Shown one piece after another: positions 1 through 64,000 of a stretch of 64,000 bases of DNA. The position numbers and the translations under genes were made by a program. This stretch comes from Thermoanaerobaculia bacterium. Lineage in GTDB: Bacteria; Acidobacteriota; Thermoanaerobaculia; Multivoradales; JAHEKO01. The notes under the pieces are model-generated. The model was not told the DNA's origin. It made no database searches and was given only the letters and a program-made list of their open reading frames with translations. Numbering within the stretch: the first letter of the stretch is position 1; each line of letters starts with the position of its first letter. The stretch covers positions 34,148 to 98,147 of the forward strand of contig CAMYLC010000021.1 of the NCBI GenBank assembly GCA_947259195.1. Reading direction: 5' to 3'.

Positions 1-1
1 C

Positions 2-1924
<1,923 letters not shown>

Positions 1925-2093
1925 TCGAAAGAACCGCGAGGTGTCGAAGGAGGCCGAAGTCTGCCCCCCTTCTTCTTGCTCACAGGGACGAACCTCTGGC
2001 ACCTCCCAGAGTGGATTCCGCTGGCGGCAAATGGCTTGACGGAGTACTGAGGCGCGGGTGCCTCGGTGAAGAAAGCAAAGGGAAAAGGAGGGA

Positions 2094-2194
2094 GGAGGGC
2101 AACTCTGTCGAGGAGTCGCGGGTTGTCGGCTGAGGTGCTGGACAGCCGAAAGGGCTTTGAGTCGGTTGGCGGGCCAGCGGCTCAGTTGCCCTCC
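2094..2194. repeat. Intergenic inverted repeat / ~100-nt hairpin
   Basis: GGAGGGCAACT (2094-2104) is the exact reverse complement of AGTTGCCCTCC (2184-2194); inner stem TCGGCTG (2126-2132) / CAGCCGA (2143-2149). Confidence 0.6.
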
Positions 2195-2264
2195 ATCTAA
2201 AGTAGTTCCCGCAGGCGCCCGAAATCTGACAAGAAAGTGAGTGGCTCGGGCTACAATGCTCTGG

Positions 2265-3286
2265 ATGCTCGCTGTCGGGATCGTCGGTCTGCCCAACACG
2301 GGCAAGTCCAGCCTCTTCAATGCTCTGTCGGCCGGACAGGCTGAGGTTTCCAACTATCCGTTCACCACCATCGACAGCAACCTGGGTGTTGTTTCGGTGC
2401 CGGATGCGCGGCTCGACGAGCTGCGGAGTGTCGTCGAGCCCAGTTCTTAGGTGCCATTCGTCAGGTGGATGCCATTGCCCACGTGGTCCGTTGCTTCGGC
2501 GGCACCGAGGTTGCCCACGTATTTGCCAATGTCGATGCGGTTCGCGACGCGGAGATCGTCGAAACGGAGCTTTTGCTGGCCGACCTCGAGATCCTGCGCA
2601 GGATTCTCGAAAAGCGCCGCAAAGAGTGGCAGACGAACGCCAAGGCCTACAAGGGCGACAAGGATCGGCTCGAGCACTACCTGGAGCTGCTGACGGCGGG
2701 CATCCCTCTACGGAGCGTCAGGCCCGGCCGACAAGCTCTTCAGGAGATGAAGGCTCTCGGCCTGTTGACCGGCAAACCCACCCTGTATGTGGCCAACGTA
2801 GGAGAACAGGAACTGGGCGAGGGGTCTGTGCCTGCGGTGGCCGACCTGGTTCGACTGGGGCCCTGGCCCGGCGCAGACGAAGAGGCCATCGTCGTGCCCG
2901 TTTCGGCCAAGATCGAGTGGGAGTTGATGCAGCTCGAGCCTGATGAGCGCCTCCTGTTCATGGAGGAACTGGGGCTCGAGGCCACCGGTCTCGACAGGGT
3001 TGTCGAAGCTTCGTTTCGACTCCTGGGCCTGATTCGGTTCTATACCCTGGCGAACCGGAAGCTGCAGGCCTGGGAGGTTCCTTCAGGCACTCTCGCACCG
3101 CAGGCCGCCGGTCAGATTCACAGTGACATGGAGCGCGGTTTCATTCGAGCCCACGTGGCCACTTTCGAGCAGGTACGGGAGCATGGCAGCTTCCAGAAGC
3201 TCCACCACCTCGGTCTGCTGCGGACCGAAGGCAAGGACTACGCCATCCAGGATGGCGATGTCGTGGAGTTCTTCTTCAGCGGTTGA
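2265..3286 (+). pseudogene. ychF: Redox-regulated ATPase YchF with internal deletion and frameshift (or assembly error)
   Basis: N-part [11 protein letters not shown]...[10 protein letters not shown]...VPDARL ends at TAG 2448-2450. Another frame resumes at 2441 with [19 protein letters not shown], then ANVGE (G4) and the TGS C-terminus EGKDYAIQDGDVVEF. The G3 DIAG...GEGLGN segment is absent. Confidence 0.85.
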
Positions 3287-3350
3287 AACACCTGTCGAAG
3301 GAAAGCCGCGCGGCTCAGTCGTATTGCAGAACCGGCAGCAGCAGGCCCGG

Positions 3351-4220
3351 TCAGTCGTCGAGTGACGCCAGGAGAGTTCTGGCATCCTCGATGACCTGGG
3401 TTTGCTCGACGACCCAGGCCGGATCGGGCTCGCGCTGGACAAGATCCTCCAGCAGGCCTCGAGCCTCCTGCTCCTGGTCTGGGAAGTGCTCCAACAGGGC
3501 GTCGGCAAGGTAGTAGAGGGTGAGCGGTGCGTCGGGCACCAGCTCGATGGCCCGCCGCAGCTCGCTGACGGCGGTCTTGCGATCCACCCAGCCCGTGAAG
3601 AAGGGGAGTTTGGGAGCCTCGGAGTGGAGCCGCCCCAGAACCCGATGCCCACCTGCTTCCTCGATCTCCTCGTCGATATCGATGACGACCTCGGAAAAGT
3701 TGCGAATCTTCTTGGCGACGCCTTCCTTGGCCGCCGCCATCTTGCCGCGGTAACGCCCCCAGAGGCCCCAGTGAACCGCCGACCAGAAGTAGATAGGCGC
3801 CGCGTCGGCAGTGTCGGCCAAAGCTGCGGCCAGCTTCTCGGTCTTCATGGAGTCGAAATCGGTGCCCAGGCCAGCGGCGATTGCGAGTTGCTCTCGTCCC
3901 ACGTCGGAGATCTCCCTCGCCGTCTCATAGAGGGCGAGCCTTTCATCCGGGTCCTGGAGCACGTGTTCGCCCTGGAAGTAGAGGCTCCTCAGGAGTTTCC
4001 AGCGTGCTTCGATGTTCTGTGGATTCTCGGTCAGGAGTTGTTCGAAAGCGGATATGGACTCGCCGATTGGCTCGGACCGGGCCACCGCGCCGGTGTGTCC
4101 CTCGGCGCGCCGCAGATAGGCGGCGTCTCCACGCAGCATGAGTTCCAGACCCTGCGCCGGTGACGGCGATACGGACGTAACAAGGAGAGTCACTACCAGC
4201 AATGGGGTCAGGGTCTTCAA
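3351..4220 (-). CDS. Exported TPR-like helical protein, TRAP-T TatT / BstC-like
   Basis: TTG start at 4220 with AGGAGG 7 nt upstream; signal peptide (LLVVTLLVTSVSPSPA); pattern YFWSAVHWGLWG...IDEEIEEAGGHRVLGRLHSEAP...LRRAIELVP resembles TatT-family proteins. Confidence 0.6.
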   Translation of the reverse strand: MKTLTPLLVVTLLVTSVSPSPAQGLELMLRGDAAYLRRAEGHTGAVARSEPIGESISAFEQLLTENPQNIEARWKLLRSLYFQGEHVLQDPDERLALYETAREISDVGREQLAIAAGLGTDFDSMKTEKLAAALADTADAAPIYFWSAVHWGLWGRYRGKMAAAKEGVAKKIRNFSEVVIDIDEEIEEAGGHRVLGRLHSEAPKLPFFTGWVDRKTAVSELRRAIELVPDAPLTLYYLADALLEHFPDQEQEARGLLEDLVQREPDPAWVVEQTQVIEDARTLLASLDD

Positions 4221-4509
4221 GGTCGCACCTCCTGCGGATGCCGGCTTGCTTGCTGCCCACCGGGGTCGAGGGTGAGAATTCAAACCTCTTTTGAGAGCGT
4301 CATCGTATCCTCAAGTGTTGTCCTAGGGTAGCGCAATGACGCGAAGCCATGATAGAAACTGAATGCGCTTCGCAGGATTGGGATGAAGCGCGTCATTTAC
4401 GGAACTACACTCAGGGACTCGCTCGAAGCAGCCCGATAAAGGGGTGCTTTAGCTATGTCCGTGGTGGGTGGTATCCGCTGATCGTTGTGATGGGGAGTTT
4501 CGAGGAGCC

Positions 4510-6528
4510 ATGGATCAGATGTCATCGCAGGGAATTCTGCAGTCCAAGAGCGCTGCACCGCAGGCAGCGCCCGAGGCTGAGGACCGGCGCGCCGAGATTC
4601 TCGATTCGATTCTGAAGGCCCGGCAGCAGCTGCTGAGTCTGCAGGAGACCGACGGGCACTGGTGCGCCGAGCTCGAAGGCGACACCATTCTCGAGAGCGA
4701 GTACATCCTGTTGCTGCACTTCCTGGGCCGAACTGGCGAGGAGAAGGTGCGGAAGGCGGCAAACTACTTGCGAGCCAAGCAGCTTCCAGAGGGCGGTTGG
4801 GCAGGCTATCCGGGCGCTGGCGCCGATGTGAGCACATCGGTCAAGGCCTACTTCGTCTTGAAGCTGGTCGGTGACGACCCCGATGCGCCGCACATGGTGA
4901 GGGCTCGGGTGGTTATTTGTCGCAAGGGTGGCCTGCACGCCTGCAACTCCTTCACCAAGCTCTATCTATCCATCTTCGGGCAGTACCAGTGGGACAAGAG
5001 TCCTGGGGTGCCGCCCGAGCTCGTGCTGCTGCCGCTCTGGTTTCCAATCAACATCTACGACATGTCCTCATGGTCGCGGGGTATCGTCGTGCCCCTGAGC
5101 GTCATCTGGGCTCAGAAGCCGAACTGCCCGGTGCCGAAGCACGCCGCGATCGATGAGCTGCTGGTCGAGAATACGCGACGAGCCGTGCCGCAATTCAGTC
5201 GTGCTTCGCTCCTGCACCACGGATGGTCGGCATTCTTCCAGACTCTCGACTGGGTCCACAAACGAATGGAACAGTGGCATCTGACGCCACTGCGTGGCAG
5301 GGCCTTGAAGCGGGCCGAGGAGTGGATTCTCCCACGGCTCGAGAAGAGCGATGGACTCGGGGCTATCTTCCCACCGATCGTCAACACCATCTTGGCACTG
5401 CGCTGCCTGGGCTACCCCGAAGACCACCCGGTCATCCAAGGTCAGGTCCAGGAGCTCGAAAAGCTGGAGATCGAAGAAGGCGACACGCTGAGGCTCGAGC
5501 CCTGCAAGTCGCCCGTCTGGGACACGGCTTTGTCGCTCAACGCCCTGGGAGAAAGCGATGATCCCGAAACGAGGGAGAGGCTCGAGCGGGGTGTCGAGTG
5601 GTTGCTTTCCAAAGAGGTCAAGGAGCCAGGGGACTGGAAGATCAAGAACCCAGACGCTTCCGTGGGTGGTTGGTACTTCGAGTATGCCAATGAGTTCTAC
5701 CCGGACTGCGACGACACCGCCCAGGTCTTGTCTGCCGTCGCCAAGCTACGCCCCCTCTCCGGGGATCTGGAGGAGCGCTTTTCGGCGGCCTCGAAACGTG
5801 CCCTCTCCTGGCTCATCAGCATGCAGAACCGTGATGGCGGCTGGGCCTCCTTCGACAAGGACTGCAGCAAGGAGTTCTTGACCTACGTTCCATTCGCCGA
5901 TCACAACGCCATGATCGACCCGAGCACCACGGACATCACCGCCAGGGCTCTCGAAGCGTTGTCCGCCCACGACTACGATCTTTCTTCCGACGTCGTCCAG
6001 CGAGCCGTCGCTTTCATCCGCCGTCTGCAAAAACCCGATGGAACCTGGTACGGCCGGTGGGGCTGCAACTACATCTACGGCACCTGGTTGGCCTTATCGG
6101 GCTTGCGGGCTGCCGGACAAGACTTGTCGAAATCCTGGGCCCAGAGCGCTGCGGACTGGTTGAGGAGTTGTCAGAACTCCGACGGTGGATGGGGCGAGCT
6201 GCCCGACTCCTACGCCGATGCCAGCAAGAAGGGGATCGGGCCAAGCACGGCCGCGCAGACCTCCTGGGCACTCTTGGCGCTGTTGTCTACTGGCGATCGA
6301 GACAGCGACAATGTCAGGCGGGCTGTCGAATACCTGTTGGTCCAGCAGCAGGCCGACGGCAGCTGGAAGGACGAATGGTGGACAGGCACGGGTTTTCCGG
6401 AAGTCTTCTATCTGGACTATCATCTGTACGCAACCTATTTCTCACTGCTCGCTCTGGAGAGCTACCGCAAGGTGGTGGCGGCAAACGGTGATGTCGGATC
6501 GCCCCCTGCTGTCCTGCATGCCGTGTGA
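4510..6528 (+). CDS. shc: Squalene-hopene cyclase
   Basis: QETDGHWCAEL, SPVWDT, GGWYFEYANEFYPDCDDTA (DXDD), QW repeats (QNRDGGW, QKPDGTW, QNSDGGW, QQADGSW), GTGFP; RBS GAGGAG before ATG 4510. Confidence 0.97.
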   Translation: MDQMSSQGILQSKSAAPQAAPEAEDRRAEILDSILKARQQLLSLQETDGHWCAELEGDTILESEYILLLHFLGRTGEEKVRKAANYLRAKQLPEGGWAGYPGAGADVSTSVKAYFVLKLVGDDPDAPHMVRARVVICRKGGLHACNSFTKLYLSIFGQYQWDKSPGVPPELVLLPLWFPINIYDMSSWSRGIVVPLSVIWAQKPNCPVPKHAAIDELLVENTRRAVPQFSRASLLHHGWSAFFQTLDWVHKRMEQWHLTPLRGRALKRAEEWILPRLEKSDGLGAIFPPIVNTILALRCLGYPEDHPVIQGQVQELEKLEIEEGDTLRLEPCKSPVWDTALSLNALGESDDPETRERLERGVEWLLSKEVKEPGDWKIKNPDASVGGWYFEYANEFYPDCDDTAQVLSAVAKLRPLSGDLEERFSAASKRALSWLISMQNRDGGWASFDKDCSKEFLTYVPFADHNAMIDPSTTDITARALEALSAHDYDLSSDVVQRAVAFIRRLQKPDGTWYGRWGCNYIYGTWLALSGLRAAGQDLSKSWAQSAADWLRSCQNSDGGWGELPDSYADASKKGIGPSTAAQTSWALLALLSTGDRDSDNVRRAVEYLLVQQQADGSWKDEWWTGTGFPEVFYLDYHLYATYFSLLALESYRKVVAANGDVGSPPAVLHAV

Positions 6529-6566
6529 AGCCCTGGCGAGCTGAATCAATAGCGGAGCACGACGAC

Positions 6567-7568
6567 ATGCGATTTCCTCTACACATCACCACTGACAACA
6601 TCAAGCATTCGATGAAGAATGCGTTGCAGGGCAACCGGCGCTACCCGTTCGTCCTCATGCTGGAGCCGCTCTACACCTGCAACCTGGCCTGCATCGGTTG
6701 TGCGGTCGAGCGGCATACCGGTAAGCTCAAGGACCGGTTGCCGGTCGAGCTCTGCCTGCAGGCAGTGGACGAGTCTGGTGCGCCGGGGGTGTCGCTGTGC
6801 GGTGGCGAGCCGACGGTCTACCCCGAGCTCAGGGAGCTCGTCAACGGCATCATCGAGCGCAACCGTCACATCTATCTCTGCACCAACGCACTGCTGATGG
6901 ACGAGAAGGTCTTCGGTCTTATTGATCCTCACAAGCGATTGACCATCAATGTTCACCTGGACGGCATGCGGGAGACACACGACCACGTCTGTGCCCGTGA
7001 TGGGGTGTTCGACAAGGCCATCGAGATGATCAAGGAGTCCAAACGCCTCGGCTATCACACCATCACCAACACGACGATCTTCAAGGAGACCAAGATCTCG
7101 GAGGTCGAAGAGCTCTGTGAGTACATGGCCAGCCTCGATATCGATGGCATGCTGATCTCACCCGGCTATCAATACGAGTCGGTGGAAGAAGACATCTTCA
7201 TGACCCGGCAAGACATCTACGACAAGTTCCAGCGTGTACTGGAGATCTCCAAGCGGTATCGATTGACGTCGACTCCGATGTTTCTGGAGTTCGCTGCAGG
7301 GCTGCGTGACTACAAGTGCTCGCCATGGAGCACGGTGACCTTCACACCCAACGGCTGGAAGGGCCCCTGCTATCTGATCGGCAAGAAGTTCACCTGGTCG
7401 TGGGAGGAGTTCTGGCATCTCACCGACTGGGACTATTGGGAGTCACGTGAGGATCGGCTGTGTCAGAACTGTCTGATGCACTCCGGCTTCGAGGCCTCGG
7501 TGGTCAAGGAGCTGCCGCGCAATCCAGGTGACATGGCGCGCCTGATGGCCTGGAATCTGATGGGCTGA
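6567..7568 (+). CDS. hpnH: Adenosylhopane synthase, radical SAM HpnH
   Basis: RYPFVLMLEPLYTCNLACIGC (CxxxCxxC), GGEP, C-terminal CQNCLMHSGFE; directly after shc. Confidence 0.92.
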   Translation: MRFPLHITTDNIKHSMKNALQGNRRYPFVLMLEPLYTCNLACIGCAVERHTGKLKDRLPVELCLQAVDESGAPGVSLCGGEPTVYPELRELVNGIIERNRHIYLCTNALLMDEKVFGLIDPHKRLTINVHLDGMRETHDHVCARDGVFDKAIEMIKESKRLGYHTITNTTIFKETKISEVEELCEYMASLDIDGMLISPGYQYESVEEDIFMTRQDIYDKFQRVLEISKRYRLTSTPMFLEFAAGLRDYKCSPWSTVTFTPNGWKGPCYLIGKKFTWSWEEFWHLTDWDYWESREDRLCQNCLMHSGFEASVVKELPRNPGDMARLMAWNLMG

Positions 7569-7668
7569 CATGCAACCTCTGGACCGGGTATTTGCCTCTC
7601 CTGCGGCTGGAGAAAAGCCCGGCATGAGAGTGCCCGGTTCGATCAGAGTAAGTCCATAGGAAACCCCC

Positions 7669-8658
7669 ATGAAGGTCTTTCTCACCGGTGCCACCGGCTT
7701 CATCGGCGGGCACCTGCTCCGGGCTCTACTCGAGGCTGGAGCAGAAGTGCGCTGCCTGAGGCGAGCCGAGAGTCTGCGCCGGAATCTCGACGGTCTGGAG
7801 GTAGAAGTGGTCATGGGTGACCTTCGGGATGGCGACTCTCTTCGGGTTGGCCTGCAGGGGTGCGAGATGGTGTTTCACTGCGCCGCCGACTACCGGCTGT
7901 TCAGCAAGAACCCGGACGAGCTCTACGAGTCCAACGTCGAAGGGACTCGCAACCTGCTGCGGGCCGCCTCGGAAGCGGGGGCAAAGCGCGTCGTCTACAC
8001 CAGCTCGGTGGGAGCCCTCGGTCTCAACCCTGACGGATCGCCGGCCGACGAGGAGGCGCCAGTCACTCTCGAGGACATGGTCGGGCACTACAAGAGGAGC
8101 AAGTTCCTGGCCGAGCGAGTGGCGGACGAGTGGGTTGAAATGGGGCTTCCGATCGTGATCGTGAATCCTTCGACCCCGGTCGGGGAAGGTGACCTCAAAC
8201 CCACTGCGACAGGTCAGATGATCGTCGACTTCCTCAATCGGAAGACGCCGGCATATGTGGACACGGGGCTGAACCTGGTTGACGTGCACGATGTGGCTCT
8301 GGGTCACATTCGCGCCGCCGAAAAGGGAAGAGTCGGGGAGAAGTACATCCTCGGCAACCGCGACATGAGTTTGCAGGAGATCTTCTTGACGCTTGGTGGA
8401 TTGACGGGGCTGCCGGCTCCGAAGATGAAGGTTCCGCATTGGCTGCCACTTTGTTGGGCAGCACTCGACACGGGCTTCAGCCGCCTCGTCGGGCGCACAC
8501 CTGGGGTGCCGCTCGAGGCGGTACGACTGTCGCGATACAAGATGTACTTCGACGCCAGCAAAGCGGTGCGCGAGCTCGGCTTGCCCCAGACTGCGATCGA
8601 AGAACCGCTGCAAAGAGCCGTGGACTGGTTCAGCGCCAACGGCTACGTGACGCGCTAG
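7669..8658 (+). CDS. hpnA: Hopanoid-associated NAD-dependent epimerase/dehydratase HpnA
   Basis: TGATGFIG, FHCAADYRL, YKRSK, VNPSTPVGEGDLKPTATG; hopanoid context. Confidence 0.9.
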   Translation: MKVFLTGATGFIGGHLLRALLEAGAEVRCLRRAESLRRNLDGLEVEVVMGDLRDGDSLRVGLQGCEMVFHCAADYRLFSKNPDELYESNVEGTRNLLRAASEAGAKRVVYTSSVGALGLNPDGSPADEEAPVTLEDMVGHYKRSKFLAERVADEWVEMGLPIVIVNPSTPVGEGDLKPTATGQMIVDFLNRKTPAYVDTGLNLVDVHDVALGHIRAAEKGRVGEKYILGNRDMSLQEIFLTLGGLTGLPAPKMKVPHWLPLCWAALDTGFSRLVGRTPGVPLEAVRLSRYKMYFDASKAVRELGLPQTAIEEPLQRAVDWFSANGYVTR

Positions 8659-8674
8659 ACGGGATCTGGGACCC

Positions 8675-9439
8675 ATGCAATCGACGGTACAGACGAATCC
8701 GAGTCGGACGCCCCCGCGAGTCGTGGTCGTCGCCGCCATGGAAGAGGAGCTCCATTCTCTCCGTCAGAGACTCTCGGACGTCGAGAAGGTATCGCTTCCT
8801 TCAGGCTCGGCGGTCCGCGGCCACCTCGAGTCAGAGGAGATGCTGCTGATAGCCACCGGCGAGGGCTCGGTGGCTGCCGAGAAGGGGCTGTCGGCCCTCT
8901 TGTCAGACCAGAACATCGAGGCTCTGCTGGTGGTGGGAGTCGCCGGCGCGATTTCACCAGATCTGGCAGTCGGAGATCTCGTAGCCGTGGACTCGGTCAG
9001 AGACAAGCGGGGCAAGATTCCATCGCCCGACGCCTCACTACTTCAGCGAGCTCTCACCGCGGACAATGTCGTGCAAGGAGGAGTGGTGAGCGTCGACACG
9101 ATCGTGGTCGAGGCTGCGGCGAAAAGAGCTCTTTGGCAGTCCATTGGTGGCGGGCCGTTCCAGGTCGTCGATCTGGAATCGGCGACGTATGCGCGTTTGG
9201 CGACGGAGAGAGGTATCCCCTACTTCGTCCTGCGTGCCGTCAGCGACACCGCCAGTGAGAGCTTGCCGCTCGATTTCAATGAGTTCCGCAGCTCGGACGG
9301 CAGCATCGATCGAGGCAAAGTGGCACGACATCTGATCTTCCATCCCCACCTACTTGGCTCCTTGAAGGGCCTGCGCACTCGGTTGAGAGAATGCGCGGTC
9401 TCGATGGCGGATGTGGTCGAAGGGATTCTGAAATCGTGA
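8675..9439 (+). CDS. hpnG: Hopanoid-associated nucleosidase/phosphorylase HpnG (PNP_UDP family)
   Basis: VVAAMEEE, GVAGAISPDLAVGD, VDLES, LRAVSD; position in hpn cluster. Confidence 0.8.
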   Translation: MQSTVQTNPSRTPPRVVVVAAMEEELHSLRQRLSDVEKVSLPSGSAVRGHLESEEMLLIATGEGSVAAEKGLSALLSDQNIEALLVVGVAGAISPDLAVGDLVAVDSVRDKRGKIPSPDASLLQRALTADNVVQGGVVSVDTIVVEAAAKRALWQSIGGGPFQVVDLESATYARLATERGIPYFVLRAVSDTASESLPLDFNEFRSSDGSIDRGKVARHLIFHPHLLGSLKGLRTRLRECAVSMADVVEGILKS

Positions 9440-10848
9440 AACGTCCCACCATTTGGCCTCAGCCCATGGCAACAAGGACCTTGGTCTTCGGCCTGCTGGT
9501 CGTCACTCTTCTGGCGGCAGTTGCGGGGGCTGAGGAGTTGTCCAAGAGAAGGCTCTTTATTGCCCTGGACGCTGTTCCTTACCAGATAGCGGCCGATGTC
9601 ATGAATCCGGCCCTGGGCGACGAGGCGCTGTTTCAGGGCTTCGAGGGCCCGGTGCGGCTGGTCAGCACGTTCCCGTCGTCGACGAGCGTGGCGCTGCCCG
9701 GCATCCTCGGGCCGATCGGGCTCGAGAGGTCCCCGGGTTACGAGGCCCGCTTCTTCGATTGGCAGGAGGGCAAGGTCAGGGGCGGCGGTGCCGTCAGCTA
9801 TGGCCGCATCGAATTTCCTTGGCGCGACTTCTTCGACTGGGGCCGAAAGGGTGTTGCGGGAAGCGCCATCGAGGCTGTCAAGCCGGTCAAGTCGGGCATC
9901 AAGCGCCTGCGCAATGCCATGGACGATTTCGTTCGATCGGACAAGGATGAGTTCTGGATCTACTCTGCGGCGACGGATATCGCAGGTCACGTGCTCAGTC
10001 CGCAGGCGCACGTTGACTTCTTCAAGGCGCTGGACGAGATGATTCTGGAAGCACGCCAGGCTTCACCCGATCGTCCTTTCGACGTCGTCGTCTTTTCCGA
10101 TCACGGCATGGATGGCGGCGAGCCGCTGATCAACGTCTTCAAGCCGGCCAAGAGGGCTCTCAAGCAAGCCGGTTACCGGAGCAAGAAACGGCTGAAGGGC
10201 ACCGAAGACGTAGTGCTGACGCCCTTCGGATTGGTCTCCAACTTCGAGGCCTACACTGTCGACGAGAACAAGGGACGGGTGGCCGAGATTCTGGCCGCCG
10301 TCGAGGGTGTGGACCTGTGCGCCTACAAGCTGGAAGAGGGATGGCGGATCGAAAGTCATCGCGGCAACGCTACCCTCCAGCAGAAGGAGGTCGACGGCGA
10401 GCTCTGGTGGAAGTACGAGCCCCACCATGGTGACCCATTGCAGTTCCAGGACCTGGTTCCAGCCATGGAGGAGGAGGGACAGGTGCGAGATGGTTGGCTC
10501 TCTGACGCTGCCTGTTTCGAAGCCACGGTCGTAGCCGAGAATCCAGATCCGTTCTATCGCATCGCTCATGCCTTTGAGCTGACGACGAATCCGGCCTCGG
10601 TGATCTGCTCGGCGAGTCGGGGATACATGTATGGTGCTCCCCATACAGGGGTCTTGGCCCAGATCGGCAAGGGCCACCTGCGTTGGACCCACGGCGCCTT
10701 GAACCGCGAGGCCACCCTCGGCTTCCTGTTCAGCGATGTCGCGGGCTGGGAGGCCCCCGAGGCCGTCCGATTCGATCGCGCCATCCTGCCCTTTCACGAC
10801 GCTGCGGAGGGCGAGCCGGAGACCAAACTCTCAAAGTCGTCCCAGTAG
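9436..10848 (+). CDS. Exported alkaline-phosphatase-superfamily (NPP-like) protein
   Basis: GTG overlaps the hpnG stop (alternative ATG 9466); signal-like LVFGLLVVTLLAAVAGA; metal/nucleophile motifs IALDA, STFPSST, DIAGH, FSDHG, THG. Confidence 0.65.
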   Translation: MKRPTIWPQPMATRTLVFGLLVVTLLAAVAGAEELSKRRLFIALDAVPYQIAADVMNPALGDEALFQGFEGPVRLVSTFPSSTSVALPGILGPIGLERSPGYEARFFDWQEGKVRGGGAVSYGRIEFPWRDFFDWGRKGVAGSAIEAVKPVKSGIKRLRNAMDDFVRSDKDEFWIYSAATDIAGHVLSPQAHVDFFKALDEMILEARQASPDRPFDVVVFSDHGMDGGEPLINVFKPAKRALKQAGYRSKKRLKGTEDVVLTPFGLVSNFEAYTVDENKGRVAEILAAVEGVDLCAYKLEEGWRIESHRGNATLQQKEVDGELWWKYEPHHGDPLQFQDLVPAMEEEGQVRDGWLSDAACFEATVVAENPDPFYRIAHAFELTTNPASVICSASRGYMYGAPHTGVLAQIGKGHLRWTHGALNREATLGFLFSDVAGWEAPEAVRFDRAILPFHDAAEGEPETKLSKSSQ

Positions 10849-10985
10849 GTCAAAGGAACCACCCGGTGAGTCGCCCGAGTCGCGGGCAACGACCCTCACG
10901 ACTGTTTTCAGCATTGCAGGTAAGCTATAAGATAACGGTTCATACCATTCCCCATTTGATGTCGAACAGGCCGATGAGTGGAACA

Positions 10986-12101
10986 ATGAATGTCGAGGAG
11001 GCAGGCCACAGGCAGGCAACGCAAGCGGCTGGCACCGATTTCGGTGAGCTACTGGTCTCTTTCCGGGGCCGGTTGGAGACCGATCTCATGGCCTGGGTCG
11101 AGGCCAAGCGCCTGGCAACCCGCGCCGAGCTCGCGGAAGCCGATGAGCTGACCGGTGTGCTGTCGGAGTTCCTGGCGCGCGATGGGAAGCGATTGCGCCC
11201 TGCCCAGGTCTACTACAGCTACAGAGCTTGTGGCGGCGACTCGGAGCCGGTTGTCATGCCGGTAGCCATGGCTGTCGAGCTGCTGCACACCTACCTTCTG
11301 GTGCACGATGACATCATGGATCACGCTGAGACGCGGCGGGGAGAGCCGGCCGTGCATGTGCTGTTCAGCGACCTTCACCGTGACCGCGGATGGCAGGGCG
11401 ACTCCAGCCACTTCGGTACTTCTGTGGGCATCTTGCTTGGCGACTTGGCAGAGTCGTACGCCGTCGAGCTCTACTCGTCTTCCGCGATGTCGGAGGACGT
11501 GAGAGCCGATGTGCGGCAGTGCTTTTCCACCATGTGCCAGGAAGTCATTGTCGGGCAGTATCTGGAGATGACGGCCGGGTACCGCGGTACCCTCACCGAG
11601 GCAGAGCTGCTGCGGATCCTGCAGATGAAGTCGGGCCGCTACAGTGTCGAGCGGCCGGTTCAGCTGGGAGCACTGCTGGCTGGAGCTTCTGGAGACACTC
11701 TCGATGCTCTGACCCGATACGGGGCTCGGCTTGGTGAGGCCTTCCAACTCCAGGACGATCTGCTTGGGATGTTTGGTGACGTCGAGACGGTGGGCAAACC
11801 GGTGGGCGAAGATCTGGCCGAAGGCAAGTACACGATCTTGATCCACAGCGCTCTCGCTAAGCTCTCACCTGCTGGCCGGACAATCGTGGAGAGGGCACTC
11901 GGCAATGCCGGTGTACGAGAAGACGAGGTCAGAGAAGTCCAGAGGCTCATCGAAAGCGTCGGCGCTCGCCAACAGGTCGTCGAGATGATCGACACACGCC
12001 TGCAGGCCGCCGAAGAGGCTCTCGACGAGGCCGATGTGACAGGGCCCGGAGCTGATTTCCTCCAGGGTTTGATGGACTACCTTCGCGGGCGAGAGCGGTA
12101 G
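10986..12101 (+). CDS. Short-chain polyprenyl diphosphate synthase (FPP/GGPP synthase, IdsA-like)
   Basis: GKRLRP, YLLVHDDIMD...RRG (FARM with Tyr five residues upstream), GQYLE, KSGRY, FQLQDD, EGKYT. Start uncertain (10959-10986). Confidence 0.9.
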   Translation: MNVEEAGHRQATQAAGTDFGELLVSFRGRLETDLMAWVEAKRLATRAELAEADELTGVLSEFLARDGKRLRPAQVYYSYRACGGDSEPVVMPVAMAVELLHTYLLVHDDIMDHAETRRGEPAVHVLFSDLHRDRGWQGDSSHFGTSVGILLGDLAESYAVELYSSSAMSEDVRADVRQCFSTMCQEVIVGQYLEMTAGYRGTLTEAELLRILQMKSGRYSVERPVQLGALLAGASGDTLDALTRYGARLGEAFQLQDDLLGMFGDVETVGKPVGEDLAEGKYTILIHSALAKLSPAGRTIVERALGNAGVREDEVREVQRLIESVGARQQVVEMIDTRLQAAEEALDEADVTGPGADFLQGLMDYLRGRER

Positions 12102-12128
12102 CCCGAATTGGTCCCGACGAGACAGAAC

Positions 12129-13148
12129 ATGACAGCGCACGACGAACGCGATCGTAAGGCCGAGCACATTCAGCTGTCTCTCGACGACCGAATGCAGCTA
12201 CATGGCCACTTCTTTGACGCCTATTATTTCGCGCACGAAGCGCTGCCAGAGCTGGATCTCCGGGATGTGCAGATCTCGACCCATTTCCTGGAGAAGGCCA
12301 TCGCAGCTCCCCTTCTGATCTCGTGTATGACGGGTGGGACCGGGGATGCGGTGCGAATCAACCGACACCTGGCGGAGGCTGCAGAGGAAACCGGAATCGC
12401 CTTGGGGGTCGGCTCGCAGCGCAAAGCCCTGGAAGACCCTGGTCTGGTCGAGAGCTTCCAGGTTCGGCGGTGGGCTCCCTCGGTGCCTCTGCTCGCCAAC
12501 CTGGGCGCTGTGCAGCTGAACTACGGCTACGGCGTGAAGGAGTGCCGGGCTGCCGTGGAGATGATCGAGGCCGACGCCCTGGTGCTGCACCTCAATCCCC
12601 TCCAGGAGGCGATCCAGCCCGAAGGGCAGTGTGACTTCACTGATTTGATTTCCAAGGTCGGGAAGATCGTCGAGCAACTCGAAGTGCCGGTTATCGTCAA
12701 GGAAGTCGGCTCGGGGATTTCGGGAAAGCTGGCCACCAGGCTGTGGGATGTCGGAGTGAGGATCGTCGACACTGCCGGGCTGGGAGGTACGAGCTGGGCA
12801 CGTATCGAAGGAGCACGGGCCAGGGATGCGGGAATCGGCGAGCTCTTTGCCGGCTGGGGGATTCCGACGCCGTCGAGCATTCGCCAGATTCGCCACATAC
12901 CTGGTCTCCAGATCATTGGAAGCGGCGGCGTCAGCAACGGCCTCGATGTTGCCAAGGCGATCGCGCTCGGGGCGGATCTGGCAGGAATGGCGCAGCCCTT
13001 CCTGGTCGCAGCCGATCGGTCGACCGAAGCTGTTGTGGACAAAGTCCGGCGCACCTCACGCGAGCTCGGCATCAGCATGTTCTGCGCCGGAGCGCGGAAT
13101 CTAGAGGCCCTGCAGCAGATCGAGCTGCGCCACCGAGGCGAGGACTGA
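12129..13148 (+). CDS. fni: Type 2 isopentenyl-diphosphate isomerase (FMN-dependent)
   Basis: RKAEHI, HEALPE, MTGG, GVGSQR, NLGAVQL, HLNPLQEAIQPEG, KEVGSG, GGTSW, WGIPT. Confidence 0.96.
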   Translation: MTAHDERDRKAEHIQLSLDDRMQLHGHFFDAYYFAHEALPELDLRDVQISTHFLEKAIAAPLLISCMTGGTGDAVRINRHLAEAAEETGIALGVGSQRKALEDPGLVESFQVRRWAPSVPLLANLGAVQLNYGYGVKECRAAVEMIEADALVLHLNPLQEAIQPEGQCDFTDLISKVGKIVEQLEVPVIVKEVGSGISGKLATRLWDVGVRIVDTAGLGGTSWARIEGARARDAGIGELFAGWGIPTPSSIRQIRHIPGLQIIGSGGVSNGLDVAKAIALGADLAGMAQPFLVAADRSTEAVVDKVRRTSRELGISMFCAGARNLEALQQIELRHRGED

Positions 13149-13154
13149 AACACC

Positions 13155-14423
13155 GTGACCTCTTCCAATCAGGCACCCGTGGATCATGAGGAACTGGTTC
13201 GACAGCTGGTCGATGGGGACCGGCGCTGGCATGAGTTGCCGGAGGGGATTCCGGCTCGCAGTCAAGCCGAGATCCGACGTCGTGCCCTGGAGAAGCTGAC
13301 CGGCACCCAGCTCGACAACATCGCTCAGTACACGCTGGATTCGAGTCGGGCTTCGACGCGACATGCCGAGAACTTCATTGGCGCGACGCAGATTCCCGTC
13401 GGCATCTGCGGGCCGCTCAAAGTTAGGGGCACCTTCGTCGACGTCGACGAGGATCTCCACGTACCCCTGGCAACCACCGAGGGAGCCCTGGTAGCCAGCA
13501 TCAATCGAGGCTGTCGGGCGCTGCGCGAAGCCGGAGGGGCAGTCGTGCGCGTCGAGGATGTCGGGATAACTCGGGCACCGGTTTTTCGCACTCTCGGAAT
13601 CGACGAGACTCGGCGTTTTCTCGACTGGGTTGGCGAGAACGAGTCGAAGATACGACAGGTGGCAGAGGCTACTAGTGGGCACCTCGAGCTCATGGATGTC
13701 AAGCCGCAGACTTTTGGCAGCTCGATCTATTTGCGATTTCGCTTCAGATCGGGTGACGCGATGGGAATGAACATGGCGACCATCGCCTGTGACCGGGTCG
13801 TGCGAGACCTCATCGAGCCGGCCACCGGCATTCCCTGCGTGGCGCTGTCGGGCAACTACTGCGTCGACAAAAAGCCCTCGGCGGTGAACTTCCTGGAAGG
13901 CCGGGGCAAGCGGATCTATGCGGAAGTGGTGCTCGAGGGTGGAGTTCTGGAGAGCTGCTTGAAAAGCAACGCGCGGTCGCTCGTGGAAGTGCAGTATCGC
14001 AAGAATCTCCTGGGTTCGATTGCCGCTGGGTCGATGGGGTTCAATGCCCACTATGCGAATGTTCTGGCTGCGGTGTTCATTGCCATGGGCCAGGATGTGG
14101 CGCAGGTGGTCGAAGGTGCGATGGGAGTGACCTGTATCGAGCCCCGTGGTGACGACGCCGTCTTCGCTTCGGTCTATCTGCCCGATGTTCCTCTCGGTGT
14201 CGTCGGAGGCGGCACGGCCCTTGGGCCCCAGCAGGAGGCCCTGAAGGTCATCGGCGCCGTGCCCGATCCAGAGAATCCGGGCGCTGGCGCGATGCGGCTG
14301 GCGGAGATTCTGGGAGCTATGGTTCTGGCTGGCGAGCTCTCACTGCTGGCGGCCTTCACTTCGGGAGACCTGGCTGGCGCCCATGAACAGCTTGGCCGCG
14401 GCGCCATTCCCGACGCCACCTGA
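13155..14423 (+). CDS. hmgA: Class I HMG-CoA reductase (NADPH)
   Basis: ENFIG, PLATTEGALVASINRG, GDAMGMNM, SGNYCVDKKP, GQDVA, GELSL, C-terminal catalytic His (LAGAHEQL). Confidence 0.96.
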   Translation: MTSSNQAPVDHEELVRQLVDGDRRWHELPEGIPARSQAEIRRRALEKLTGTQLDNIAQYTLDSSRASTRHAENFIGATQIPVGICGPLKVRGTFVDVDEDLHVPLATTEGALVASINRGCRALREAGGAVVRVEDVGITRAPVFRTLGIDETRRFLDWVGENESKIRQVAEATSGHLELMDVKPQTFGSSIYLRFRFRSGDAMGMNMATIACDRVVRDLIEPATGIPCVALSGNYCVDKKPSAVNFLEGRGKRIYAEVVLEGGVLESCLKSNARSLVEVQYRKNLLGSIAAGSMGFNAHYANVLAAVFIAMGQDVAQVVEGAMGVTCIEPRGDDAVFASVYLPDVPLGVVGGGTALGPQQEALKVIGAVPDPENPGAGAMRLAEILGAMVLAGELSLLAAFTSGDLAGAHEQLGRGAIPDAT

Positions 14424-14497
14424 AGATCGCTGCCCAGCCTTGAGGAGAGCCCCCCATCGCCTTCCAGAGCGGTTCTGACCTACATGGGGCCTGCCTG

Positions 14498-15577
14498 ATG
14501 CAGCGACGTGTTCTGGCCACCTCCCCAGGCAAGCTCATTCTCATGGGTGAGCACGCCGCGGTCTATGGACGACCGGCGCTGGTTGCGGCCGTCGCACCTC
14601 GAACCCGGATCGAGGTCACTGGCAACAGCGAAGGCATCTTCGTCGACCTTCCAGACCTGGATCGGGAGTTGTGGACCGGCTGGACCGAGCTGAGGCAAGA
14701 GGCGATCGACTCTCGAACCCGCTGGCAAGCCTACTCAGAGAGCCCGACAGCCGAGAGCTTTCAGACGCTGCGGGATCCCGACCCGGCGCACCTCGTCACG
14801 CTCGCTCTAGGAGAGCTGGCGGTCGAGATGGGAACCGATCTGCCGCCGATAGCGCTACGCGTGAAATCGGACCTGCCCATCGGCTCGGGTTTTGGTAGCT
14901 CGGCGGCGGTGGGGGTCGGTTTGGTGGGCGGGATTCTGTGCTTCCTGGAAGGAGAGGTGGATCGGGAGTGCGTAGATCGAGTCGTACTGGAGGTCGAGCG
15001 TCGCCAGCATGGGATGCCATCCGGTGTGGATCACCGAACGGTGCTGCATGGTGGCTTTCTGTGGGCCGAACGGAGTTCTGCTGGGGAGCTTCGTACGGTG
15101 CCGGTTGGAGGCGGCCAGGTCCTGGGCTCGCGGATCCAGGTGCTGCACACCGGCCAGCCGTTGGAGACGACCGGCGATGTGGTGGCGGCGGTGCGGCAAC
15201 GCGCCTCCGAGGACCCAGGCGGTTTCGAGAGGTTGCTGGATCGAATGGAGTCGTGCGTGCGGGATTTTCGACAGTGGCTGGAGAGCGAGTCCGGTGTTGT
15301 CGACGGGGCGATTTCGTCGATCCGTGAGTGTGAGGCCTGTTTAGAGGCCATGGGCGTGGTTCCTGCACCGGTGCGCGAGGCGATTCGAGACGTGGAGGCC
15401 CTTGGCGGGGCCGCCAAGATCTCCGGCGCCGGGGCTCTGTCAGGCGACGCCGCGGGCTGTCTCCTCGTCTGCTGGCCAGATACCTGGGACGGCCGATCAC
15501 TCGAGAGCTTGTCGGCATACAATCGTCAGCATGTGGAGCTGGGCGTCCCCGGATTGAGTTGCGAGGTCGACGGATGA
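14498..15577 (+). CDS. mvk: Mevalonate kinase (GHMP)
   Basis: PGKLILMGEHAAVYG, LPIGSGFGSSAA, HGMPSGVD, AKISGAG. Confidence 0.9.
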   Translation: MQRRVLATSPGKLILMGEHAAVYGRPALVAAVAPRTRIEVTGNSEGIFVDLPDLDRELWTGWTELRQEAIDSRTRWQAYSESPTAESFQTLRDPDPAHLVTLALGELAVEMGTDLPPIALRVKSDLPIGSGFGSSAAVGVGLVGGILCFLEGEVDRECVDRVVLEVERRQHGMPSGVDHRTVLHGGFLWAERSSAGELRTVPVGGGQVLGSRIQVLHTGQPLETTGDVVAAVRQRASEDPGGFERLLDRMESCVRDFRQWLESESGVVDGAISSIRECEACLEAMGVVPAPVREAIRDVEALGGAAKISGAGALSGDAAGCLLVCWPDTWDGRSLESLSAYNRQHVELGVPGLSCEVDG

Positions 15578-16578
15578 TAGGAAAAGCCACGGTCGTCGCA
15601 CCGGCGAACATCGCATTCATCAAATACTGGGGTACGCGGGACTGGAATCAGACTCTGCCGTTCAACCCTTCAGTTTCCATGACCTTGAGGGAGTGTGTCA
15701 CCCGCACGACCGTCGAGATCGTGGATCGCACAGAGGGCGATGCGGTCTTCCTCAGAACGAAGGAGGGATCCCTCGCGCCAGCCACCGAGGCGTTCACTCG
15801 GCGAGTCGAGCCCCACCTCGAGCGACTCCGTGGATGGGCTGGCGAAGAAATCTCGTTTCGGGTCGCCACTGAGAACAGCTTTCCCATGGGGGCCGGGATG
15901 GCTTCCTCGGCATCGGGCTTCGCGGCTCTCACGCTGGCAGTTGTGACGGCCCTCGGTAGGCAGGTGTCGAGCGAGGAGGCGTCTGTGCTGGCGCGTCTCA
16001 GCGGCTCCGGATCAGCATCCAGATCGGTACTGGGCGGCTACGTGAAGTGGCCCGCTGGAGAGGGGCCTGAAGAGGAGCATGCGACACAGCTGGCACCGGC
16101 AGAGCACTGGGACCTGCGTGATGTCGTTGCCGTTCTTCAGGAGCAGGCCAAGGAGGTCTCCTCCCGAGAGGGGCACGAGCGGGCCCCGTCCAGCCCCTAC
16201 TTCGAGCCGAGGCAGAAGCTGCTTCCGCGCCGACTGGAGATCGTCACCCAGGCAATTCTGGAGCGAGACTTTTCGGCCCTTGCACAGACTGTCGAAGAGG
16301 AGGCTATCGACCTCCACCTCATTGCAATGTCCTCGCACCCTCCCATCTTCTACTGGCGGCCCGGCACCCTCGAGGTCCTGGCGGCCATTCGCCGCCTGCG
16401 ACAGGAAGGCGTCGAGGTCTGCGCCACCATGGACGCGGGTGCCAACGTACACATGATCTGCACGCCGGAGTCCGAGACCGCGGTAGCTGATGAGGTCGGA
16501 GCGATACCGGAAGTGAGCTCGCTGATCCACGACGGCGTAGGACAGGGTCCCAGGATCGTCGACGAGCATCTGGGCTGA
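15574..16578 (+). CDS. mvaD: Mevalonate (di)phosphate decarboxylase; probably mevalonate-5-phosphate decarboxylase
   Basis: NIAFIKYWG, NSFPMGAGMASSASG, SGSASRS, TMDAGANVH; adjacent to IPK with no phosphomevalonate kinase in the cluster. Confidence 0.88.
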   Translation: MIGKATVVAPANIAFIKYWGTRDWNQTLPFNPSVSMTLRECVTRTTVEIVDRTEGDAVFLRTKEGSLAPATEAFTRRVEPHLERLRGWAGEEISFRVATENSFPMGAGMASSASGFAALTLAVVTALGRQVSSEEASVLARLSGSGSASRSVLGGYVKWPAGEGPEEEHATQLAPAEHWDLRDVVAVLQEQAKEVSSREGHERAPSSPYFEPRQKLLPRRLEIVTQAILERDFSALAQTVEEEAIDLHLIAMSSHPPIFYWRPGTLEVLAAIRRLRQEGVEVCATMDAGANVHMICTPESETAVADEVGAIPEVSSLIHDGVGQGPRIVDEHLG

Positions 16579-16582
16579 AGCC

Positions 16583-17413
16583 ATGACCGCCGCGATGGAA
16601 GTGGTTCTCGTCAAGCTGGGTGGCAGCCTGATTACCGACAAACGTCGGCCGGAAACGGCGCGAACCGATGTCATCGAGCGCTTGGCTCGTGAGCTCGAAG
16701 AGCTGGACCCGAGCGAGGTGCGTCTGGTTCTGGGTCACGGTAGCGGTTCTTTCGGTCATGTGGCAGCCGCAAGGCACGGCATCCACGAGGGAGTCGAAAC
16801 GCCGGAGAAGCTCCTGGGAGTGACGGAAACCCAGGATCGGGCGGCGACCCTGAACCGACTGGTCATCGGCGCTCTGCGGAGATGCGGAGTCCCCGCCTTC
16901 TCCCTGGCACCGTCGAGCTTTCTCGTCTCAGCAGGTGGGGTGCCCGCAGAGCTCTGGATCGCGCCTCTGCTCGATGCACTGCACCTGGGGATGCTGCCGG
17001 TAGTCCACGGGGACGTGGTCATGGACCGCGAGTTGGGAGCCTCAATCTCATCGACCGAAGCCGTCTTCCTGGCTCTTGCCGAAAGGCTCCAGGCTGGTGA
17101 CGTGATCGTTCGACGCAGCATCTGGCTCGGGGAGACCGACGGCATCTATGACAGCCGGGGCGTGACCATCGAGAAGCTTCCTCTCGACGCTGTTGGGGAG
17201 CTTCTGGACAGACTCGAGGGCGCATCGGGGACCGACGTCACGGGTGGCATGCGGCATCGCCTGGAGACGGCGGCCAGTCTCGCCGAGCTCGGAGTCGAGT
17301 CCTGGATCGCGAATGGTCTGGAACCCGGGGTGCTGGGCCAGATCTTGAAGGGTCGCTGGGCCAAGGGAACGAGGGTGTTGGCTGCGGCTCCGAGGTCCCT
17401 CTCTACCCGTTGA
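16583..17413 (+). CDS. ipk: Isopentenyl phosphate kinase (amino-acid kinase family)
   Basis: KLGGSLITDK, HGSGSFGH (IPK His), PVVHGDV, SSTE, DVTGGM. Confidence 0.92.
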   Translation: MTAAMEVVLVKLGGSLITDKRRPETARTDVIERLARELEELDPSEVRLVLGHGSGSFGHVAAARHGIHEGVETPEKLLGVTETQDRAATLNRLVIGALRRCGVPAFSLAPSSFLVSAGGVPAELWIAPLLDALHLGMLPVVHGDVVMDRELGASISSTEAVFLALAERLQAGDVIVRRSIWLGETDGIYDSRGVTIEKLPLDAVGELLDRLEGASGTDVTGGMRHRLETAASLAELGVESWIANGLEPGVLGQILKGRWAKGTRVLAAAPRSLSTR

Positions 17414-17496
17414 CCTGAGACCGGAAGGAACTGCGGTGCTGAAGCAGCGGGCACGGGCTGCTAGGATGAACGGCAATAGAAGCAAAGAAGGATGAG

Positions 17497-18495
17497 ATGA
17501 GCAGCGAGACAGACAAGGCCTCTGTGGCGACCGAGCAGAGTCGGACCTCCCGTCAGCGCCAGAACGAAAGCGAGCTGCTGCAGGATCTCCTGGTCAAGAC
17601 CAGTCGCACCTTCGCCCTCGCCATTCCGCTGCTACCGGATCCGACGCTGCGCGAGGTTACGATCGCCTATTTGTTGTTCCGTATCGCCGACACCTTCGAA
17701 GACGCCAGTGTGCTGTGGGAGAAGCCGCAGCAGATCAGGGCTCTGGAGGCCTTCGGAGATCTTCTGCGAGACCCATCCGTCGAGCGCGCTCGGGAGCTGT
17801 CCCGTCAGTGGCAAGCCAAACCCTCTTCGGAGCACCCAGGGTACTTGGAGCTGTTGGACAGGACACCGGATGTGATTGCAGCCTTCCTCGAGCTGACTCC
17901 GGGGGCCCAGCGCGTGGTGGCCCATCACACGATCCGCACTGCGGAAGGCATGGCCACCGTCGTGGAGCGGACGGGTTCCGACGGTGTCTTGCGACTGGAT
18001 AGCATTCCCGAGCTGCAGGACTACTGCTACATCGTTGCTGGCATCGTCGGTGAGATGCTCACTGACCTGTTTCTCCTGGAGCGACCATCTCTGGAGCCGA
18101 TCGCCGACTATCTGCGTCAGCGGTCGGTGGCATTCGGTGAGGGTCTGCAGCTGGTCAATATTCTCAAGGACTCGGCCGATGACAGCGTCGAAGGCCGCAA
18201 CTACCTGCCCTACGACATCGAGCGCCAGGAGGTGTTCGAACTGGCCCGGCAGGATCTCGAGGCGGCCACGGACTACACCTTCGCGATTCAGCAGGCGGGA
18301 GGGCCGGATGGGTTGGTCCTGTTTACAGGCCTTCCTGTAGCTCTGGCCTGGGCGACTCTCGACAAGGTGGAGAAGGACGGGCCTGGAGCGAAGATCGGTC
18401 GCGTGGAGGTCTTGGCGATTCACAGTCGCCTGAAGAGGGCGGTAGCCGCCGGCCGGCCGGCAATCCGAGTCCCGAGCACTAGAAGAACGGCCTGA
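17497..18495 (+). CDS. Single-enzyme squalene synthase (farnesyl-diphosphate farnesyltransferase)
   Basis: SRTFALAI, YLLFRIADTFED, DYCYIVAGIVGEMLT, FGEGLQLVNILKD...EGRNYLP. Confidence 0.88.
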   Translation: MSSETDKASVATEQSRTSRQRQNESELLQDLLVKTSRTFALAIPLLPDPTLREVTIAYLLFRIADTFEDASVLWEKPQQIRALEAFGDLLRDPSVERARELSRQWQAKPSSEHPGYLELLDRTPDVIAAFLELTPGAQRVVAHHTIRTAEGMATVVERTGSDGVLRLDSIPELQDYCYIVAGIVGEMLTDLFLLERPSLEPIADYLRQRSVAFGEGLQLVNILKDSADDSVEGRNYLPYDIERQEVFELARQDLEAATDYTFAIQQAGGPDGLVLFTGLPVALAWATLDKVEKDGPGAKIGRVEVLAIHSRLKRAVAAGRPAIRVPSTRRTA

Positions 18496-20084
18496 TGAGT
18501 CGCTCGCTGCGTCGCTTCTCTTCTTGCCTAATCCTCCAGGTTCTGTGCTTCGCGGTGGCTGGTGCCCAGATCTGGGCTGGCGAGGCCGTGGTGCGGGGCG
18601 TCGTAACGGATATCGACGGCCATCCCATTGCAGGGGCACAGGTCGCTCTGGCGCTCGTGGATCAGCCAGGCGCCGGCCCGAGGACCGTCAAGACCGACAA
18701 CCAGGGTCGCTGGAGGATCGGGGGCATTGCGGAAGGGCGATGGGATCTCGTCATCGAGGCGCGAGGCTTCGTGTCTGTGGAGGGCTGGGTACAGAGTGCC
18801 GGACGGTACTCGGAGCCTGTCGAAGTCTGGATGCGCCCCCTGGAAGAAGTAACGGCCGGATTCGCCGAGAGCTCATCGTCGATCAGAAGGTGGCTGGCGA
18901 AGGCCAACACGCTGCTGGAACAGGGTCACTATGACGAGGCGCGCACGGAATACGAGAGGGCCCTGGGAGCGCTACCCAGGTCTTCGCAGCCGGAGGTCTT
19001 GAGGTCGATCGCCAGAACCCACTACTTGCAGGGCGATCAAGAGGGCGCGATCCGGACCCTGCAATGGGCGCTGGTGGTCTCTCCGGCTGATACGCACTCC
19101 TATCAGCTGTACACGACTCTGATGGGACAGTTGGGGAGAGGCCCAGAAGCTGGGAGGTTCTTGAACGATCTCGAGGTAAGAACTCCGACGGAGCTGACCC
19201 AGATGGCCGACGAGTACTCTGCTGCTCTCCCGAAGGTCGAGACCCGGACTTCGTCGCTTGCCGAACGCCCCGAGATTCCAATTGAAGAGCCGATGGCTGG
19301 CAGAACGGGTTCCTATCGCGTCCGGTTCGTGGAGAAGAGCCCCCGTTCGTCGCTGGAGGTGCTCCTACAACGTCTGAACCTCGATCGCGCCGACGTCGAG
19401 GCCGCCGACCACTCCGGGGGGGCCTACGCACTGATAGACGAGAGCTTCAGGGTATACGTGCCGCCTTCGTACTCTCCCGATGCCGGCTTCGGATTGCTGG
19501 TGTGGATCAGCCCGACTCCTTTCGGCGGCTTCGTTGCTGCTGAGATGCGTCAGGCGCTCGACAGGAACCGCCTCATCTGGGTGGGAGCCGACAATGCCGG
19601 CAATGGCCGAGCTCGCTGGTATCGTTACCTCCTCGCTCTGGATGCGGTGCACAACATCGATAAGCTCTATTCCGTCGATGACGACCAGGTATTCGTCGGT
19701 GGCTACTCGGGCGGCGGGAGGGTCACCAGTGGCCTGGCGATGCTCTACTCGGAGGTCTTTCAAGGTGGATTCTCGATGTTTGGATGCGATTATCCAGAGC
19801 GCCTGTCGGTGCCGGACAAGCCCGGGGCTCACTGGCCGCCAGGATTTCCAGCGCCCCCGAAATCGGAGCTGCACCAGGTGAAGTCAAGCAGCCGATTCGT
19901 GCTGCTCACGGGCCAGCTCGACTTCAATCGCGCCCAGACCCGCAAGACCTATCTGAAGATGCTCGACGACGGCTTCGAGCACGTCCTCTACCTGCAAGTG
20001 CCAAGTGCCAGTCACTACGATCACCCCGACGAGGAATCACTGACCGAGGGCTTCCGCTTCCTCACCTCCGCCTCCCAGGAATGA
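18495..20084 (+). CDS. Exported multidomain protein: carboxypeptidase-regulatory-like domain, TPR, alpha/beta-hydrolase
   Basis: Signal peptide; VRGVVTDIDGHPIAGAQV; TPR helices; nucleophile elbow GGYSGGG, TGQLDFN and C-terminal His. Confidence 0.7.
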   Translation: MSRSLRRFSSCLILQVLCFAVAGAQIWAGEAVVRGVVTDIDGHPIAGAQVALALVDQPGAGPRTVKTDNQGRWRIGGIAEGRWDLVIEARGFVSVEGWVQSAGRYSEPVEVWMRPLEEVTAGFAESSSSIRRWLAKANTLLEQGHYDEARTEYERALGALPRSSQPEVLRSIARTHYLQGDQEGAIRTLQWALVVSPADTHSYQLYTTLMGQLGRGPEAGRFLNDLEVRTPTELTQMADEYSAALPKVETRTSSLAERPEIPIEEPMAGRTGSYRVRFVEKSPRSSLEVLLQRLNLDRADVEAADHSGGAYALIDESFRVYVPPSYSPDAGFGLLVWISPTPFGGFVAAEMRQALDRNRLIWVGADNAGNGRARWYRYLLALDAVHNIDKLYSVDDDQVFVGGYSGGGRVTSGLAMLYSEVFQGGFSMFGCDYPERLSVPDKPGAHWPPGFPAPPKSELHQVKSSSRFVLLTGQLDFNRAQTRKTYLKMLDDGFEHVLYLQVPSASHYDHPDEESLTEGFRFLTSASQE

Positions 20085-20102
20085 CGACACGCCGAGAGAT
20101 TT

Positions 20103-20182
20103 CAAGACCTCGAGACCCCAGGACCTCAGGACCTCAGGAGCGCAGAATCCCAGGACCCCGAGACCCCAGGACCTCACGCCCC
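20103..20182. repeat. Degenerate 8-bp tandem repeat (consensus CAGGACCY, ~10 units)
   Basis: caagacct cgagaccc caggacct caggacct caggagcg cagaatcc caggaccc cgagaccc caggacct cacgcccc. Confidence 0.85.
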
Positions 20183-20229
20183 TACGCCTCATATCATGGG
20201 TTAGGATCAACCCAACGAAGGAGACTGCA

Positions 20230-21075
20230 ATGAAGAAGATCGATCGCAGATCCGGCTCGAGGGCCGGTGTGGGGTTCTGCTTTCTGGTGCTGGCTTGTGT
20301 CGGCCTGCGGTCCAATCTTCAGGCAGAGGTTGTTTTCTACGATCCCAACGGAGAACCGCTACCGTTCGAGACCTTCGAGGAGGTCGAGGACTTCCTGGAG
20401 ACGGCCGACATCGCGTGGAAAGAGAAGCTCGCGTCGGGGACAAACAAGAAGAAACGCAAGGTGATGCTGGAGAAGGGCGGCGTGCAGGCGCACGCCATCC
20501 TCCGCACGGGCTACGAGATCAAGGATTCTCCAGGTGGCGGGTTCGTCGATTCTTGCCATTCCGAGGTCGCGGCCTATCAACTGAGTCGCCTGCTGGGTCT
20601 GGAGAGCGTTCCGCCGGCTGTGCGGCGTAAGGGCGGTACCATCCAGATCTGGGTCGAGAACGCGACGACGGATGCCTCTCGCAGAGAGAAGGGGACCGAG
20701 CCGGAGGACCCGACGGCCTTCGAGCAGCAGGTGCAGGTGATGGGGGTGTTCGACAATCTGATCGCCAACACGGATCGAAACCCGGGCAACATCCTGATCG
20801 ATGGAGACGGCAAGGTCTGGCTCATCGACCACACCCGCAGTTTCGCCGGCCAGACAGAGCTCAAATACCCCGAGAAGATCACGGGACTTGACCGCGGGGT
20901 GTGGGAGCGCCTGCAGGCTTTGTCCGATGCCGCACTCAAAGAGGCCATGCGACCCTATCTTCGTCAGTATCAGAACGAGCTGCTGGTGCGCCGCGAGCTC
21001 CTCGTGCAGGCGATCCAGAGCCAGATCGACAGCCTAGGCGAAGACGCCGTGCTTTTCGAGTCGGCTCCCCGCTGA
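20230..21075 (+). CDS. Exported atypical kinase-fold protein (PI4K/Fam20/HipA-like), paralog 1
   Basis: Signal peptide ending LQA; SEVAAYQLSRLLGL, VPP, GTIQIW, FDNLIANTDRNPGN, WLIDHTRSF. Confidence 0.75.
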   Translation: MKKIDRRSGSRAGVGFCFLVLACVGLRSNLQAEVVFYDPNGEPLPFETFEEVEDFLETADIAWKEKLASGTNKKKRKVMLEKGGVQAHAILRTGYEIKDSPGGGFVDSCHSEVAAYQLSRLLGLESVPPAVRRKGGTIQIWVENATTDASRREKGTEPEDPTAFEQQVQVMGVFDNLIANTDRNPGNILIDGDGKVWLIDHTRSFAGQTELKYPEKITGLDRGVWERLQALSDAALKEAMRPYLRQYQNELLVRRELLVQAIQSQIDSLGEDAVLFESAPR

Positions 21076-21123
21076 AGCGGTTCCAGCGCACGAGGCAGCC
21101 AGGCCTAGTCGTTCGAGAACCCC

Positions 21124-21912
21124 ATGAACCGACGATTCGTCGACTACGACCGGATTGCCGAGAGCTACGATCAGCGTTACGCGCTGAATCGATTGGATGG
21201 GGTCGCACAAGCTCTCGACGAGAGGGTCAGGCAATCAGCGGCCGAGACGATCCTGGATGTCGGCTGCGGCACAGGCAGATGGCTATCCGAGTTGGCTCCG
21301 ATGGCAGGTATCGCCCTGGGGCTGGATCGCTCGTTGGCAATGCTGCTCAGGGTACCTGCAAGCAATGGGCGGGAAGCTCTGGTGTGCGCGTCGGGTGACA
21401 ACATCCCTTTCTGCGATTCCTCTGTCGACTTCGTCTCCTGTGTCAACGTGATCCACCACCTGGCTGTCCCCTCATCCTTTGTCTCTGATGCGGTCCGACT
21501 GCTGCGATCCAAAGGTACACTCGCAGTCGTTGGCCTGGATCCGCATCAGGAGCGAGATCGCTGGTATCTATACGACTACTTCCCGGAAGCCCGAGACCTC
21601 GATCTTCAACGCTATCCCTCCGCCGACCAGCTGCGGACATGGATGACCGCTTCAGGTCTCGAAGGCATCGAGACAGTCGAGGTCGAGCGAATCCAGAGGC
21701 GATTCACCGGCGGCGAGATCCTCGAAGACTACTTTCTTCAGCGCAAGGCCAGCTCTCAACTGGCAATCCTGTCCGATGAGGCGTGGGCACAGGGTCTCCA
21801 TCGGATCCGCCGGGCCATCCAGGAAGGGGAGGACCAGCGAAAACCCCCGGTTTTCGAGGTGGACCTGGCCCTGTTCCTGGTATGCGGCTGGAAGCTTCCT
21901 GCCCAGAGCTAG
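21124..21912 (+). CDS. Class I SAM-dependent methyltransferase
   Basis: ILDVGCGTG, GLDRSLAML, IPFCDSSVD. Confidence 0.88.
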   Translation: MNRRFVDYDRIAESYDQRYALNRLDGVAQALDERVRQSAAETILDVGCGTGRWLSELAPMAGIALGLDRSLAMLLRVPASNGREALVCASGDNIPFCDSSVDFVSCVNVIHHLAVPSSFVSDAVRLLRSKGTLAVVGLDPHQERDRWYLYDYFPEARDLDLQRYPSADQLRTWMTASGLEGIETVEVERIQRRFTGGEILEDYFLQRKASSQLAILSDEAWAQGLHRIRRAIQEGEDQRKPPVFEVDLALFLVCGWKLPAQS

Positions 21913-21930
21913 AATGGCAGGTGGCCGCCG

Positions 21931-24900
21931 ATGATCGGAAAGACCGTCACCCACTACGAGATTCAGTCCCAGCTGGGTGCTGGAGGCATGGGAGTCGTCT
22001 ACAAGGCAAAGGACCTTCGGCTGGACCGTCTGGTGGCTCTCAAGTTTCTGCCTCCTCAGTTCGCCTCCACCGAGGCGCTCAAGAGGCGATTCGTCAATGA
22101 AGCGCGGGCTGCCTCGGCGCTCGATCACATCAACATCTGCACCATCCATGAGATCGACGAGAGCGAGGATGGCCAGCTCTTCATCGTCATGGCCCTGTAC
22201 CAGGGTGAGAGCCTGCAGGAGAGGATCCGTCGGGGGCCACTTTCTCCTGCCGAGACGCTGGATATCGGCATCCAGGTGACCGAGGGCCTATCGGCCGCTC
22301 ACGAGAGAGGGATTCTGCATCGGGACATCAAACCCGGGAACATCTTCATTACCGATCGCCAAACGGTGAAGGTCCTGGACTTCGGACTGGCGAAGGTGTC
22401 GGGAGCCACCAAGATCACCCGTTCAGGAACCTCGATGGGCACATTGAGCTATATGCCGCCTGAGCAGCTTCGCGGCGAAGACGCAGATCCACGCTCGGAT
22501 CTGTTCTCCCTCGGTGCGGTCCTCTACGAAATGTTGGTTGGTGAGCCCGCTTTCGGTGGAGACAACGAAGGCGCGGTGTTGAACCGTGTGTTGAATCAGG
22601 AGCCCGCACCACCCTCGAGTCGGCGGCCGGGCATCGCACCGGGTTTCGATCGACTCGTCGGCAGGGCTCTCGCCAAGGATCCCGACCATCGCTATCCGAC
22701 GGCCGTGGACCTGAGATCCGACCTCGAGGCGCTCCAGGTCGAGGCCGCGGATTCCGATGACCAACCCACCCTGCTCGAGGTTCCCGGCGGACCGCCCTCG
22801 ATTGCCTCATCTGAAGCAAGCAGGGACCTCAACACCATCGCCGTGCTCGAGTTCACCAATGTCTCTGGAGACTCGGAGGCCGAGTGGCTGAGCGGCGGTA
22901 TCGCCGAGTCGGTGACTGCGGACCTCAAGAAGGTCGGCTCGCTCAGGGTGGTGGATCGAAGAAGGGTGATGCAGACGCTCGCCTCAGTGCCGAATGGAAT
23001 GGCGGGCGACGAGGACCTAGCTAACGCGGGTAGGTTCCTTGGATCTCGATGGCTTGTCAGCGGTAGCTTCCAGAAGATGGGAGACAGGCTACGAGTGACC
23101 GCCCAATGCCTGGATGTGGCAAGCCAGGCAGTGAAAGCGTCGATCAAGCTGGACGGAACCATGCAGGAGATCTTCAGCCTCCAGGACAAGATCATCACCG
23201 CCATGATGGAGGCTCTCGGGGTTCGGATCAGTGAGTCCGAAGCCCTGGAGATCGAACGTCCCGAAACCTTGGACCTGGAGGCGTACGAGTACTGCGCCAA
23301 AGCGCGACAACTCATCTACAGGATGGGCAAGGAAGATCTGGAGCTGGCTCGGCAGTTCCTGGAAAAGGCGCTGGCGTTGGATCCCGACTACGCGATGGCC
23401 CACTCTTCGCTCGGTCAGCTGCACTCCATGCATTTCATTGCCACTACCGAGCAATCCGATCTCGAGCGCAGCATGGAGGCGCTCGAGCGCGCCGTGCAGC
23501 TCGATCCAGAGCTTGGAGACCCCCATCTCTGGTTGACCTACGTCTACGCCCGCGAGAATCGATTCAACGAGGCGCTGAGAAGTGGTCGGCGGGCCTTGGA
23601 GCTCGAGCCCGACAACCCCATGGCCCACTACTTCCTGGGCGTTTCACTGTGGCTTCGGGCCATTCTCGATCACCAGACAGAGGGCTATGAGGAGGCAACA
23701 AGACACCTCCGACGAACCACTGAAGTGCTTCCCAAGTACCAGTCGGCTTATCAGGTACTGGCGGATATCTGCAGTCGTCGCGGTGAGTACGAAGAGGCTG
23801 AACGGTACCTGAAGACCGCGATGCAGATCGAAGAGTCGGGGGAATTCGACATGGCGAGGTTCGTCGGCTCGCTTGCCCACATGGGACAGCTGGCGCTGCG
23901 GCGAGGGGACCTGGACGCAGCCGAGGATCTATACCTCAGACAGCTGAAGCTCATTGAGGCGACCGATCACGTCTATAGCCCTTCCTACGGTGCCATGACT
24001 CTCTGTTTTCTGGGCGAGATTGCCGAAAGACGGCACCAACACGACTCGGCGCTCGACCACTTTCGGCAGGCCTCCTCTCAGATCTCGACGACTCCCAGGT
24101 CCCTGGGAATCGGCTGGGTAGAGATCCGGGCTCGCCTCGGACGAGCGCGGCTCTTGCGGAGTTTGGATATGCGCCGAGAGGAGGATCAAAGCCTGCAGCA
24201 AGCGCTCGCGCTGTTCCAGGGTCGTGAGGGCTACGATTTCAGCGGCCTCTTCCTACACGGTGACGGGGAATTCTGGGCCGATCTGGCGGCCTATCAGGTG
24301 TCGGCCAGCCGTTCCAAGGAGGCCCTTGCCTCGTTGGAAAAGGCAGTCGAAACTGGCTGGCTGGAGACCGCCCGACTGAAGTGGGATCCGGACCTTCGGC
24401 AGCTGCAGAGCGATTCTGATGCACACACAAGGATCGAGAAGATCCTGGCCCGACGCCAGGAGACAGGTCGACCAAACCACCCATCTCCCGTGTACGAGCT
24501 GTTTGGTGAGTCTCGGAAAGGCGGTGAGACCACCCCAGCTCGCGACGCAACCAGGCCACTGAAGGGTATCGAGGCCCCACCCCGACCTGAATCTCGATCG
24601 AGACACTGGTTGATGGTGATCGCTGCAGTGGCTGTGCTCGTCGTCTGCGGTATCGCGACTCGCCGATGGATTCGAGATCGACACGAGGCAACGGAAACCA
24701 GTGAGACTGCCGTGGTTCGTTCTGGGGAGACATCGGAGCCGGCGGCGAAGCTCGTAGCCAGGCGGGTTCTGGTGGCGCCTTTCGAGAATCGTACGGGCGA
24801 TCCTTCGCTGAGTAGCCTGGGCCTCATGGCCTCTGACTGGATTACACGCGGACTCGCCCAGACCGGGTTGGTGGAAGCGGTGTCGCCGATCACGGCTGTC

Positions 24901-26382
24901 AGCTCCGCCCGCTTTGTCGCGCAGGAAGCTGGAGCGACAGACGAACGAGAGAGGATAGCGGCTCTGGCAGCAGAGACCGGTGCCGGTACCGTGGTTACTG
25001 GAGCCATCTACCGTCAAGGCGAGGAGATTCTGATTGCAGCCCAGGTCACCGATACGATCACAATGCACCTCCTCGGCGCTCTGGAGCCGAGTCGCGCACC
25101 GGTCGGAGAGCCCTTGGTCGCCGTCGAGAATCTGCAATCGCGGATCATGGCCTCGGTGGCAACTCGTCTGGATTCGCGACTCGCCTCGCTCGCGAGACCC
25201 TCTGACTTGCCCAATTACGAGGCCTACAACGAGTACTCCCAGGGGCTGGAGCGATTCATTCTTCTGGACTTCAGGGGTGCAGCGAACCGCTGGACGAGGG
25301 CCAACGCAATGGACTCGTCTTTCATTCGTCCGCTGCTACTCGCTGCCATGGCCTACCTCAATCTCTCAGAGTGGGAGATGGCTTACGGACTCGTTCAGAA
25401 GGTGGTACCCCATCGCAGCTCCCTGTCGGTGTTGGATCAACTTCTCTTGGATCGACTCGTGTCCACCTTCGAGCAAGACTTTGAAGGGGCTCTTGCGGCA
25501 ATGCGTCGCTCGGCAGAGCTGAATCCCCAGGGCCCCGGAGCCTTCGATGCAGGAGCTTTGGCCCTGATCACGAATCGTCCTCGCGAGGCAGTAGAGCGGC
25601 TCGAAGCCATCGACTTCGAGCGAGGGTTCTACCGAGGATTTGCTCCCTACTGGCACTTTCTAACGGAGGCTTATCACCTTCTCGGAGATCATGCAGAGGA
25701 GATCGAGAGGGCGCGCCGGGCTCGGGAGCTATACCCGAGTAATCTGTCCGCCGTCTGGTGGGAGGCACGAGCGCGTGTCGCCTTGGGTGATTTCGAGACA
25801 GTCAGGGACCTGATAGGAGTAGACCGTGGCTACGGCGTGTTCGACAAGACAGCCGGCTCTGTGAGGATCGCGTCTGCCGGTGAGCTGGAGGCCCACGGCT
25901 ATCCGGAAGAGGCAGTGGAGATCGCGGAAGCAGCGGTGGACTGGTACAACGTCCGCCTCGAGACCGAAGGAGCAGATCGTGTAGCGCGCGCCGGCAGAGC
26001 CGAAGCCCTATTTGCAGGGGGAAGGTGGAAGGAGGCCGAAGAAGAGTTTGTGAAGCTCGCCGCGGACGACCCCGACGACCTGACCACCAGGGGTTACCTG
26101 GGTTTACTGGCGGCAGGCCGGGGTGACAGCGTCACTGCCCAGGAAGTCTCGAGCTGGTTCGAACAGTTGGACCGACCCTACCTGTGGGGAGCGCCCTACT
26201 ACTGGCGAGCGGCCATCGCAGCCTGGAGTGGAGACATGGACCGTGCACTGCAGCTATTCCGCGATTCAGCGGCTCACGGCCGGGCTCTGGCCGGCGCGGT
26301 CCCTCCTCCCCATTCCGACCTTGTTCTGCGGCCGCTCTGGGACTACCCGCCGTTCCAGAAGTTCATCAAGCCGAAAGGGTAG
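21931..26382 (+). CDS. Hanks-type Ser/Thr kinase with two TolB_N-like/TPR modules separated by a TM helix
   Basis: LGAGGMGVVY, VALK, HRDIKPGN, DFG, YMPPE; IAVLEFTNVSGD module plus TPRs; TM WLMVIAAVAVLVVCGIA; second VLVAPFENRTGD module plus TPRs. Confidence 0.92.
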   Translation: MIGKTVTHYEIQSQLGAGGMGVVYKAKDLRLDRLVALKFLPPQFASTEALKRRFVNEARAASALDHINICTIHEIDESEDGQLFIVMALYQGESLQERIRRGPLSPAETLDIGIQVTEGLSAAHERGILHRDIKPGNIFITDRQTVKVLDFGLAKVSGATKITRSGTSMGTLSYMPPEQLRGEDADPRSDLFSLGAVLYEMLVGEPAFGGDNEGAVLNRVLNQEPAPPSSRRPGIAPGFDRLVGRALAKDPDHRYPTAVDLRSDLEALQVEAADSDDQPTLLEVPGGPPSIASSEASRDLNTIAVLEFTNVSGDSEAEWLSGGIAESVTADLKKVGSLRVVDRRRVMQTLASVPNGMAGDEDLANAGRFLGSRWLVSGSFQKMGDRLRVTAQCLDVASQAVKASIKLDGTMQEIFSLQDKIITAMMEALGVRISESEALEIERPETLDLEAYEYCAKARQLIYRMGKEDLELARQFLEKALALDPDYAMAHSSLGQLHSMHFIATTEQSDLERSMEALERAVQLDPELGDPHLWLTYVYARENRFNEALRSGRRALELEPDNPMAHYFLGVSLWLRAILDHQTEGYEEATRHLRRTTEVLPKYQSAYQVLADICSRRGEYEEAERYLKTAMQIEESGEFDMARFVGSLAHMGQLALRRGDLDAAEDLYLRQLKLIEATDHVYSPSYGAMTLCFLGEIAERRHQHDSALDHFRQASSQISTTPRSLGIGWVEIRARLGRARLLRSLDMRREEDQSLQQALALFQGREGYDFSGLFLHGDGEFWADLAAYQVSASRSKEALASLEKAVETGWLETARLKWDPDLRQLQSDSDAHTRIEKILARRQETGRPNHPSPVYELFGESRKGGETTPARDATRPLKGIEAPPRPESRSRHWLMVIAAVAVLVVCGIATRRWIRDRHEATETSETAVVRSGETSEPAAKLVARRVLVAPFENRTGDPSLSSLGLMASDWITRGLAQTGLVEAVSPITAVSSARFVAQEAGATDERERIAALAAETGAGTVVTGAIYRQGEEILIAAQVTDTITMHLLGALEPSRAPVGEPLVAVENLQSRIMASVATRLDSRLASLARPSDLPNYEAYNEYSQGLERFILLDFRGAANRWTRANAMDSSFIRPLLLAAMAYLNLSEWEMAYGLVQKVVPHRSSLSVLDQLLLDRLVSTFEQDFEGALAAMRRSAELNPQGPGAFDAGALALITNRPREAVERLEAIDFERGFYRGFAPYWHFLTEAYHLLGDHAEEIERARRARELYPSNLSAVWWEARARVALGDFETVRDLIGVDRGYGVFDKTAGSVRIASAGELEAHGYPEEAVEIAEAAVDWYNVRLETEGADRVARAGRAEALFAGGRWKEAEEEFVKLAADDPDDLTTRGYLGLLAAGRGDSVTAQEVSSWFEQLDRPYLWGAPYYWRAAIAAWSGDMDRALQLFRDSAAHGRALAGAVPPPHSDLVLRPLWDYPPFQKFIKPKG

Positions 26383-26415
26383 TGGGGCAGAGGAGTGTCG
26401 AGGGTTCGCTGAGAG

Positions 26416-27420
26416 TCAAGTGTCCGTGGTTTCAGTGGCTTTTGCCAATGCGGCTGCTGTGTCCTTGGCGGGCCTCTTCAAGAAGCGCTGGCGGTGGAAC
26501 TCGATATCGGTGAGCCACTGCATGCAGCTCCCCGATCCACTGGCGTAGCCGACCATCTCGCCGAGACCATCAAAGGCCAGCAGCACCATCAGCGTCGGGA
26601 GAACTCGCAGCAAGAGACCCGACCGGCCGGAGTTGACGAGGGTTCGGGCTAAGCGCCAAGACCGGACCAGGGGAATCAAGGGCGAAGCCAAAGTGTAGAG
26701 GAGACGCTTTGCGAACGACCAACCACGAGCCCGGTTTGCGGCGAACAGGCGGCCACCGCAGAAACGTAGCTTGATGGAGGGTCGGAAGAGCGTGAAGTTG
26801 AGGTGAATCATGCCGGCTTTTGGCTCGAGGTAGAATCGCTGCCCGCGGTCCGCTAGATCCCACTGCATGGCGCTCTCTGCTTCCAAAATGTCAGGTAGGC
26901 GGTCGCCATAGGTCAGTAGGAGGTCTTTCTTGTAGCTGCTGTTGTGGCCCCCGATGTGGTGGATCTCGCCTCCTCTCTCGGGGTCGATCCAGTCGCCGTA
27001 CTCGATGATGAAGTTGGCCCAGGAGAGGATGCTCTCTGGGTTGGCGTTCGAAAACAGCGCTCCCACACCTCCCCAGGGCTCGGCATGCCTTGCAATGAGC
27101 GCCTCGGCCCATCCGCGGGCCGGAAAGCAGTGATCCTCGGTCAGGGCGACGATCGGTGCCGAGGCCGCTCTGATTCCGGCGGCCCGCATCTCAGAGGAGG
27201 AGTCCGTCCTGTCCGCTTCGATGAATTGCCATCGGGCGAAGTCGGAGAAATCCTCTGGATCCAAATCGGTGCCCATGGAGCGTGGGCCGACAACGACGAT
27301 CTCCAGTTGGTCGCGAACGGTTTGTCGGCGAAGAGCTGTGGCTGTCGTCCGGATGGTCTCGAAGGAGTCCGGGGAGATCATCACTACAGACAGTACAGTT
27401 TCCTTTTGGCTCTCAGTCAT
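26416..27420 (-). CDS. Family 2 glycosyltransferase with C-terminal membrane segments
   Basis: LSVVM, LRRQT, RAAGIRAASAPIVALTEDH, NSSYKK; hydrophobic C-terminus; start MTESQ at 27420. Confidence 0.75.
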   Translation of the reverse strand: MTESQKETVLSVVMISPDSFETIRTTATALRRQTVRDQLEIVVVGPRSMGTDLDPEDFSDFARWQFIEADRTDSSSEMRAAGIRAASAPIVALTEDHCFPARGWAEALIARHAEPWGGVGALFSNANPESILSWANFIIEYGDWIDPERGGEIHHIGGHNSSYKKDLLLTYGDRLPDILEAESAMQWDLADRGQRFYLEPKAGMIHLNFTLFRPSIKLRFCGGRLFAANRARGWSFAKRLLYTLASPLIPLVRSWRLARTLVNSGRSGLLLRVLPTLMVLLAFDGLGEMVGYASGSGSCMQWLTDIEFHRQRFLKRPAKDTAAALAKATETTDT

Positions 27421-27612
27421 GGCTCTCCGGTCAGATCCAGGGCGAGCGCGGCGGGGCACCGCACCCCTGCGGCACGCTCGTATCCGACACTCATCACCCT
27501 GTACAATCGCCGCAACTTTCGGGGATTGATGTGGCAGCCGCATTATGGGGCAGACAGTCATGAGCGGCAAGCAGGAACCGGAACGGGACGCGGGACAGCC
27601 GGAGTAGGATGA

Positions 27613-28842
27613 ATGTCAATCAGGATCAAAGCAGCTTTGTGGGTACGGCAGACGATTGCGTTGGGTCTGCTGGGTGTGGCTTTGGTCTCTTGCTCTCCGG
27701 CCGAAGAGGAACCTCTTGTCGAGTCCTCGAATCCTCTGTTTGTGGATCCGACATCCCGGGATTTCTCTGGCAATCCGGAGCTACTGGAGAGGATTGTCGA
27801 GAGCCCCCACGGCTATCTTCGATTCATCAATATCCAGTTCACGGAAGAGGTGTGTCGACAGTTCGCGGACAGCCTGTCCCAGTACCCTCCCTTCAACCTG
27901 CATGGCGATGCCCACCTGGAGCAGTATGCGGTGACCGATCTGGGTCGTGGGCTGACCGATTTCGACGACTCCTCCAGTGGACCGGCTGTCGTGGATCTGG
28001 TGCGGCTTGGCGTCTCGTTGCGACTGGCCGTCGCCGCCCATGGATGGAACGATCGGGCCGATGAGCTGTTCGAGGTATTCTTGAGCGGCTATCGGGCCGC
28101 GCTGGACGACTCGTCGACGGTGGCACCCGAGCCGGCCGTCGTGGCGCGCCTGCAGGACGATTTCGAGTATGACCGACGCAAGTACTTCGAGTGGGTCGAG
28201 GGGATCTCGGATCCAGTTCCCGAATCGGAGCAGGTCGAGCTTGTGGAGGCCATGCGGCACTACTTCGACAACCTGCGGGCCCAGTATCCGAGCCTGGATG
28301 CCGACTTTCTGAAGGTGGAGCGTGTCGGTTATCTCAAGCTGGGGATCGGCAGCGCGTTGGACACCAAGTACCTGGTCCAGATCCGTGGTGAGAGCGATGC
28401 CATCACAGACGACCTGGTGCTCGAGCTTAAGCAGGTTCGCGATCTGGCTGGTATCGAGTGTGTTGCGGCGGGTCTGGGGTCGGACCCCTACCGGATCCTG
28501 GTTGGCCAGTCCATCGCCTATCAGCCCTATTCCATGCTGGGCTACGTGTACTTTCGCGATGCATCCTTCTGGGCTCACGCCTGGGTCGACAACTACCGAG
28601 AGTTGGATATCGACAGGTCGATCGAAACGATTGAAGAGCTTCGGGACGTGGCCTACGACGTCGGGGTGCAGTTGGGGCTAGGACATCCCAACCAGTACAA
28701 GGCGGCATTGGCGCTGCAGCTTCGCCGCGAGCAGATTCGCCTGCTGGATCGAGACGAAGCCCAGATCAAGGAAGCTTCCAGAGCGCTCGCCGAGCAAGTA
28801 GAGCGGGCTTGGAGCGACTTCGCCTCACGGTCCCGCCTTTAG
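27613..28842 (+). CDS. DUF2252-family kinase-fold lipoprotein
   Basis: Lipobox VALVS-C; HGDAHLEQY and LTDFDD, GIGS, LVLELKQ. Confidence 0.72.
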   Translation: MSIRIKAALWVRQTIALGLLGVALVSCSPAEEEPLVESSNPLFVDPTSRDFSGNPELLERIVESPHGYLRFINIQFTEEVCRQFADSLSQYPPFNLHGDAHLEQYAVTDLGRGLTDFDDSSSGPAVVDLVRLGVSLRLAVAAHGWNDRADELFEVFLSGYRAALDDSSTVAPEPAVVARLQDDFEYDRRKYFEWVEGISDPVPESEQVELVEAMRHYFDNLRAQYPSLDADFLKVERVGYLKLGIGSALDTKYLVQIRGESDAITDDLVLELKQVRDLAGIECVAAGLGSDPYRILVGQSIAYQPYSMLGYVYFRDASFWAHAWVDNYRELDIDRSIETIEELRDVAYDVGVQLGLGHPNQYKAALALQLRREQIRLLDRDEAQIKEASRALAEQVERAWSDFASRSRL

Positions 28843-28918
28843 CCTCCTAGTCGTTCGACGAGTAGACGGAGCAGGGAGGGACTGATTCCTCGTCGATATC
28901 CGGGTCGTTGGTCCCGAG

Positions 28919-30226
28919 TCACTCGACCAGGTGAACGCCCTCTGCCTTCGGAGAGAGGGATATGGCTTGCGGGAGATGCCGTCCTTCCAGCCAGACGATT
29001 CGCTGTCGGTTCAGTTGCTTCGCAAGGTCGTGGTAGGCGGTGGTCAGCTTCTGGCGGCTCGAAATGTCGACGGCAGGCCCCCAGGAGGCGATTTGCTTCA
29101 CCCCTCGAATCGGACTCCAGAGGACCACCGGCACATGAAGTCGGCGCAGGAAGGGAAGGACCGTTTCGGCGGACAACTGGCTGCGGTCGTCGGGCTCGGC
29201 AGAGGCGATAACGACGACCACTCGGCGGCGACCAGACTGGGCGGCCGCCATGCCGGCGACCGCGATGGCGTCGGCGAGTCGGAGTCCTTGGGACTCGGCC
29301 ATGCTTGGCACGACGGATGAGAACAGCCACAGGAGGGCTCCATCTTCACGCGTGAACGGTCCGATGGGCGGGAATAGCTGATATTGATAGCCATCACGTT
29401 CGATCTGTCGCGCCAAAGGAGTGATGAACCGGATGCTGTGGTCTTTCTTGAGCGGCAGGTCGAGGGTCGGCGCAGGAAGCGTGCGGAAGGGTTGGTACTT
29501 GCTGGCGCGTGGGTAGAGCTTGCGCATGGTCTCGACGCTGGCCACATCTCTGACGACTACGATATCGACCTGACTCTCTTCGACCGCCTTGACCGTAAGG
29601 GCCCCGTCCCTGTCGAGAAACCAGTCTTGCATGTCTGCCAGAGGTGGCAACTTCTTGGGGCGATCGAGCAGCACCGGTACAGCGGTGAGCTCCGTGTCTA
29701 CCTCGTCGGAGTAGGGTCCTCCAAAGATGGCCTCGGCCGCTGCCCGAAGTGTCTCGGAGAACTGCAGCTCGACGCGCAGAAGGTGTGCTTGATCGGGGCC
29801 GGTCGAAGGCAGATCGAATTGCCTCGGATCCTCGACCTCCAGGGGCTCGCCGTCCAGCTCTATGCGGAAGGACGTTGGCTCGAGCTGCTCTGCAACGCTC
29901 TCCCAGGCGACCTGGGCTTGCAAGCCGTCTCCGTCCTGTCCGGGGCTGACGAGGAGCGAGACCTCGGTTTGCTGAGTAGAGACGTTGACCCACTGCTCTA
30001 CGCGGTCGATCTCCTCTCCCTCCCCATCATAGGCCACCGCCTGTAGGAAGTGCGGTGCGAGCTCTTCGCCGAGCTCGACGGTCAGATGCCAAGGCGGTTC
30101 GCTGAGGCGGCCAACGATCTGACGGTCGAGGTAGATCTCGATGACTTCTACTTGTTCGTGCACGAGGAATCCGACCTGTTGAGGCCCGAAGACCAGCCCG
30201 AGAAGCAGTGTGGCAAACTCGATCAT
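28919..30226 (-). CDS. Hypothetical Ig-like plus VWA-like protein
   Basis: 435-aa ORF with host-like codon usage; N-terminal beta-rich segment and C-terminal alpha/beta segment (LADAIAVAG...RRVVVVI) resemble parts of the 49124-52300 VWA protein. Confidence 0.55.
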   Translation of the reverse strand: MIEFATLLLGLVFGPQQVGFLVHEQVEVIEIYLDRQIVGRLSEPPWHLTVELGEELAPHFLQAVAYDGEGEEIDRVEQWVNVSTQQTEVSLLVSPGQDGDGLQAQVAWESVAEQLEPTSFRIELDGEPLEVEDPRQFDLPSTGPDQAHLLRVELQFSETLRAAAEAIFGGPYSDEVDTELTAVPVLLDRPKKLPPLADMQDWFLDRDGALTVKAVEESQVDIVVVRDVASVETMRKLYPRASKYQPFRTLPAPTLDLPLKKDHSIRFITPLARQIERDGYQYQLFPPIGPFTREDGALLWLFSSVVPSMAESQGLRLADAIAVAGMAAAQSGRRRVVVVIASAEPDDRSQLSAETVLPFLRRLHVPVVLWSPIRGVKQIASWGPAVDISSRQKLTTAYHDLAKQLNRQRIVWLEGRHLPQAISLSPKAEGVHLVE

Positions 30227-30439
30227 CGGAAGGACATCTCTCTCTTACGCCTCGCTAGCGAGAAATCACGACCCGTCGATCCTGTGCGCTTTCGCCGTGT
30301 ACGATCCGAAGTCTACTCGCTCTATTCGCAGAATCGTTGCCGCTGGGGCAAGAACGTACAGCTTGGTGGCCGAAGGGCGTAGGATAGAGAAGCGTATAGA
30401 GGACAGGGCGGACAGGTCGTCGAGCAAGAAGAGTTGACG

Positions 30440-31510
30440 ATGCGACGAGTGAGGTTTCGAGCGCTTTGGGTGGGTGTGATTGCCTGTGTCACGGCATCGG
30501 CAATAAGTTGCTCGCCTGCCGTCGACGAGCCCGTCGTCGAAGCTCGAGGCGAGCAGTTCTACGAGCTGACAGGCGACTACCTGGGGCAGGAGCTGCCGGG
30601 CCTGACTCCCAAGCTCTTCGCTCCCGGCATCGTCTCCACCGGACTGTCGGAGCGAGATATGGCCATCACTCCCGACGGCAACGAGATCTACTACTCTGGC
30701 GTGGTCGGGGCCAATCACAACTTCAGTGCCATCCTCGTGGTGAAACGCGTCGAGGGTCGGTGGTCGAAGCCAGAAGTGGCCCCCTTTTCAGGCCACTTCA
30801 TGGACCTCGAGCCGGCGATCTCACCGGACGGGCAGCGGTTCTTCTTCCTCTCGAATCGTCCGCTGCCCGGCGCCGAGGAATCGTTGGGAGGCGAGGATAT
30901 CTGGGTCATGGAGCGAACCGCAGAGGGCTGGGGCGCGCCGTCGAATCTGGGCCCACCAGTCAACTCCGAGGCGCCCGAGTTTTTCCCTTCTGTGACCAGG
31001 GACGGAACCCTGTACTTCACGCGTCGAGGCGAGGGCCGCAGCGAGATGATCTTCCGGTCGCGCTGGGTGGATGGTGCCTATTCCGAACCTGAAGAGCTCG
31101 GTTCGGAGGTGAACTCCGGGCAGACCCAGTTCAACGCTTTCATCGCGCCCGATGAGAGTTACCTGGTGGTGTGCGTTTGGGGGCGTGACGATAGCCTCGG
31201 CGGGGTCGATTACTACGTGGTATTCCGTTCCCCCGACGATGTGTGGTCGGCGCCCATCAACCTGGGTGAAGGGATCAGCATGGTCGAGGGCGCGGAGTGG
31301 TCACCCTACGTGTCGCCCGACGGCAGGTACTTCTTCTTCATGTCTTCGCGCGCCACGATCCAGGAAGGGCACTCGCCCGAAAGGCTCGACTACGAGGACA
31401 TGCAACGACTGCACGCTCTGCCGATGAACGGAAACTCCGATATCTGGTGGGTGGATGCCGAGGTGATCGCCCGGCTGAGGCCAGAAGCGGAACCTGCGAG
31501 TGCGCCCTGA
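30440..31510 (+). CDS. Lipoprotein with PD40 (WD40-like) beta-propeller repeats
   Basis: SAIS-C lipobox; LFAPGIVST; repeated ITPDGNEIYY, ISPDGQRFFFLSNR, NLGPPVNS, VSPDGRYFFFMS. Confidence 0.82.
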   Translation: MRRVRFRALWVGVIACVTASAISCSPAVDEPVVEARGEQFYELTGDYLGQELPGLTPKLFAPGIVSTGLSERDMAITPDGNEIYYSGVVGANHNFSAILVVKRVEGRWSKPEVAPFSGHFMDLEPAISPDGQRFFFLSNRPLPGAEESLGGEDIWVMERTAEGWGAPSNLGPPVNSEAPEFFPSVTRDGTLYFTRRGEGRSEMIFRSRWVDGAYSEPEELGSEVNSGQTQFNAFIAPDESYLVVCVWGRDDSLGGVDYYVVFRSPDDVWSAPINLGEGISMVEGAEWSPYVSPDGRYFFFMSSRATIQEGHSPERLDYEDMQRLHALPMNGNSDIWWVDAEVIARLRPEAEPASAP

Positions 31511-31604
31511 GGGGACTGGGCGTCGGCGCCCCATGGCATCACTCGATACGCTGGTTGGTGGAAGAATAGGTGGACGGTAGGAATATCTTGGAATTGAGCC
31601 CGGC

Positions 31605-34097
31605 ATGATCGGTAACACGATCTCTCATTACCGAATCCTCGAGCTGATCGGGAAGGGTGGAATGGGAGAGGTCTATCTGGCCGAAGATCTGGAGCTGGGC
31701 AGACGGATCGCCTTGAAGATGCTGCCGCCTGAGCTGGTAGCCGAGCCTGAAAGATTGGAGCGCTTCCGGCGCGAGGCGAAGACCCTGGCGGCACTCAACC
31801 ACCCCAACATTGTCACCATTTACTCCGTAGAAACGGCCGAGGCAGAAGGTCGAGAGCTGAAGCGGCCGGACCCCGTGCCGGCCGGGGAGGGGGAACCCCT
31901 GAGCCCCCAAACCCCTGAGCCTCCAAGCCCTCAAGTCCACTTCCTCACCATGGAGCTCGTGGATGGCAAGACGGTCGCGGACTCGATTCCTCCGGGTGGG
32001 CTTGCTGCAGAGAGAATCCTCGAACTGAGTGTGCCGCTCGCAGACGCCCTGGCCAAGGCGCACGCGACGGGAGTCGTCCACCGGGATTTGAAGCCAGGCA
32101 ACGTCATGGTCACCTCCGATGGTCGGGTCAAGGTCCTCGATTTTGGTTTGGCGAAGCTGCGAGGCCATTCGCTGGCGGACGAGGATACACAGTTGGCTAC
32201 CGAGGGGATCACTGGGGACGGGCGAGTCCTCGGGACGGTTCCGTACATGTCGCCGGAGCAGGTCGTGGGCAAGGCGGTGGATCAGCGCTCTGACGTCTTC
32301 TCCCTTGGCGTGGTGCTTTTCGAGATGGCCACCGGCAAGAGGCCGTTCAGGGGTGAGTCTTCGCCGGACCTGATCTCCTCGATCCTGCGGGATACTCCGC
32401 AGCGGGTCGATCTCCTGAAGGAGGAGCTGCCGCATCATCTGGCGCGGGTCATCGGTCGCTGTCTCGAGAAGGACCCCGAGCGGCGCTATCAGTCGGCCAT
32501 CGACGTGCGCAACGAGCTCTCAGACCTCTCCAGGGAATTGGAAACCAAGGCTGTCTTGACAGAACATGCCATTGCCGCTCCGGCCGTCGAGAGACTATCG
32601 ATGCGTGGCTGGCTGGCGGGAATCGTCGTGGTCGTCGCACTTCTGATCCTGGCATCGGCGGTGGCTTTCAAACTAGTCAAGACTCGCCGTCCGGAGTTGG
32701 CTGTGAGTGAGACTCCGTCGATTCGCTCGTTGGCGGTGCTGCCTTTCGACAACCTGATGAGGGACCCGGAGCAGGACTATTTCGTCGACGGGATGCATGA
32801 GGCCCTGATTACCGATCTGGCGAAGATCTCGGACCTGAAAGTGATCTCCCGAACGTCATCAATGCGCTACAAGGGGTCGGACAAGGCCTTGCCGGAGATC
32901 GCTCGCGAGCTGGGAGTCGAGGCGCTGGTCGAAGGCTCGGTCCTGCGGGCCGATGGCCAGGTGCGCATTACGGCACAGCTTATCGACGGTGCCAGTGACG
33001 AGCATATATGGGCCGAGAGTTACGACCGCAATCTGGAGAGTCTCCTGGCTCTTCTGAGTGACGTGGCTCGTGCCATTGCCGCGGAGATCGAAATCGAGCT
33101 GACTCAGGAGCAGGTGAGGCTTCTGGCCTCGAGGACGGCGGTGAATCCAGAGGTGCAGGAGCTCTACCTGAAGGGCCGCTCTCTGCTCAATCGGTTCGCA
33201 ATAGAGTATTTTCCCGAAGCGAGGCAGTTCTTCCAGCAGGTGCTGGCGATGGACCCCGATTTTGCTCCTGCGATCTCGGGCTTGGCGAGCTGCGATTTCA
33301 TGCTCGGATTCTTCGGGAGATTGCCTCTCGAGGAAGCGATGCCGGCAGCCGAAAAGGGGTTCCGGAGGGCTCTGGAGCTCGATCCCGACCTGAGCGAAGC
33401 CCGCTCACTACTCGGCTGGGTGAAGATGTTCTACCACTGGGACCTCGGTGGAGGGGTCGAGGAGTTCGAAAGGGCCCTGAGGATCGATCCCAATGATCCG
33501 ATTGCCCGACATGGGCTGGCCGACTACTGCATGATTCTCGGAGATCATGAGCAATCCGTGGAGGAGGTGATGGCGGCTCGCAGGGTCGACCCACTTTCGC
33601 GCGTCACGGTGATACCAGTGATTGGCCACTTGACGATGACTCGTCGCTACGACGAAGCGATCGACGAGATCCGCCAGTGGACGGCGCTCTTCCCTGACGA
33701 CAAGGGAGTGAGTCGGACGTGGCTTCCGATGATCCTCAAACTGCAAGGTCGTTACGAGGAAGCCCTCGAGGTGCAGCGCAACCTCTATCCTCCCGACTCC
33801 GGTTACCTCAGAGCTGTGGAGCAGGGCTTCGAGGATGGTGGACCACGAGGCGCTGATCGGGCCGCGGCGGAATATCTGGCCAGCCGGTCGTCACCATCGC
33901 CCATGCTGGTCGCGAGGGCCTACGCTGCTGCGGGGGAGGTCGATCTGGCGTTCGAATGGCTGGATCGGGCCTACGCGGGACGGGAACCTCAGATTCTGCA
34001 CGTAGTTGCCTATCCACAGTTCGATGCGCTCCGTTCCGACCCGCGATACGAGGATCTCCTGCGACGGATCGGGATTCCTCAGGAGGCAAGGCCATGA
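31605..34097 (+). CDS. Hanks-type Ser/Thr kinase, TM, TolB_N-like, TPR
   Basis: [27 protein letters not shown]; TM; [10 protein letters not shown]...VISRTS; TPRs; ending [15 protein letters not shown]. Confidence 0.93.
31893..31938. repeat. 8-bp-period repeat inside kinase CDS
   Basis: gaacccct gagccccc aaacccct gagcctcc aagccctc aagtcc, encoding [15 protein letters not shown]. Confidence 0.65.
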
Positions 34098-34411
34098 GCC
34101 CAACTGGCGAATCCGCCTTCAAAGAGGTCGGCGGCCTGCGAGGCTCCGAAATCCCGATCGAGGCGAGAATCATCGCCGTCGCTGACGTCTTCGATGCCAT
34201 GACCAGCGCCCGCCCCTATAAAGAGGCTTGGACCAACAATGAGGCGTTTTCGGCTCTGCAGCGCCTGGCGGGAGCGGAGCTGGACAAGGAGTGCGTCGAG
34301 GCCCTCATGCTGCGGACAGACGAGGTCGAGAAGATCCCGGCGAGATTTTCCCAGGGAACCCTGACAGGGGTCGAGCAGGCTCCCACCCGAGGGAGTCCAG
34401 AGAGGAGCTGA
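34094..34411 (+). pseudogene. C-terminal fragment of an HD-GYP phosphodiesterase
   Basis: GLRGSEIPIEARIIAVADVFDAMTSARPYK...AGAELD is the HD-GYP C-terminus; the HD and HHE...GYP motifs are missing. ATG overlaps the kinase stop. Confidence 0.8.
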
Positions 34412-34418
34412 GGAGGCG

Positions 34419-35312
34419 ATGATCTGGAGGAAGCTGGAAAAGAGGGGCCTCGTTCTGCTTGCAGCCCTGCTTGGAACAGTCGGCTTTCTAGAAGTCGGGG
34501 CGCGCGCCGAGGTGGAAGAAGATTCGGTCGACACACAGGATCTGTCGCAGCTTTCCGATCAGGAGATCGAGGCCATTCTCCTCGATGGCCGAATTGTAGA
34601 GAGGAAACACCTCGAAGTCGGTGTGACTCTGCCGGATCGGCTCTGGCTCGAGCACGACGGCTACCGGATGAGCGCTGCTTTCAAACATCTCGATTTGGAG
34701 CGCAAGGGACTGACGCATTTCGAGAAGGCGCCTCCCGAGCTCAACTTCAAGGACAGCTTTCGTTACGAGCGGGCCGCGTATCTGTTGGATCGACTTCTCG
34801 GCCTGGAGATGGTGCCGGTGACAGTGCTGCGGAGCGTGAAGGCTCACGAAGGGGCCGTCGTGGCCTGGGTCGAGGACGCCATCACCGAGCAGGAGCGGTT
34901 GCGTCTCAAGCTGGCGCCCGAGGATACTCGGCTTCTCATTCGGCAACGAGCGGCGATGAGGCTGTTCGACGCCCTGATCTACAACATCGACAACAACCTC
35001 GGTAATCAGCTGTGGACACGGCCGGACTGGCGCCTCCATCTCATTGACCACACACGCTCCTTTCGGCAGCGGAAGAGCCTTCCCGAGGGCTTCTCGAAAC
35101 GCCCGGTGAGCCTCACCCCGGAGCTCTACGACGTCCTCCGCTCTCTCGAAGAGCCGCAAGTCGAGGCGGCGCTCGGCAAGGTCCTGAGTCCGGGAGAGAT
35201 CAAGGCGGTGCTGGCGCGCCAAAAGCTGATCTTGGAGAAGATCGAGCACGATCGCCGAGAGTATGGCGAACCGTTCGTGTTTCTCGGCATGCCTGTTCCA
35301 CCAGATTCCTAG
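34419..35312 (+). CDS. Exported atypical kinase-fold protein, paralog 2
   Basis: Signal peptide ending ARA; GVT loop, AAFK, DSFRYERAAYLLDRLLGL, FDALIYNIDNNLGN, LIDHTRSF. Confidence 0.78.
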   Translation: MIWRKLEKRGLVLLAALLGTVGFLEVGARAEVEEDSVDTQDLSQLSDQEIEAILLDGRIVERKHLEVGVTLPDRLWLEHDGYRMSAAFKHLDLERKGLTHFEKAPPELNFKDSFRYERAAYLLDRLLGLEMVPVTVLRSVKAHEGAVVAWVEDAITEQERLRLKLAPEDTRLLIRQRAAMRLFDALIYNIDNNLGNQLWTRPDWRLHLIDHTRSFRQRKSLPEGFSKRPVSLTPELYDVLRSLEEPQVEAALGKVLSPGEIKAVLARQKLILEKIEHDRREYGEPFVFLGMPVPPDS

Positions 35313-35351
35313 CCCGCATTGTTCATCGCCGCGCGAGCAGATTGTGGAAAG

Positions 35352-35449
35352 CGTCCGCCATCTCTGGCCAACCGCAAAGAGGAGCACCGGAGGCAACCTT
35401 GCAGGTTGTCGAGGAGCGACGAGTGAGGACTGCCCTGAGATGGCGGACG
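35352..35449. repeat. Intergenic inverted repeat / long hairpin
   Basis: CGTCCGCCATCTC (35352-35364) pairs perfectly with GAGATGGCGGACG (35437-35449); apical stem CAACCT/AGGTTG (35394-35408). Confidence 0.65.
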
Positions 35450-35566
35450 ATCTCCGCTACATGTCGTGGGGCTCATGAATGCTGCGGACCTGGGGGCAAA
35501 GATAGGGCCGATAGCGGTGAACCGACCCGACTTGGTCTATATTGAGCAGACCAAAGGAGGGCTTCG

Positions 35567-38443
35567 GTGACCGGGGAAGCACCCGCAGCGCGGGGCGGAG
35601 GAGCTGCAGAGGCAGTGTGGAGGCGCACTCTCAGGCGCCTGGGTGTGGATTTGCGTCCAGGTGAGGGCTCTCCCGCAGCGCTCCTCTTCGCTTCACTCTT
35701 CCTGCTCCTGACGTTTCAGATCGCCACCAAGACGATCCGCCAGTCGACGTTCATCGACGCCCTGGGTGCCGCCAGACTGCCACTGGTCTATCTCCTGGTA
35801 GCGCTCGTCTCCTACCCGGTCCTTCGTCTTTACAACCGATTCGTCGATCGCTATCGGATCGACCAGTTGTTTGTCGCCTCCTGCGTCGGAATCGCCGGCA
35901 GCCTGGTCGTTTTCTGGGCGCTGATGCGCTACTCCTGGACCTGGGTGCCGGTGGTCTTCTACGTCGGATCCTCCATCGTTTACGGCATGCTGGCAAGCCA
36001 ATTCTGGTTGCTGGCCACGCATCTTTTCGATCCCCGTCAGGCCAGGCGGCTGTTCGGGTTCATCGGCGCGGGGGCTCTGCTGGGTGGCGTCCTCGGTGGG
36101 CAGGTGGCGCGGCTGGCTGGAAAGCTGGTGGGCACGAGCTCGGTCCTGCTGGTGGCTGCGGTCCTGCTGGTGATCGTAGCGCTGCTCATGATGCGGGCCC
36201 GCTCCTCCGACGCCATCGGGCTCAAGGGTGAGGAGCCCGGATCGTCCCGTGGCAAGCTCGAAAAAGCCAAGGGGGGATTCGAAGTTCTGAGGCAATCTCG
36301 CCCGCTGCAAACGATTGCTGCGGTGGTGATCCTGACAGTCATGGTGGCGCAGGTCGTTGACCTTCAGTTCAATTGGGCTGTGGAACAAAGCACCACCACT
36401 CTGGACCAGAGGACGGCTTTCTACGGCAACTTCTTCAGCGTCATGGGCATCGCTGCGTTCGTGTTTCAGCTGGCATTCACCTCTCGGATCCACCGGCGGC
36501 TGGGAATCTCCTTTGCGCTACGAGTCCTGCCGGTGACGATGGCCATCGGCACCGTAGCTCTGTTTCTTGCGGCGGGCTTCGTGCCCGAGATGCTGGTGGC
36601 AGCGGCGCTGATCCTGAAAGTCGGTGAGAGCGGTCTCCGATACTCTCTGGATCAGTCGACTCGGGAGCTCCTCTTCCTGCCAGTTCCATCACGGCTCCGG
36701 GTCAAGGCCAAGGCGTTCATCGATGTCTTCATTCAGCGAGGCGCCAAGGGGCTGTCCGCGCTCCTCTTGCTGCCGGTGACCTTTGGCGTCTTCACCCCGG
36801 TGCAGGCAGGCTGGATCTCACTCGTGCTCATCGCCATCTGGTTGAGTGTGACAGCCATCGCTTCCCGGGAATACGTGCGGGCTTTCCGCGTCGGCCTCAA
36901 GCAGAGGACGGTCGACGCTTCGGTCGCCGTGGATCTGTCGGATGTGACGACCCTGGAGCTGCTGTTGGAGTCCCTGGGCAGCTCAGACCGGCGTCAGGTC
37001 CTTCACTGTCTGGACATTCTGGCGGCGAATGGGCGGGGCGATCTGGTGCCGCCGCTGCTGCTCTACCACGACGAGCCCGAGGTGCGGCTTCGAACTCTCG
37101 GCATCCTGGCAGATCTCGGGCGCGTCGACGTCGCCCCGCTTATCGAGCGACGTCTAGGGGATTCCGACCCCGAGGTGCGTGCCGAGGCCATCAGGGTGCT
37201 GGCGGGCATGCAGGGCAAGGATGTTTGCCAATTGATGCTGCCCAGGCTGGAGGAGGGGGATCCGGGTGTGCGGGCAGCGGCGGTGGCTTGCCTGGCGAAC
37301 TACGGCGACGAAGCCATGACCGCCGACGCCACTCGGGTGCTCTTGAATCTACTGGCCGATGCCGAGCCCAGGATCAGGATCGAGGCTGTCAAAGCCATAG
37401 GCGCCGTGCACGAGCCGCTCTTTCAGGAAAGATTGATCCAATCGCTTTACGACTCCGACGTGGGTGTCATCAAGGAGGCCGTCGCCGCGATTCGCCGGCG
37501 AGTCGGTAGGGATGGCTTCAATCCACTCTACGTTCCGACCCTGATCGCGCTCCTCCAGAACCGCCGAGTCAGGCATGAGGCTAGAGAAGCGCTGGTGGCG
37601 TTCGGCGAGTCGACGATTCCGATGCTGGTCCATTTTATGAACCACCCCGATGAGCCCTTGTGGGTCAAGCGTGCCCTGCCGAAGGCCATCGCGCAGATCG
37701 GCACCATGGCCGCGGCTCAGGCACTGCTGGATGGACTGCGGCAGGGGAGCGATAGCTTTCTGAGGCGAAAGCAGGTGGAAGCCCTGACTTGGATGCTGGA
37801 GCACAACCACCGCCACGCATTGGACAGGCAGGACGTGCAGCAGCAGATTCGGGAAGAGGCGAGACGTTTCCTGCGACGTTTGGCTGCACTGCGCGGCCTG
37901 GGTCTGCATGCCAAGGGCGATCTCTCGGGGCCTCTCGTCGTGTGGAGTGAGGAGCGGGTTCCCACCCTTCTGGATCGACTGCTGGCAGAACGAGCGGCCA
38001 GCAATCTGTGGAATGTCTTCGGTCTTCTGGCGCTGCTGTTTCCACCGGAGCACATCTGGGCGGCTCATCGGAGTCTGACGAGTGGGGACAGGCTGCACCG
38101 GTCCCGCTCTCTGGAGTTTCTCGATAACACCTTGGAGGGCGAGCTCAGTCGGGCGGTCTTTGCCGTCATCGACGATTGCCCTTTGAGTGAGAAGCTGACC
38201 CGAGCCACCAAGTTGTTCGACATCAGGGTCCGTTCCAGGGTCGAGACACTGCGTGGTTTGCTGGAGGCGCATATCGGCGGCGAGCCCGACTCGGCGGGCA
38301 TCGCGGCGGCTGCCCTCTATGAGATTCGAGTCGAGAGCGTCCCAGGCCTCGAGGCCGAGGTCGAGCAACTGGCGGCAGGAGCCGAAGACCCCTTTGTGGG
38401 AGAAACCGCCACCTGGGTGGCGGAACGGGTGTCACGGGCCTAG
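35567..38443 (+). CDS. NTT/TLC ATP-ADP translocase-like MFS domain fused to HEAT repeats, paralog A
   Basis: About 12 hydrophobic segments; TKTIRQSTF, QFWLLATHLFDPRQARRLFG, RYSLDQSTRELLFLPVP...KAKAFID; HEAT units (DEPEVR, DSDPEVR, GDPGVRAAA, AEPRIR). Confidence 0.85.
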   Translation: MTGEAPAARGGGAAEAVWRRTLRRLGVDLRPGEGSPAALLFASLFLLLTFQIATKTIRQSTFIDALGAARLPLVYLLVALVSYPVLRLYNRFVDRYRIDQLFVASCVGIAGSLVVFWALMRYSWTWVPVVFYVGSSIVYGMLASQFWLLATHLFDPRQARRLFGFIGAGALLGGVLGGQVARLAGKLVGTSSVLLVAAVLLVIVALLMMRARSSDAIGLKGEEPGSSRGKLEKAKGGFEVLRQSRPLQTIAAVVILTVMVAQVVDLQFNWAVEQSTTTLDQRTAFYGNFFSVMGIAAFVFQLAFTSRIHRRLGISFALRVLPVTMAIGTVALFLAAGFVPEMLVAAALILKVGESGLRYSLDQSTRELLFLPVPSRLRVKAKAFIDVFIQRGAKGLSALLLLPVTFGVFTPVQAGWISLVLIAIWLSVTAIASREYVRAFRVGLKQRTVDASVAVDLSDVTTLELLLESLGSSDRRQVLHCLDILAANGRGDLVPPLLLYHDEPEVRLRTLGILADLGRVDVAPLIERRLGDSDPEVRAEAIRVLAGMQGKDVCQLMLPRLEEGDPGVRAAAVACLANYGDEAMTADATRVLLNLLADAEPRIRIEAVKAIGAVHEPLFQERLIQSLYDSDVGVIKEAVAAIRRRVGRDGFNPLYVPTLIALLQNRRVRHEAREALVAFGESTIPMLVHFMNHPDEPLWVKRALPKAIAQIGTMAAAQALLDGLRQGSDSFLRRKQVEALTWMLEHNHRHALDRQDVQQQIREEARRFLRRLAALRGLGLHAKGDLSGPLVVWSEERVPTLLDRLLAERAASNLWNVFGLLALLFPPEHIWAAHRSLTSGDRLHRSRSLEFLDNTLEGELSRAVFAVIDDCPLSEKLTRATKLFDIRVRSRVETLRGLLEAHIGGEPDSAGIAAAALYEIRVESVPGLEAEVEQLAAGAEDPFVGETATWVAERVSRA

Positions 38444-38497
38444 CATCATGTCTGCGATGACCTATAATCCTAGGGCCATTCTGCGCCGGAGGTACCG

Positions 38498-41377
38498 ATG
38501 AGTCCAGACGGGTCTGGAATAGCTGTGACTACACAAGAGACGCCCTTCTGGCGGCGTCTGGCTAGCCGTCTCGGCATCGATTTGCGGTCCGGTGAGGGGT
38601 GGCCGGCTCTCCTGCTGTTCATTACCTTCTTTCTCTTTATCACCTTTCAGTACGCCACCAAGAGCGTTCGGCAGTCCTCCTACGTCAAGGGGCTGGGAGC
38701 TGCCAACCTGCCCTGGGTCTACTTGGCGGTGGCGGTCTGCTCTTACCCACTGCTCAGGCTCTATGGGCGGTTCGCTGACCGGGTCAAGCGCCACCATCTC
38801 ATGGCGGCGACCTGCACCATCATCGCCATCAGCATGGTCGCGTTCTGGTGGCTGTTTCAGTTCACCTGGACGTGGATCCCGTTCGCGCTCTATGTCTGGA
38901 TCTCGATCGCCTACGTAATGAACGTCAGTCAGTTCTGGTCGTTCTCGAACCATGTCTTCGACCCTCGCCAGGCCAAGCGCCTGTTCGGCTTCATCGGTGC
39001 GGGAGGCCTACTGGGAGGCATCGCTGGCGGTCAGGTGGCTCGCCTGGTCAGCTATCTGGTGGACACCCGAACGACGTTTCTGGTGGCGGCCGCCATTCTC
39101 ATGCTGGCGGTGGGGATCATCTTCCTGATCCAGCGGCAACGACCTGCCGACTCGGACGCCGTAGCGGGTGCAGCCGGCCTGGCCAAACTCGACAAAGCCA
39201 AAGGCGGTTTCGAGATCATCAAGAGCTCGCGGCAGCTGCAGGTCATCACGGCGATCATGGTCCTGAGCGTCGTAGTGGCGCAGATCGTCGATCTCCAGTT
39301 CAACTGGGCGGTGGAGAACGCCACGACCGATCTGGAGAACGCCACCCGCTTCTTCGGCAACTTCTACAGCATCATGGGGATTGCGGCCTTCCTCTTTCAG
39401 CTGGCCTTTACGGCTCGCATTCACCGGGTGCTGGGTGTCGGGGTGGCGATGAGAGTTCTGCCGGTGACCATGGCCTTCGGGACGGCGGCACTGTTTGTTT
39501 CGGCAGGGCTCTTCCCCTCGCTACTCTTGGCGACAGCGCTTTTCCTGAAGGTGGGTGAGAACGGGGTGCGCTACTCGCTCGAGCAGGCGACACGTGAGCT
39601 GCTGTTCCTGCCCGTGCCATCCAAGGCTCGCGTCAAGGCGAAGGCCTTCATCGACGTCTTCGTGCAGCGAGGCGCCAAGGGATTGGCGGCGCTGCTGCTT
39701 TTGCCCGTGACATTTCACCTCTTTACCCCGGTGCAGGCAGGCTGGATCTCACTCGTGCTCATCGCGGTCTGGCTCGTTGTCACCGTCATTGCCTACAAGG
39801 AGTATGTACATTCCTTTCTTCTCGGGCTCAAGAAGCGAAGCGTCGATGCGGAGATCCCGATCAACCTCTCCGACGTCACGACGCTGGAAATGCTGGTGCA
39901 AGCTCTCGGCAGCTCGGATGCACGGCAGGTCATCCAGAGTCTCGACATTCTGGCTTCCAACAATCGTGAAAACCTGGTCTCTCCGCTGCTGCTCTACCAT
40001 GATGATGCCGAGGTGCGCCAGCGCACCCTCGAGATTCTGGCCAAGGCGGGGCGAGTCGACGCCTTGCCGCTTATCGAAGGGCGCCTGGCGGACCACAACC
40101 CGGAAGTCAGAGTCGGCGCCATTCAGGCGCTGGCCGAGCTGCATGGTGAGGATGCTTGCGACCTGATGCTGCCACGACTGCGAGAGAGTGACGCCGGAGT
40201 GCGTGCTGCGGCGGTGGCCTGCCTTGCCAACTACGGGACGGAGTCGATGGCGGACGAGGCCACCCGCGCGCTCAATGATCTTCTGTCCGATGCGGATCCG
40301 GAGATCCGGGCCGAGGCGGCGAAGGCACTCGGAGCCATACGCGAGCCCCGATTCCAGGAGCTGCTGATTCGTCTCCTCTACGATCGGGAGCCGCAGATCG
40401 CTCGCGAGGCGATCTCGGCTATTCGGCGCAGAGTAGCGCGAGATGGCTACAACCCGATCTACGTGCCGACCCTTGTCTCGCTGCTCAACAACCGCAGAGT
40501 GAAGCATGATGCGCGGGAGGCGCTCGTGGCTTTCGGCGAGCCCGCGATCCCGACCCTGGCTCACTTCATGGGTGAGTCTGACGAGCAGCTATGGGTGCGA
40601 CGTGCTCTGCCGATGACCATTGCCAAGATCGGCACCCTGGCCGCCGCAGAGAAACTCTTCGGGCATCTCGGTGATTCGCGCGACTCGTTTCAACGGCGCA
40701 AGCTGATCGAGTCGATAGGAGCTCTGCCGGAAGACATTCGGCATACGATCGATCTAAAGATGATCGAAGAACAGACTCATTTCGAGGCTGGGCGCTACCT
40801 TCAGGCCCTTGCCGATCTGCTTGCCCTCGGCGGCATGCAGAAGAGCAGGCTCGAAGGGGGTTGTATCGTCTGGCGCGAGGATGCCCACGAACCCGACCTG
40901 GTTGAGAGACTCCTGGGGGAGCGTGCAGAAGAGCACCTGCGGAACATCTTCGGCCTGGTTGCCGCTCTCTTTCCGCCGCATGACGTCTGGGCGGCGCATC
41001 GCAGCTTGACGGGTGGCGCTGCTGGCTTGCGAAGTCACGCCCTGGAGTACCTGGATAATACCCTTTCGGGGGACCTGCGGAGGAGTGTCTTCGCCGTCAT
41101 CGACGATCAACCCATCGACGAGAAGCTCAATGCTGCCGAGAGGAGCTTCGGGGTGACGAGAGCCACGAAGGTCCGCACATTGGACAGGATGCTGGTGGTG
41201 CGTGAGGGGGGAGATTCCGAGGAGTTCCACCTCACTTTGGCGGCTCTCTATGCCGTTCACGAGGGAAGAGTCGCGGAGCTCTACGATCGGGTCCAGTCCC
41301 TGGTACAGAACGCCACGGATCCGTTTGTCGGCGAGACGGCCCGTTGGGTCGCTGTCAGAGAGGGAATATCAGCCTAG
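38498..41377 (+). CDS. NTT/TLC ATP-ADP translocase-like MFS domain fused to HEAT repeats, paralog B
   Basis: Collinear with paralog A; TKSVRQS, QFWSFSNHVFDPRQAKRLFG, RYSLEQATRELLFLPVP..KAKAFID; HEAT repeats. Confidence 0.85.
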   Translation: MSPDGSGIAVTTQETPFWRRLASRLGIDLRSGEGWPALLLFITFFLFITFQYATKSVRQSSYVKGLGAANLPWVYLAVAVCSYPLLRLYGRFADRVKRHHLMAATCTIIAISMVAFWWLFQFTWTWIPFALYVWISIAYVMNVSQFWSFSNHVFDPRQAKRLFGFIGAGGLLGGIAGGQVARLVSYLVDTRTTFLVAAAILMLAVGIIFLIQRQRPADSDAVAGAAGLAKLDKAKGGFEIIKSSRQLQVITAIMVLSVVVAQIVDLQFNWAVENATTDLENATRFFGNFYSIMGIAAFLFQLAFTARIHRVLGVGVAMRVLPVTMAFGTAALFVSAGLFPSLLLATALFLKVGENGVRYSLEQATRELLFLPVPSKARVKAKAFIDVFVQRGAKGLAALLLLPVTFHLFTPVQAGWISLVLIAVWLVVTVIAYKEYVHSFLLGLKKRSVDAEIPINLSDVTTLEMLVQALGSSDARQVIQSLDILASNNRENLVSPLLLYHDDAEVRQRTLEILAKAGRVDALPLIEGRLADHNPEVRVGAIQALAELHGEDACDLMLPRLRESDAGVRAAAVACLANYGTESMADEATRALNDLLSDADPEIRAEAAKALGAIREPRFQELLIRLLYDREPQIAREAISAIRRRVARDGYNPIYVPTLVSLLNNRRVKHDAREALVAFGEPAIPTLAHFMGESDEQLWVRRALPMTIAKIGTLAAAEKLFGHLGDSRDSFQRRKLIESIGALPEDIRHTIDLKMIEEQTHFEAGRYLQALADLLALGGMQKSRLEGGCIVWREDAHEPDLVERLLGERAEEHLRNIFGLVAALFPPHDVWAAHRSLTGGAAGLRSHALEYLDNTLSGDLRRSVFAVIDDQPIDEKLNAAERSFGVTRATKVRTLDRMLVVREGGDSEEFHLTLAALYAVHEGRVAELYDRVQSLVQNATDPFVGETARWVAVREGISA

Positions 41378-41399
41378 CCGTGGTGGAGGAGGGAAACCT

Positions 41400-41813
41400 G
41401 TGTCTGAGCTAGCCAGGATCGAAACGGTCGTTTTTCTGCAGAGCGTCGATATCTTCTCCTACTGCAAGGCGGAGGAGGTGCTGCGGATCGCCGCCATTGC
41501 TCAGGAGAGGATGGTAGCCGCAGGAGAGAAGATCTACAGCGCGAACGAGCCGGCGGAGGGCCTGTTCTGTGTCGTTCGGGGCAGTGTCAAGATCGAGTCT
41601 TCAAACGGCGAGACCAAGAATGTCGGCCCCCTGGCGACGTTCGGTGGAATCGACATTCTTCGCAGTCGCCTGAGGACGGCAACGGCGACGGCCGAGACGG
41701 ACAGCCTGCTACTGGCCATCGAGAGCGACGATCTTTTCGATCTTCTGTCGAATAACATCGAGATCGTCAAGGCTCTGTTCCGCCACCTCATCGAACGGTT
41801 CCAGGGCGAGTAG
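41400..41813 (+). CDS. Stand-alone cyclic-nucleotide-binding domain protein
   Basis: GTG 41400 after GGAGGAGG; FLQSVDIFS, GEKIY, LFCVVRGSV, FGGIDIL...RTATATA; no HTH. Confidence 0.85.
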   Translation: MSELARIETVVFLQSVDIFSYCKAEEVLRIAAIAQERMVAAGEKIYSANEPAEGLFCVVRGSVKIESSNGETKNVGPLATFGGIDILRSRLRTATATAETDSLLLAIESDDLFDLLSNNIEIVKALFRHLIERFQGE

Positions 41814-41835
41814 TCTGAAGAGCAAGGAGGCCTGA

Positions 41836-42915
41836 ATGTCCGAGTCCAATTCGACAGCCCACCGCGGGCGGTGGATCCCTGTTTTGACAGCCCTGCTGAT
41901 GGTTGTCTGTCTGGCCCCTTACCTTGGCTACGCCCTGGAGGTCCCGGCCAGGGTTTTGGCGATCGGCGACAGCCATGCCGGGTACGAAGGCCTGGATGCG
42001 AGGCTCGCTGCCTTTCCCCCGCCAGGTCCTGAGTCGCAAGGCGCCAAGACGCCGAACCGGGTCTTTCATGGTCCCGACGGCGCGCCCTTGCCTTTCCAAA
42101 CGGTCTCCGAGGTAGAGGAGTTCTTGCGCACGGCGAATGTAGTCGACGTACAGCTCATTGGGGAGGGCGTCACCAAACCGAAGAGGATCCTCCTGGAAGC
42201 TGGCGGCGTCCAGGCGCGGGCGAAGTTCGGTTACTACGATTTCAAGGGACAGGGAGAGAAACTGGCAGACGGCACGACAGAGATGTACTTCCAGGACAGC
42301 TACAAGGCGGACATGGCGGGGTACGTGCTGAGTCGACTACTGGGAATGGAGATGGTGCCGCCCGCTGTCGCCCGACAGGTGGAGGGTCAGGATGGCATCG
42401 TCCAGATATGGATTGAAGATCTGACCAGCTATGAGAGCTGGATTCAGGATGGCAATTCCGGTCAGCCGGCCTCGCTCTATTTCCAGCGGCAGGTCAAGGA
42501 CATGAAGACCTTCGATCTGCTGATCCGGAATATCGACCGTCACAGTCGCAACATCAATTGGGACAACGACTGGAACCTCTGGCTCATCGATCACACACGC
42601 AGCCTGGCCAAGGATGCGACCCTCCGCAAGGAAGACTCCTTCAAGGGTTGCTCCAGGGGGCTCTTCCAGGCGATTCGAGGCTTGAGCAAGAGCGATTTGG
42701 AGGCAGCTCTCGGCCCCTACCTCGGCGGGTTCGAGATCAAGGCACTCCTCAAACGACGGGACAAGCTCGTGAAGATGATCGAAGGACAGATCAAGAAGCA
42801 GGGCGAAGACAGGATTCTGTTCAACTACGGAGATGCACCGCCGGGTCTGGTCATCAGTTACGACGAATCTGCTGAGCTGGCGCCGCACGGCGCTGCAGCC
42901 AAGAGTGCTGGATAG
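41836..42915 (+). CDS. Exported atypical kinase-fold protein, paralog 3 (with N-terminal metallophosphoesterase-like remnant)
   Basis: Signal peptide ending GYA; GPDGAPLPF..VEEFL, GVTKP, DSYK, LSRLLGMEMVPP, GIVQIW, FDLLIRNIDRHSRN, WLIDHTRS. Confidence 0.78.
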   Translation: MSESNSTAHRGRWIPVLTALLMVVCLAPYLGYALEVPARVLAIGDSHAGYEGLDARLAAFPPPGPESQGAKTPNRVFHGPDGAPLPFQTVSEVEEFLRTANVVDVQLIGEGVTKPKRILLEAGGVQARAKFGYYDFKGQGEKLADGTTEMYFQDSYKADMAGYVLSRLLGMEMVPPAVARQVEGQDGIVQIWIEDLTSYESWIQDGNSGQPASLYFQRQVKDMKTFDLLIRNIDRHSRNINWDNDWNLWLIDHTRSLAKDATLRKEDSFKGCSRGLFQAIRGLSKSDLEAALGPYLGGFEIKALLKRRDKLVKMIEGQIKKQGEDRILFNYGDAPPGLVISYDESAELAPHGAAAKSAG

Positions 42916-43004
42916 GGTCCGCCAACCGGCCTCGACTGGTGGTCTGCTGGGCTCGGTGGAGGGTTGACTGCTAAACCCGAGAGAGTAGTTTGCGTAATGC
43001 AGGT

Positions 43005-43919
43005 ATGAGCGCGGTTCTGCCGGGGTGTCTCCCGTTCGCCTGTGTGTTGGCTCTGGCTACACTGTCGCCGGCCTCGGCACAGTCGGTGCCTGCCGGAACC
43101 TTCGACTCCCGAGTCTTGTTGGGCCCTGATGGAAAGAGCCTCCGGTTAGCCGCCCAGGATGAGATCCTTGGATTCCTGACCAGTGCCGAAGAACGCTCGG
43201 TCACGGTCCTGTCACGTGGAATTACCGGGGCAAAGAGGCTGACCCTGGAACGTGGGGAGACCGCAGCTCGGGTCATCTTTCATGACGTCGATCGATACGA
43301 GCAGAAACTGAAGCGGCTGCCGAACGGCAGGACCGTGATGTATCTGCGAGACAGCTACAAGAGTCAGATAGCCGCCTATCGTCTGGGAAGGCTCCTAGGA
43401 ATGCAGAATGTGCCGCCGACTGTGCTGCGGGTGTCGGGGAGCGCTACGGGCTCAGCGCAGCTGTGGATCGAAAAGGCGATGACCGAGGATATTCGATTGA
43501 GCGAAGGCCTCGAACCGCCGGACCACAATCTGTGGAACCAGAGCCTGGCCGACATGCAGGTTTTCGACAATCTGATCAACAACATCGATCGCAACCAGGG
43601 CAATATGTTGGTGGACTCCTTCGGCAATCTCTGGTTAATCGATCACACGCGTGCGTTCGGGCAGGACAAGGTGCTCCCACTGCCCGAGATGATCAGTCGG
43701 TGCTCGAATTCCATGCTGCAGGCCATCCGCTCGCTGAACGAAGAGACCGTCAGAAAGGAGCTAGCTCCCTTACTCTCTCGTGTCGAGATCAAGGCGCTTT
43801 GGCACAGACGGGCCAGGGTGCTGAAACGAATCGAACAGCAACTTGCATCCAAGGGTCCGGAGTCGGTCCTGTTCGACTATGGCGATCCCGATCCCGGCGT
43901 GACCATTCTGGATGAGTGA
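43005..43919 (+). CDS. Exported atypical kinase-fold protein, paralog 4
   Basis: Signal peptide ending ASA; GPDG, GIT, DSYKSQIAAYRLGRLLGM, VPPTV, GSAQLW, FDNLINNIDRNQGN, WLIDHTRAF. Alternative TTG start at 42990. Confidence 0.78.
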   Translation: MSAVLPGCLPFACVLALATLSPASAQSVPAGTFDSRVLLGPDGKSLRLAAQDEILGFLTSAEERSVTVLSRGITGAKRLTLERGETAARVIFHDVDRYEQKLKRLPNGRTVMYLRDSYKSQIAAYRLGRLLGMQNVPPTVLRVSGSATGSAQLWIEKAMTEDIRLSEGLEPPDHNLWNQSLADMQVFDNLINNIDRNQGNMLVDSFGNLWLIDHTRAFGQDKVLPLPEMISRCSNSMLQAIRSLNEETVRKELAPLLSRVEIKALWHRRARVLKRIEQQLASKGPESVLFDYGDPDPGVTILDE

Positions 43920-44012
43920 CCGGCTGCGGTCCAGCGGTGGAGGTGGTGGCACCGCAGATGGCGAAGAACGGGCTCACCATACCTCGGGCTCCACAGGGGT
44001 AGACTTGCCCGA

Positions 44013-45821
44013 ATGACGAAGACCTCCTTCCCCGATCTGAGAGCTTTCCTCGAACACCTGCGACGAGGTGGGGATCTCGCCGTGGTGGAGGCACCCGTCG
44101 ACCCTCGGCTGGAGGTGGCAGAGGTTCATCGTCGGGTGATCGCCGCCGACGGCCCAGCTCTGCTCTTCACCAACCCCGTGGGCTCGGCCTATCCACTGGT
44201 GACGAATCTCTTTGGATCTGCCCGCCGGGCGGAGGCAGCCTTCGGGCCTGAGCCTTTGCGTCTCATCAAGCGCCTCGTGTCGCTCTCGCAGGATCTGTTG
44301 CCTCCGACGCTGTCAGGCCTCTGGGGTGCGAAGGACGTGGCCTGGAAAGCGCTGCGAATCGGCTCCAGGAAGACCGGTCAGGGCCCGGTCATGCAGAGGC
44401 TCAGCCGAGAACCGGACCTGAGTCAGCTCCCCGTGATTACCTCCTGGCCGGATGACGGAGGGCCGTTCATGACACTTCCTCTGGTCTTCACCGAGCATCC
44501 AGAGGGTGCCGGCCACAATCTCGGGATGTACCGGATGCAGGTGTATGACCGACGTTCAACTGGAATGCACTGGCAGATCGGCAAAGGGGGTGGCTTTCAC
44601 TACGCCGTGGCGGAGGCTCTCCAGCAGCCTCTCCCAGCGACGGTCTATCTCGGAGGACCTCCGGCGCTGATTCTCGCCGCGGTCGCTCCTTTGCCCGAAA
44701 ACGTCCCCGAGCTCATGCTGGCCTCGCTCATCGTCGGTGAGAAGCTGCGTGTCTGCTCGGGACCCGACGGTGCCGGCCTGCTGGCAGATTGCGAGTTCGC
44801 TCTTGGGGGTAGGGTGACTGCCGACCTGCGCCGTATGGAGGGCCCGTTCGGCGACCACTATGGTTACTATTCCCTCGCCCACGAGTACCCGGTCTTCGAG
44901 GTCGATTGGCTGGCCTGTCGCCGGGATGCGATCTATCCAGCGACTGTGGTGGGCAAGCCCCGCCAGGAAGATTTCTTCATTGGGGATCTTCTGCAGGAGT
45001 TGCTGGCTCCCCTGTTTCCGTTGGTGATGCCGGGAGTGATCGATCTCTGGTCCTACGGTGAGACCGGCTATCACTCGCTGGCAGCAGCCGTCGTCAAGGA
45101 GCGCTACAAGCGCGAGGCCATGGCCAGCGCTTTTCGAATTCTGGGCGAAAGCCAGCTTTCACTCACGAAGTTCCTGTTGATCACCGACCAGAGGGTCGAC
45201 CTGAGAAGTTTCAAGGCTACCCTCGAGCACATTCTGGAGCGCACCCGACCCGAGACCGATCTCTTCGTTCTCAGCAACCTCTCGATGGATACGTTGGACT
45301 ACTCTGGGCCGCGAGTCAACGAGGGCTCGAAAGGAGTCTTGCTGGGTTTGGGAGAGCCGGTGAGGCAGCTGCCTGGAGAGTTTCGGGCCGACGTCTTGCC
45401 GTCAGGGGTGACCGAGGTCCAGGTTTTCTGTCCGGGCTGCCTGGTTATCGGCGGTCCACCCCAGCCCGATGAGCCCCAGGCGGGTGAGCGTCTGGCAGCC
45501 GAGGCGGTATTCCGCGATTGGCCCTTGCTCGTCCTGACTGACGAGCCGGTCCGAGCTGCCGCCAGCGCGATGAATTTCCTTTGGACGACCTTCACTCGCT
45601 TCGAACCGGCTGCCGACATTCATGCGGCCGCAAGTCGAGTGGTACGAAACCACGTCGCCTACAGCCCGCCTGTTCTGATCGACGCTCGGCGCAGGGAGGG
45701 TTTTCCATCGGAGCTGTTCTGCTCCCCAGAGATTGCTCAGAGGGTGACGCGGAGATGGAAGGAGTACTTTCCGCAGGGCGGTATCGAGATGGGCGACTCG
45801 GACCGTGGCCATCTGGACTGA
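44013..45821 (+). CDS. UbiD-family prFMN-dependent decarboxylase
   Basis: DLRAFL, NLFGS, NLGMYRMQV, EGPFGDHYGYY, TVVGKPRQED, DTLDYSG. Confidence 0.92.
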   Translation: MTKTSFPDLRAFLEHLRRGGDLAVVEAPVDPRLEVAEVHRRVIAADGPALLFTNPVGSAYPLVTNLFGSARRAEAAFGPEPLRLIKRLVSLSQDLLPPTLSGLWGAKDVAWKALRIGSRKTGQGPVMQRLSREPDLSQLPVITSWPDDGGPFMTLPLVFTEHPEGAGHNLGMYRMQVYDRRSTGMHWQIGKGGGFHYAVAEALQQPLPATVYLGGPPALILAAVAPLPENVPELMLASLIVGEKLRVCSGPDGAGLLADCEFALGGRVTADLRRMEGPFGDHYGYYSLAHEYPVFEVDWLACRRDAIYPATVVGKPRQEDFFIGDLLQELLAPLFPLVMPGVIDLWSYGETGYHSLAAAVVKERYKREAMASAFRILGESQLSLTKFLLITDQRVDLRSFKATLEHILERTRPETDLFVLSNLSMDTLDYSGPRVNEGSKGVLLGLGEPVRQLPGEFRADVLPSGVTEVQVFCPGCLVIGGPPQPDEPQAGERLAAEAVFRDWPLLVLTDEPVRAAASAMNFLWTTFTRFEPAADIHAAASRVVRNHVAYSPPVLIDARRREGFPSELFCSPEIAQRVTRRWKEYFPQGGIEMGDSDRGHLD

Positions 45822-45837
45822 CCGCATCGGAGGCGAT

Positions 45838-46158
45838 ATGAACCTGGAGCTCGAGGGAAAGAAAGCCATGGTAACGGGTGGCAGCAGAGGCCTCGGTTGG
45901 TCCATCGCGATGAGACTGGCGGCGGAGGGTGGCGGTCTGGCCATCTGTGCGCGAGGTGAGGAGGCCCTTGTCGAGGTGGCAGAGGCGGTGCCAGGGATGG
46001 GTCGCCCGGTCCACCACGAGCCCCTCGATGTAACCGAGGCCGAGAGTGTCGACTCATTTGTAGAGCAAGCCGCGCGGCAGCTCGGGGGGGTTGATACGGG
46101 GCCGTTGCGAGCTGCCCAAGGAGGCCTGTCGGGATCGGTGGGAGGAGTCTCTTGGTAG
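45838..46158 (+). pseudogene. Truncated SDR oxidoreductase (N-terminal Rossmann fold only)
   Basis: MNLELEGKKAMVTGGSRGLG...LDVT...LGGVD, then similarity stops before NNAG; no YxxxK; stop at about 106 aa. Confidence 0.8.
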
Positions 46159-46188
46159 GCCCTGTGGGGCTCGCCTGAGGAGGTTTGC

Positions 46189-46791
46189 ATGAGAGGAGTC
46201 GAACAGATTCCATGGCTCTATGACGGCTATATGGCCTTGATGGAAGCTGTCGGCTTCAGGCAGTGGCGGCGCTGGGTTGTGCGGGGAGCCAGGGGTCGAA
46301 CGCTCGACCTCGGTTGTGGTACTGGACGCAACCTGAGGCTGTTCGAGGAGCAAGCCGATGTCACCGGCCTCGAGCTGGAGTTACGCCTGGCGCGCCGGGC
46401 GAGAGGAAGGGCTCACGGTCGGCCTCTGGTCGTGGCCAGAGCCGAGAGCCTCCCTTTCCGGTCCGGAGCCTTTGACACGGTTGTCAGCAGCCTGGTGTTC
46501 TGCTCGGTGAGAAATCCCGAGCAGGGCCTGCTGGAAGTGCACCGTGTGCTGGTGGCCGATGGCAGGCTGCGTATGCTGGAGCATGTCCGCTCGGCGTGGG
46601 CTCCCCTGGCCAGGATGCAGGACCTCTGTCAGCCGCTGTGGACCGGCGTCACGGGTGGCTGCCACCCCAATCGTGAAACCGAGAAGGTGGTCGGACAAGC
46701 AGGCTTCATCATCGATCGGTCGAGTCGGCGGGCTCGGGGCACGATGCGTTGTTTTACGGCCACTCCTAGCGCCGATCTTTCGATCCGATAG
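46189..46791 (+). CDS. Class I SAM-dependent methyltransferase
   Basis: TLDLGCGTG, AESLPF..FDTVV..FCSV, LEHV, GCHPNR. Confidence 0.88.
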   Translation: MRGVEQIPWLYDGYMALMEAVGFRQWRRWVVRGARGRTLDLGCGTGRNLRLFEEQADVTGLELELRLARRARGRAHGRPLVVARAESLPFRSGAFDTVVSSLVFCSVRNPEQGLLEVHRVLVADGRLRMLEHVRSAWAPLARMQDLCQPLWTGVTGGCHPNRETEKVVGQAGFIIDRSSRRARGTMRCFTATPSADLSIR

Positions 46792-47068
46792 CGATTCCAG
46801 CGACGAAGATCGGCGTCACCTCACCACCGGGGCCATTCCGGGTGCGTGCCAATCGGCTCCATCGGACAGCTCCTGTTACCTTGAAGCTCATCCAGGGTCG
46901 ACCCAAACGGAAGGTGTACAGAGCCCCGACGCGAAGGCTGTGGGTGGTCTCGATCGCCAGTCCACCGGCACTGAGATTGAGTAGCTCCCCACTGACGACC
47001 CCGTTGTGGACGTGTACTCCTTGAATGGTTCGGCGGGGATGGCCTCGGCGTTCTTGGATCGACATCAT
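46766..47068 (-). CDS. PilZ-domain (c-di-GMP-binding) protein
   Basis: ERRGHPR (RxxxR), NLSAGG (D/NxSxxG), GAVRW. Confidence 0.75.
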   Translation of the reverse strand: MMSIQERRGHPRRTIQGVHVHNGVVSGELLNLSAGGLAIETTHSLRVGALYTFRLGRPWMSFKVTGAVRWSRLARTRNGPGGEVTPIFVAGIAIGSKDRR

Positions 47069-47278
47069 GGACTCCTTCTGGGTTGCATGACTGGTGTCGG
47101 CGATTTGACGCCGCGGTGTCGGCGGAGCGGCCCCTGCGCTCCATGGATCCTTGACGGGAAAGGGCGCGTCGAGCTTGCAGGACTGACAGACCAGCCAAAC
47201 CGCGATCGCCGTGGAGGCGTCTCGGCGCTCTACCCGGTGCTAGAATCGCGCGGCTCATAGCAGCGCGAGGAGAGAGAA

Positions 47279-48514
47279 TTGGCGAAGCGACACAAAACAG
47301 TGGGTGTCACAGTCGGATCCACTCAGGTGGGGGCTGGTGCTCCGATTGTGGTCCAATCAATGACCAACACGGACACGGCCGATATCGACTCCACCTACCA
47401 GCAGGTGCTCGAGCTTGCGGAGGCCGGTTCCGAGCTGGTCCGAATCACGGTCAATACGGCGGCCGCGGCGGCCGCGGTACCCGAGGTCAAGCGCCGTCTG
47501 GAGGACGCCGGTCGTCTCGTGCCGCTGATCGGAGACTTCCACTACAACGGCCATGTTCTTCTGGCTCAGTTCCCCGACTGCGCGGCAGCCCTCGACAAGT
47601 TCCGCATCAATCCCGGTAACGTGGGGCATGGCGAGCGCCGGGACGACAACTTCGCCACCATCTGTAGGATCGCCGCGGAGCTCGATACGCCGATCCGAAT
47701 AGGCGTCAACGGCGGCTCTCTGAACCAGGATCTTGTAATCGAGAAGATGCAGCAGAACACTGACCAGAGGCTGGGCAAGACCTCGGCAGAGATCTTCAAC
47801 GATTGCATGATTCTCTCGGCTGTACAGTCGACCGAATTGGCCCTGGCATGCGGCCTACGTAGGGATCAGATCGTCCTTTCATGCAAGGTCTCTCGGCCTT
47901 GCGATCTGATTGCTGTCTATCGCCGTCTGGCCGCCGAGTCCGAGCAACCTCTGCATCTGGGTCTGACCGAGGCCGGGATGGGGATGAAGGGTCTGGTTTG
48001 GTCGGCTTCGGCCATGGCGGTGCTACTCGAGGGGGGGATCGGCGACACGCTCCGCATTTCCCTGACTCCGAGACCGGGCGCCGATCGAAGGGAGGAGGTT
48101 TACGCCTGTCTGGAGCTCCTGCAGGCTCTCGACTTGCGCCGCTTTGCTCCCAGTATTACCGCCTGTCCAGGTTGTGGGCGAACCACCTCCACGACGTTCC
48201 AGGAGCTGGCCCAGAGGGTCCAGGAGTACGTGCGAGAGCGCATGCCCCAATGGAAGGAGCGCTTCGCAGGCGTAGAGACGATGACCGTAGCCGTCATGGG
48301 CTGCGTGGTGAACGGTCCAGGCGAATCGAGGGCCGCGAACATCGGAATCAGCCTACCTGGAACCGGTGAATCGCCGCACTGCCCCGTCTACGTCGACGGT
48401 CGCCAGATGACCAGCCTGCAGGGGAACTTCTCAGAACTCTCGGACGCCTTTCGTCAGATCATCGAGGACTACGTCGAAACGAGCTACTCACCTATCACAG
48501 CGGCATCGGCTTAG
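47279..48514 (+). CDS. ispG: (E)-4-hydroxy-3-methylbut-2-enyl-diphosphate synthase
   Basis: VQSMTNTDT, GDFHYNGH, RINPGN, RIGVNGGSL, HLGLTEAG, ACPGCGRT, AVMGCVVNGPGE. Confidence 0.97.
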   Translation: MAKRHKTVGVTVGSTQVGAGAPIVVQSMTNTDTADIDSTYQQVLELAEAGSELVRITVNTAAAAAAVPEVKRRLEDAGRLVPLIGDFHYNGHVLLAQFPDCAAALDKFRINPGNVGHGERRDDNFATICRIAAELDTPIRIGVNGGSLNQDLVIEKMQQNTDQRLGKTSAEIFNDCMILSAVQSTELALACGLRRDQIVLSCKVSRPCDLIAVYRRLAAESEQPLHLGLTEAGMGMKGLVWSASAMAVLLEGGIGDTLRISLTPRPGADRREEVYACLELLQALDLRRFAPSITACPGCGRTTSTTFQELAQRVQEYVRERMPQWKERFAGVETMTVAVMGCVVNGPGESRAANIGISLPGTGESPHCPVYVDGRQMTSLQGNFSELSDAFRQIIEDYVETSYSPITAASA

Positions 48515-48568
48515 AGCTGATGGCCGATCCGATCCATCGGTCAGCTCCCTGACCGTTCGGAGGTATCC

Positions 48569-49087
48569 ATGCCTGTTTCCTCAGAGGACTATCGCGACGC
48601 ACTGCGGCACTTTCCGGCCGGGGTCACCATCGTCACCATCAAGGCCGGCGAGCAGGTCCACGGGTTGACGGTTTCGGCCTTTGCCTCCGTATCGCCCGAC
48701 CCGCCGCTGATCGCTGTGATGATCGACCATCGACACCACGCCTACCCGATGTTGGAGGAGGAGGGTGCCGTGTTCGCGGTCAACATATTGCGGGAAGATC
48801 AGATCGACCTGTCGAACCGCTTCGCCTGGGTCAAGGATGAAGACCGCTTCGCAGAGGGCAACTGGCACAAAGCTGTGACGGGAGCTCCTGTACTGGCCGA
48901 TGCGCTGGTCTGGCTCGACTGCAAGATTCATGGCAGGCGTCCTGCTGGAACCCACACGATCTATCTCGGCGAAGTGCAGGCGAGTGGCATTCCGGAGCCC
49001 GACGCGCCCCCCCTGGTCTACTGGAATCGGGGCTATCGGAGGATTCATCAGCACGAAGAAGAATTGAACGGAGCTGGAATCGATTGA
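48569..49087 (+). CDS. Flavin reductase-like protein
   Basis: FPAGVTIVT, GLTVSAFASVSPDPP, FAVNIL, GTHTIYLGEV, PLVY. Confidence 0.92.
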   Translation: MPVSSEDYRDALRHFPAGVTIVTIKAGEQVHGLTVSAFASVSPDPPLIAVMIDHRHHAYPMLEEEGAVFAVNILREDQIDLSNRFAWVKDEDRFAEGNWHKAVTGAPVLADALVWLDCKIHGRRPAGTHTIYLGEVQASGIPEPDAPPLVYWNRGYRRIHQHEEELNGAGID

Positions 49088-49123
49088 ATCGAACAGCTTC
49101 CAGGCACCGATCTTGAATAGAAG

Positions 49124-52100
49124 ATGGGGGCTTCTGGTCGGGTAGGAGTCGACCTACCACCGAAACGAGGTTTGAGTTTGAGATCGCGCAACAATCAGGG
49201 TGAAATGCGCCATGTCCGCGCCCGTCTTCCTTGGGCACGACGTGCGTCGCGGATTGCCGTTATGGCATGGCTGGGTCTTCTGTGGGCAGGCCTGCTTGGA
49301 GTTCAAGCGGCTGTCGAAGTCGGTCCGAGCCGCCACGAAATCGAGCTGGAAGCCCTCAACCCGGGGGGCGAAGTCGTGACCGATCAGGTTGCCGGCCGCG
49401 TCGAAGCCCTAGTCGACGGGCAGACCGTAGCGATCTCCGATCTTGGAGAGGCAAGCGGCGAGTGGCGGGTGGTGCTGTTGTTCGATCAGGTTCTTACCAG
49501 TCCCCTGGACTTCGGCAACGCCGCGCTGCAGCTGGCGGAGCGCTCCAGGGAGCTGACTCGCCTGGGCCCCGTCGAGATCCTCCTCGCCGGCCGCGAGATG
49601 AGGACCGGTTTGCCGGCTACCCGCGATGCGGATGTCCTCGAACAGGCCCTGCATTGGATTCGACTGCGGGAAGATTCCGACAACCTTCAGGAAGAGCTGC
49701 GCTGGAGCCTGCTGGAAGACACTGGCCTCGTAGGTGATGGGGAGACTTCCTCGGGAATTGCCCGCAGCGAAGCAGCTGACGTGGAGGCTCGGGTTCGGAT
49801 GGCGGTCCGGGACGAGGCAGAGCTGCTGCGGGAGTACCATGAACAGCTGCTTCTGTGGGTGAGTGAGGAGACAACTCCGGGGCCCAAAGCAATCATCATG
49901 GTGGCCAGCGGCTACGATGCCGATCCCGACGAGTTCTACCGATCTCTTCTGGTGCGCGAGTACGGAGAGCCCACCGCCGCACGATTGGCTCCCCAGCCGT
50001 CGCGTCCTTCAGCGCTCGAAGTGGCTCAGACCTTTTCAGCCTACGGTTGGGTGGTGCTACCCTACGTTCCCGAGCAAAGGGCCAATGAGCTCCTGGAGCC
50101 GGATGAAGACGCGCCACTGGAGCAGGAGGGCAAGGACAAGGTCGATGTCATCATTCAAGATGGTCGCATTGTGGACAAGACAACGATCGGAGTCGATCCC
50201 CTCAAGTGGCTCCGGCGGCGTCGCGAAGAGGCTCAGAAGCAGGAGGTTGGACCGCCCCTGGTTCTGGCCCCGGCCGTGCCCTTGCAGGCGCTGGCCGAGG
50301 CCACCGGCGGAGAGCTGATCCGGGGCAAGTTCCAGCTCTCGGACTTGATCGAGCGTCTACCCCAGCGTCAGCGACTGGATCTCGGTGAGATCGAGGACAG
50401 CGGTCGGCAACTGGTTAAGGTTCGTCTGATCGCTCCCGGAGACGACTCGGGGTCGATTCTCCGCTATCGTCGCTGGCTCTCCGACATCACGCCGGAAGTG
50501 GTTTCGCAGACCCGCGCCGCGCGGATTCTTCAGAACGATCTCGATGATGGTGAGCTGCCGGTGGTGGCAGCCTTGCAGCCGAGCGAGGACGGTCAGAGTG
50601 CGCGACTGGTGGTCAAGAGGGATGTCTACGACGTGGAGAACGGAGCTCGATCCTCCCCCCTGCGGGTCACGGTGGCTGTTTCAAGGGAAGGAAAACAGCC
50701 TGAGATCTTCCACGAGGAGCACTTGGGCTGGGGTCTTGTCGGTGACGGAGAAGATCCCGAGGAATCCGTCTTGGAAGTCGAGCTCGGTCGTCAACCGGAG
50801 GGGCCGGTCGTGGTGCTTGTGGAGGAGCTGGACAGGGGAGTCTGGGGCGCGACCTTCGCTTCGTTCGTCGAACCGGGCGCGACGGTCTCTATGACCGACA
50901 GCTTGGAATCACTGGTTTTGCCGGCACCTCAGGTGATTCACCTCATGGCGCCCAGGCAGGGTTTTGCCATGGGGCGAACCCTGATGGAAACCGTCGTCTC
51001 GCGCAGCGAAGTGGCGTCGGTGGAATTTCTCATGGATGGGGAGAGCAAAGTGTTGCGGGACTCGCCACCTTTCAGCGCCAGCCTCGACTTGGGACCGCTT
51101 CCCCAGCCGAGACGGGTCACGGTCGTGGCGCGGGATAGCGCAGGAGTGGAGTTGGGCCGCGACTTTCTGATCGTCAATGAGGGCTCGGGTGTCTTCGGTG
51201 TGCGTATCGTCAAGCCCAGACCTGGTGAAGAAGGGCAACCGCGGCGTTTCGCGGGGCCAATCGACGTTCATGCCGAGGTGGAGCCGCGCCGGGGGCAGGG
51301 AATCGATCGAGTGGAGTTCTACTGGAAAGAGGCCCTGGCGGCGACCCGCTATGCGCCACCCTACCGACAGCGAATTGTCATTCCTCCGGAGGCGCCCCGG
51401 GGCTTCATTCGGGTTGTGGCTTATCTGGAGGATGGCAACAGTTCCGAGGATGTGGTCTTTCTCAACAGCCCGGGCTCCAGCGAGAGGCTGCAGGTCAACT
51501 TGATGGAGCTCTACGTGGTCGTGACGGATCGCAAGGGCCGGCCGGTCACCGACTTGCCCCGAGAGAGATTCCGGGTTCTCGAAGACGGGGTGGCCCAGGA
51601 AATCGGCACCTTCAACGACGCGGGTGATTTGCCGCTGACGGTCGGTCTCGCCATCGACAGCTCGGCGTCGATGTTCGTCAAGCTACCCGAAGTCCAGTTC
51701 GCGGCGGCGGAGTTTCTGCGCGGCCTGGCGACGCGCCGAGATCGCGCCTTCGTCGTGGGTTTCGGCACAGAGCCCCGCTTGACCCGCAATACGACCTCAG
51801 ATCTGCCGGAAGTCATCAAATCCCTCGACCTGCTGCAGCCTGATGGACAGACCGGGATCTGGAAGGCGGTCGTCTATTCGCTCGTGCAGCTGCAGGGAGT
51901 ACCGGGAAAGAAAGCTCTTGTCGTCTACACGGACGGTGCCGACGAGGACCCCGACTTCGCCTACCGCACGGCGTTGCGATTCGCGCGCAAGGTCGGCGTT
52001 CCGATCTACGTGATCCTCTCCAACAACGAGATCAATCGGACCCAGGGTAAAGGTTTGAGCGTTCGGGGCTTCTTGGAGCGCCTCGAGACCCTCACCACCT

Positions 52101-52300
52101 CGGTAGGTGGGAAGGTGTTCTTCGCTCGGGTCGGCCAGGACCTGCAGGACGTCTATGCAGAGATCGACGAGGAGCTGCGCAGTCAGTACCTCGTCGGCTA
52201 CTACTCGGAGTACACGGGAGGAGAGGAATGGCGACAGATCGAGGTTGGAGTCGAAGGTGGCGGCTTGAGCGCACGCACGATCGCGGGGTACTACCGGTGA
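49124..52300 (+). CDS. Large exported VWA/Ig-like protein (acidobacterial VWFA type)
   Basis: C-terminal VVVTDRKGRPVTDL..FRVLEDG, IDSSASM (MIDAS), YTDGAD, ELRSQYLVGY; degenerate N-terminal VWA. True start probably 49205-49262. Confidence 0.85.
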   Translation: MGASGRVGVDLPPKRGLSLRSRNNQGEMRHVRARLPWARRASRIAVMAWLGLLWAGLLGVQAAVEVGPSRHEIELEALNPGGEVVTDQVAGRVEALVDGQTVAISDLGEASGEWRVVLLFDQVLTSPLDFGNAALQLAERSRELTRLGPVEILLAGREMRTGLPATRDADVLEQALHWIRLREDSDNLQEELRWSLLEDTGLVGDGETSSGIARSEAADVEARVRMAVRDEAELLREYHEQLLLWVSEETTPGPKAIIMVASGYDADPDEFYRSLLVREYGEPTAARLAPQPSRPSALEVAQTFSAYGWVVLPYVPEQRANELLEPDEDAPLEQEGKDKVDVIIQDGRIVDKTTIGVDPLKWLRRRREEAQKQEVGPPLVLAPAVPLQALAEATGGELIRGKFQLSDLIERLPQRQRLDLGEIEDSGRQLVKVRLIAPGDDSGSILRYRRWLSDITPEVVSQTRAARILQNDLDDGELPVVAALQPSEDGQSARLVVKRDVYDVENGARSSPLRVTVAVSREGKQPEIFHEEHLGWGLVGDGEDPEESVLEVELGRQPEGPVVVLVEELDRGVWGATFASFVEPGATVSMTDSLESLVLPAPQVIHLMAPRQGFAMGRTLMETVVSRSEVASVEFLMDGESKVLRDSPPFSASLDLGPLPQPRRVTVVARDSAGVELGRDFLIVNEGSGVFGVRIVKPRPGEEGQPRRFAGPIDVHAEVEPRRGQGIDRVEFYWKEALAATRYAPPYRQRIVIPPEAPRGFIRVVAYLEDGNSSEDVVFLNSPGSSERLQVNLMELYVVVTDRKGRPVTDLPRERFRVLEDGVAQEIGTFNDAGDLPLTVGLAIDSSASMFVKLPEVQFAAAEFLRGLATRRDRAFVVGFGTEPRLTRNTTSDLPEVIKSLDLLQPDGQTGIWKAVVYSLVQLQGVPGKKALVVYTDGADEDPDFAYRTALRFARKVGVPIYVILSNNEINRTQGKGLSVRGFLERLETLTTSVGGKVFFARVGQDLQDVYAEIDEELRSQYLVGYYSEYTGGEEWRQIEVGVEGGGLSARTIAGYYR

Positions 52301-52310
52301 GGCCGGGCCC

Positions 52311-52847
52311 ATGTCGTTCCTGAAGATCCTCGGTATCGGAGGCGAGGAGGACTCTCAGGCGGCCGAAGGCACAGCCACCGTTCGCAAGATCGTCGCCGAG
52401 CTGGAAACGATGCACCCCGACAAGGCGCGTTACGTTGCTGCTTTCGCCTACATTCTCGGGCGAGTGGCGCACGCCGATCTGGACATCAGCGAAGTGGAAA
52501 CTCGCAAGATGGAGGAAGTCATTCGACGGCTCGGACATCTGCCCGAGGAGCAAGCCATTCTGGTCGTGCAGATTGCCAAGAGTCAGAATCGCCTCTTCGG
52601 ACACACCGAGAACTTCCTTGTGACCCGTGAGTTCGTGCAGGTCTCGACCCCGGAGCAGCGACAAGAGCTTCTCGACTGTCTCTTTGCAGTCTCTGCCGCC
52701 GACGAGTCCATCACCTCGGCGGAGGAGGCTCAGATTCGCCAGATTGCCAGTGAGCTGGGGTTCAGCCACCGGCAATTCGTCGAGGCCCGCAAGGTGTACT
52801 CCCAGCACAGAGAAGTGCTGAAATCCCTGCACAAGCCCTCTTCCTGA
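52311..52847 (+). CDS. TerB-family protein
   Basis: VAHADLDISEVE and VSAADESITSAEEAQIRQIASELG. Confidence 0.85.
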   Translation: MSFLKILGIGGEEDSQAAEGTATVRKIVAELETMHPDKARYVAAFAYILGRVAHADLDISEVETRKMEEVIRRLGHLPEEQAILVVQIAKSQNRLFGHTENFLVTREFVQVSTPEQRQELLDCLFAVSAADESITSAEEAQIRQIASELGFSHRQFVEARKVYSQHREVLKSLHKPSS

Positions 52848-52873
52848 TTCAGATTCCGACTTTCAACGCTCGG

Positions 52874-53866
52874 TCAGCTGGCCTTGATCGAGGCCTGGTC
52901 GCTGGCGGATTCCAATGGCTGAGATGGCTGCGGCTCGGCGCTAGGGCTCGCTTCCGTCGGCTGCCCTCTTCTCCAGCGGCGGTGTGCCCAGAGCCACAAT
53001 TCCGGCCACTCCCGAATCGCTTCTTCGATCGTGCGGAGGTACTGCAGAGTGAGGCGATCGACTGCATCTTCGCCGTTGGTCTCGGGGAAGATCGGCGGCC
53101 GGTAGACGATTCGACAGCGCTTCCAGCCCTCCAATGGGATCCCGAAAACGGGGACTACTGGGGCACCGGTGCGCAGAGACAGCCGTGCCATCAGAGGGGT
53201 CGTGTAGGCCGGGTGACCGAAGAAGTCGTAGGCTCTGCCTTCGTTCGGGTGGACACGCTGATCGATCAGGAGGCCAGTGACGCCACCGCTCCTCAGGGTT
53301 CGAATCAGCTGTCGCGCCGCACCGCGCTTCATGATCGTCCGATTCCCGAAGCGCTCCCGTATTCGGCGAATTTCCCTTTCGAGATAGGGATTGTCGAGGG
53401 GCCGCGCGACGAAGGAAACTGGCTTTCCCCGCAGCACCGGAGCCTGCGCGAGAGCCTCCCAGTTGCCGATGTGGGCGGTCATCAGCAAGACGCCCTTGCC
53501 CGCTTGCTCGGCCAGTTCGAAGTTCTTCCAGCCTTCGAAATCGAGGCGGGCCAGGTAACTCTCGCGGTCCATTTTCGCGGTGGTGGCGAGTTCTACTGCC
53601 GCCGTGCCGATGTTGCCAAAGGACTCCCTCGCAACGCGCTTGCGGCTGGCCAACGGCCACTCGGGAAAGGCGAGCTCGAGGTTCTGCAGCGCCACTCGTC
53701 GATGCCTGGCGTCCAGAAGGTAGCCCATCCGGCCGCCCCATCGCCCGAAAGCCAATCTCATCGTCTCAGGCAGTAGGCTCACCAGGGACTTAGCTCCCCT
53801 ATAGGCACCCAACTCCAGCCGGTAGCGGACAGGGTGCTCTTTCCGTCGCTGATTCCTGTGCGTCAT
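52874..53866 (-). CDS. Lipid A lauroyl/myristoyl acyltransferase family (LpxL/HtrB-like)
   Basis: NLELAFPE, AHIGNWE, LIDQ, FFG, PELWLWAHRRWR. Confidence 0.9.
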   Translation of the reverse strand: MTHRNQRRKEHPVRYRLELGAYRGAKSLVSLLPETMRLAFGRWGGRMGYLLDARHRRVALQNLELAFPEWPLASRKRVARESFGNIGTAAVELATTAKMDRESYLARLDFEGWKNFELAEQAGKGVLLMTAHIGNWEALAQAPVLRGKPVSFVARPLDNPYLEREIRRIRERFGNRTIMKRGAARQLIRTLRSGGVTGLLIDQRVHPNEGRAYDFFGHPAYTTPLMARLSLRTGAPVVPVFGIPLEGWKRCRIVYRPPIFPETNGEDAVDRLTLQYLRTIEEAIREWPELWLWAHRRWRRGQPTEASPSAEPQPSQPLESASDQASIKAS

Positions 53867-54212
53867 CGTCTCGATCTGACACCTTGTTAGATGTCGACTC
53901 CTCGGTCCAGGCCAGTAGTGGGCTCGCGAAATACCCTCGACCCAGTGGCTTCAGGACAGAAAAGAATCGCCGCCTGCCATCAGGCAGGTGCGGCTCTAGG
54001 ATTATATCCGTGGTGTCTGGTCGGATCGAACCCTCAGCCCGTACCTTTCGTCGCCCCCACGGCATCTAGTGGAGATCGCCCGCCATCTCAGGCCGTCCTC
54101 GCTCGTCGCTTCTCAACAACCTTCGAAGTTGCCTCCGGTGTTCCTCCCTGCGAGTTATCAGATCTGACGGACGCTTTCCACAATCTGCTCACGGCGTCAT
54201 GAACAGTGCGGG

Positions 54213-55178
54213 CTAGAGCGCCAAGAGGCTCTCCAGGATCGCGCCCTTGGCCAAGAGAACCTTGTAGGCGTTCTGTTCCAGGGGCTGAGCTCCGGCTACC
54301 GCGGCAGCAGCAGCGTCGGCCGCCACTGAAGGGCTTGGCTGCTTTCCGATGAGGGCCCGTTCAGCGGCCTCCGCCCGCCAAGGTACAGGCGCCACACCTC
54401 CAAGAACAAGCCTGGCCTCGGCGATTGTGGAACCGTTCATTCGAACCGCGAGGGCGACACTGACGAGGGCGAAATCCCAAGCGCCTCGCTCGCGGATCTT
54501 GCGGTAGGAGCTCTTGATCCCGCTGGCCCCTGGCAGAAGAACCTCGGTGACGATTTCACCCGGCTCCAGGAGGTTCTCCCGGCTCAGGTCCTGATCTGGC
54601 AGCACGAAGAAGTCCTGCAGGGGCATGGAGCGGCTCCCGGCGGCTCCCGAGATGTGGATTTCCGCTCCGAGTGCCACCAGCATCGGTGCCGTGTCGGAGG
54701 GGTGGACGATGTAGCATGGATCGCCACCCAAGATGGCGTGGTAGCGGTTCTCACCCTCCACGGCATAACACAGGTCGCCGCCCTTCTTGGCGCAATGGAA
54801 GTCGCCGCGAAAGTACCAGCAGCGGGGGCGCTGACAGAGATTGCCGCCGAGGGTGCCCTGGTTCCGGAGCTGGGGGCTGGCTACGTCGCCAGCTGCCTGG
54901 GCCAGCCCCGGATAGCTCTCTTGAACCAGGGGACTCTGTGCAATCTCCGAGATCGTGGTCAGGGCACCGATCCGGAGACTGCCGTCACTGGACCTGGTGA
55001 TTCCCCTGAGCTCCTCCAGACGGCTGATGCTGACGATCTTCTCGACTTCGAAGACCTCGGCTCGGGCACAGCCCAGAATGTCGGTGCCACCGGCGTGAAC
55101 GTGGGCTCCCTCACTCCCCAGGTTGTTGAGAGCCTCCTGCTTGGTGCGAGCACGGATGTAGGCGAAGTTCGGCAACAT
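54213..55178 (-). CDS. Mo-hydroxylase FAD subunit (PaoB/YagS-like, with Fe-S insertion)
   Basis: AGGTD, ASPQLRNQGTLGGNLCQRPRCWYFR..C..GG..C, HPSD, YRKIRER, GGVAPVPWR. Confidence 0.92.
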   Translation of the reverse strand: MLPNFAYIRARTKQEALNNLGSEGAHVHAGGTDILGCARAEVFEVEKIVSISRLEELRGITRSSDGSLRIGALTTISEIAQSPLVQESYPGLAQAAGDVASPQLRNQGTLGGNLCQRPRCWYFRGDFHCAKKGGDLCYAVEGENRYHAILGGDPCYIVHPSDTAPMLVALGAEIHISGAAGSRSMPLQDFFVLPDQDLSRENLLEPGEIVTEVLLPGASGIKSSYRKIRERGAWDFALVSVALAVRMNGSTIAEARLVLGGVAPVPWRAEAAERALIGKQPSPSVAADAAAAAVAGAQPLEQNAYKVLLAKGAILESLLAL

Positions 55179-55181
55179 GGG

Positions 55182-57494
55182 TCAGGCTCTCCTCTGGTCG
55201 TGGGCCGCTAGCAGCTCCAGGAGTCTGGTGGGGTTGATCGGCGCCTCTGTCACGCGGACGCCGGTGGCATGGTAAACCGCGTTGGCTATGGCTGCGGCCG
55301 TCGGAATGGTCACCGGTTCTCCCAGCCCCTTGGCGCCGGTGGTGTTGCACTCTAGATCCTGGATCTCGATGGGCAAGGACTCGATAGCAGCAGGTACATC
55401 CATGGCAGTCGGAATCTTGTAGTCGTGCCAGTTTCTGTTGACCATCTTCCCGGTCTGCTTCTCGTCCAGTACGCGCCGCTCCATCAGTCCGAAGCCGATG
55501 CCCATGACGATGCCGCCGTAGACCTGATTGTCGTAGGTCAGGCGACTCATCACCCTGCCGCTGTCGTGGGCCCCCAGGAAACGGAGAACCCTGACTTCGC
55601 CCGTCAACTTGTCGACCTCGACTTCACAGAATTGAGCGGCGAACGGGCAGGTCGCCTTACCTTCGGGATTGGGTCCACGGTAGCCGATTCCGACGACCGT
55701 TCTCCGGCGCTGAAACTGGCTAATCTCTTTGACTGCCATGCGCTTGGAAGAATCACGCGACGAAAAGACCTCACCTTCATGGAGTTGCAAATCACCTACC
55801 GGAGTCTCCAGGTCTGCGGCCGCCATGACCAGGAGTTGCTCTTTGCAGTCCAGGGCCGCGGCGCGCACAGCGGGTGACTCGGTGGGGACCGTCTTGCTGC
55901 CACCGCTGGCGGTGGCGAACTCCGTGGTGCCGGTGTCGGCATGCTCGATCTGGATGCGCTCCAGAGGTACGCCCAACTCTTCGGCCACGACCATCGCCAT
56001 GACCGTCTTGGTCCCGGTGCCGATATCGCTGGCACCCATATTCAGATTGACGCTGCCGTCGGCGAAGTACTTCACGATCGCTGTCGAGGGTGGCCCGCCC
56101 GCACCAGCTATCCAGGTGCAGCCCCCCATCCCAACTCCCCGGACCAGCGCACCATCTGCGGCCGGTCGGGCCCGTGCGGCCGCCCAACCGAAGGCCCTGG
56201 CACCCTCCTCGAGGCACTCCTTGAAGCCCGTCGAGGTGTAGGGGATGCCTCCCCGAGCCTGACTCACCGTGGTGAGGTTTCTGAGCCGCAGCTCAAGTGG
56301 ATCCAGCCCGAGCTTCTCGGCCAGGGCGTCGAGAATCTGTTCGAGAGCCCAGGACCCCTGTGGGTGCCCAGGCGCACGCATGGGTCTCTCTTCGCCGGCG
56401 TTGATGTAGGCGCTCTGCCCCTTGGTTCGTACGTTCGAGCAGTTGTAGAGGTCGCGAATCTGCCAGTCGAACAGCCCAGTACCGTAGGGAGAGTAGGCCC
56501 CTCCGGAGCCTAATGCCTCGAATTCGAGGGCTGTCAGCGAGCCATCCCGCTTCGCCCCGGCTTTGAGGCGCATGGTGCCTCCAGGCCGGTTGCCGACGCA
56601 GAGGAGCGTCTCTTCGCGGCTCAAGAACACCTTCACCGGCTTGGCGGTCTGCTTGGCCAAAAGAGCAGCTATCAGGGTGTATTTGCCGATGGCCAACTTG
56701 GAGCCGAATCCACCCCCCACGTAGTGCCCGATGACCCTCACATGGCTGAGTGGAAGATCGAGGGCTGCGGCGGTCTGGCTCTGAACGTTGTAGACGCCCT
56801 GAGTCGACTCCCATAGGGTCAGCTTGTCTCCTTCCCAGCGAGCCACACAGCCGTGGGGCTCCAGCGGGGTGTGAAGCAGGAAGGGAACCGCGAAGGTCTC
56901 TTCAACGACCGCGTCGGCCGCGTCGAATCCCGCGTTGACGTCCCCTCGCTCATAGGTCGACGGCTCTCCGGAGCTGTTGCCGTCCGGATGAACTTTGGGA
57001 GCTCCCGGCTCGAGGGCAGCCTGTGGATTCGAGACGGCTGGTAGCACGTCGTAGACCACCCTGATGGTGCGCAAGGCATCGTGCGCCTGATAGGGGGTCG
57101 CTGCCGCCACGGCCGCTACGGCTTCGCCCTCGAATCTACAGACCGAGTCGAACAGGACCGAGGCCGGACCCTCGCTCTCGGGCTGCCAGGGGATATCGGT
57201 ACCGGGGCTTTCTGCCGTCAGAATCGCCCGTACGCCAGGCATCTGCTCGGCAGCGGTCGTATCGAGACTCTGGACCTTGGCGTGTGCGTGCGGGCAACGC
57301 AGCACGGCGCCGTACAGCATCTCCGGCAGGTTGACATCCGATGGGTAAATGGCAGCGCCGCTCAAGCGCTGGTAGGCGTCGACGCGGGGCAGAGCCTGGC
57401 CGACGACCTTGGTTGCGGTCCAGTGGTCCTGTCGTTGCTTCGGCTCCGGTGTTTCGGGAATCGGACCGCGCTCATAGTACCTGGCCTCGGTCAT
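55182..57494 (-). CDS. Mo-hydroxylase molybdopterin subunit (PaoC/YagR-like)
   Basis: HTPLEPH, STQG, VGGGFGSK, MRAPG, DIGTG, SGGS, GAKGLGE. Confidence 0.93.
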   Translation of the reverse strand: MTEARYYERGPIPETPEPKQRQDHWTATKVVGQALPRVDAYQRLSGAAIYPSDVNLPEMLYGAVLRCPHAHAKVQSLDTTAAEQMPGVRAILTAESPGTDIPWQPESEGPASVLFDSVCRFEGEAVAAVAAATPYQAHDALRTIRVVYDVLPAVSNPQAALEPGAPKVHPDGNSSGEPSTYERGDVNAGFDAADAVVEETFAVPFLLHTPLEPHGCVARWEGDKLTLWESTQGVYNVQSQTAAALDLPLSHVRVIGHYVGGGFGSKLAIGKYTLIAALLAKQTAKPVKVFLSREETLLCVGNRPGGTMRLKAGAKRDGSLTALEFEALGSGGAYSPYGTGLFDWQIRDLYNCSNVRTKGQSAYINAGEERPMRAPGHPQGSWALEQILDALAEKLGLDPLELRLRNLTTVSQARGGIPYTSTGFKECLEEGARAFGWAAARARPAADGALVRGVGMGGCTWIAGAGGPPSTAIVKYFADGSVNLNMGASDIGTGTKTVMAMVVAEELGVPLERIQIEHADTGTTEFATASGGSKTVPTESPAVRAAALDCKEQLLVMAAADLETPVGDLQLHEGEVFSSRDSSKRMAVKEISQFQRRRTVVGIGYRGPNPEGKATCPFAAQFCEVEVDKLTGEVRVLRFLGAHDSGRVMSRLTYDNQVYGGIVMGIGFGLMERRVLDEKQTGKMVNRNWHDYKIPTAMDVPAAIESLPIEIQDLECNTTGAKGLGEPVTIPTAAAIANAVYHATGVRVTEAPINPTRLLELLAAHDQRRA

Positions 57495-58138
57495 GACCCA
57501 CCTCCCCGGCCTCGCTTCATATCAGCAGCCAGGTGGGCTGCCTTGAAGATGTTGGGGTAGGTTCCACAGCGGCACAGATTGCCGCTCACCCCGGTGCGGA
57601 TCTCCTCGATGGACGGATCGGGGTTGGATCGCAACAGCCCTTCGACTGCCATCACCTGTCCCGGAGTGCAGTAGCCGCACTGAAAGGCGTCCTTCTCTGC
57701 AAAGGCGCGCTGGACGTCGCCGAGCTCCTCGCCGTCGAGTAGACCCTCTAGGGTCGTGATCTTGCTGTCCTCCGCCTCCAGAGTCAGGGTCATGCAGGAA
57801 TAGCGGGGCACATCGTCCACGAGAACCGTACATGCACCGCACTCTCCGCGATCACAGCCGAGTTTGGTCCCGGTCATTACCAGCTGCTCTCTAAGGACGT
57901 AAGCGAGTGACCAGCGTGGCTCAACCAGCAGTCGCTTGCGGACTCCGTTGATTTGCAAAGTGACTGGCACGGTCTGGCCAGCCTCGATGACGACAGCTGA
58001 ATCGGTCTTCGTATCCCCTTCTACGGCTGGCACGCCTGTTGCCAGCCCCACGGCACCAAGGCCAGTGCCGGTCAGGAAGTGGCGACGAGTAACTCCCGGC
58101 TCGGCCGCGTTCTTCTTCTTTCGGTGGTTGTCTTCCAT
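57491..58138 (-). CDS. Mo-hydroxylase 2x[2Fe-2S] subunit with Tat signal (PaoA/YagT-like)
   Basis: VTRRHFL twin-arginine motif; GCDRGECGAC, QCGYC, CRC; start MEDNH at 58138. Confidence 0.93.
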   Translation of the reverse strand: MEDNHRKKKNAAEPGVTRRHFLTGTGLGAVGLATGVPAVEGDTKTDSAVVIEAGQTVPVTLQINGVRKRLLVEPRWSLAYVLREQLVMTGTKLGCDRGECGACTVLVDDVPRYSCMTLTLEAEDSKITTLEGLLDGEELGDVQRAFAEKDAFQCGYCTPGQVMAVEGLLRSNPDPSIEEIRTGVSGNLCRCGTYPNIFKAAHLAADMKRGRGGGS

Positions 58139-58343
58139 CAGATTCCTCCGAGTAAATGGCTGATTGGAAATAACTATACCGCGCCAAGGGGCGGTGGGCG
58201 TCTTTGTGCCCAGGAGAGATGTGGCGCCGTCGGAGAGAATCGGCACAGAGGCGCAAGACACGACTCACCAGTGCTGGATTCGCTCCAGTCGAGCCATGAA
58301 CTCGAAGGCCTGGTCTCGATGGCACGTCCGACAGGTCAGCTGA

Positions 58344-58805
58344 TCAGGGATCCGGCCCCCGTTGGCCAGGAAGGCACCTCGATCTTTCATGATCTCCGGA
58401 TCCATATAGGATGATCCTCGGCCGTGGCAGGCTTCGCATCCCACCTCCGGCCTCGAGGAGGACCGTCATCATCTGCGCGTCATCATGATGAGTCGCACCA
58501 TGCAGGGATGTTCCTCCATCGGCAGCGACGCTGTTGGGATCCGCGCCGTTCTCGGCCAGGAGGCGGACCACTTCGCTATTGCCACGAATCGCCGCCCACC
58601 GCAGGGCGCTGTAGCCAGCCACGTTTCATACCTGGAAAAGGTCCGGGTCGGCAGAAGCGAGCTTCCGTACCCGGTCGAGCCGTCCGGTCTTGGGTGCCTC
58701 GAGGATCTGCTCGCCCTGAACCCCGGAGGGGAGGACTGCATGGGCGCAGATGGGGACAAGAGAGGCCGCCAAGATGAGCGGAGCGGGAGCAGGGAGGAAG
58801 AACAT
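58344..58805 (-). pseudogene. Exported ankyrin-repeat protein with in-frame TGA and degraded 3' end
   Basis: A single frame reads signal peptide...DPDLFQV*NVAGYSALRWAAIRGNSEVVRLLAENGADPN...GGTSLHGA; TGA at 58626-58628. Confidence 0.75.
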
Positions 58806-58947
58806 GACGACCTTCTTTCCGGTTAGAAGTCGCTCGAGTGCGCGTCCAGATCTCGGCCCTCGGAGCGGGCCTGATCTCTTCTCTCTTCCTACGAATTGCG
58901 CATCCGGAGGTTTCCGGCGATAGCCTGGGGTTGCCTGGCCGGCCATC

Positions 58948-60405
58948 TTGCTGCATCCTTGGACTTCGGTGCGAAACGCAGAGATCTTGAGGCAGTTCTT
59001 GCGACCTGCGACATTGGGGGTGTTGGCAGCCATGGGGCTTGCGGCCGCTGGCTGGTCGTGCCGGAGATCCGTCGATCCGCAACGACCCAATCTCGTTCTG
59101 GTCTCGATAGACACGCTGAGGGCGGATCATCTGACAGCCTACGGATACGAACGCTCCACCAGCCCTGAGATCAGTCGGTTGGCGAGTGAGGGAATCCTTT
59201 TCGAACAGGCATTCAGCCAGTCTCCCAAGACGGCTACGTCTCATATGTCGTTGTTCACGGGTGTCTACCCTCCGGCTCATCGGGTGGCCAACTGGGGTGA
59301 GCGCCAGGTGCGCCGTCTGTCGGACGACGTTCCGACTCTGGCAACGCTGCTGGCCCGGTCGGGTTACAGGACGGAAGCCCACACTGAAGGCGGAAACGTC
59401 AGCGCCCGCCTGGGCTTCGATCAGGGGTTCGAGGTTTACCAGGAGCACCGAGGTGCAGAGCCTGTTTTTGAAGGGGCTAGCAGGGCCCTCGATCGATTTG
59501 TCCAGGATGAGAATGGCGGGCACACCCCCTTCTTCTTGTTCATCCACACCTTCGAGGTGCACGACCCTTATGTTCCTCCCGCTGAGTTCGCTGACCGATT
59601 CGTCGAGCCCTCCTACTCGGGAGACATCGTTGGGTCGCAAGAGGAGCTCGAGAGCCTGGCGGGTGGAGGTAGCTACTGGGCGCGGAACGCGGTGTACTGG
59701 AATCGAGTAGACCGCAACGACCCGGCCGATATTCAGCACTTGAAGGATCTCTACGACGCGGAGATCCTCTTCACGGACTCCCAATTAGCCGCCTTCAGGG
59801 AACACCTTCGCAGGCTCGATCTCGAGGATGAGACGATTCTTGTGGTCCTTTCGGATCACGGTGAGGAGTTTCTCGAGCATGGCGGTTTTCTCCACAACGC
59901 CCTGTTTCAGGAGATCCTGCACGTCCCGCTGATTTTCCGATTCCCGGCCAACCTTGGACTCGCCTCCGGACGCCGTATCCAGAGCGTCGTCCGACTGGTC
60001 GACGTGGTGCCGACCCTCCTGGAGGTGCTTGAGCTTCCGGCCCCGGAGCACATCCAGGGAGAGTCGCTGCTGCCCCTCGTCGAGGGAGATGAGACCCTTG
60101 CCAGACCGGTCTTCAGCCAATGGCTGGCTGCCGGCAGAATCGTCGCCCTGCGCGACGGCGAGTGGAAGTACATCCGAGTCAAACGCAAGGAGCAGCTCTT
60201 CGACCTCTCGTCGGATCCCAGCGAGTCGGTGGATCTCCTCTCGGCGCGCCAGGAGGTGTTGGCCAGGCTTCAGGCGCGGGTGGATGAGATCATCGGGGAC
60301 AGCTACGCCTTCGCCGAGACCCGGACGACGGCTCGACCGCCTAGGCTCGATCAGGAGACGCGTGAACAGCTGGAAGCGCTGGGCTACCTGGGTGTGGACC
60401 CATGA
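58948..60405 (+). CDS. Sulfatase-family (alkaline phosphatase superfamily) lipoprotein
   Basis: AGWS-C; PNLVLVSIDTLRADHL, TATSHMSLFTG, HDPY, SDHGE, HVPLI, LEALGY. Start may lie further downstream. Confidence 0.88.
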   Translation: MLHPWTSVRNAEILRQFLRPATLGVLAAMGLAAAGWSCRRSVDPQRPNLVLVSIDTLRADHLTAYGYERSTSPEISRLASEGILFEQAFSQSPKTATSHMSLFTGVYPPAHRVANWGERQVRRLSDDVPTLATLLARSGYRTEAHTEGGNVSARLGFDQGFEVYQEHRGAEPVFEGASRALDRFVQDENGGHTPFFLFIHTFEVHDPYVPPAEFADRFVEPSYSGDIVGSQEELESLAGGGSYWARNAVYWNRVDRNDPADIQHLKDLYDAEILFTDSQLAAFREHLRRLDLEDETILVVLSDHGEEFLEHGGFLHNALFQEILHVPLIFRFPANLGLASGRRIQSVVRLVDVVPTLLEVLELPAPEHIQGESLLPLVEGDETLARPVFSQWLAAGRIVALRDGEWKYIRVKRKEQLFDLSSDPSESVDLLSARQEVLARLQARVDEIIGDSYAFAETRTTARPPRLDQETREQLEALGYLGVDP

Positions 60406-60436
60406 GGTATGGGCTGGTTGGACTCGGATCGAGAGC

Positions 60437-61885
60437 TCAATGAGCTCCCTTACCACTCAAGACGACAGGGATGGTCTTGAGAAGAATTTTGATGTCGAGC
60501 AGAGGCGACCAGCTATCGATATATTCCAGGTCAAGCTCGATCCAGCGGTCAAAATCGAGCTCGTTGCGGCCCTGGACCTGCCATAGGCAGGTCAGGCCGG
60601 GGCGCATAGATAGGCGGCGGCGCTGCCACCGCTGATACTGGGAAACCTCCTGGGGCACTGGCGGTCGGGGACCTACAAGGCTCATATCGCCTTTGAAGAC
60701 GTTCCACAATTGAGGTAGCTCGTCGAGGCTGAATTGACGTAGCCAACGGCCGACGGGGGTGACGCGAGGGTCTCGCTTGACCTTGAATACCGGCCCGCTC
60801 ATTTCGTTCAGATGGGCGATGGCGTGCCGTTGGCTCTCGGCATCCTCGACCATGGTGCGGAACTTGTAGAGGGTGAATCGCCGGCCATTGAGACCGCACC
60901 GGGTCTGCGTGAACAGCACTCGACCGCCGCCGGCGAGCTTGAGTAGTCCGGCTATCAAAAGCATTGCGGGCAGCGCCACCGTCAGCAGCAGGGCGGAGAC
61001 CGAAACATCCAGGAGCCGCTTTGTCAGCAGTTGCAGCTCGCTGGCTGGAGTGTAGTCGTAGGTCAGGACGGGTAGATTGTCGAGTGCCCCGATTTCGACG
61101 GTGGCTTTGGTGTGGGGCAAGAAGCTGAGGGCCAGCCTGGAGCGCACCCCCTGCTCTTCGAGGTCCAGCAACAGGCCCTCGAGTTGCGCCGGGTGGGGGT
61201 GATCGAGAGCGAAGATGACCTCGTCGACGACATTCTGCTCGACCAGCTCTGGGAGCTCGTCCATGGTCCCGATCAACGGATGCTGAAGGCCATCGAGCTC
61301 GGTTGTGCCTCGGATTTCGGCCACCAGTCCCAGTATTTTGATACCCCAGTAGCTGTGCTGCTCGACCGATTCGGTGATCCTGGCGGCAGTAACACCGGTA
61401 CCGACGATGAGGACGGTGCGGTAGTTGTAGCCGCGCTCACGCGCATACCGCGCCAGCAGCCGGACCGTCATCATTCGGGACAGCAGGAAGAAGGTGGCCA
61501 GCACGAACAGCAGAAAGATCCAGAGCCGGCTGATTTTGTCGCCACCCAGCAGTCGGTCATCGAGACGCAGGGCATAGATGATCACCACCAGTAGCACGGC
61601 GGAGGCGATCGAGATGCGAAGAATGTCTCGAGCTTCCTTGTTCAGAAGAACAGTTCGCTGGGAACCATAGAGCTTCGAGCGGTACAGTAGGACCCACCAG
61701 ATTGCCAGGGTAATCGGCAACAGCGGAAGGTACCGCTCCAGTGGGTAGAGGGTGGTGGGTGAGAGACCCCAAGATGGAAAGACCCTGCTTCGCAGCCAGA
61801 AGGCCAGCAAGAAGGCTAGAGTCACGAGGAGCAGATCGAGAGCAAGGACGCTACCTGCGACGATTCGGGCCCGTTCCTTCAGCAT
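60437..61885 (-). CDS. Polyprenyl glycosylphosphotransferase (WcaJ/WbaP-like priming sugar transferase)
   Basis: N-terminal TMs, LIVGTG, KRLLD, KFRTM, DPRVT, SLDELPQLWNV..GDMSLVGPRP, PGLT. Confidence 0.95.
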   Translation of the reverse strand: MLKERARIVAGSVLALDLLLVTLAFLLAFWLRSRVFPSWGLSPTTLYPLERYLPLLPITLAIWWVLLYRSKLYGSQRTVLLNKEARDILRISIASAVLLVVIIYALRLDDRLLGGDKISRLWIFLLFVLATFFLLSRMMTVRLLARYARERGYNYRTVLIVGTGVTAARITESVEQHSYWGIKILGLVAEIRGTTELDGLQHPLIGTMDELPELVEQNVVDEVIFALDHPHPAQLEGLLLDLEEQGVRSRLALSFLPHTKATVEIGALDNLPVLTYDYTPASELQLLTKRLLDVSVSALLLTVALPAMLLIAGLLKLAGGGRVLFTQTRCGLNGRRFTLYKFRTMVEDAESQRHAIAHLNEMSGPVFKVKRDPRVTPVGRWLRQFSLDELPQLWNVFKGDMSLVGPRPPVPQEVSQYQRWQRRRLSMRPGLTCLWQVQGRNELDFDRWIELDLEYIDSWSPLLDIKILLKTIPVVLSGKGAH

Positions 61886-61931
61886 TGCATTCTCTGCTTT
61901 GCCAGCTATCTAGGGATTCAACTCCATCGAT

Positions 61932-61977
61932 ATTCTATGGGATGTCCTGGCTCGATTCCATGGGATGTCCCGGCTCG
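61932..61977. repeat. 23-bp tandem direct repeat (2 copies) in a divergent promoter region
   Basis: attctatgggatgtcctggctcg / attccatgggatgtcccggctcg (2 mismatches). Confidence 0.75.
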
Positions 61978-62097
61978 GAGAGTGGAACTTGTCACAGGAT
62001 CATGATCAGGCGGGCCTGCCTCTATAATCAGAGGTAGATACTCAAGAGAGTGACCGCACCTGTGGCGGCTGCCATGAAGAGCTCGAGGAGGGCAAGG

Positions 62098-62535
62098 ATG
62101 GAGGGTTCCAGGAAGGAAATTTCTGCTAGCGACAGGCGTCCATCGGTCAAGCGGGTGGAGTCCATCGCCCGCCAGTCGGTGGCGGCCGGTTCCAGGACCG
62201 AGATGCAGGTCCTACTGGGTCCGGATGACGGCGCTCCCAACTTCAACCTGCGGCGCTTCATCATGGGTGAGGGCGGTGGAATGCCACTGCACAGAAACCA
62301 GGTGGAGCATGAACAGTACGTGTTGTGCGGCAGGGCCAGGGTGGGTATCGGCGACGAGGTCCACGAGGTGGCGGCCGATCAGGTCCTCTACATCCCTGCC
62401 GGAGTGCCGCACCACTACGAGGTTCTGGAAGCCCCCTTCGAATTCCTGTGCATCGTTCCGCAGGCGGTCGACCGGATCGAGATCGTCGAAAAGCGAGACG
62501 AAAATGGTGGCCAGCCGACCGGGAGGCCCGATTGA
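62098..62535 (+). CDS. Cupin domain protein
   Basis: APNFNLRRF, MPLHRNQVEHEQYV, YIPAGVPHHY; RBS GAGGAG. Confidence 0.88.
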   Translation: MEGSRKEISASDRRPSVKRVESIARQSVAAGSRTEMQVLLGPDDGAPNFNLRRFIMGEGGGMPLHRNQVEHEQYVLCGRARVGIGDEVHEVAADQVLYIPAGVPHHYEVLEAPFEFLCIVPQAVDRIEIVEKRDENGGQPTGRPD

Positions 62536-63821
62536 CCACGACCAGCGGTACTGACAATCGGGTGGTCGGGTCGTGGGCGCTCTACGACTTCGCCAACTCA
62601 CCCTTCACCACCCTGGTGGTGACTTTCATCTACGCGGCCTATTTCACCCAGGCGATCGCCCCGGATGCGATTCGCGGCACAGCGCTGTGGTCTCGGGGAG
62701 TGACAATCTCGGCGCTCCTGGTGGCTCTCCTGTCGCCGATTCTCGGCGCCCTGGCCGATCGGGGAGGCTATCGTAAGGCATTCCTGATCCTGGCCACCGG
62801 AGTCTGCATCGTCGGCACGGTGGCCCTCTATTGGGCTTTGCCTGGACAGACACTCAGGGCCTTGACTTGGTTCGTGATCGCCAATGTCAGTTTCGAGATG
62901 GGCATGGTGTTCTACAACGCTTTTCTGCCCGACATCGCTCCGCCCGAGCGGATTGGCAGAATCTCTGGCTTCGGCTGGGGGCTCGGGTACGTCGGCGGGT
63001 TGATCGCCCTGGCTTTCGCGCTGTTCACCCTTGTGGGACCAGAAGTCCCCTGGTTCGGATTCTCCAAGGAAGGGGGAGAGAACATCCGAGCCACCAATCT
63101 CCTCGTCGCCGTCTGGTTCGCCGTCTTCAGCCTTCCGATGTTCCTCTGGGTCAAAGAGGACCGCTCGCAGATCAGTGCCCCGGGTCAGATTCTGGCTCAG
63201 ACATGGCGCCAGCTGGCGGCAACCTTCAAGGAGATTCGTGACTACAGACAGATCATCCGATTCCTCCTAGCCCGTTTGCTGTACAACGATGGTCTGGTGA
63301 CGGTGTTCGCCTTCGGCGGGATCTATGCCGCCGGCACGTTCGGATTCGACATGCAGGAAATGCTCATATTCGGCATCGTTCTCAACTTGACGGCCGGGTT
63401 GGGCGCTTTCGTCCTTGGCTTTCTGGACGACCTGCTCGGCGGCAAGAGGACTCTTCAGATCTCAGTGATCGGTCTCATTGTCGCTACAGGTTTGGCGGTG
63501 TGGGCTCCGAACCGCACCTGGTTCTGGGTGGCAGGAATCCTGCTCGGCATCTTCGCCGGACCCAATCAATCGGCAAGTCGCTCGCTGATGGGACGCTTCG
63601 TCCCGCCGGACAAGGAGAACGAGTTTTTCGGATTCTTCGCGTTTTCGGGCAAGTTCACGGCCTTCCTCGGGCCTTTTCTGCTCGGGGTATTGACGCAGGC
63701 CTTCAACAATCAGCGGGCTGGGATTGCCGTGGTCCTGGTGCTCTTCGTGCTGGGCCTCGCTCTGCTGGCCAGCGTCGACGAAGAGGAGGGCGTGGCGGCT
63801 GCGGGCCGCAGCGCGGTGTAG
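62532..63821 (+). CDS. MFS transporter (UMF1/Atg22-like)
   Basis: WALYDFANS, SPILGALAD, FYNAFLP, GWGLGYVGG, YNDG, QSASRS; TTG overlaps the cupin stop. Confidence 0.9.
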   Translation: MTTTSGTDNRVVGSWALYDFANSPFTTLVVTFIYAAYFTQAIAPDAIRGTALWSRGVTISALLVALLSPILGALADRGGYRKAFLILATGVCIVGTVALYWALPGQTLRALTWFVIANVSFEMGMVFYNAFLPDIAPPERIGRISGFGWGLGYVGGLIALAFALFTLVGPEVPWFGFSKEGGENIRATNLLVAVWFAVFSLPMFLWVKEDRSQISAPGQILAQTWRQLAATFKEIRDYRQIIRFLLARLLYNDGLVTVFAFGGIYAAGTFGFDMQEMLIFGIVLNLTAGLGAFVLGFLDDLLGGKRTLQISVIGLIVATGLAVWAPNRTWFWVAGILLGIFAGPNQSASRSLMGRFVPPDKENEFFGFFAFSGKFTAFLGPFLLGVLTQAFNNQRAGIAVVLVLFVLGLALLASVDEEEGVAAAGRSAV

Positions 63822-63823
63822 AT

Positions 63824-64000
63824 ATGTGGCTGCTACCCGTCTTTGCGGGTATCTGCAACACCGCTGTGCGGTTGTTCTACCGATTCGAGGTACAGGGCTC
63901 CGCTCCGCCCGGCAGCGGACCGCTCCTGCTGCTGGCCAACCATCCCAATTCCCTGGTGGATCCGGCCCTGGTGACAGCCGCCGCGGGTCGGCCGGTGCGG
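63824..64000 (+). CDS. PlsC-family acyltransferase (3'-partial)
   Basis: MWLLPVF...GPLLLLANHPNSLVD (HxxxxD); open to the window end. Confidence 0.8.
   Translation, partial: MWLLPVFAGICNTAVRLFYRFEVQGSAPPGSGPLLLLANHPNSLVDPALVTAAAGRPVR

What the first reader, a model, noticed from the sequence alone, without database searches (positions are those of the whole stretch)
34419..43919. Candidate extracytoplasmic phosphorylation system: tandem ATP/ADP translocase-HEAT genes, a cNMP protein and exported atypical kinases
Seen: a co-oriented, tightly spaced run of exported kinase-fold gene, NTT-HEAT A, NTT-HEAT B, cNMP protein and two more exported kinase-fold genes. All three kinase-fold proteins have Sec-like signal peptides and an N-x-D-[RN]-x-x-x-N...LIDH core. 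Established: NTT/TLC carriers exchange ATP for ADP in Chlamydia, Rickettsia and plastids; NTT-HEAT(-cNMP) homologs occur in free-living bacteria with no function known to me; the periplasm is generally regarded as lacking ATP; secreted kinases (Fam20C, CotH) need an ATP supply. Inference: these NTTs export ATP and recover ADP to power periplasmic or surface kinases, gated from the cytoplasm by HEAT and cyclic-nucleotide domains, a bacterial analogue of secretory-pathway phosphorylation.
Basis: partly seen in the sequence, partly recalled or inferred. Interest (0 to 1): 0.9.

Follow-up and report, generated by a model that had tools for sequence, protein, structure and literature searches.

The report
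Nucleotide transporter linked to exported kinases
A soil or sediment bacterium keeps ATP/ADP-exchanger-type membrane transporters next to exported relatives of the animal Golgi kinase Fam20C, a pairing repeated in many genomes, which suggests that some bacteria feed ATP to enzymes working outside the cytoplasm.

Summary
Six co-oriented genes encode an exported kinase-fold protein (K1), two paralogous NTT-HEAT transporters, a small cNMP-domain protein and two more exported kinase-fold proteins (K2, K3).

The kinase-fold proteins are bacterial relatives of Fam20 secretory-pathway kinases. A profile matches Fam20A at E 2e-13, and Fam20C is the top Foldseek hit. The catalytic Asp, Asn and DFG-like Asp are invariant.

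The linkage is conserved:
- 44 of 79 kinase loci from public genomes have an NTT(-HEAT) gene within 10 kb.
- All 62 kinase-bearing genomes in a 251-genome phylum sample also have an NTT match.
- In Desulfobacterota, kinase genes sit 70-75 bp from plain NTT genes that lack HEAT.

In many relatives the kinase is fused to an exported Shelph-type PPP phosphatase, and K2 keeps a relic of that domain. A kinase-phosphatase cycle would make ADP + Pi, the counter-substrates of solved NTT1.

The ATP-export reading is the best explanation (about 0.55), but substrate and direction of transport are untested. My literature searches found no paper describing this linkage.

The parts
34419..35312 (+). K1: exported Fam20-like kinase-fold protein, 297 aa. 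It keeps a Lys at the Fam20C beta3-Lys position (AAFKHLD).
   Evidence: TIGR03843 gives E 1.7e-10, below its cut-off. The N-terminal hydrophobic 10-mer scores KD 2.61 and is preceded by 4 K/R.
35567..38443 (+). NTT-HEAT A: a 12-helix TLC/NTT transporter domain followed by a cytoplasmic HEAT solenoid, 958 aa.
   Evidence: TLC 56.4 bits against cut-off 21; HEAT_2 E 1.4e-29; 59% identical to B.
38498..41377 (+). NTT-HEAT B, 959 aa. Twelve long helices span residues 34-449. HEAT-type repeats follow from about residue 460.
   Evidence: The AF2 model has pLDDT 82.5. The top Foldseek hit is ATP-bound C. pneumoniae NTT1 (9j3n, E 1.1e-9, TMt 0.71).
41400..41813 (+). Small cNMP-binding-domain protein, 137 aa, with no signal sequence.
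   Evidence: PF00027 57.5 bits against cut-off 27.5. GTG start with an SD-like GGAGGAGGG upstream; conserved downstream of NTT-HEAT in 23 relatives; fused to NTT-HEAT in L029.
41836..42915 (+). K2: exported Fam20-like kinase-fold protein, 359 aa. Its N-terminus keeps the signal peptide and motif I (LAIGDxH) of a lost Shelph phosphatase domain.
   Evidence: Residues 16-51 align to residues 10-43 of the fusion P0127. Residues 44-342 align to its kinase part 415-699 (39% identity, E 1e-72).
43005..43919 (+). K3: exported Fam20-like kinase-fold protein, 304 aa from ATG 43005 (the ORF opens at TTG 42990). His replaces the beta3 Lys.
   Evidence: The AF2 model has pLDDT 84.7. The top Foldseek hits are Fam20C, Fam20A and hydra Fam20 (E about 1e-9).
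20230..21075 (+). K0: fourth paralog of the same kinase family, 281 aa, 14 kb upstream of the cluster.
   Evidence: 37% identical to K3. PF00454 34.2 bits, above its cut-off of 27.1..

Best explanation
This is a conserved module. An NTT-type nucleotide exchanger in the inner membrane serves exported kinases of the Fam20 type. In this window the exchanger is a tandem pair carrying cytoplasmic HEAT domains, with a separate cNMP-domain protein. In many relatives the exported kinase is fused to a Shelph-type PPP phosphatase.

Most likely mechanism (inferred): the exchanger passes cytoplasmic ATP to the periplasm and takes back ADP and phosphate. A kinase-phosphatase cycle outside the cytoplasm makes exactly those two products, so adenylate and phosphate are conserved. 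The HEAT domain and the cNMP protein sit on the cytoplasmic side and probably set when the exchanger works.

The kinase substrates are unknown (envelope proteins or glycans). No conserved substrate gene lies in the neighbourhood.

Shown:
- gene content, family assignments and folds;
- export signals, by heuristic only;
- conserved linkage and co-occurrence.

Inferred:
- the transported substrate and its direction;
- ATP use by the kinases;
- gating.
For: Kinase identity:
- A profile of 19 family members matches solved Fam20A at E 2.2e-13, Fam20C at 1.8e-9 and hydra xylosylkinase at 1.9e-7. The catalytic-loop and DFG-like blocks align.
- The AF2 model of K3 (pLDDT 84.7, pTM 0.81) has Fam20C, Fam20A and Fam20 as its top Foldseek hits, with TMq 0.55-0.60.
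- D200, N205 and D218 are invariant in 19 of 19 sequences.

Export:
- 100 of 109 full-length members have an N-terminal hydrophobic segment and 12 have a lipobox-like site. The 9 without one look like short gene calls.

Linkage, with the kinase as bait:
- 44 of 79 loci from genome contigs have an NTT and/or HEAT hit within the flank of at most 10 kb. Many of the other 35 sit on short contigs.
- No other window gene is conserved around these loci beyond close relatives.

Co-occurrence:
- In 251 genomes of the phylum, 115 have an NTT match and 62 have a kinase match. All 62 kinase genomes are among the 115. The kinase genomes span 28 families. Relatedness inflates any p-value.

Reverse test, 60 NTT-HEAT loci:
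- 18 have a kinase in the flank, in 13 families.
- 24 have a kinase and/or the related phosphatase.
- In the closest NTT-HEAT clade, 12 of 12 do.

Second phylum (Desulfobacterota):
- 4 of 201 sampled genomes have the kinase.
- Five genomes were tested for NTT: those four plus G253, reached from locus L056. Four of the five have an NTT beside a kinase gene.
- In three of them (G251, G287, G253) a 648-676 aa fusion-size ORF lies 70-75 bp from a 440-448 aa NTT ORF with no HEAT.

Fusions:
- The gene after cNMP in relatives encodes signal peptide + Metallophos + kinase, about 700 aa.
- The phosphatase part matches the Shewanella cold-active protein-tyrosine phosphatase 2z72 at E 8.6e-25.
- Of the best 150 representatives, 48 are at least 590 aa long. 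Of those, 41 carry GDxHG, GDxxDRG and GNH[ED], and 46 have a hydrophobic N-terminus.

NTT side:
- Pfam TLC scores are above the cut-off.
- The model has 12 helices.
- The top fold hits are ATP-bound C. pneumoniae NTT1 and ADP/Pi-bound AtNTT1.
- The blocks FWxFxN..AKR and TxE..P..KxKAxIDV..R..K are shared with 9j3n, and several of those residues are invariant in 23 NTT-HEAT proteins.
- NTTs accept phosphate as a third substrate (PMC2606016; title and start of abstract seen in the listing).

Gating:
- A fused NTT-HEAT-cNMP protein of 1109 aa occurs in L029, and fused forms were reported by Major et al..
- The HEAT + cNMP complex prediction scored 0.51 against a best control of 0.00, verdict 'weak support'. 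The mark was reached by 58 of 80 solved complexes and 2 of 110 mismatched pairs. At 0.60 or under it was reached by only 7 of those 80 and by both mismatches that passed. The runs agree in at least 92% of contacts, and the partner's pLDDT is at least 83.

Expression (weak):
- Contigs from a marine-sediment RNA library (X1) match parts of NTT-A, NTT-B, cNMP and K2. Twelve of the 15 laid pieces are at least 99% alike.
- One 302-nt contig bridges the NTT-B/cNMP junction.
- DNA carry-over is not excluded.
Against: - No transport or kinase activity was measured. Nothing here shows substrate or direction.
- These NTT domains are distant from characterised carriers: 16-18% identity in the fold alignments, and TIGR00769 scores 49 and 42 bits against a cut-off of 387.
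- I could not map published nucleotide-binding residues, because the NTT1 structure paper is not in the library.
- 53 of 115 NTT-positive genomes have no kinase, and 36 of 60 NTT-HEAT loci have neither kinase nor phosphatase nearby. The transporters therefore have other or broader roles.
- Many kinase copies lie away from any NTT: 35 of 79 loci, plus K0 and the three fusions in this genome.
- No Lys is invariant in the kinase family. The Fam20C beta3-Lys position is His in most members, including K3, so some members may bind nucleotide unusually or be pseudokinases like Fam20A.
- ATP is small enough to leak through outer-membrane porins (established knowledge).
- In the cNMP domain the residue after the near-invariant Arg is variable, so the ligand may not be a cyclic nucleotide.
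- Almost all data come from metagenome-assembled genomes.
Confidence: 0.55

Rival explanations
1. The architecture is the same but the chemistry differs. The NTT-type carrier moves another nucleotide or anionic cofactor (another NTP, NAD, a nucleotide sugar) to the periplasm. The exported kinase-fold enzymes use it for phosphorylation with another donor, or for a non-kinase reaction such as AMPylation.
For: Characterised NTT family members carry NAD or other nucleotides besides ATP (Major et al., passages). The window's carriers are distant from ATP/ADP carriers. Most kinase family members have His, not Lys, at the beta3 position. That kinase-fold enzymes can do other chemistry is recalled knowledge, not tested here.
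Against: The catalytic Asp, Asn and DFG-like Asp typical of phosphotransfer are invariant. The closest solved relatives are true kinases, or an ATP-binding pseudokinase. The fused partner is a phosphomonoesterase-type PPP, which fits a phosphate cycle.
Confidence: 0.17
2. Uptake rather than supply. The carrier imports external nucleotides for salvage, as in energy parasites. The exported phosphatase and kinase-fold proteins bind or process external nucleotides or organic phosphate ahead of uptake.
For: All characterised bacterial NTTs work as importers from the cell's point of view (abstracts in the listing). Some bacterial PPPs are diadenosine tetraphosphatases, and the fusions give weak sub-threshold hits to ApaH and PrpE models (PMC535813 passages). 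Sediment and soil contain external nucleotides (established knowledge).
Against: An exported kinase with intact catalytic residues has no role in salvage without a phosphoryl donor outside the cell. The phosphatase part is closest to a protein-tyrosine phosphatase (E 8.6e-25), not to ApaH (E 8e-6 to 2e-10, below cut-off). These free-living genomes of 3-8 Mb are not expected to depend on imported ATP (inference). An obligate exchanger gives no net nucleotide gain.
Confidence: 0.1
3. The coupling is regulatory, not metabolic. The exported kinase and phosphatase sense or modify something outside the cell. They are co-expressed with, or act on, the transporter without drawing their co-substrate from it.
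For: HEAT and cNMP domains point to signalling. The kinase and NTT trees were not compared.
Against: This leaves the exported kinase without a phosphoryl donor. The linkage persists with plain NTT genes that lack any regulatory domain. That points to the transport function itself.
Confidence: 0.1
4. There is no functional link. The adjacency reflects shared ancestry of a few related genomes, or mis-binning.
For: Most genomes are MAGs. Close relatives share wider synteny: UbiD, the methyltransferase and IspG are conserved in 3-7 loci.
Against: Adjacency is seen with NTT-HEAT genes only 25-35% identical to the window's, in different orientations and domain architectures. It occurs in 13 families of the phylum and in Desulfobacterota. 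Co-occurrence is 62 of 62. No other neighbour is conserved.
Confidence: 0.03

Closest known systems
Fam20C / Fam20A / Fam20B secretory-pathway kinases of animals (PDB 5yh3, 5wrr, 5xom, 4kqa)
   Same: Homologous kinase domain: profile E 2e-13 to 8e-6 and top fold hits. The catalytic-loop and DFG-like blocks align. Both carry a signal peptide and work outside the cytosol. As with the Fam20A/Fam20C pair, paralogs differ at nucleotide-site residues (Lys in K1, His in K3).
   Different: Bacterial, about 300 aa, and without the extra N-terminal segments. The catalytic loop is DRNxxN, like PI3/PI4 kinases, not DRHHYE. The Pfam Fam20C score is below its cut-off (26.4 against 26.8). The domain is often fused to a PPP phosphatase. 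Substrates are unknown. In eukaryotes ATP reaches the ER/Golgi through an unrelated carrier (SLC35B1/AXER; recalled, not checked here).
NTT1 ATP/ADP translocators of Chlamydia and plastids (PDB 9j3n, 9j3j-9j3m)
   Same: Pfam TLC family, 12 helices, best fold match and shared sequence blocks. The solved carrier binds ATP, and also ADP with Pi (entry titles).
   Different: Only 16-18% identity in the fold alignments. Carries a C-terminal HEAT domain of about 500 residues. Found in a free-living bacterium, where the ATP-rich side is the cytoplasm, so the same exchange would run outward. Activity is untested.
NTT-HEAT and NTT-HEAT-cNBD fusion clade (Major et al. 2017, PMC5381601)
   Same: Same architecture, with the same cNBD gene directly downstream. 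That paper already proposed an operon and a functional link, and it lists Acidobacteria among the taxa (passages).
   Different: The passages I read report no function and no link to kinases or phosphatases. They suggest ATP uptake or cell-to-cell ATP exchange. I could not see the paper's supplements, which may list neighbouring genes.
Shewanella-like PPP phosphatases (Shelph; Shewanella PPI, PDB 1v73 / 2z72; Andreeva and Kutuzov 2004, PMC535813)
   Same: The N-terminal domain of the fused relatives matches at E 8.6e-25. It has the three PPP motifs in 41 of 48 long representatives.
   Different: Here the phosphatase is fused to a kinase domain and linked to NTT genes. The window's own cluster keeps only a relic of it in K2. 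Three full fusions lie elsewhere in the genome.
LpxT-type periplasmic phosphorylation (PMC2229476; title and start of abstract seen in the listing)
   Same: Adds phosphate to an envelope molecule on the periplasmic side.
   Different: LpxT takes the phosphate from undecaprenyl pyrophosphate, not ATP (partly recalled). The module here implies a nucleotide donor delivered by a dedicated carrier.

Membership tests
NTT / TLC nucleotide transporters (Pfam PF03219) | Score above the Pfam gathering cut-off | tested here: met
   56.4 bits (A) and 51.0 bits (B) against a cut-off of 21.
NTT / TLC nucleotide transporters (Pfam PF03219) | NCBIfam TIGR00769 (NTP/NDP exchange transporter) cut-off | tested here: not met
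   49.2 and 42 bits against a cut-off of 387.2. These are divergent members.
NTT / TLC nucleotide transporters (Pfam PF03219) | 12-helix fold closest to solved NTT1 | tested here: met
   The AF2 model has 12 long helices at residues 34-449. Foldseek ranks 1-3 are 9j3n, 9j3m and 9j3l, with TMt 0.69-0.71. Other MFS carriers reach similar TM-scores but with worse E-values.
NTT / TLC nucleotide transporters (Pfam PF03219) | Nucleotide-binding residues of the solved carrier are conserved | tested here: inconclusive
   Shared blocks include AKR, TxE and KxKAxIDV, and several of those residues are invariant in 23 homologs. The published binding residues could not be mapped, because the paper is not in the library.
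NTT / TLC nucleotide transporters (Pfam PF03219) | Nucleotide counter-exchange activity | not testable with these tools
   Needs uptake or proteoliposome assays.
NTT-HEAT(-cNBD) clade of Major et al. 2017 | NTT domain with a C-terminal HEAT repeat domain | tested here: met
   HEAT_2 E 1.4e-29 and 5.6e-32. The model shows a solenoid from about residue 460.
NTT-HEAT(-cNBD) clade of Major et al. 2017 | cNBD gene immediately downstream, or fused | tested here: met
   The cNMP gene starts 22 nt after NTT-HEAT B. A fused form occurs in L029.
NTT-HEAT(-cNBD) clade of Major et al. 2017 | Placement inside the monophyletic clade on a tree | not tested
   No tree was built with their sequences.
Fam20 kinases (Pfam PF06702) | Score above the Pfam gathering cut-off | tested here: not met
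   K3 scores 26.4 against 26.8. K2 scores 13.5. K1 has no hit. Precomputed Pfam labels list PF06702 for the identical protein P0007 and for some homologs.
Fam20 kinases (Pfam PF06702) | Sequence homology to solved Fam20 proteins | tested here: met
   Profile A1 against PDB sequences: Fam20A 2.2e-13, Fam20C 1.8e-9, DrFam20C1 2.3e-9, hydra Fam20 1.9e-7, C. elegans Fam20 7.6e-6. PI4KII reaches only 0.14.
Fam20 kinases (Pfam PF06702) | Fold | tested here: met
   Foldseek ranks 1-13 are Fam20 entries, with E 1e-9 to 2e-8 and TMq 0.55-0.60.
Fam20 kinases (Pfam PF06702) | Catalytic Asp and metal-binding DFG-like Asp | tested here: met
   D200 and D218 (K3 numbering) are invariant in 19 of 19 sequences and align with the Fam20 DRH and DN(G/A)R blocks.
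Fam20 kinases (Pfam PF06702) | beta3 Lys paired with an acidic residue of helix C | tested here: inconclusive
   The position aligned to the Lys in the Fam20C block ALFKPMK is Lys in K1, His in K3 and most members, and Arg in some. Invariant D121 lies where Fam20C Glu306 would fall in an ungapped helix alignment. That placement is my reading, and the Fam20C residue numbers are recalled.
Fam20 kinases (Pfam PF06702) | Phosphotransfer from ATP | not testable with these tools
   Needs purified protein.
PI3_PI4_kinase (Pfam PF00454) | Score above the gathering cut-off | tested here: not met
   K3 scores 24.7 and K2 scores 14.4 against a cut-off of 27.1. Only the outlying paralog K0 passes, at 34.2.
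SCO1664 family (NCBIfam TIGR03843) | Score above the curated cut-off | tested here: not met
   66.8, 45.9 and 40.7 bits against a cut-off of 172.4. A distant relative only.
Cyclic nucleotide-binding domain (Pfam PF00027) | Score above the cut-off, and the phosphate-binding-cassette Arg | tested here: met
   57.5 bits against 27.5. R92 is at least 90% conserved in 24 sequences. The next residue is variable, so the ligand is uncertain.
Shelph-type PPP phosphatases (fused relatives, not the window's cluster) | GDxHG, GDxxDRG and GNH[ED] motifs, and similarity to Shewanella PPI | tested here: met
   41 of 48 long representatives carry all three motifs. 2z72 matches at E 8.6e-25. Metallophos scores are above the cut-off. 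In the window only a motif-I relic remains, in K2.

The most novel reading that the evidence does not exclude
Some diderm bacteria run an ATP-fuelled phosphorylation cycle outside the cytoplasm. A cytoplasmic nucleotide signal, read by the cNMP protein and the HEAT domain, opens an NTT exchanger. ATP supply itself then sets the balance between an exported Fam20-type kinase and its fused Shelph phosphatase, giving inside-out signalling to the envelope.

Fam20 kinases and Shelph phosphatases both work in the secretory pathway of eukaryotes. This bacterial module would therefore be the prokaryotic source of secretory-pathway phosphorylation.
Probability: 0.2. Interest if true: 0.95.

Novelty: categorically new. 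Interest (0 to 1): 0.82.

Why it matters
The periplasm is taught as a compartment without ATP. Known envelope processes get their energy from the inner membrane through TonB, Tol, Lpt and Lol, or use donors such as undecaprenyl pyrophosphate.

A dedicated nucleotide exchanger tied to exported kinases and phosphatases would overturn that view for a sizeable group of bacteria. At least 1022 family representatives at 50% identity score E <= 1e-30.

It would also give the first testable function for the NTT-HEAT family. That family was described as of unknown function in 2017, and my searches found nothing since.

Finally, it would tie the origin of animal Fam20 kinases to a bacterial extracytoplasmic system. 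The prediction can be tested directly with transport assays and kinase assays on small soluble proteins.

Tried and rejected
Flanking genes as part of the system. The Hanks kinase-TPR, PD40, DUF2252, UbiD, methyltransferase, IspG and VWA genes are conserved only in close relatives (0-7 of 79 loci). De novo clustering over 61 linked loci found nothing recurrent besides NTT-HEAT, the kinase/phosphatase family and their antisense shadow ORFs. The next real family was Hanks kinases, in 8 loci. In the 42 NTT-HEAT loci without a kinase, the only recurrent extras were histidine kinases (12 loci; a very common family that was probably merged through its shared domains) and the stand-alone phosphatase (6 loci). 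No alternative exported ATP-using client was found.

Promoter and terminator scan of 33900-44300. It found 0 promoter-like sites and 5 terminator-like sites. Neither count exceeds the shuffles, so operon boundaries are not defined.

Simple hydropathy. It found only 8-9 of the 12 helices. The AF2 model was used instead.

Pfam TLC (PF03219) as a genome probe in Desulfobacterota. It hit 16 of 201 genomes but missed the NTT gene beside the kinase in G251. I did not use it as a base rate.

G289. It has a weak, partial kinase match, and no NTT was found with my query. Its completeness is not known to me.

Published nucleotide-binding residues of NTT1. Two searches did not find the structure paper, so I did no residue mapping. 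The older AtNTT1 mutagenesis residues are only recalled and were not used.

Literature. Searches found no paper that links NTT or NTT-HEAT to exported kinases or phosphatases, and none on bacterial Fam20-like proteins. The one exception is a single sentence placing FAM20B next to Myxococcota in a 2026 preprint (10.64898/2026.05.08.723234; passage only). The library misses most subscription journals, and supplements were closed.

ESM Atlas. It returned only clusters named 'hypothetical protein', mostly from Acidobacteriota.

RNA evidence. Parts of the stretch had no cover in individual runs, and no silent control stretch could be laid because the cap is one call. Transcription is therefore not shown.

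Full report
THE OBSERVATION

The window is part of a 4.28-Mb, 213-contig genome bin (87.7% complete, 4% contamination). Its closest public relatives are Thermoanaerobaculia MAGs of the Acidobacteriota (record titles).

Between 34419 and 43919 there are six co-oriented genes:
- K1, 34419-35312.
- NTT-HEAT A, 35567-38443.
- NTT-HEAT B, 38498-41377, 59% identical to A.
- A cNMP-domain protein. Its most likely start is GTG 41400, behind a GGAGGAGGG box, 22 nt after the TAG stop of B.
- K2, 41836-42915.
- K3, 43005-43919 by the database gene call.

Pfam gives TLC and HEAT_2 above cut-off for A and B, and cNMP_binding above cut-off for the small protein. For K1-K3 it gives only sub-threshold Fam20C, PI3_PI4_kinase and HipA_2 hits. 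NCBIfam adds a sub-threshold SCO1664-family hit. So is an N-terminal hydrophobic segment with an AxA-like site.

WHAT THE KINASE-FOLD PROTEINS ARE

K3 has 467 relatives at E <= 1e-3 among the 6600 candidates scored in the word-indexed search, all unnamed or 'hypothetical'. A profile of 19 members finds 7106 / 3286 / 1022 cluster representatives at E <= 1e-3 / 1e-10 / 1e-30.

Against PDB sequences the profile hits Fam20A (2.2e-13), Fam20C (1.8e-9), zebrafish Fam20C1, hydra xylosylkinase and C. elegans Fam20. PI4KII reaches only 0.14. The printed alignments pair the bacterial FDNLINNxDRNxGN block with Fam20 FDFLIGNMDRHHYE, and the bacterial LIDHTRSFG block with LDNGRGFG.

The AF2 model of K3 (pLDDT 84.7, pTM 0.81) has Fam20 entries at Foldseek ranks 1-13. 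PI4KII, PI3K and CtkA follow.

D121, R147, D193, N198, D200, N205, D218, H219, R221 and R273 are invariant in the 19-sequence alignment. There is no invariant Lys. The column aligned with the Fam20C beta3 Lys is Lys in K1, His in K3 and most members, and Arg in a few.

I file these proteins as bacterial relatives of Fam20 kinases. They are not members of Pfam PF06702 as currently drawn (26.4 against 26.8 bits), and they are not members of the SCO1664 family.

EXPORT

Of 109 family members that start with Met and are at least 270 aa long, 100 have a hydrophobic 10-mer (KD >= 1.9) near the N-terminus, and 12 have a lipobox-like site. The 9 without one begin inside the mature region and look like short gene calls. 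Another 14 were set aside as fragments. This is a heuristic; SignalP was not available.

In K1, basic residues precede the hydrophobic segment and acidic residues follow it. Even an uncleaved anchor would therefore place the domain outside the cytoplasm.

THE TRANSPORTERS

The AF2 model of NTT-HEAT B (pLDDT 82.5; pTM 0.49, so the orientation between domains is uncertain) has twelve long helices between residues 34 and 449. An all-helical solenoid runs to the C-terminus.

The best Foldseek hits are ATP-bound C. pneumoniae NTT1 (E 1.1e-9, TMt 0.71) and ADP/Pi- and ATP-bound AtNTT1. Other MFS carriers follow.

The phmmer alignment to 9j3n shares the blocks FWxFxN...AKRxF..G.G, Y..., T(K/R)E...P, and KxKAxIDV...R..K. 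R161, Y359, E367, P372, K382, D386, R391 and K394 are invariant in 23 NTT-HEAT proteins.

With 12 helices, a basic N-terminus and a basic central loop, the HEAT domain should be cytoplasmic. So should the signal-less cNMP protein.

Major et al. 2017 already described the NTT-HEAT clade, the downstream cNBD gene and the fused forms, and left the function open (passages).

IS THE LINKAGE CONSERVED?

(a) Kinase as bait. A scan of one genome per species found 327 stretches that encode relatives. The best 79 loci were kept, each with up to 10 kb of flank. tblastn found an NTT and/or HEAT hit in 44 of the 79. Many of the other 35 lie on short contigs, and several are second kinase copies from MAGs whose other copy is linked.

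Two layouts occur. In the first, NTT-HEAT is followed by cNMP and then the kinase. In the second, the kinase lies directly beside a distant NTT-HEAT (E about 1e-30 to the window's), in either orientation and without a cNMP gene.

(b) Phyletic pattern. In 251 genomes sampled across the phylum, 115 have an NTT match (this count includes the unpublished G049) and 62 have a kinase match. All 62 are among the 115, and they span 28 families. Relatives are not independent, so I give no p-value weight.

(c) NTT-HEAT as bait. I fetched 60 full-length NTT-HEAT loci of that sample. Of these, 18 have a kinase in the flank, in 13 families. Twenty-four have a kinase and/or the related phosphatase. In the clade closest to the window's genes, 12 of 12 do.

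(d) A second phylum. In Desulfobacterota the kinase is rare, in 4 of 201 sampled genomes. I tested five genomes for NTT: those four plus G253, which was reached from locus L056. Four of the five have an NTT beside a kinase gene. In G251, G287 and G253 a 648-676 aa fusion-size ORF lies 70-75 bp from a 440-448 aa NTT ORF with no HEAT domain.

(e) Specificity. None of the window's other genes travels with the module beyond close relatives. De novo clustering finds no further recurrent family.

The linkage is therefore with the NTT transport domain itself.

AN UNEXPECTED PARTNER

In many layout-1 loci the gene after cNMP encodes about 700 residues: a signal peptide, a Metallophos domain with GDxHG, GDxxDRG and GNHE, and then the kinase domain.

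The phosphatase part is closest to the Shewanella cold-active protein-tyrosine phosphatase (2z72/1v73, E 8.6e-25). That enzyme is the founding member of the Shelph group of PPPs (PMC535813, passages).

Among the best 150 family representatives, 48 are at least 590 aa long. Of those, 41 carry the three motifs and 46 have a hydrophobic N-terminus.

The window's genome has three such fusions on other contigs. One of them has a degenerate kinase motif.

K2 occupies the position of the fusion gene. It still carries the fusion's signal peptide and motif I (residues 16-51 against 10-43 of P0127), joined directly to the kinase part (residues 44-342 against 415-699, 39% identity). It looks like a fusion that has lost its phosphatase core.

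In three close relatives (L097, L100, L101) the phosphatase without a kinase domain follows cNMP.

MECHANISM

An exported kinase needs a phosphoryl donor outside the cytoplasm. The only gene that consistently accompanies it is a carrier of the family that exchanges ATP for ADP. That family also accepts phosphate as a co-substrate (PMC2606016, title and start of abstract in the listing; PDB entry title 'ADP/Pi bound AtNTT1').

A kinase-phosphatase pair converts ATP to ADP + Pi. An exchanger with that stoichiometry would close the loop and release ATP only on demand. That would limit loss through porins. This is inference; no activity was measured.

Regulation by HEAT and cNMP rests on three things:
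- Their predicted cytoplasmic location.
- The Rosetta-stone fusion (L029, 1109 aa; Major et al.).
- A weak complex prediction for HEAT(440-959) + cNMP: score 0.51, best control 0.00, verdict 'weak support'. The mark was reached by 58 of 80 solved complexes and 2 of 110 mismatched pairs. At 0.60 or under it was reached by only 7 of the 80 and by both mismatches that passed. The runs agree in at least 92% of contacts, and the partner's pLDDT is at least 83.

The ligand of the cNMP domain is uncertain.

AGAINST AND OPEN

- The carriers are remote from characterised NTTs.
- 53 of 115 NTT-positive genomes have no kinase, and 36 of 60 NTT-HEAT loci have no kinase or phosphatase nearby. NTT-HEAT must have other or wider roles.
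- Many kinase copies are unlinked.
- The His at the beta3 position leaves room for unusual nucleotide binding or for pseudokinase partners.
- No substrate candidate emerges.

Expression evidence is weak. Contigs from RNA libraries of two studies match parts of the stretch. In run X1, 12 of the 15 laid pieces are at least 99% alike. One 302-nt contig bridges the NTT-B/cNMP junction. DNA carry-over was not controlled.

NOVELTY AND VERDICT

Every part belongs to a known superfamily, and the NTT-HEAT + cNBD operon is in print. What is not in print, as far as my searches reach (open-access library only, supplements closed):
- the family of exported bacterial Fam20-like kinases;
- their fusion to Shelph phosphatases;
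- their conserved pairing with NTT carriers.

The implied process is nucleotide-dependent phosphorylation in the bacterial periplasm, fed by a dedicated exchanger. I know of no described bacterial counterpart. Its nearest analogue is the eukaryotic secretory pathway.

I rate functional coupling of the module as very likely (about 0.9). I rate the specific ATP-out / ADP+Pi-in reading at about 0.55.

Noticed in passing
window 20230-21075 (+), with 21124-21912 and 21931-26382: A fourth paralog of the kinase family (K0) passes Pfam PI3_PI4_kinase at 34.2 bits. It sits 14 kb upstream, followed by a SAM methyltransferase and a 1483-aa Hanks kinase with TPR and TolB_N domains.
   Followed up: partly
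window 41836-42000 (N-terminus of K2): K2 keeps the signal peptide and the first metal-binding motif of a Shelph phosphatase, joined straight to the kinase domain. It looks like a phosphatase-kinase fusion with the phosphatase core deleted.
   Followed up: yes
L005:100-2184, L006:1513-3447(-), L007:1477-3402(-) (other contigs of the window's genome): Three phosphatase-kinase fusions lie far from any NTT gene. The L007 protein has a degenerate catalytic loop and DFG-like motif and may be a pseudokinase. The L005 and L006 proteins keep a Lys and a Glu where Fam20C has them.
   Followed up: partly
L029:5433-8762: A close relative encodes NTT-HEAT and the cNMP domain as a single 1109-aa protein. 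This is a Rosetta-stone fusion for the window's two genes.
   Followed up: partly
L102, L104-L107, L109, L110 (G098, G218, G134, G248, G178, G168, G208): Another clade has two divergently transcribed NTT-HEAT genes, one of 1115-1310 aa (mostly with a fused cNMP domain) and one of 920-1010 aa. Recurrent pairs of paralogs, as in the window's tandem A/B, may mean the carriers work as hetero-oligomers.
   Followed up: no
L016 (record titled uncultured Polyangiaceae MAG): This record has the same layout, including tandem NTT-HEAT A/B, cNMP, K2 and K3. Its NTT-HEAT is 65% identical to the window's and its K3 52% identical. This points to either gene transfer into Myxococcota or a mis-binned acidobacterial contig.
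   Followed up: no
L126 (G059:C8): Here the kinase hit (9794-11422) and the phosphatase hit (11349-12539) lie in different frames and in the order kinase then phosphatase. This is either a frameshifted fusion or the reverse domain order.
   Followed up: no
window 27613-28842 and 44013-48514: A DUF2252 gene lies upstream. UbiD-like decarboxylase, methyltransferase and IspG genes lie downstream. They are syntenic only in the closest relatives and are not part of the module.
   Followed up: yes
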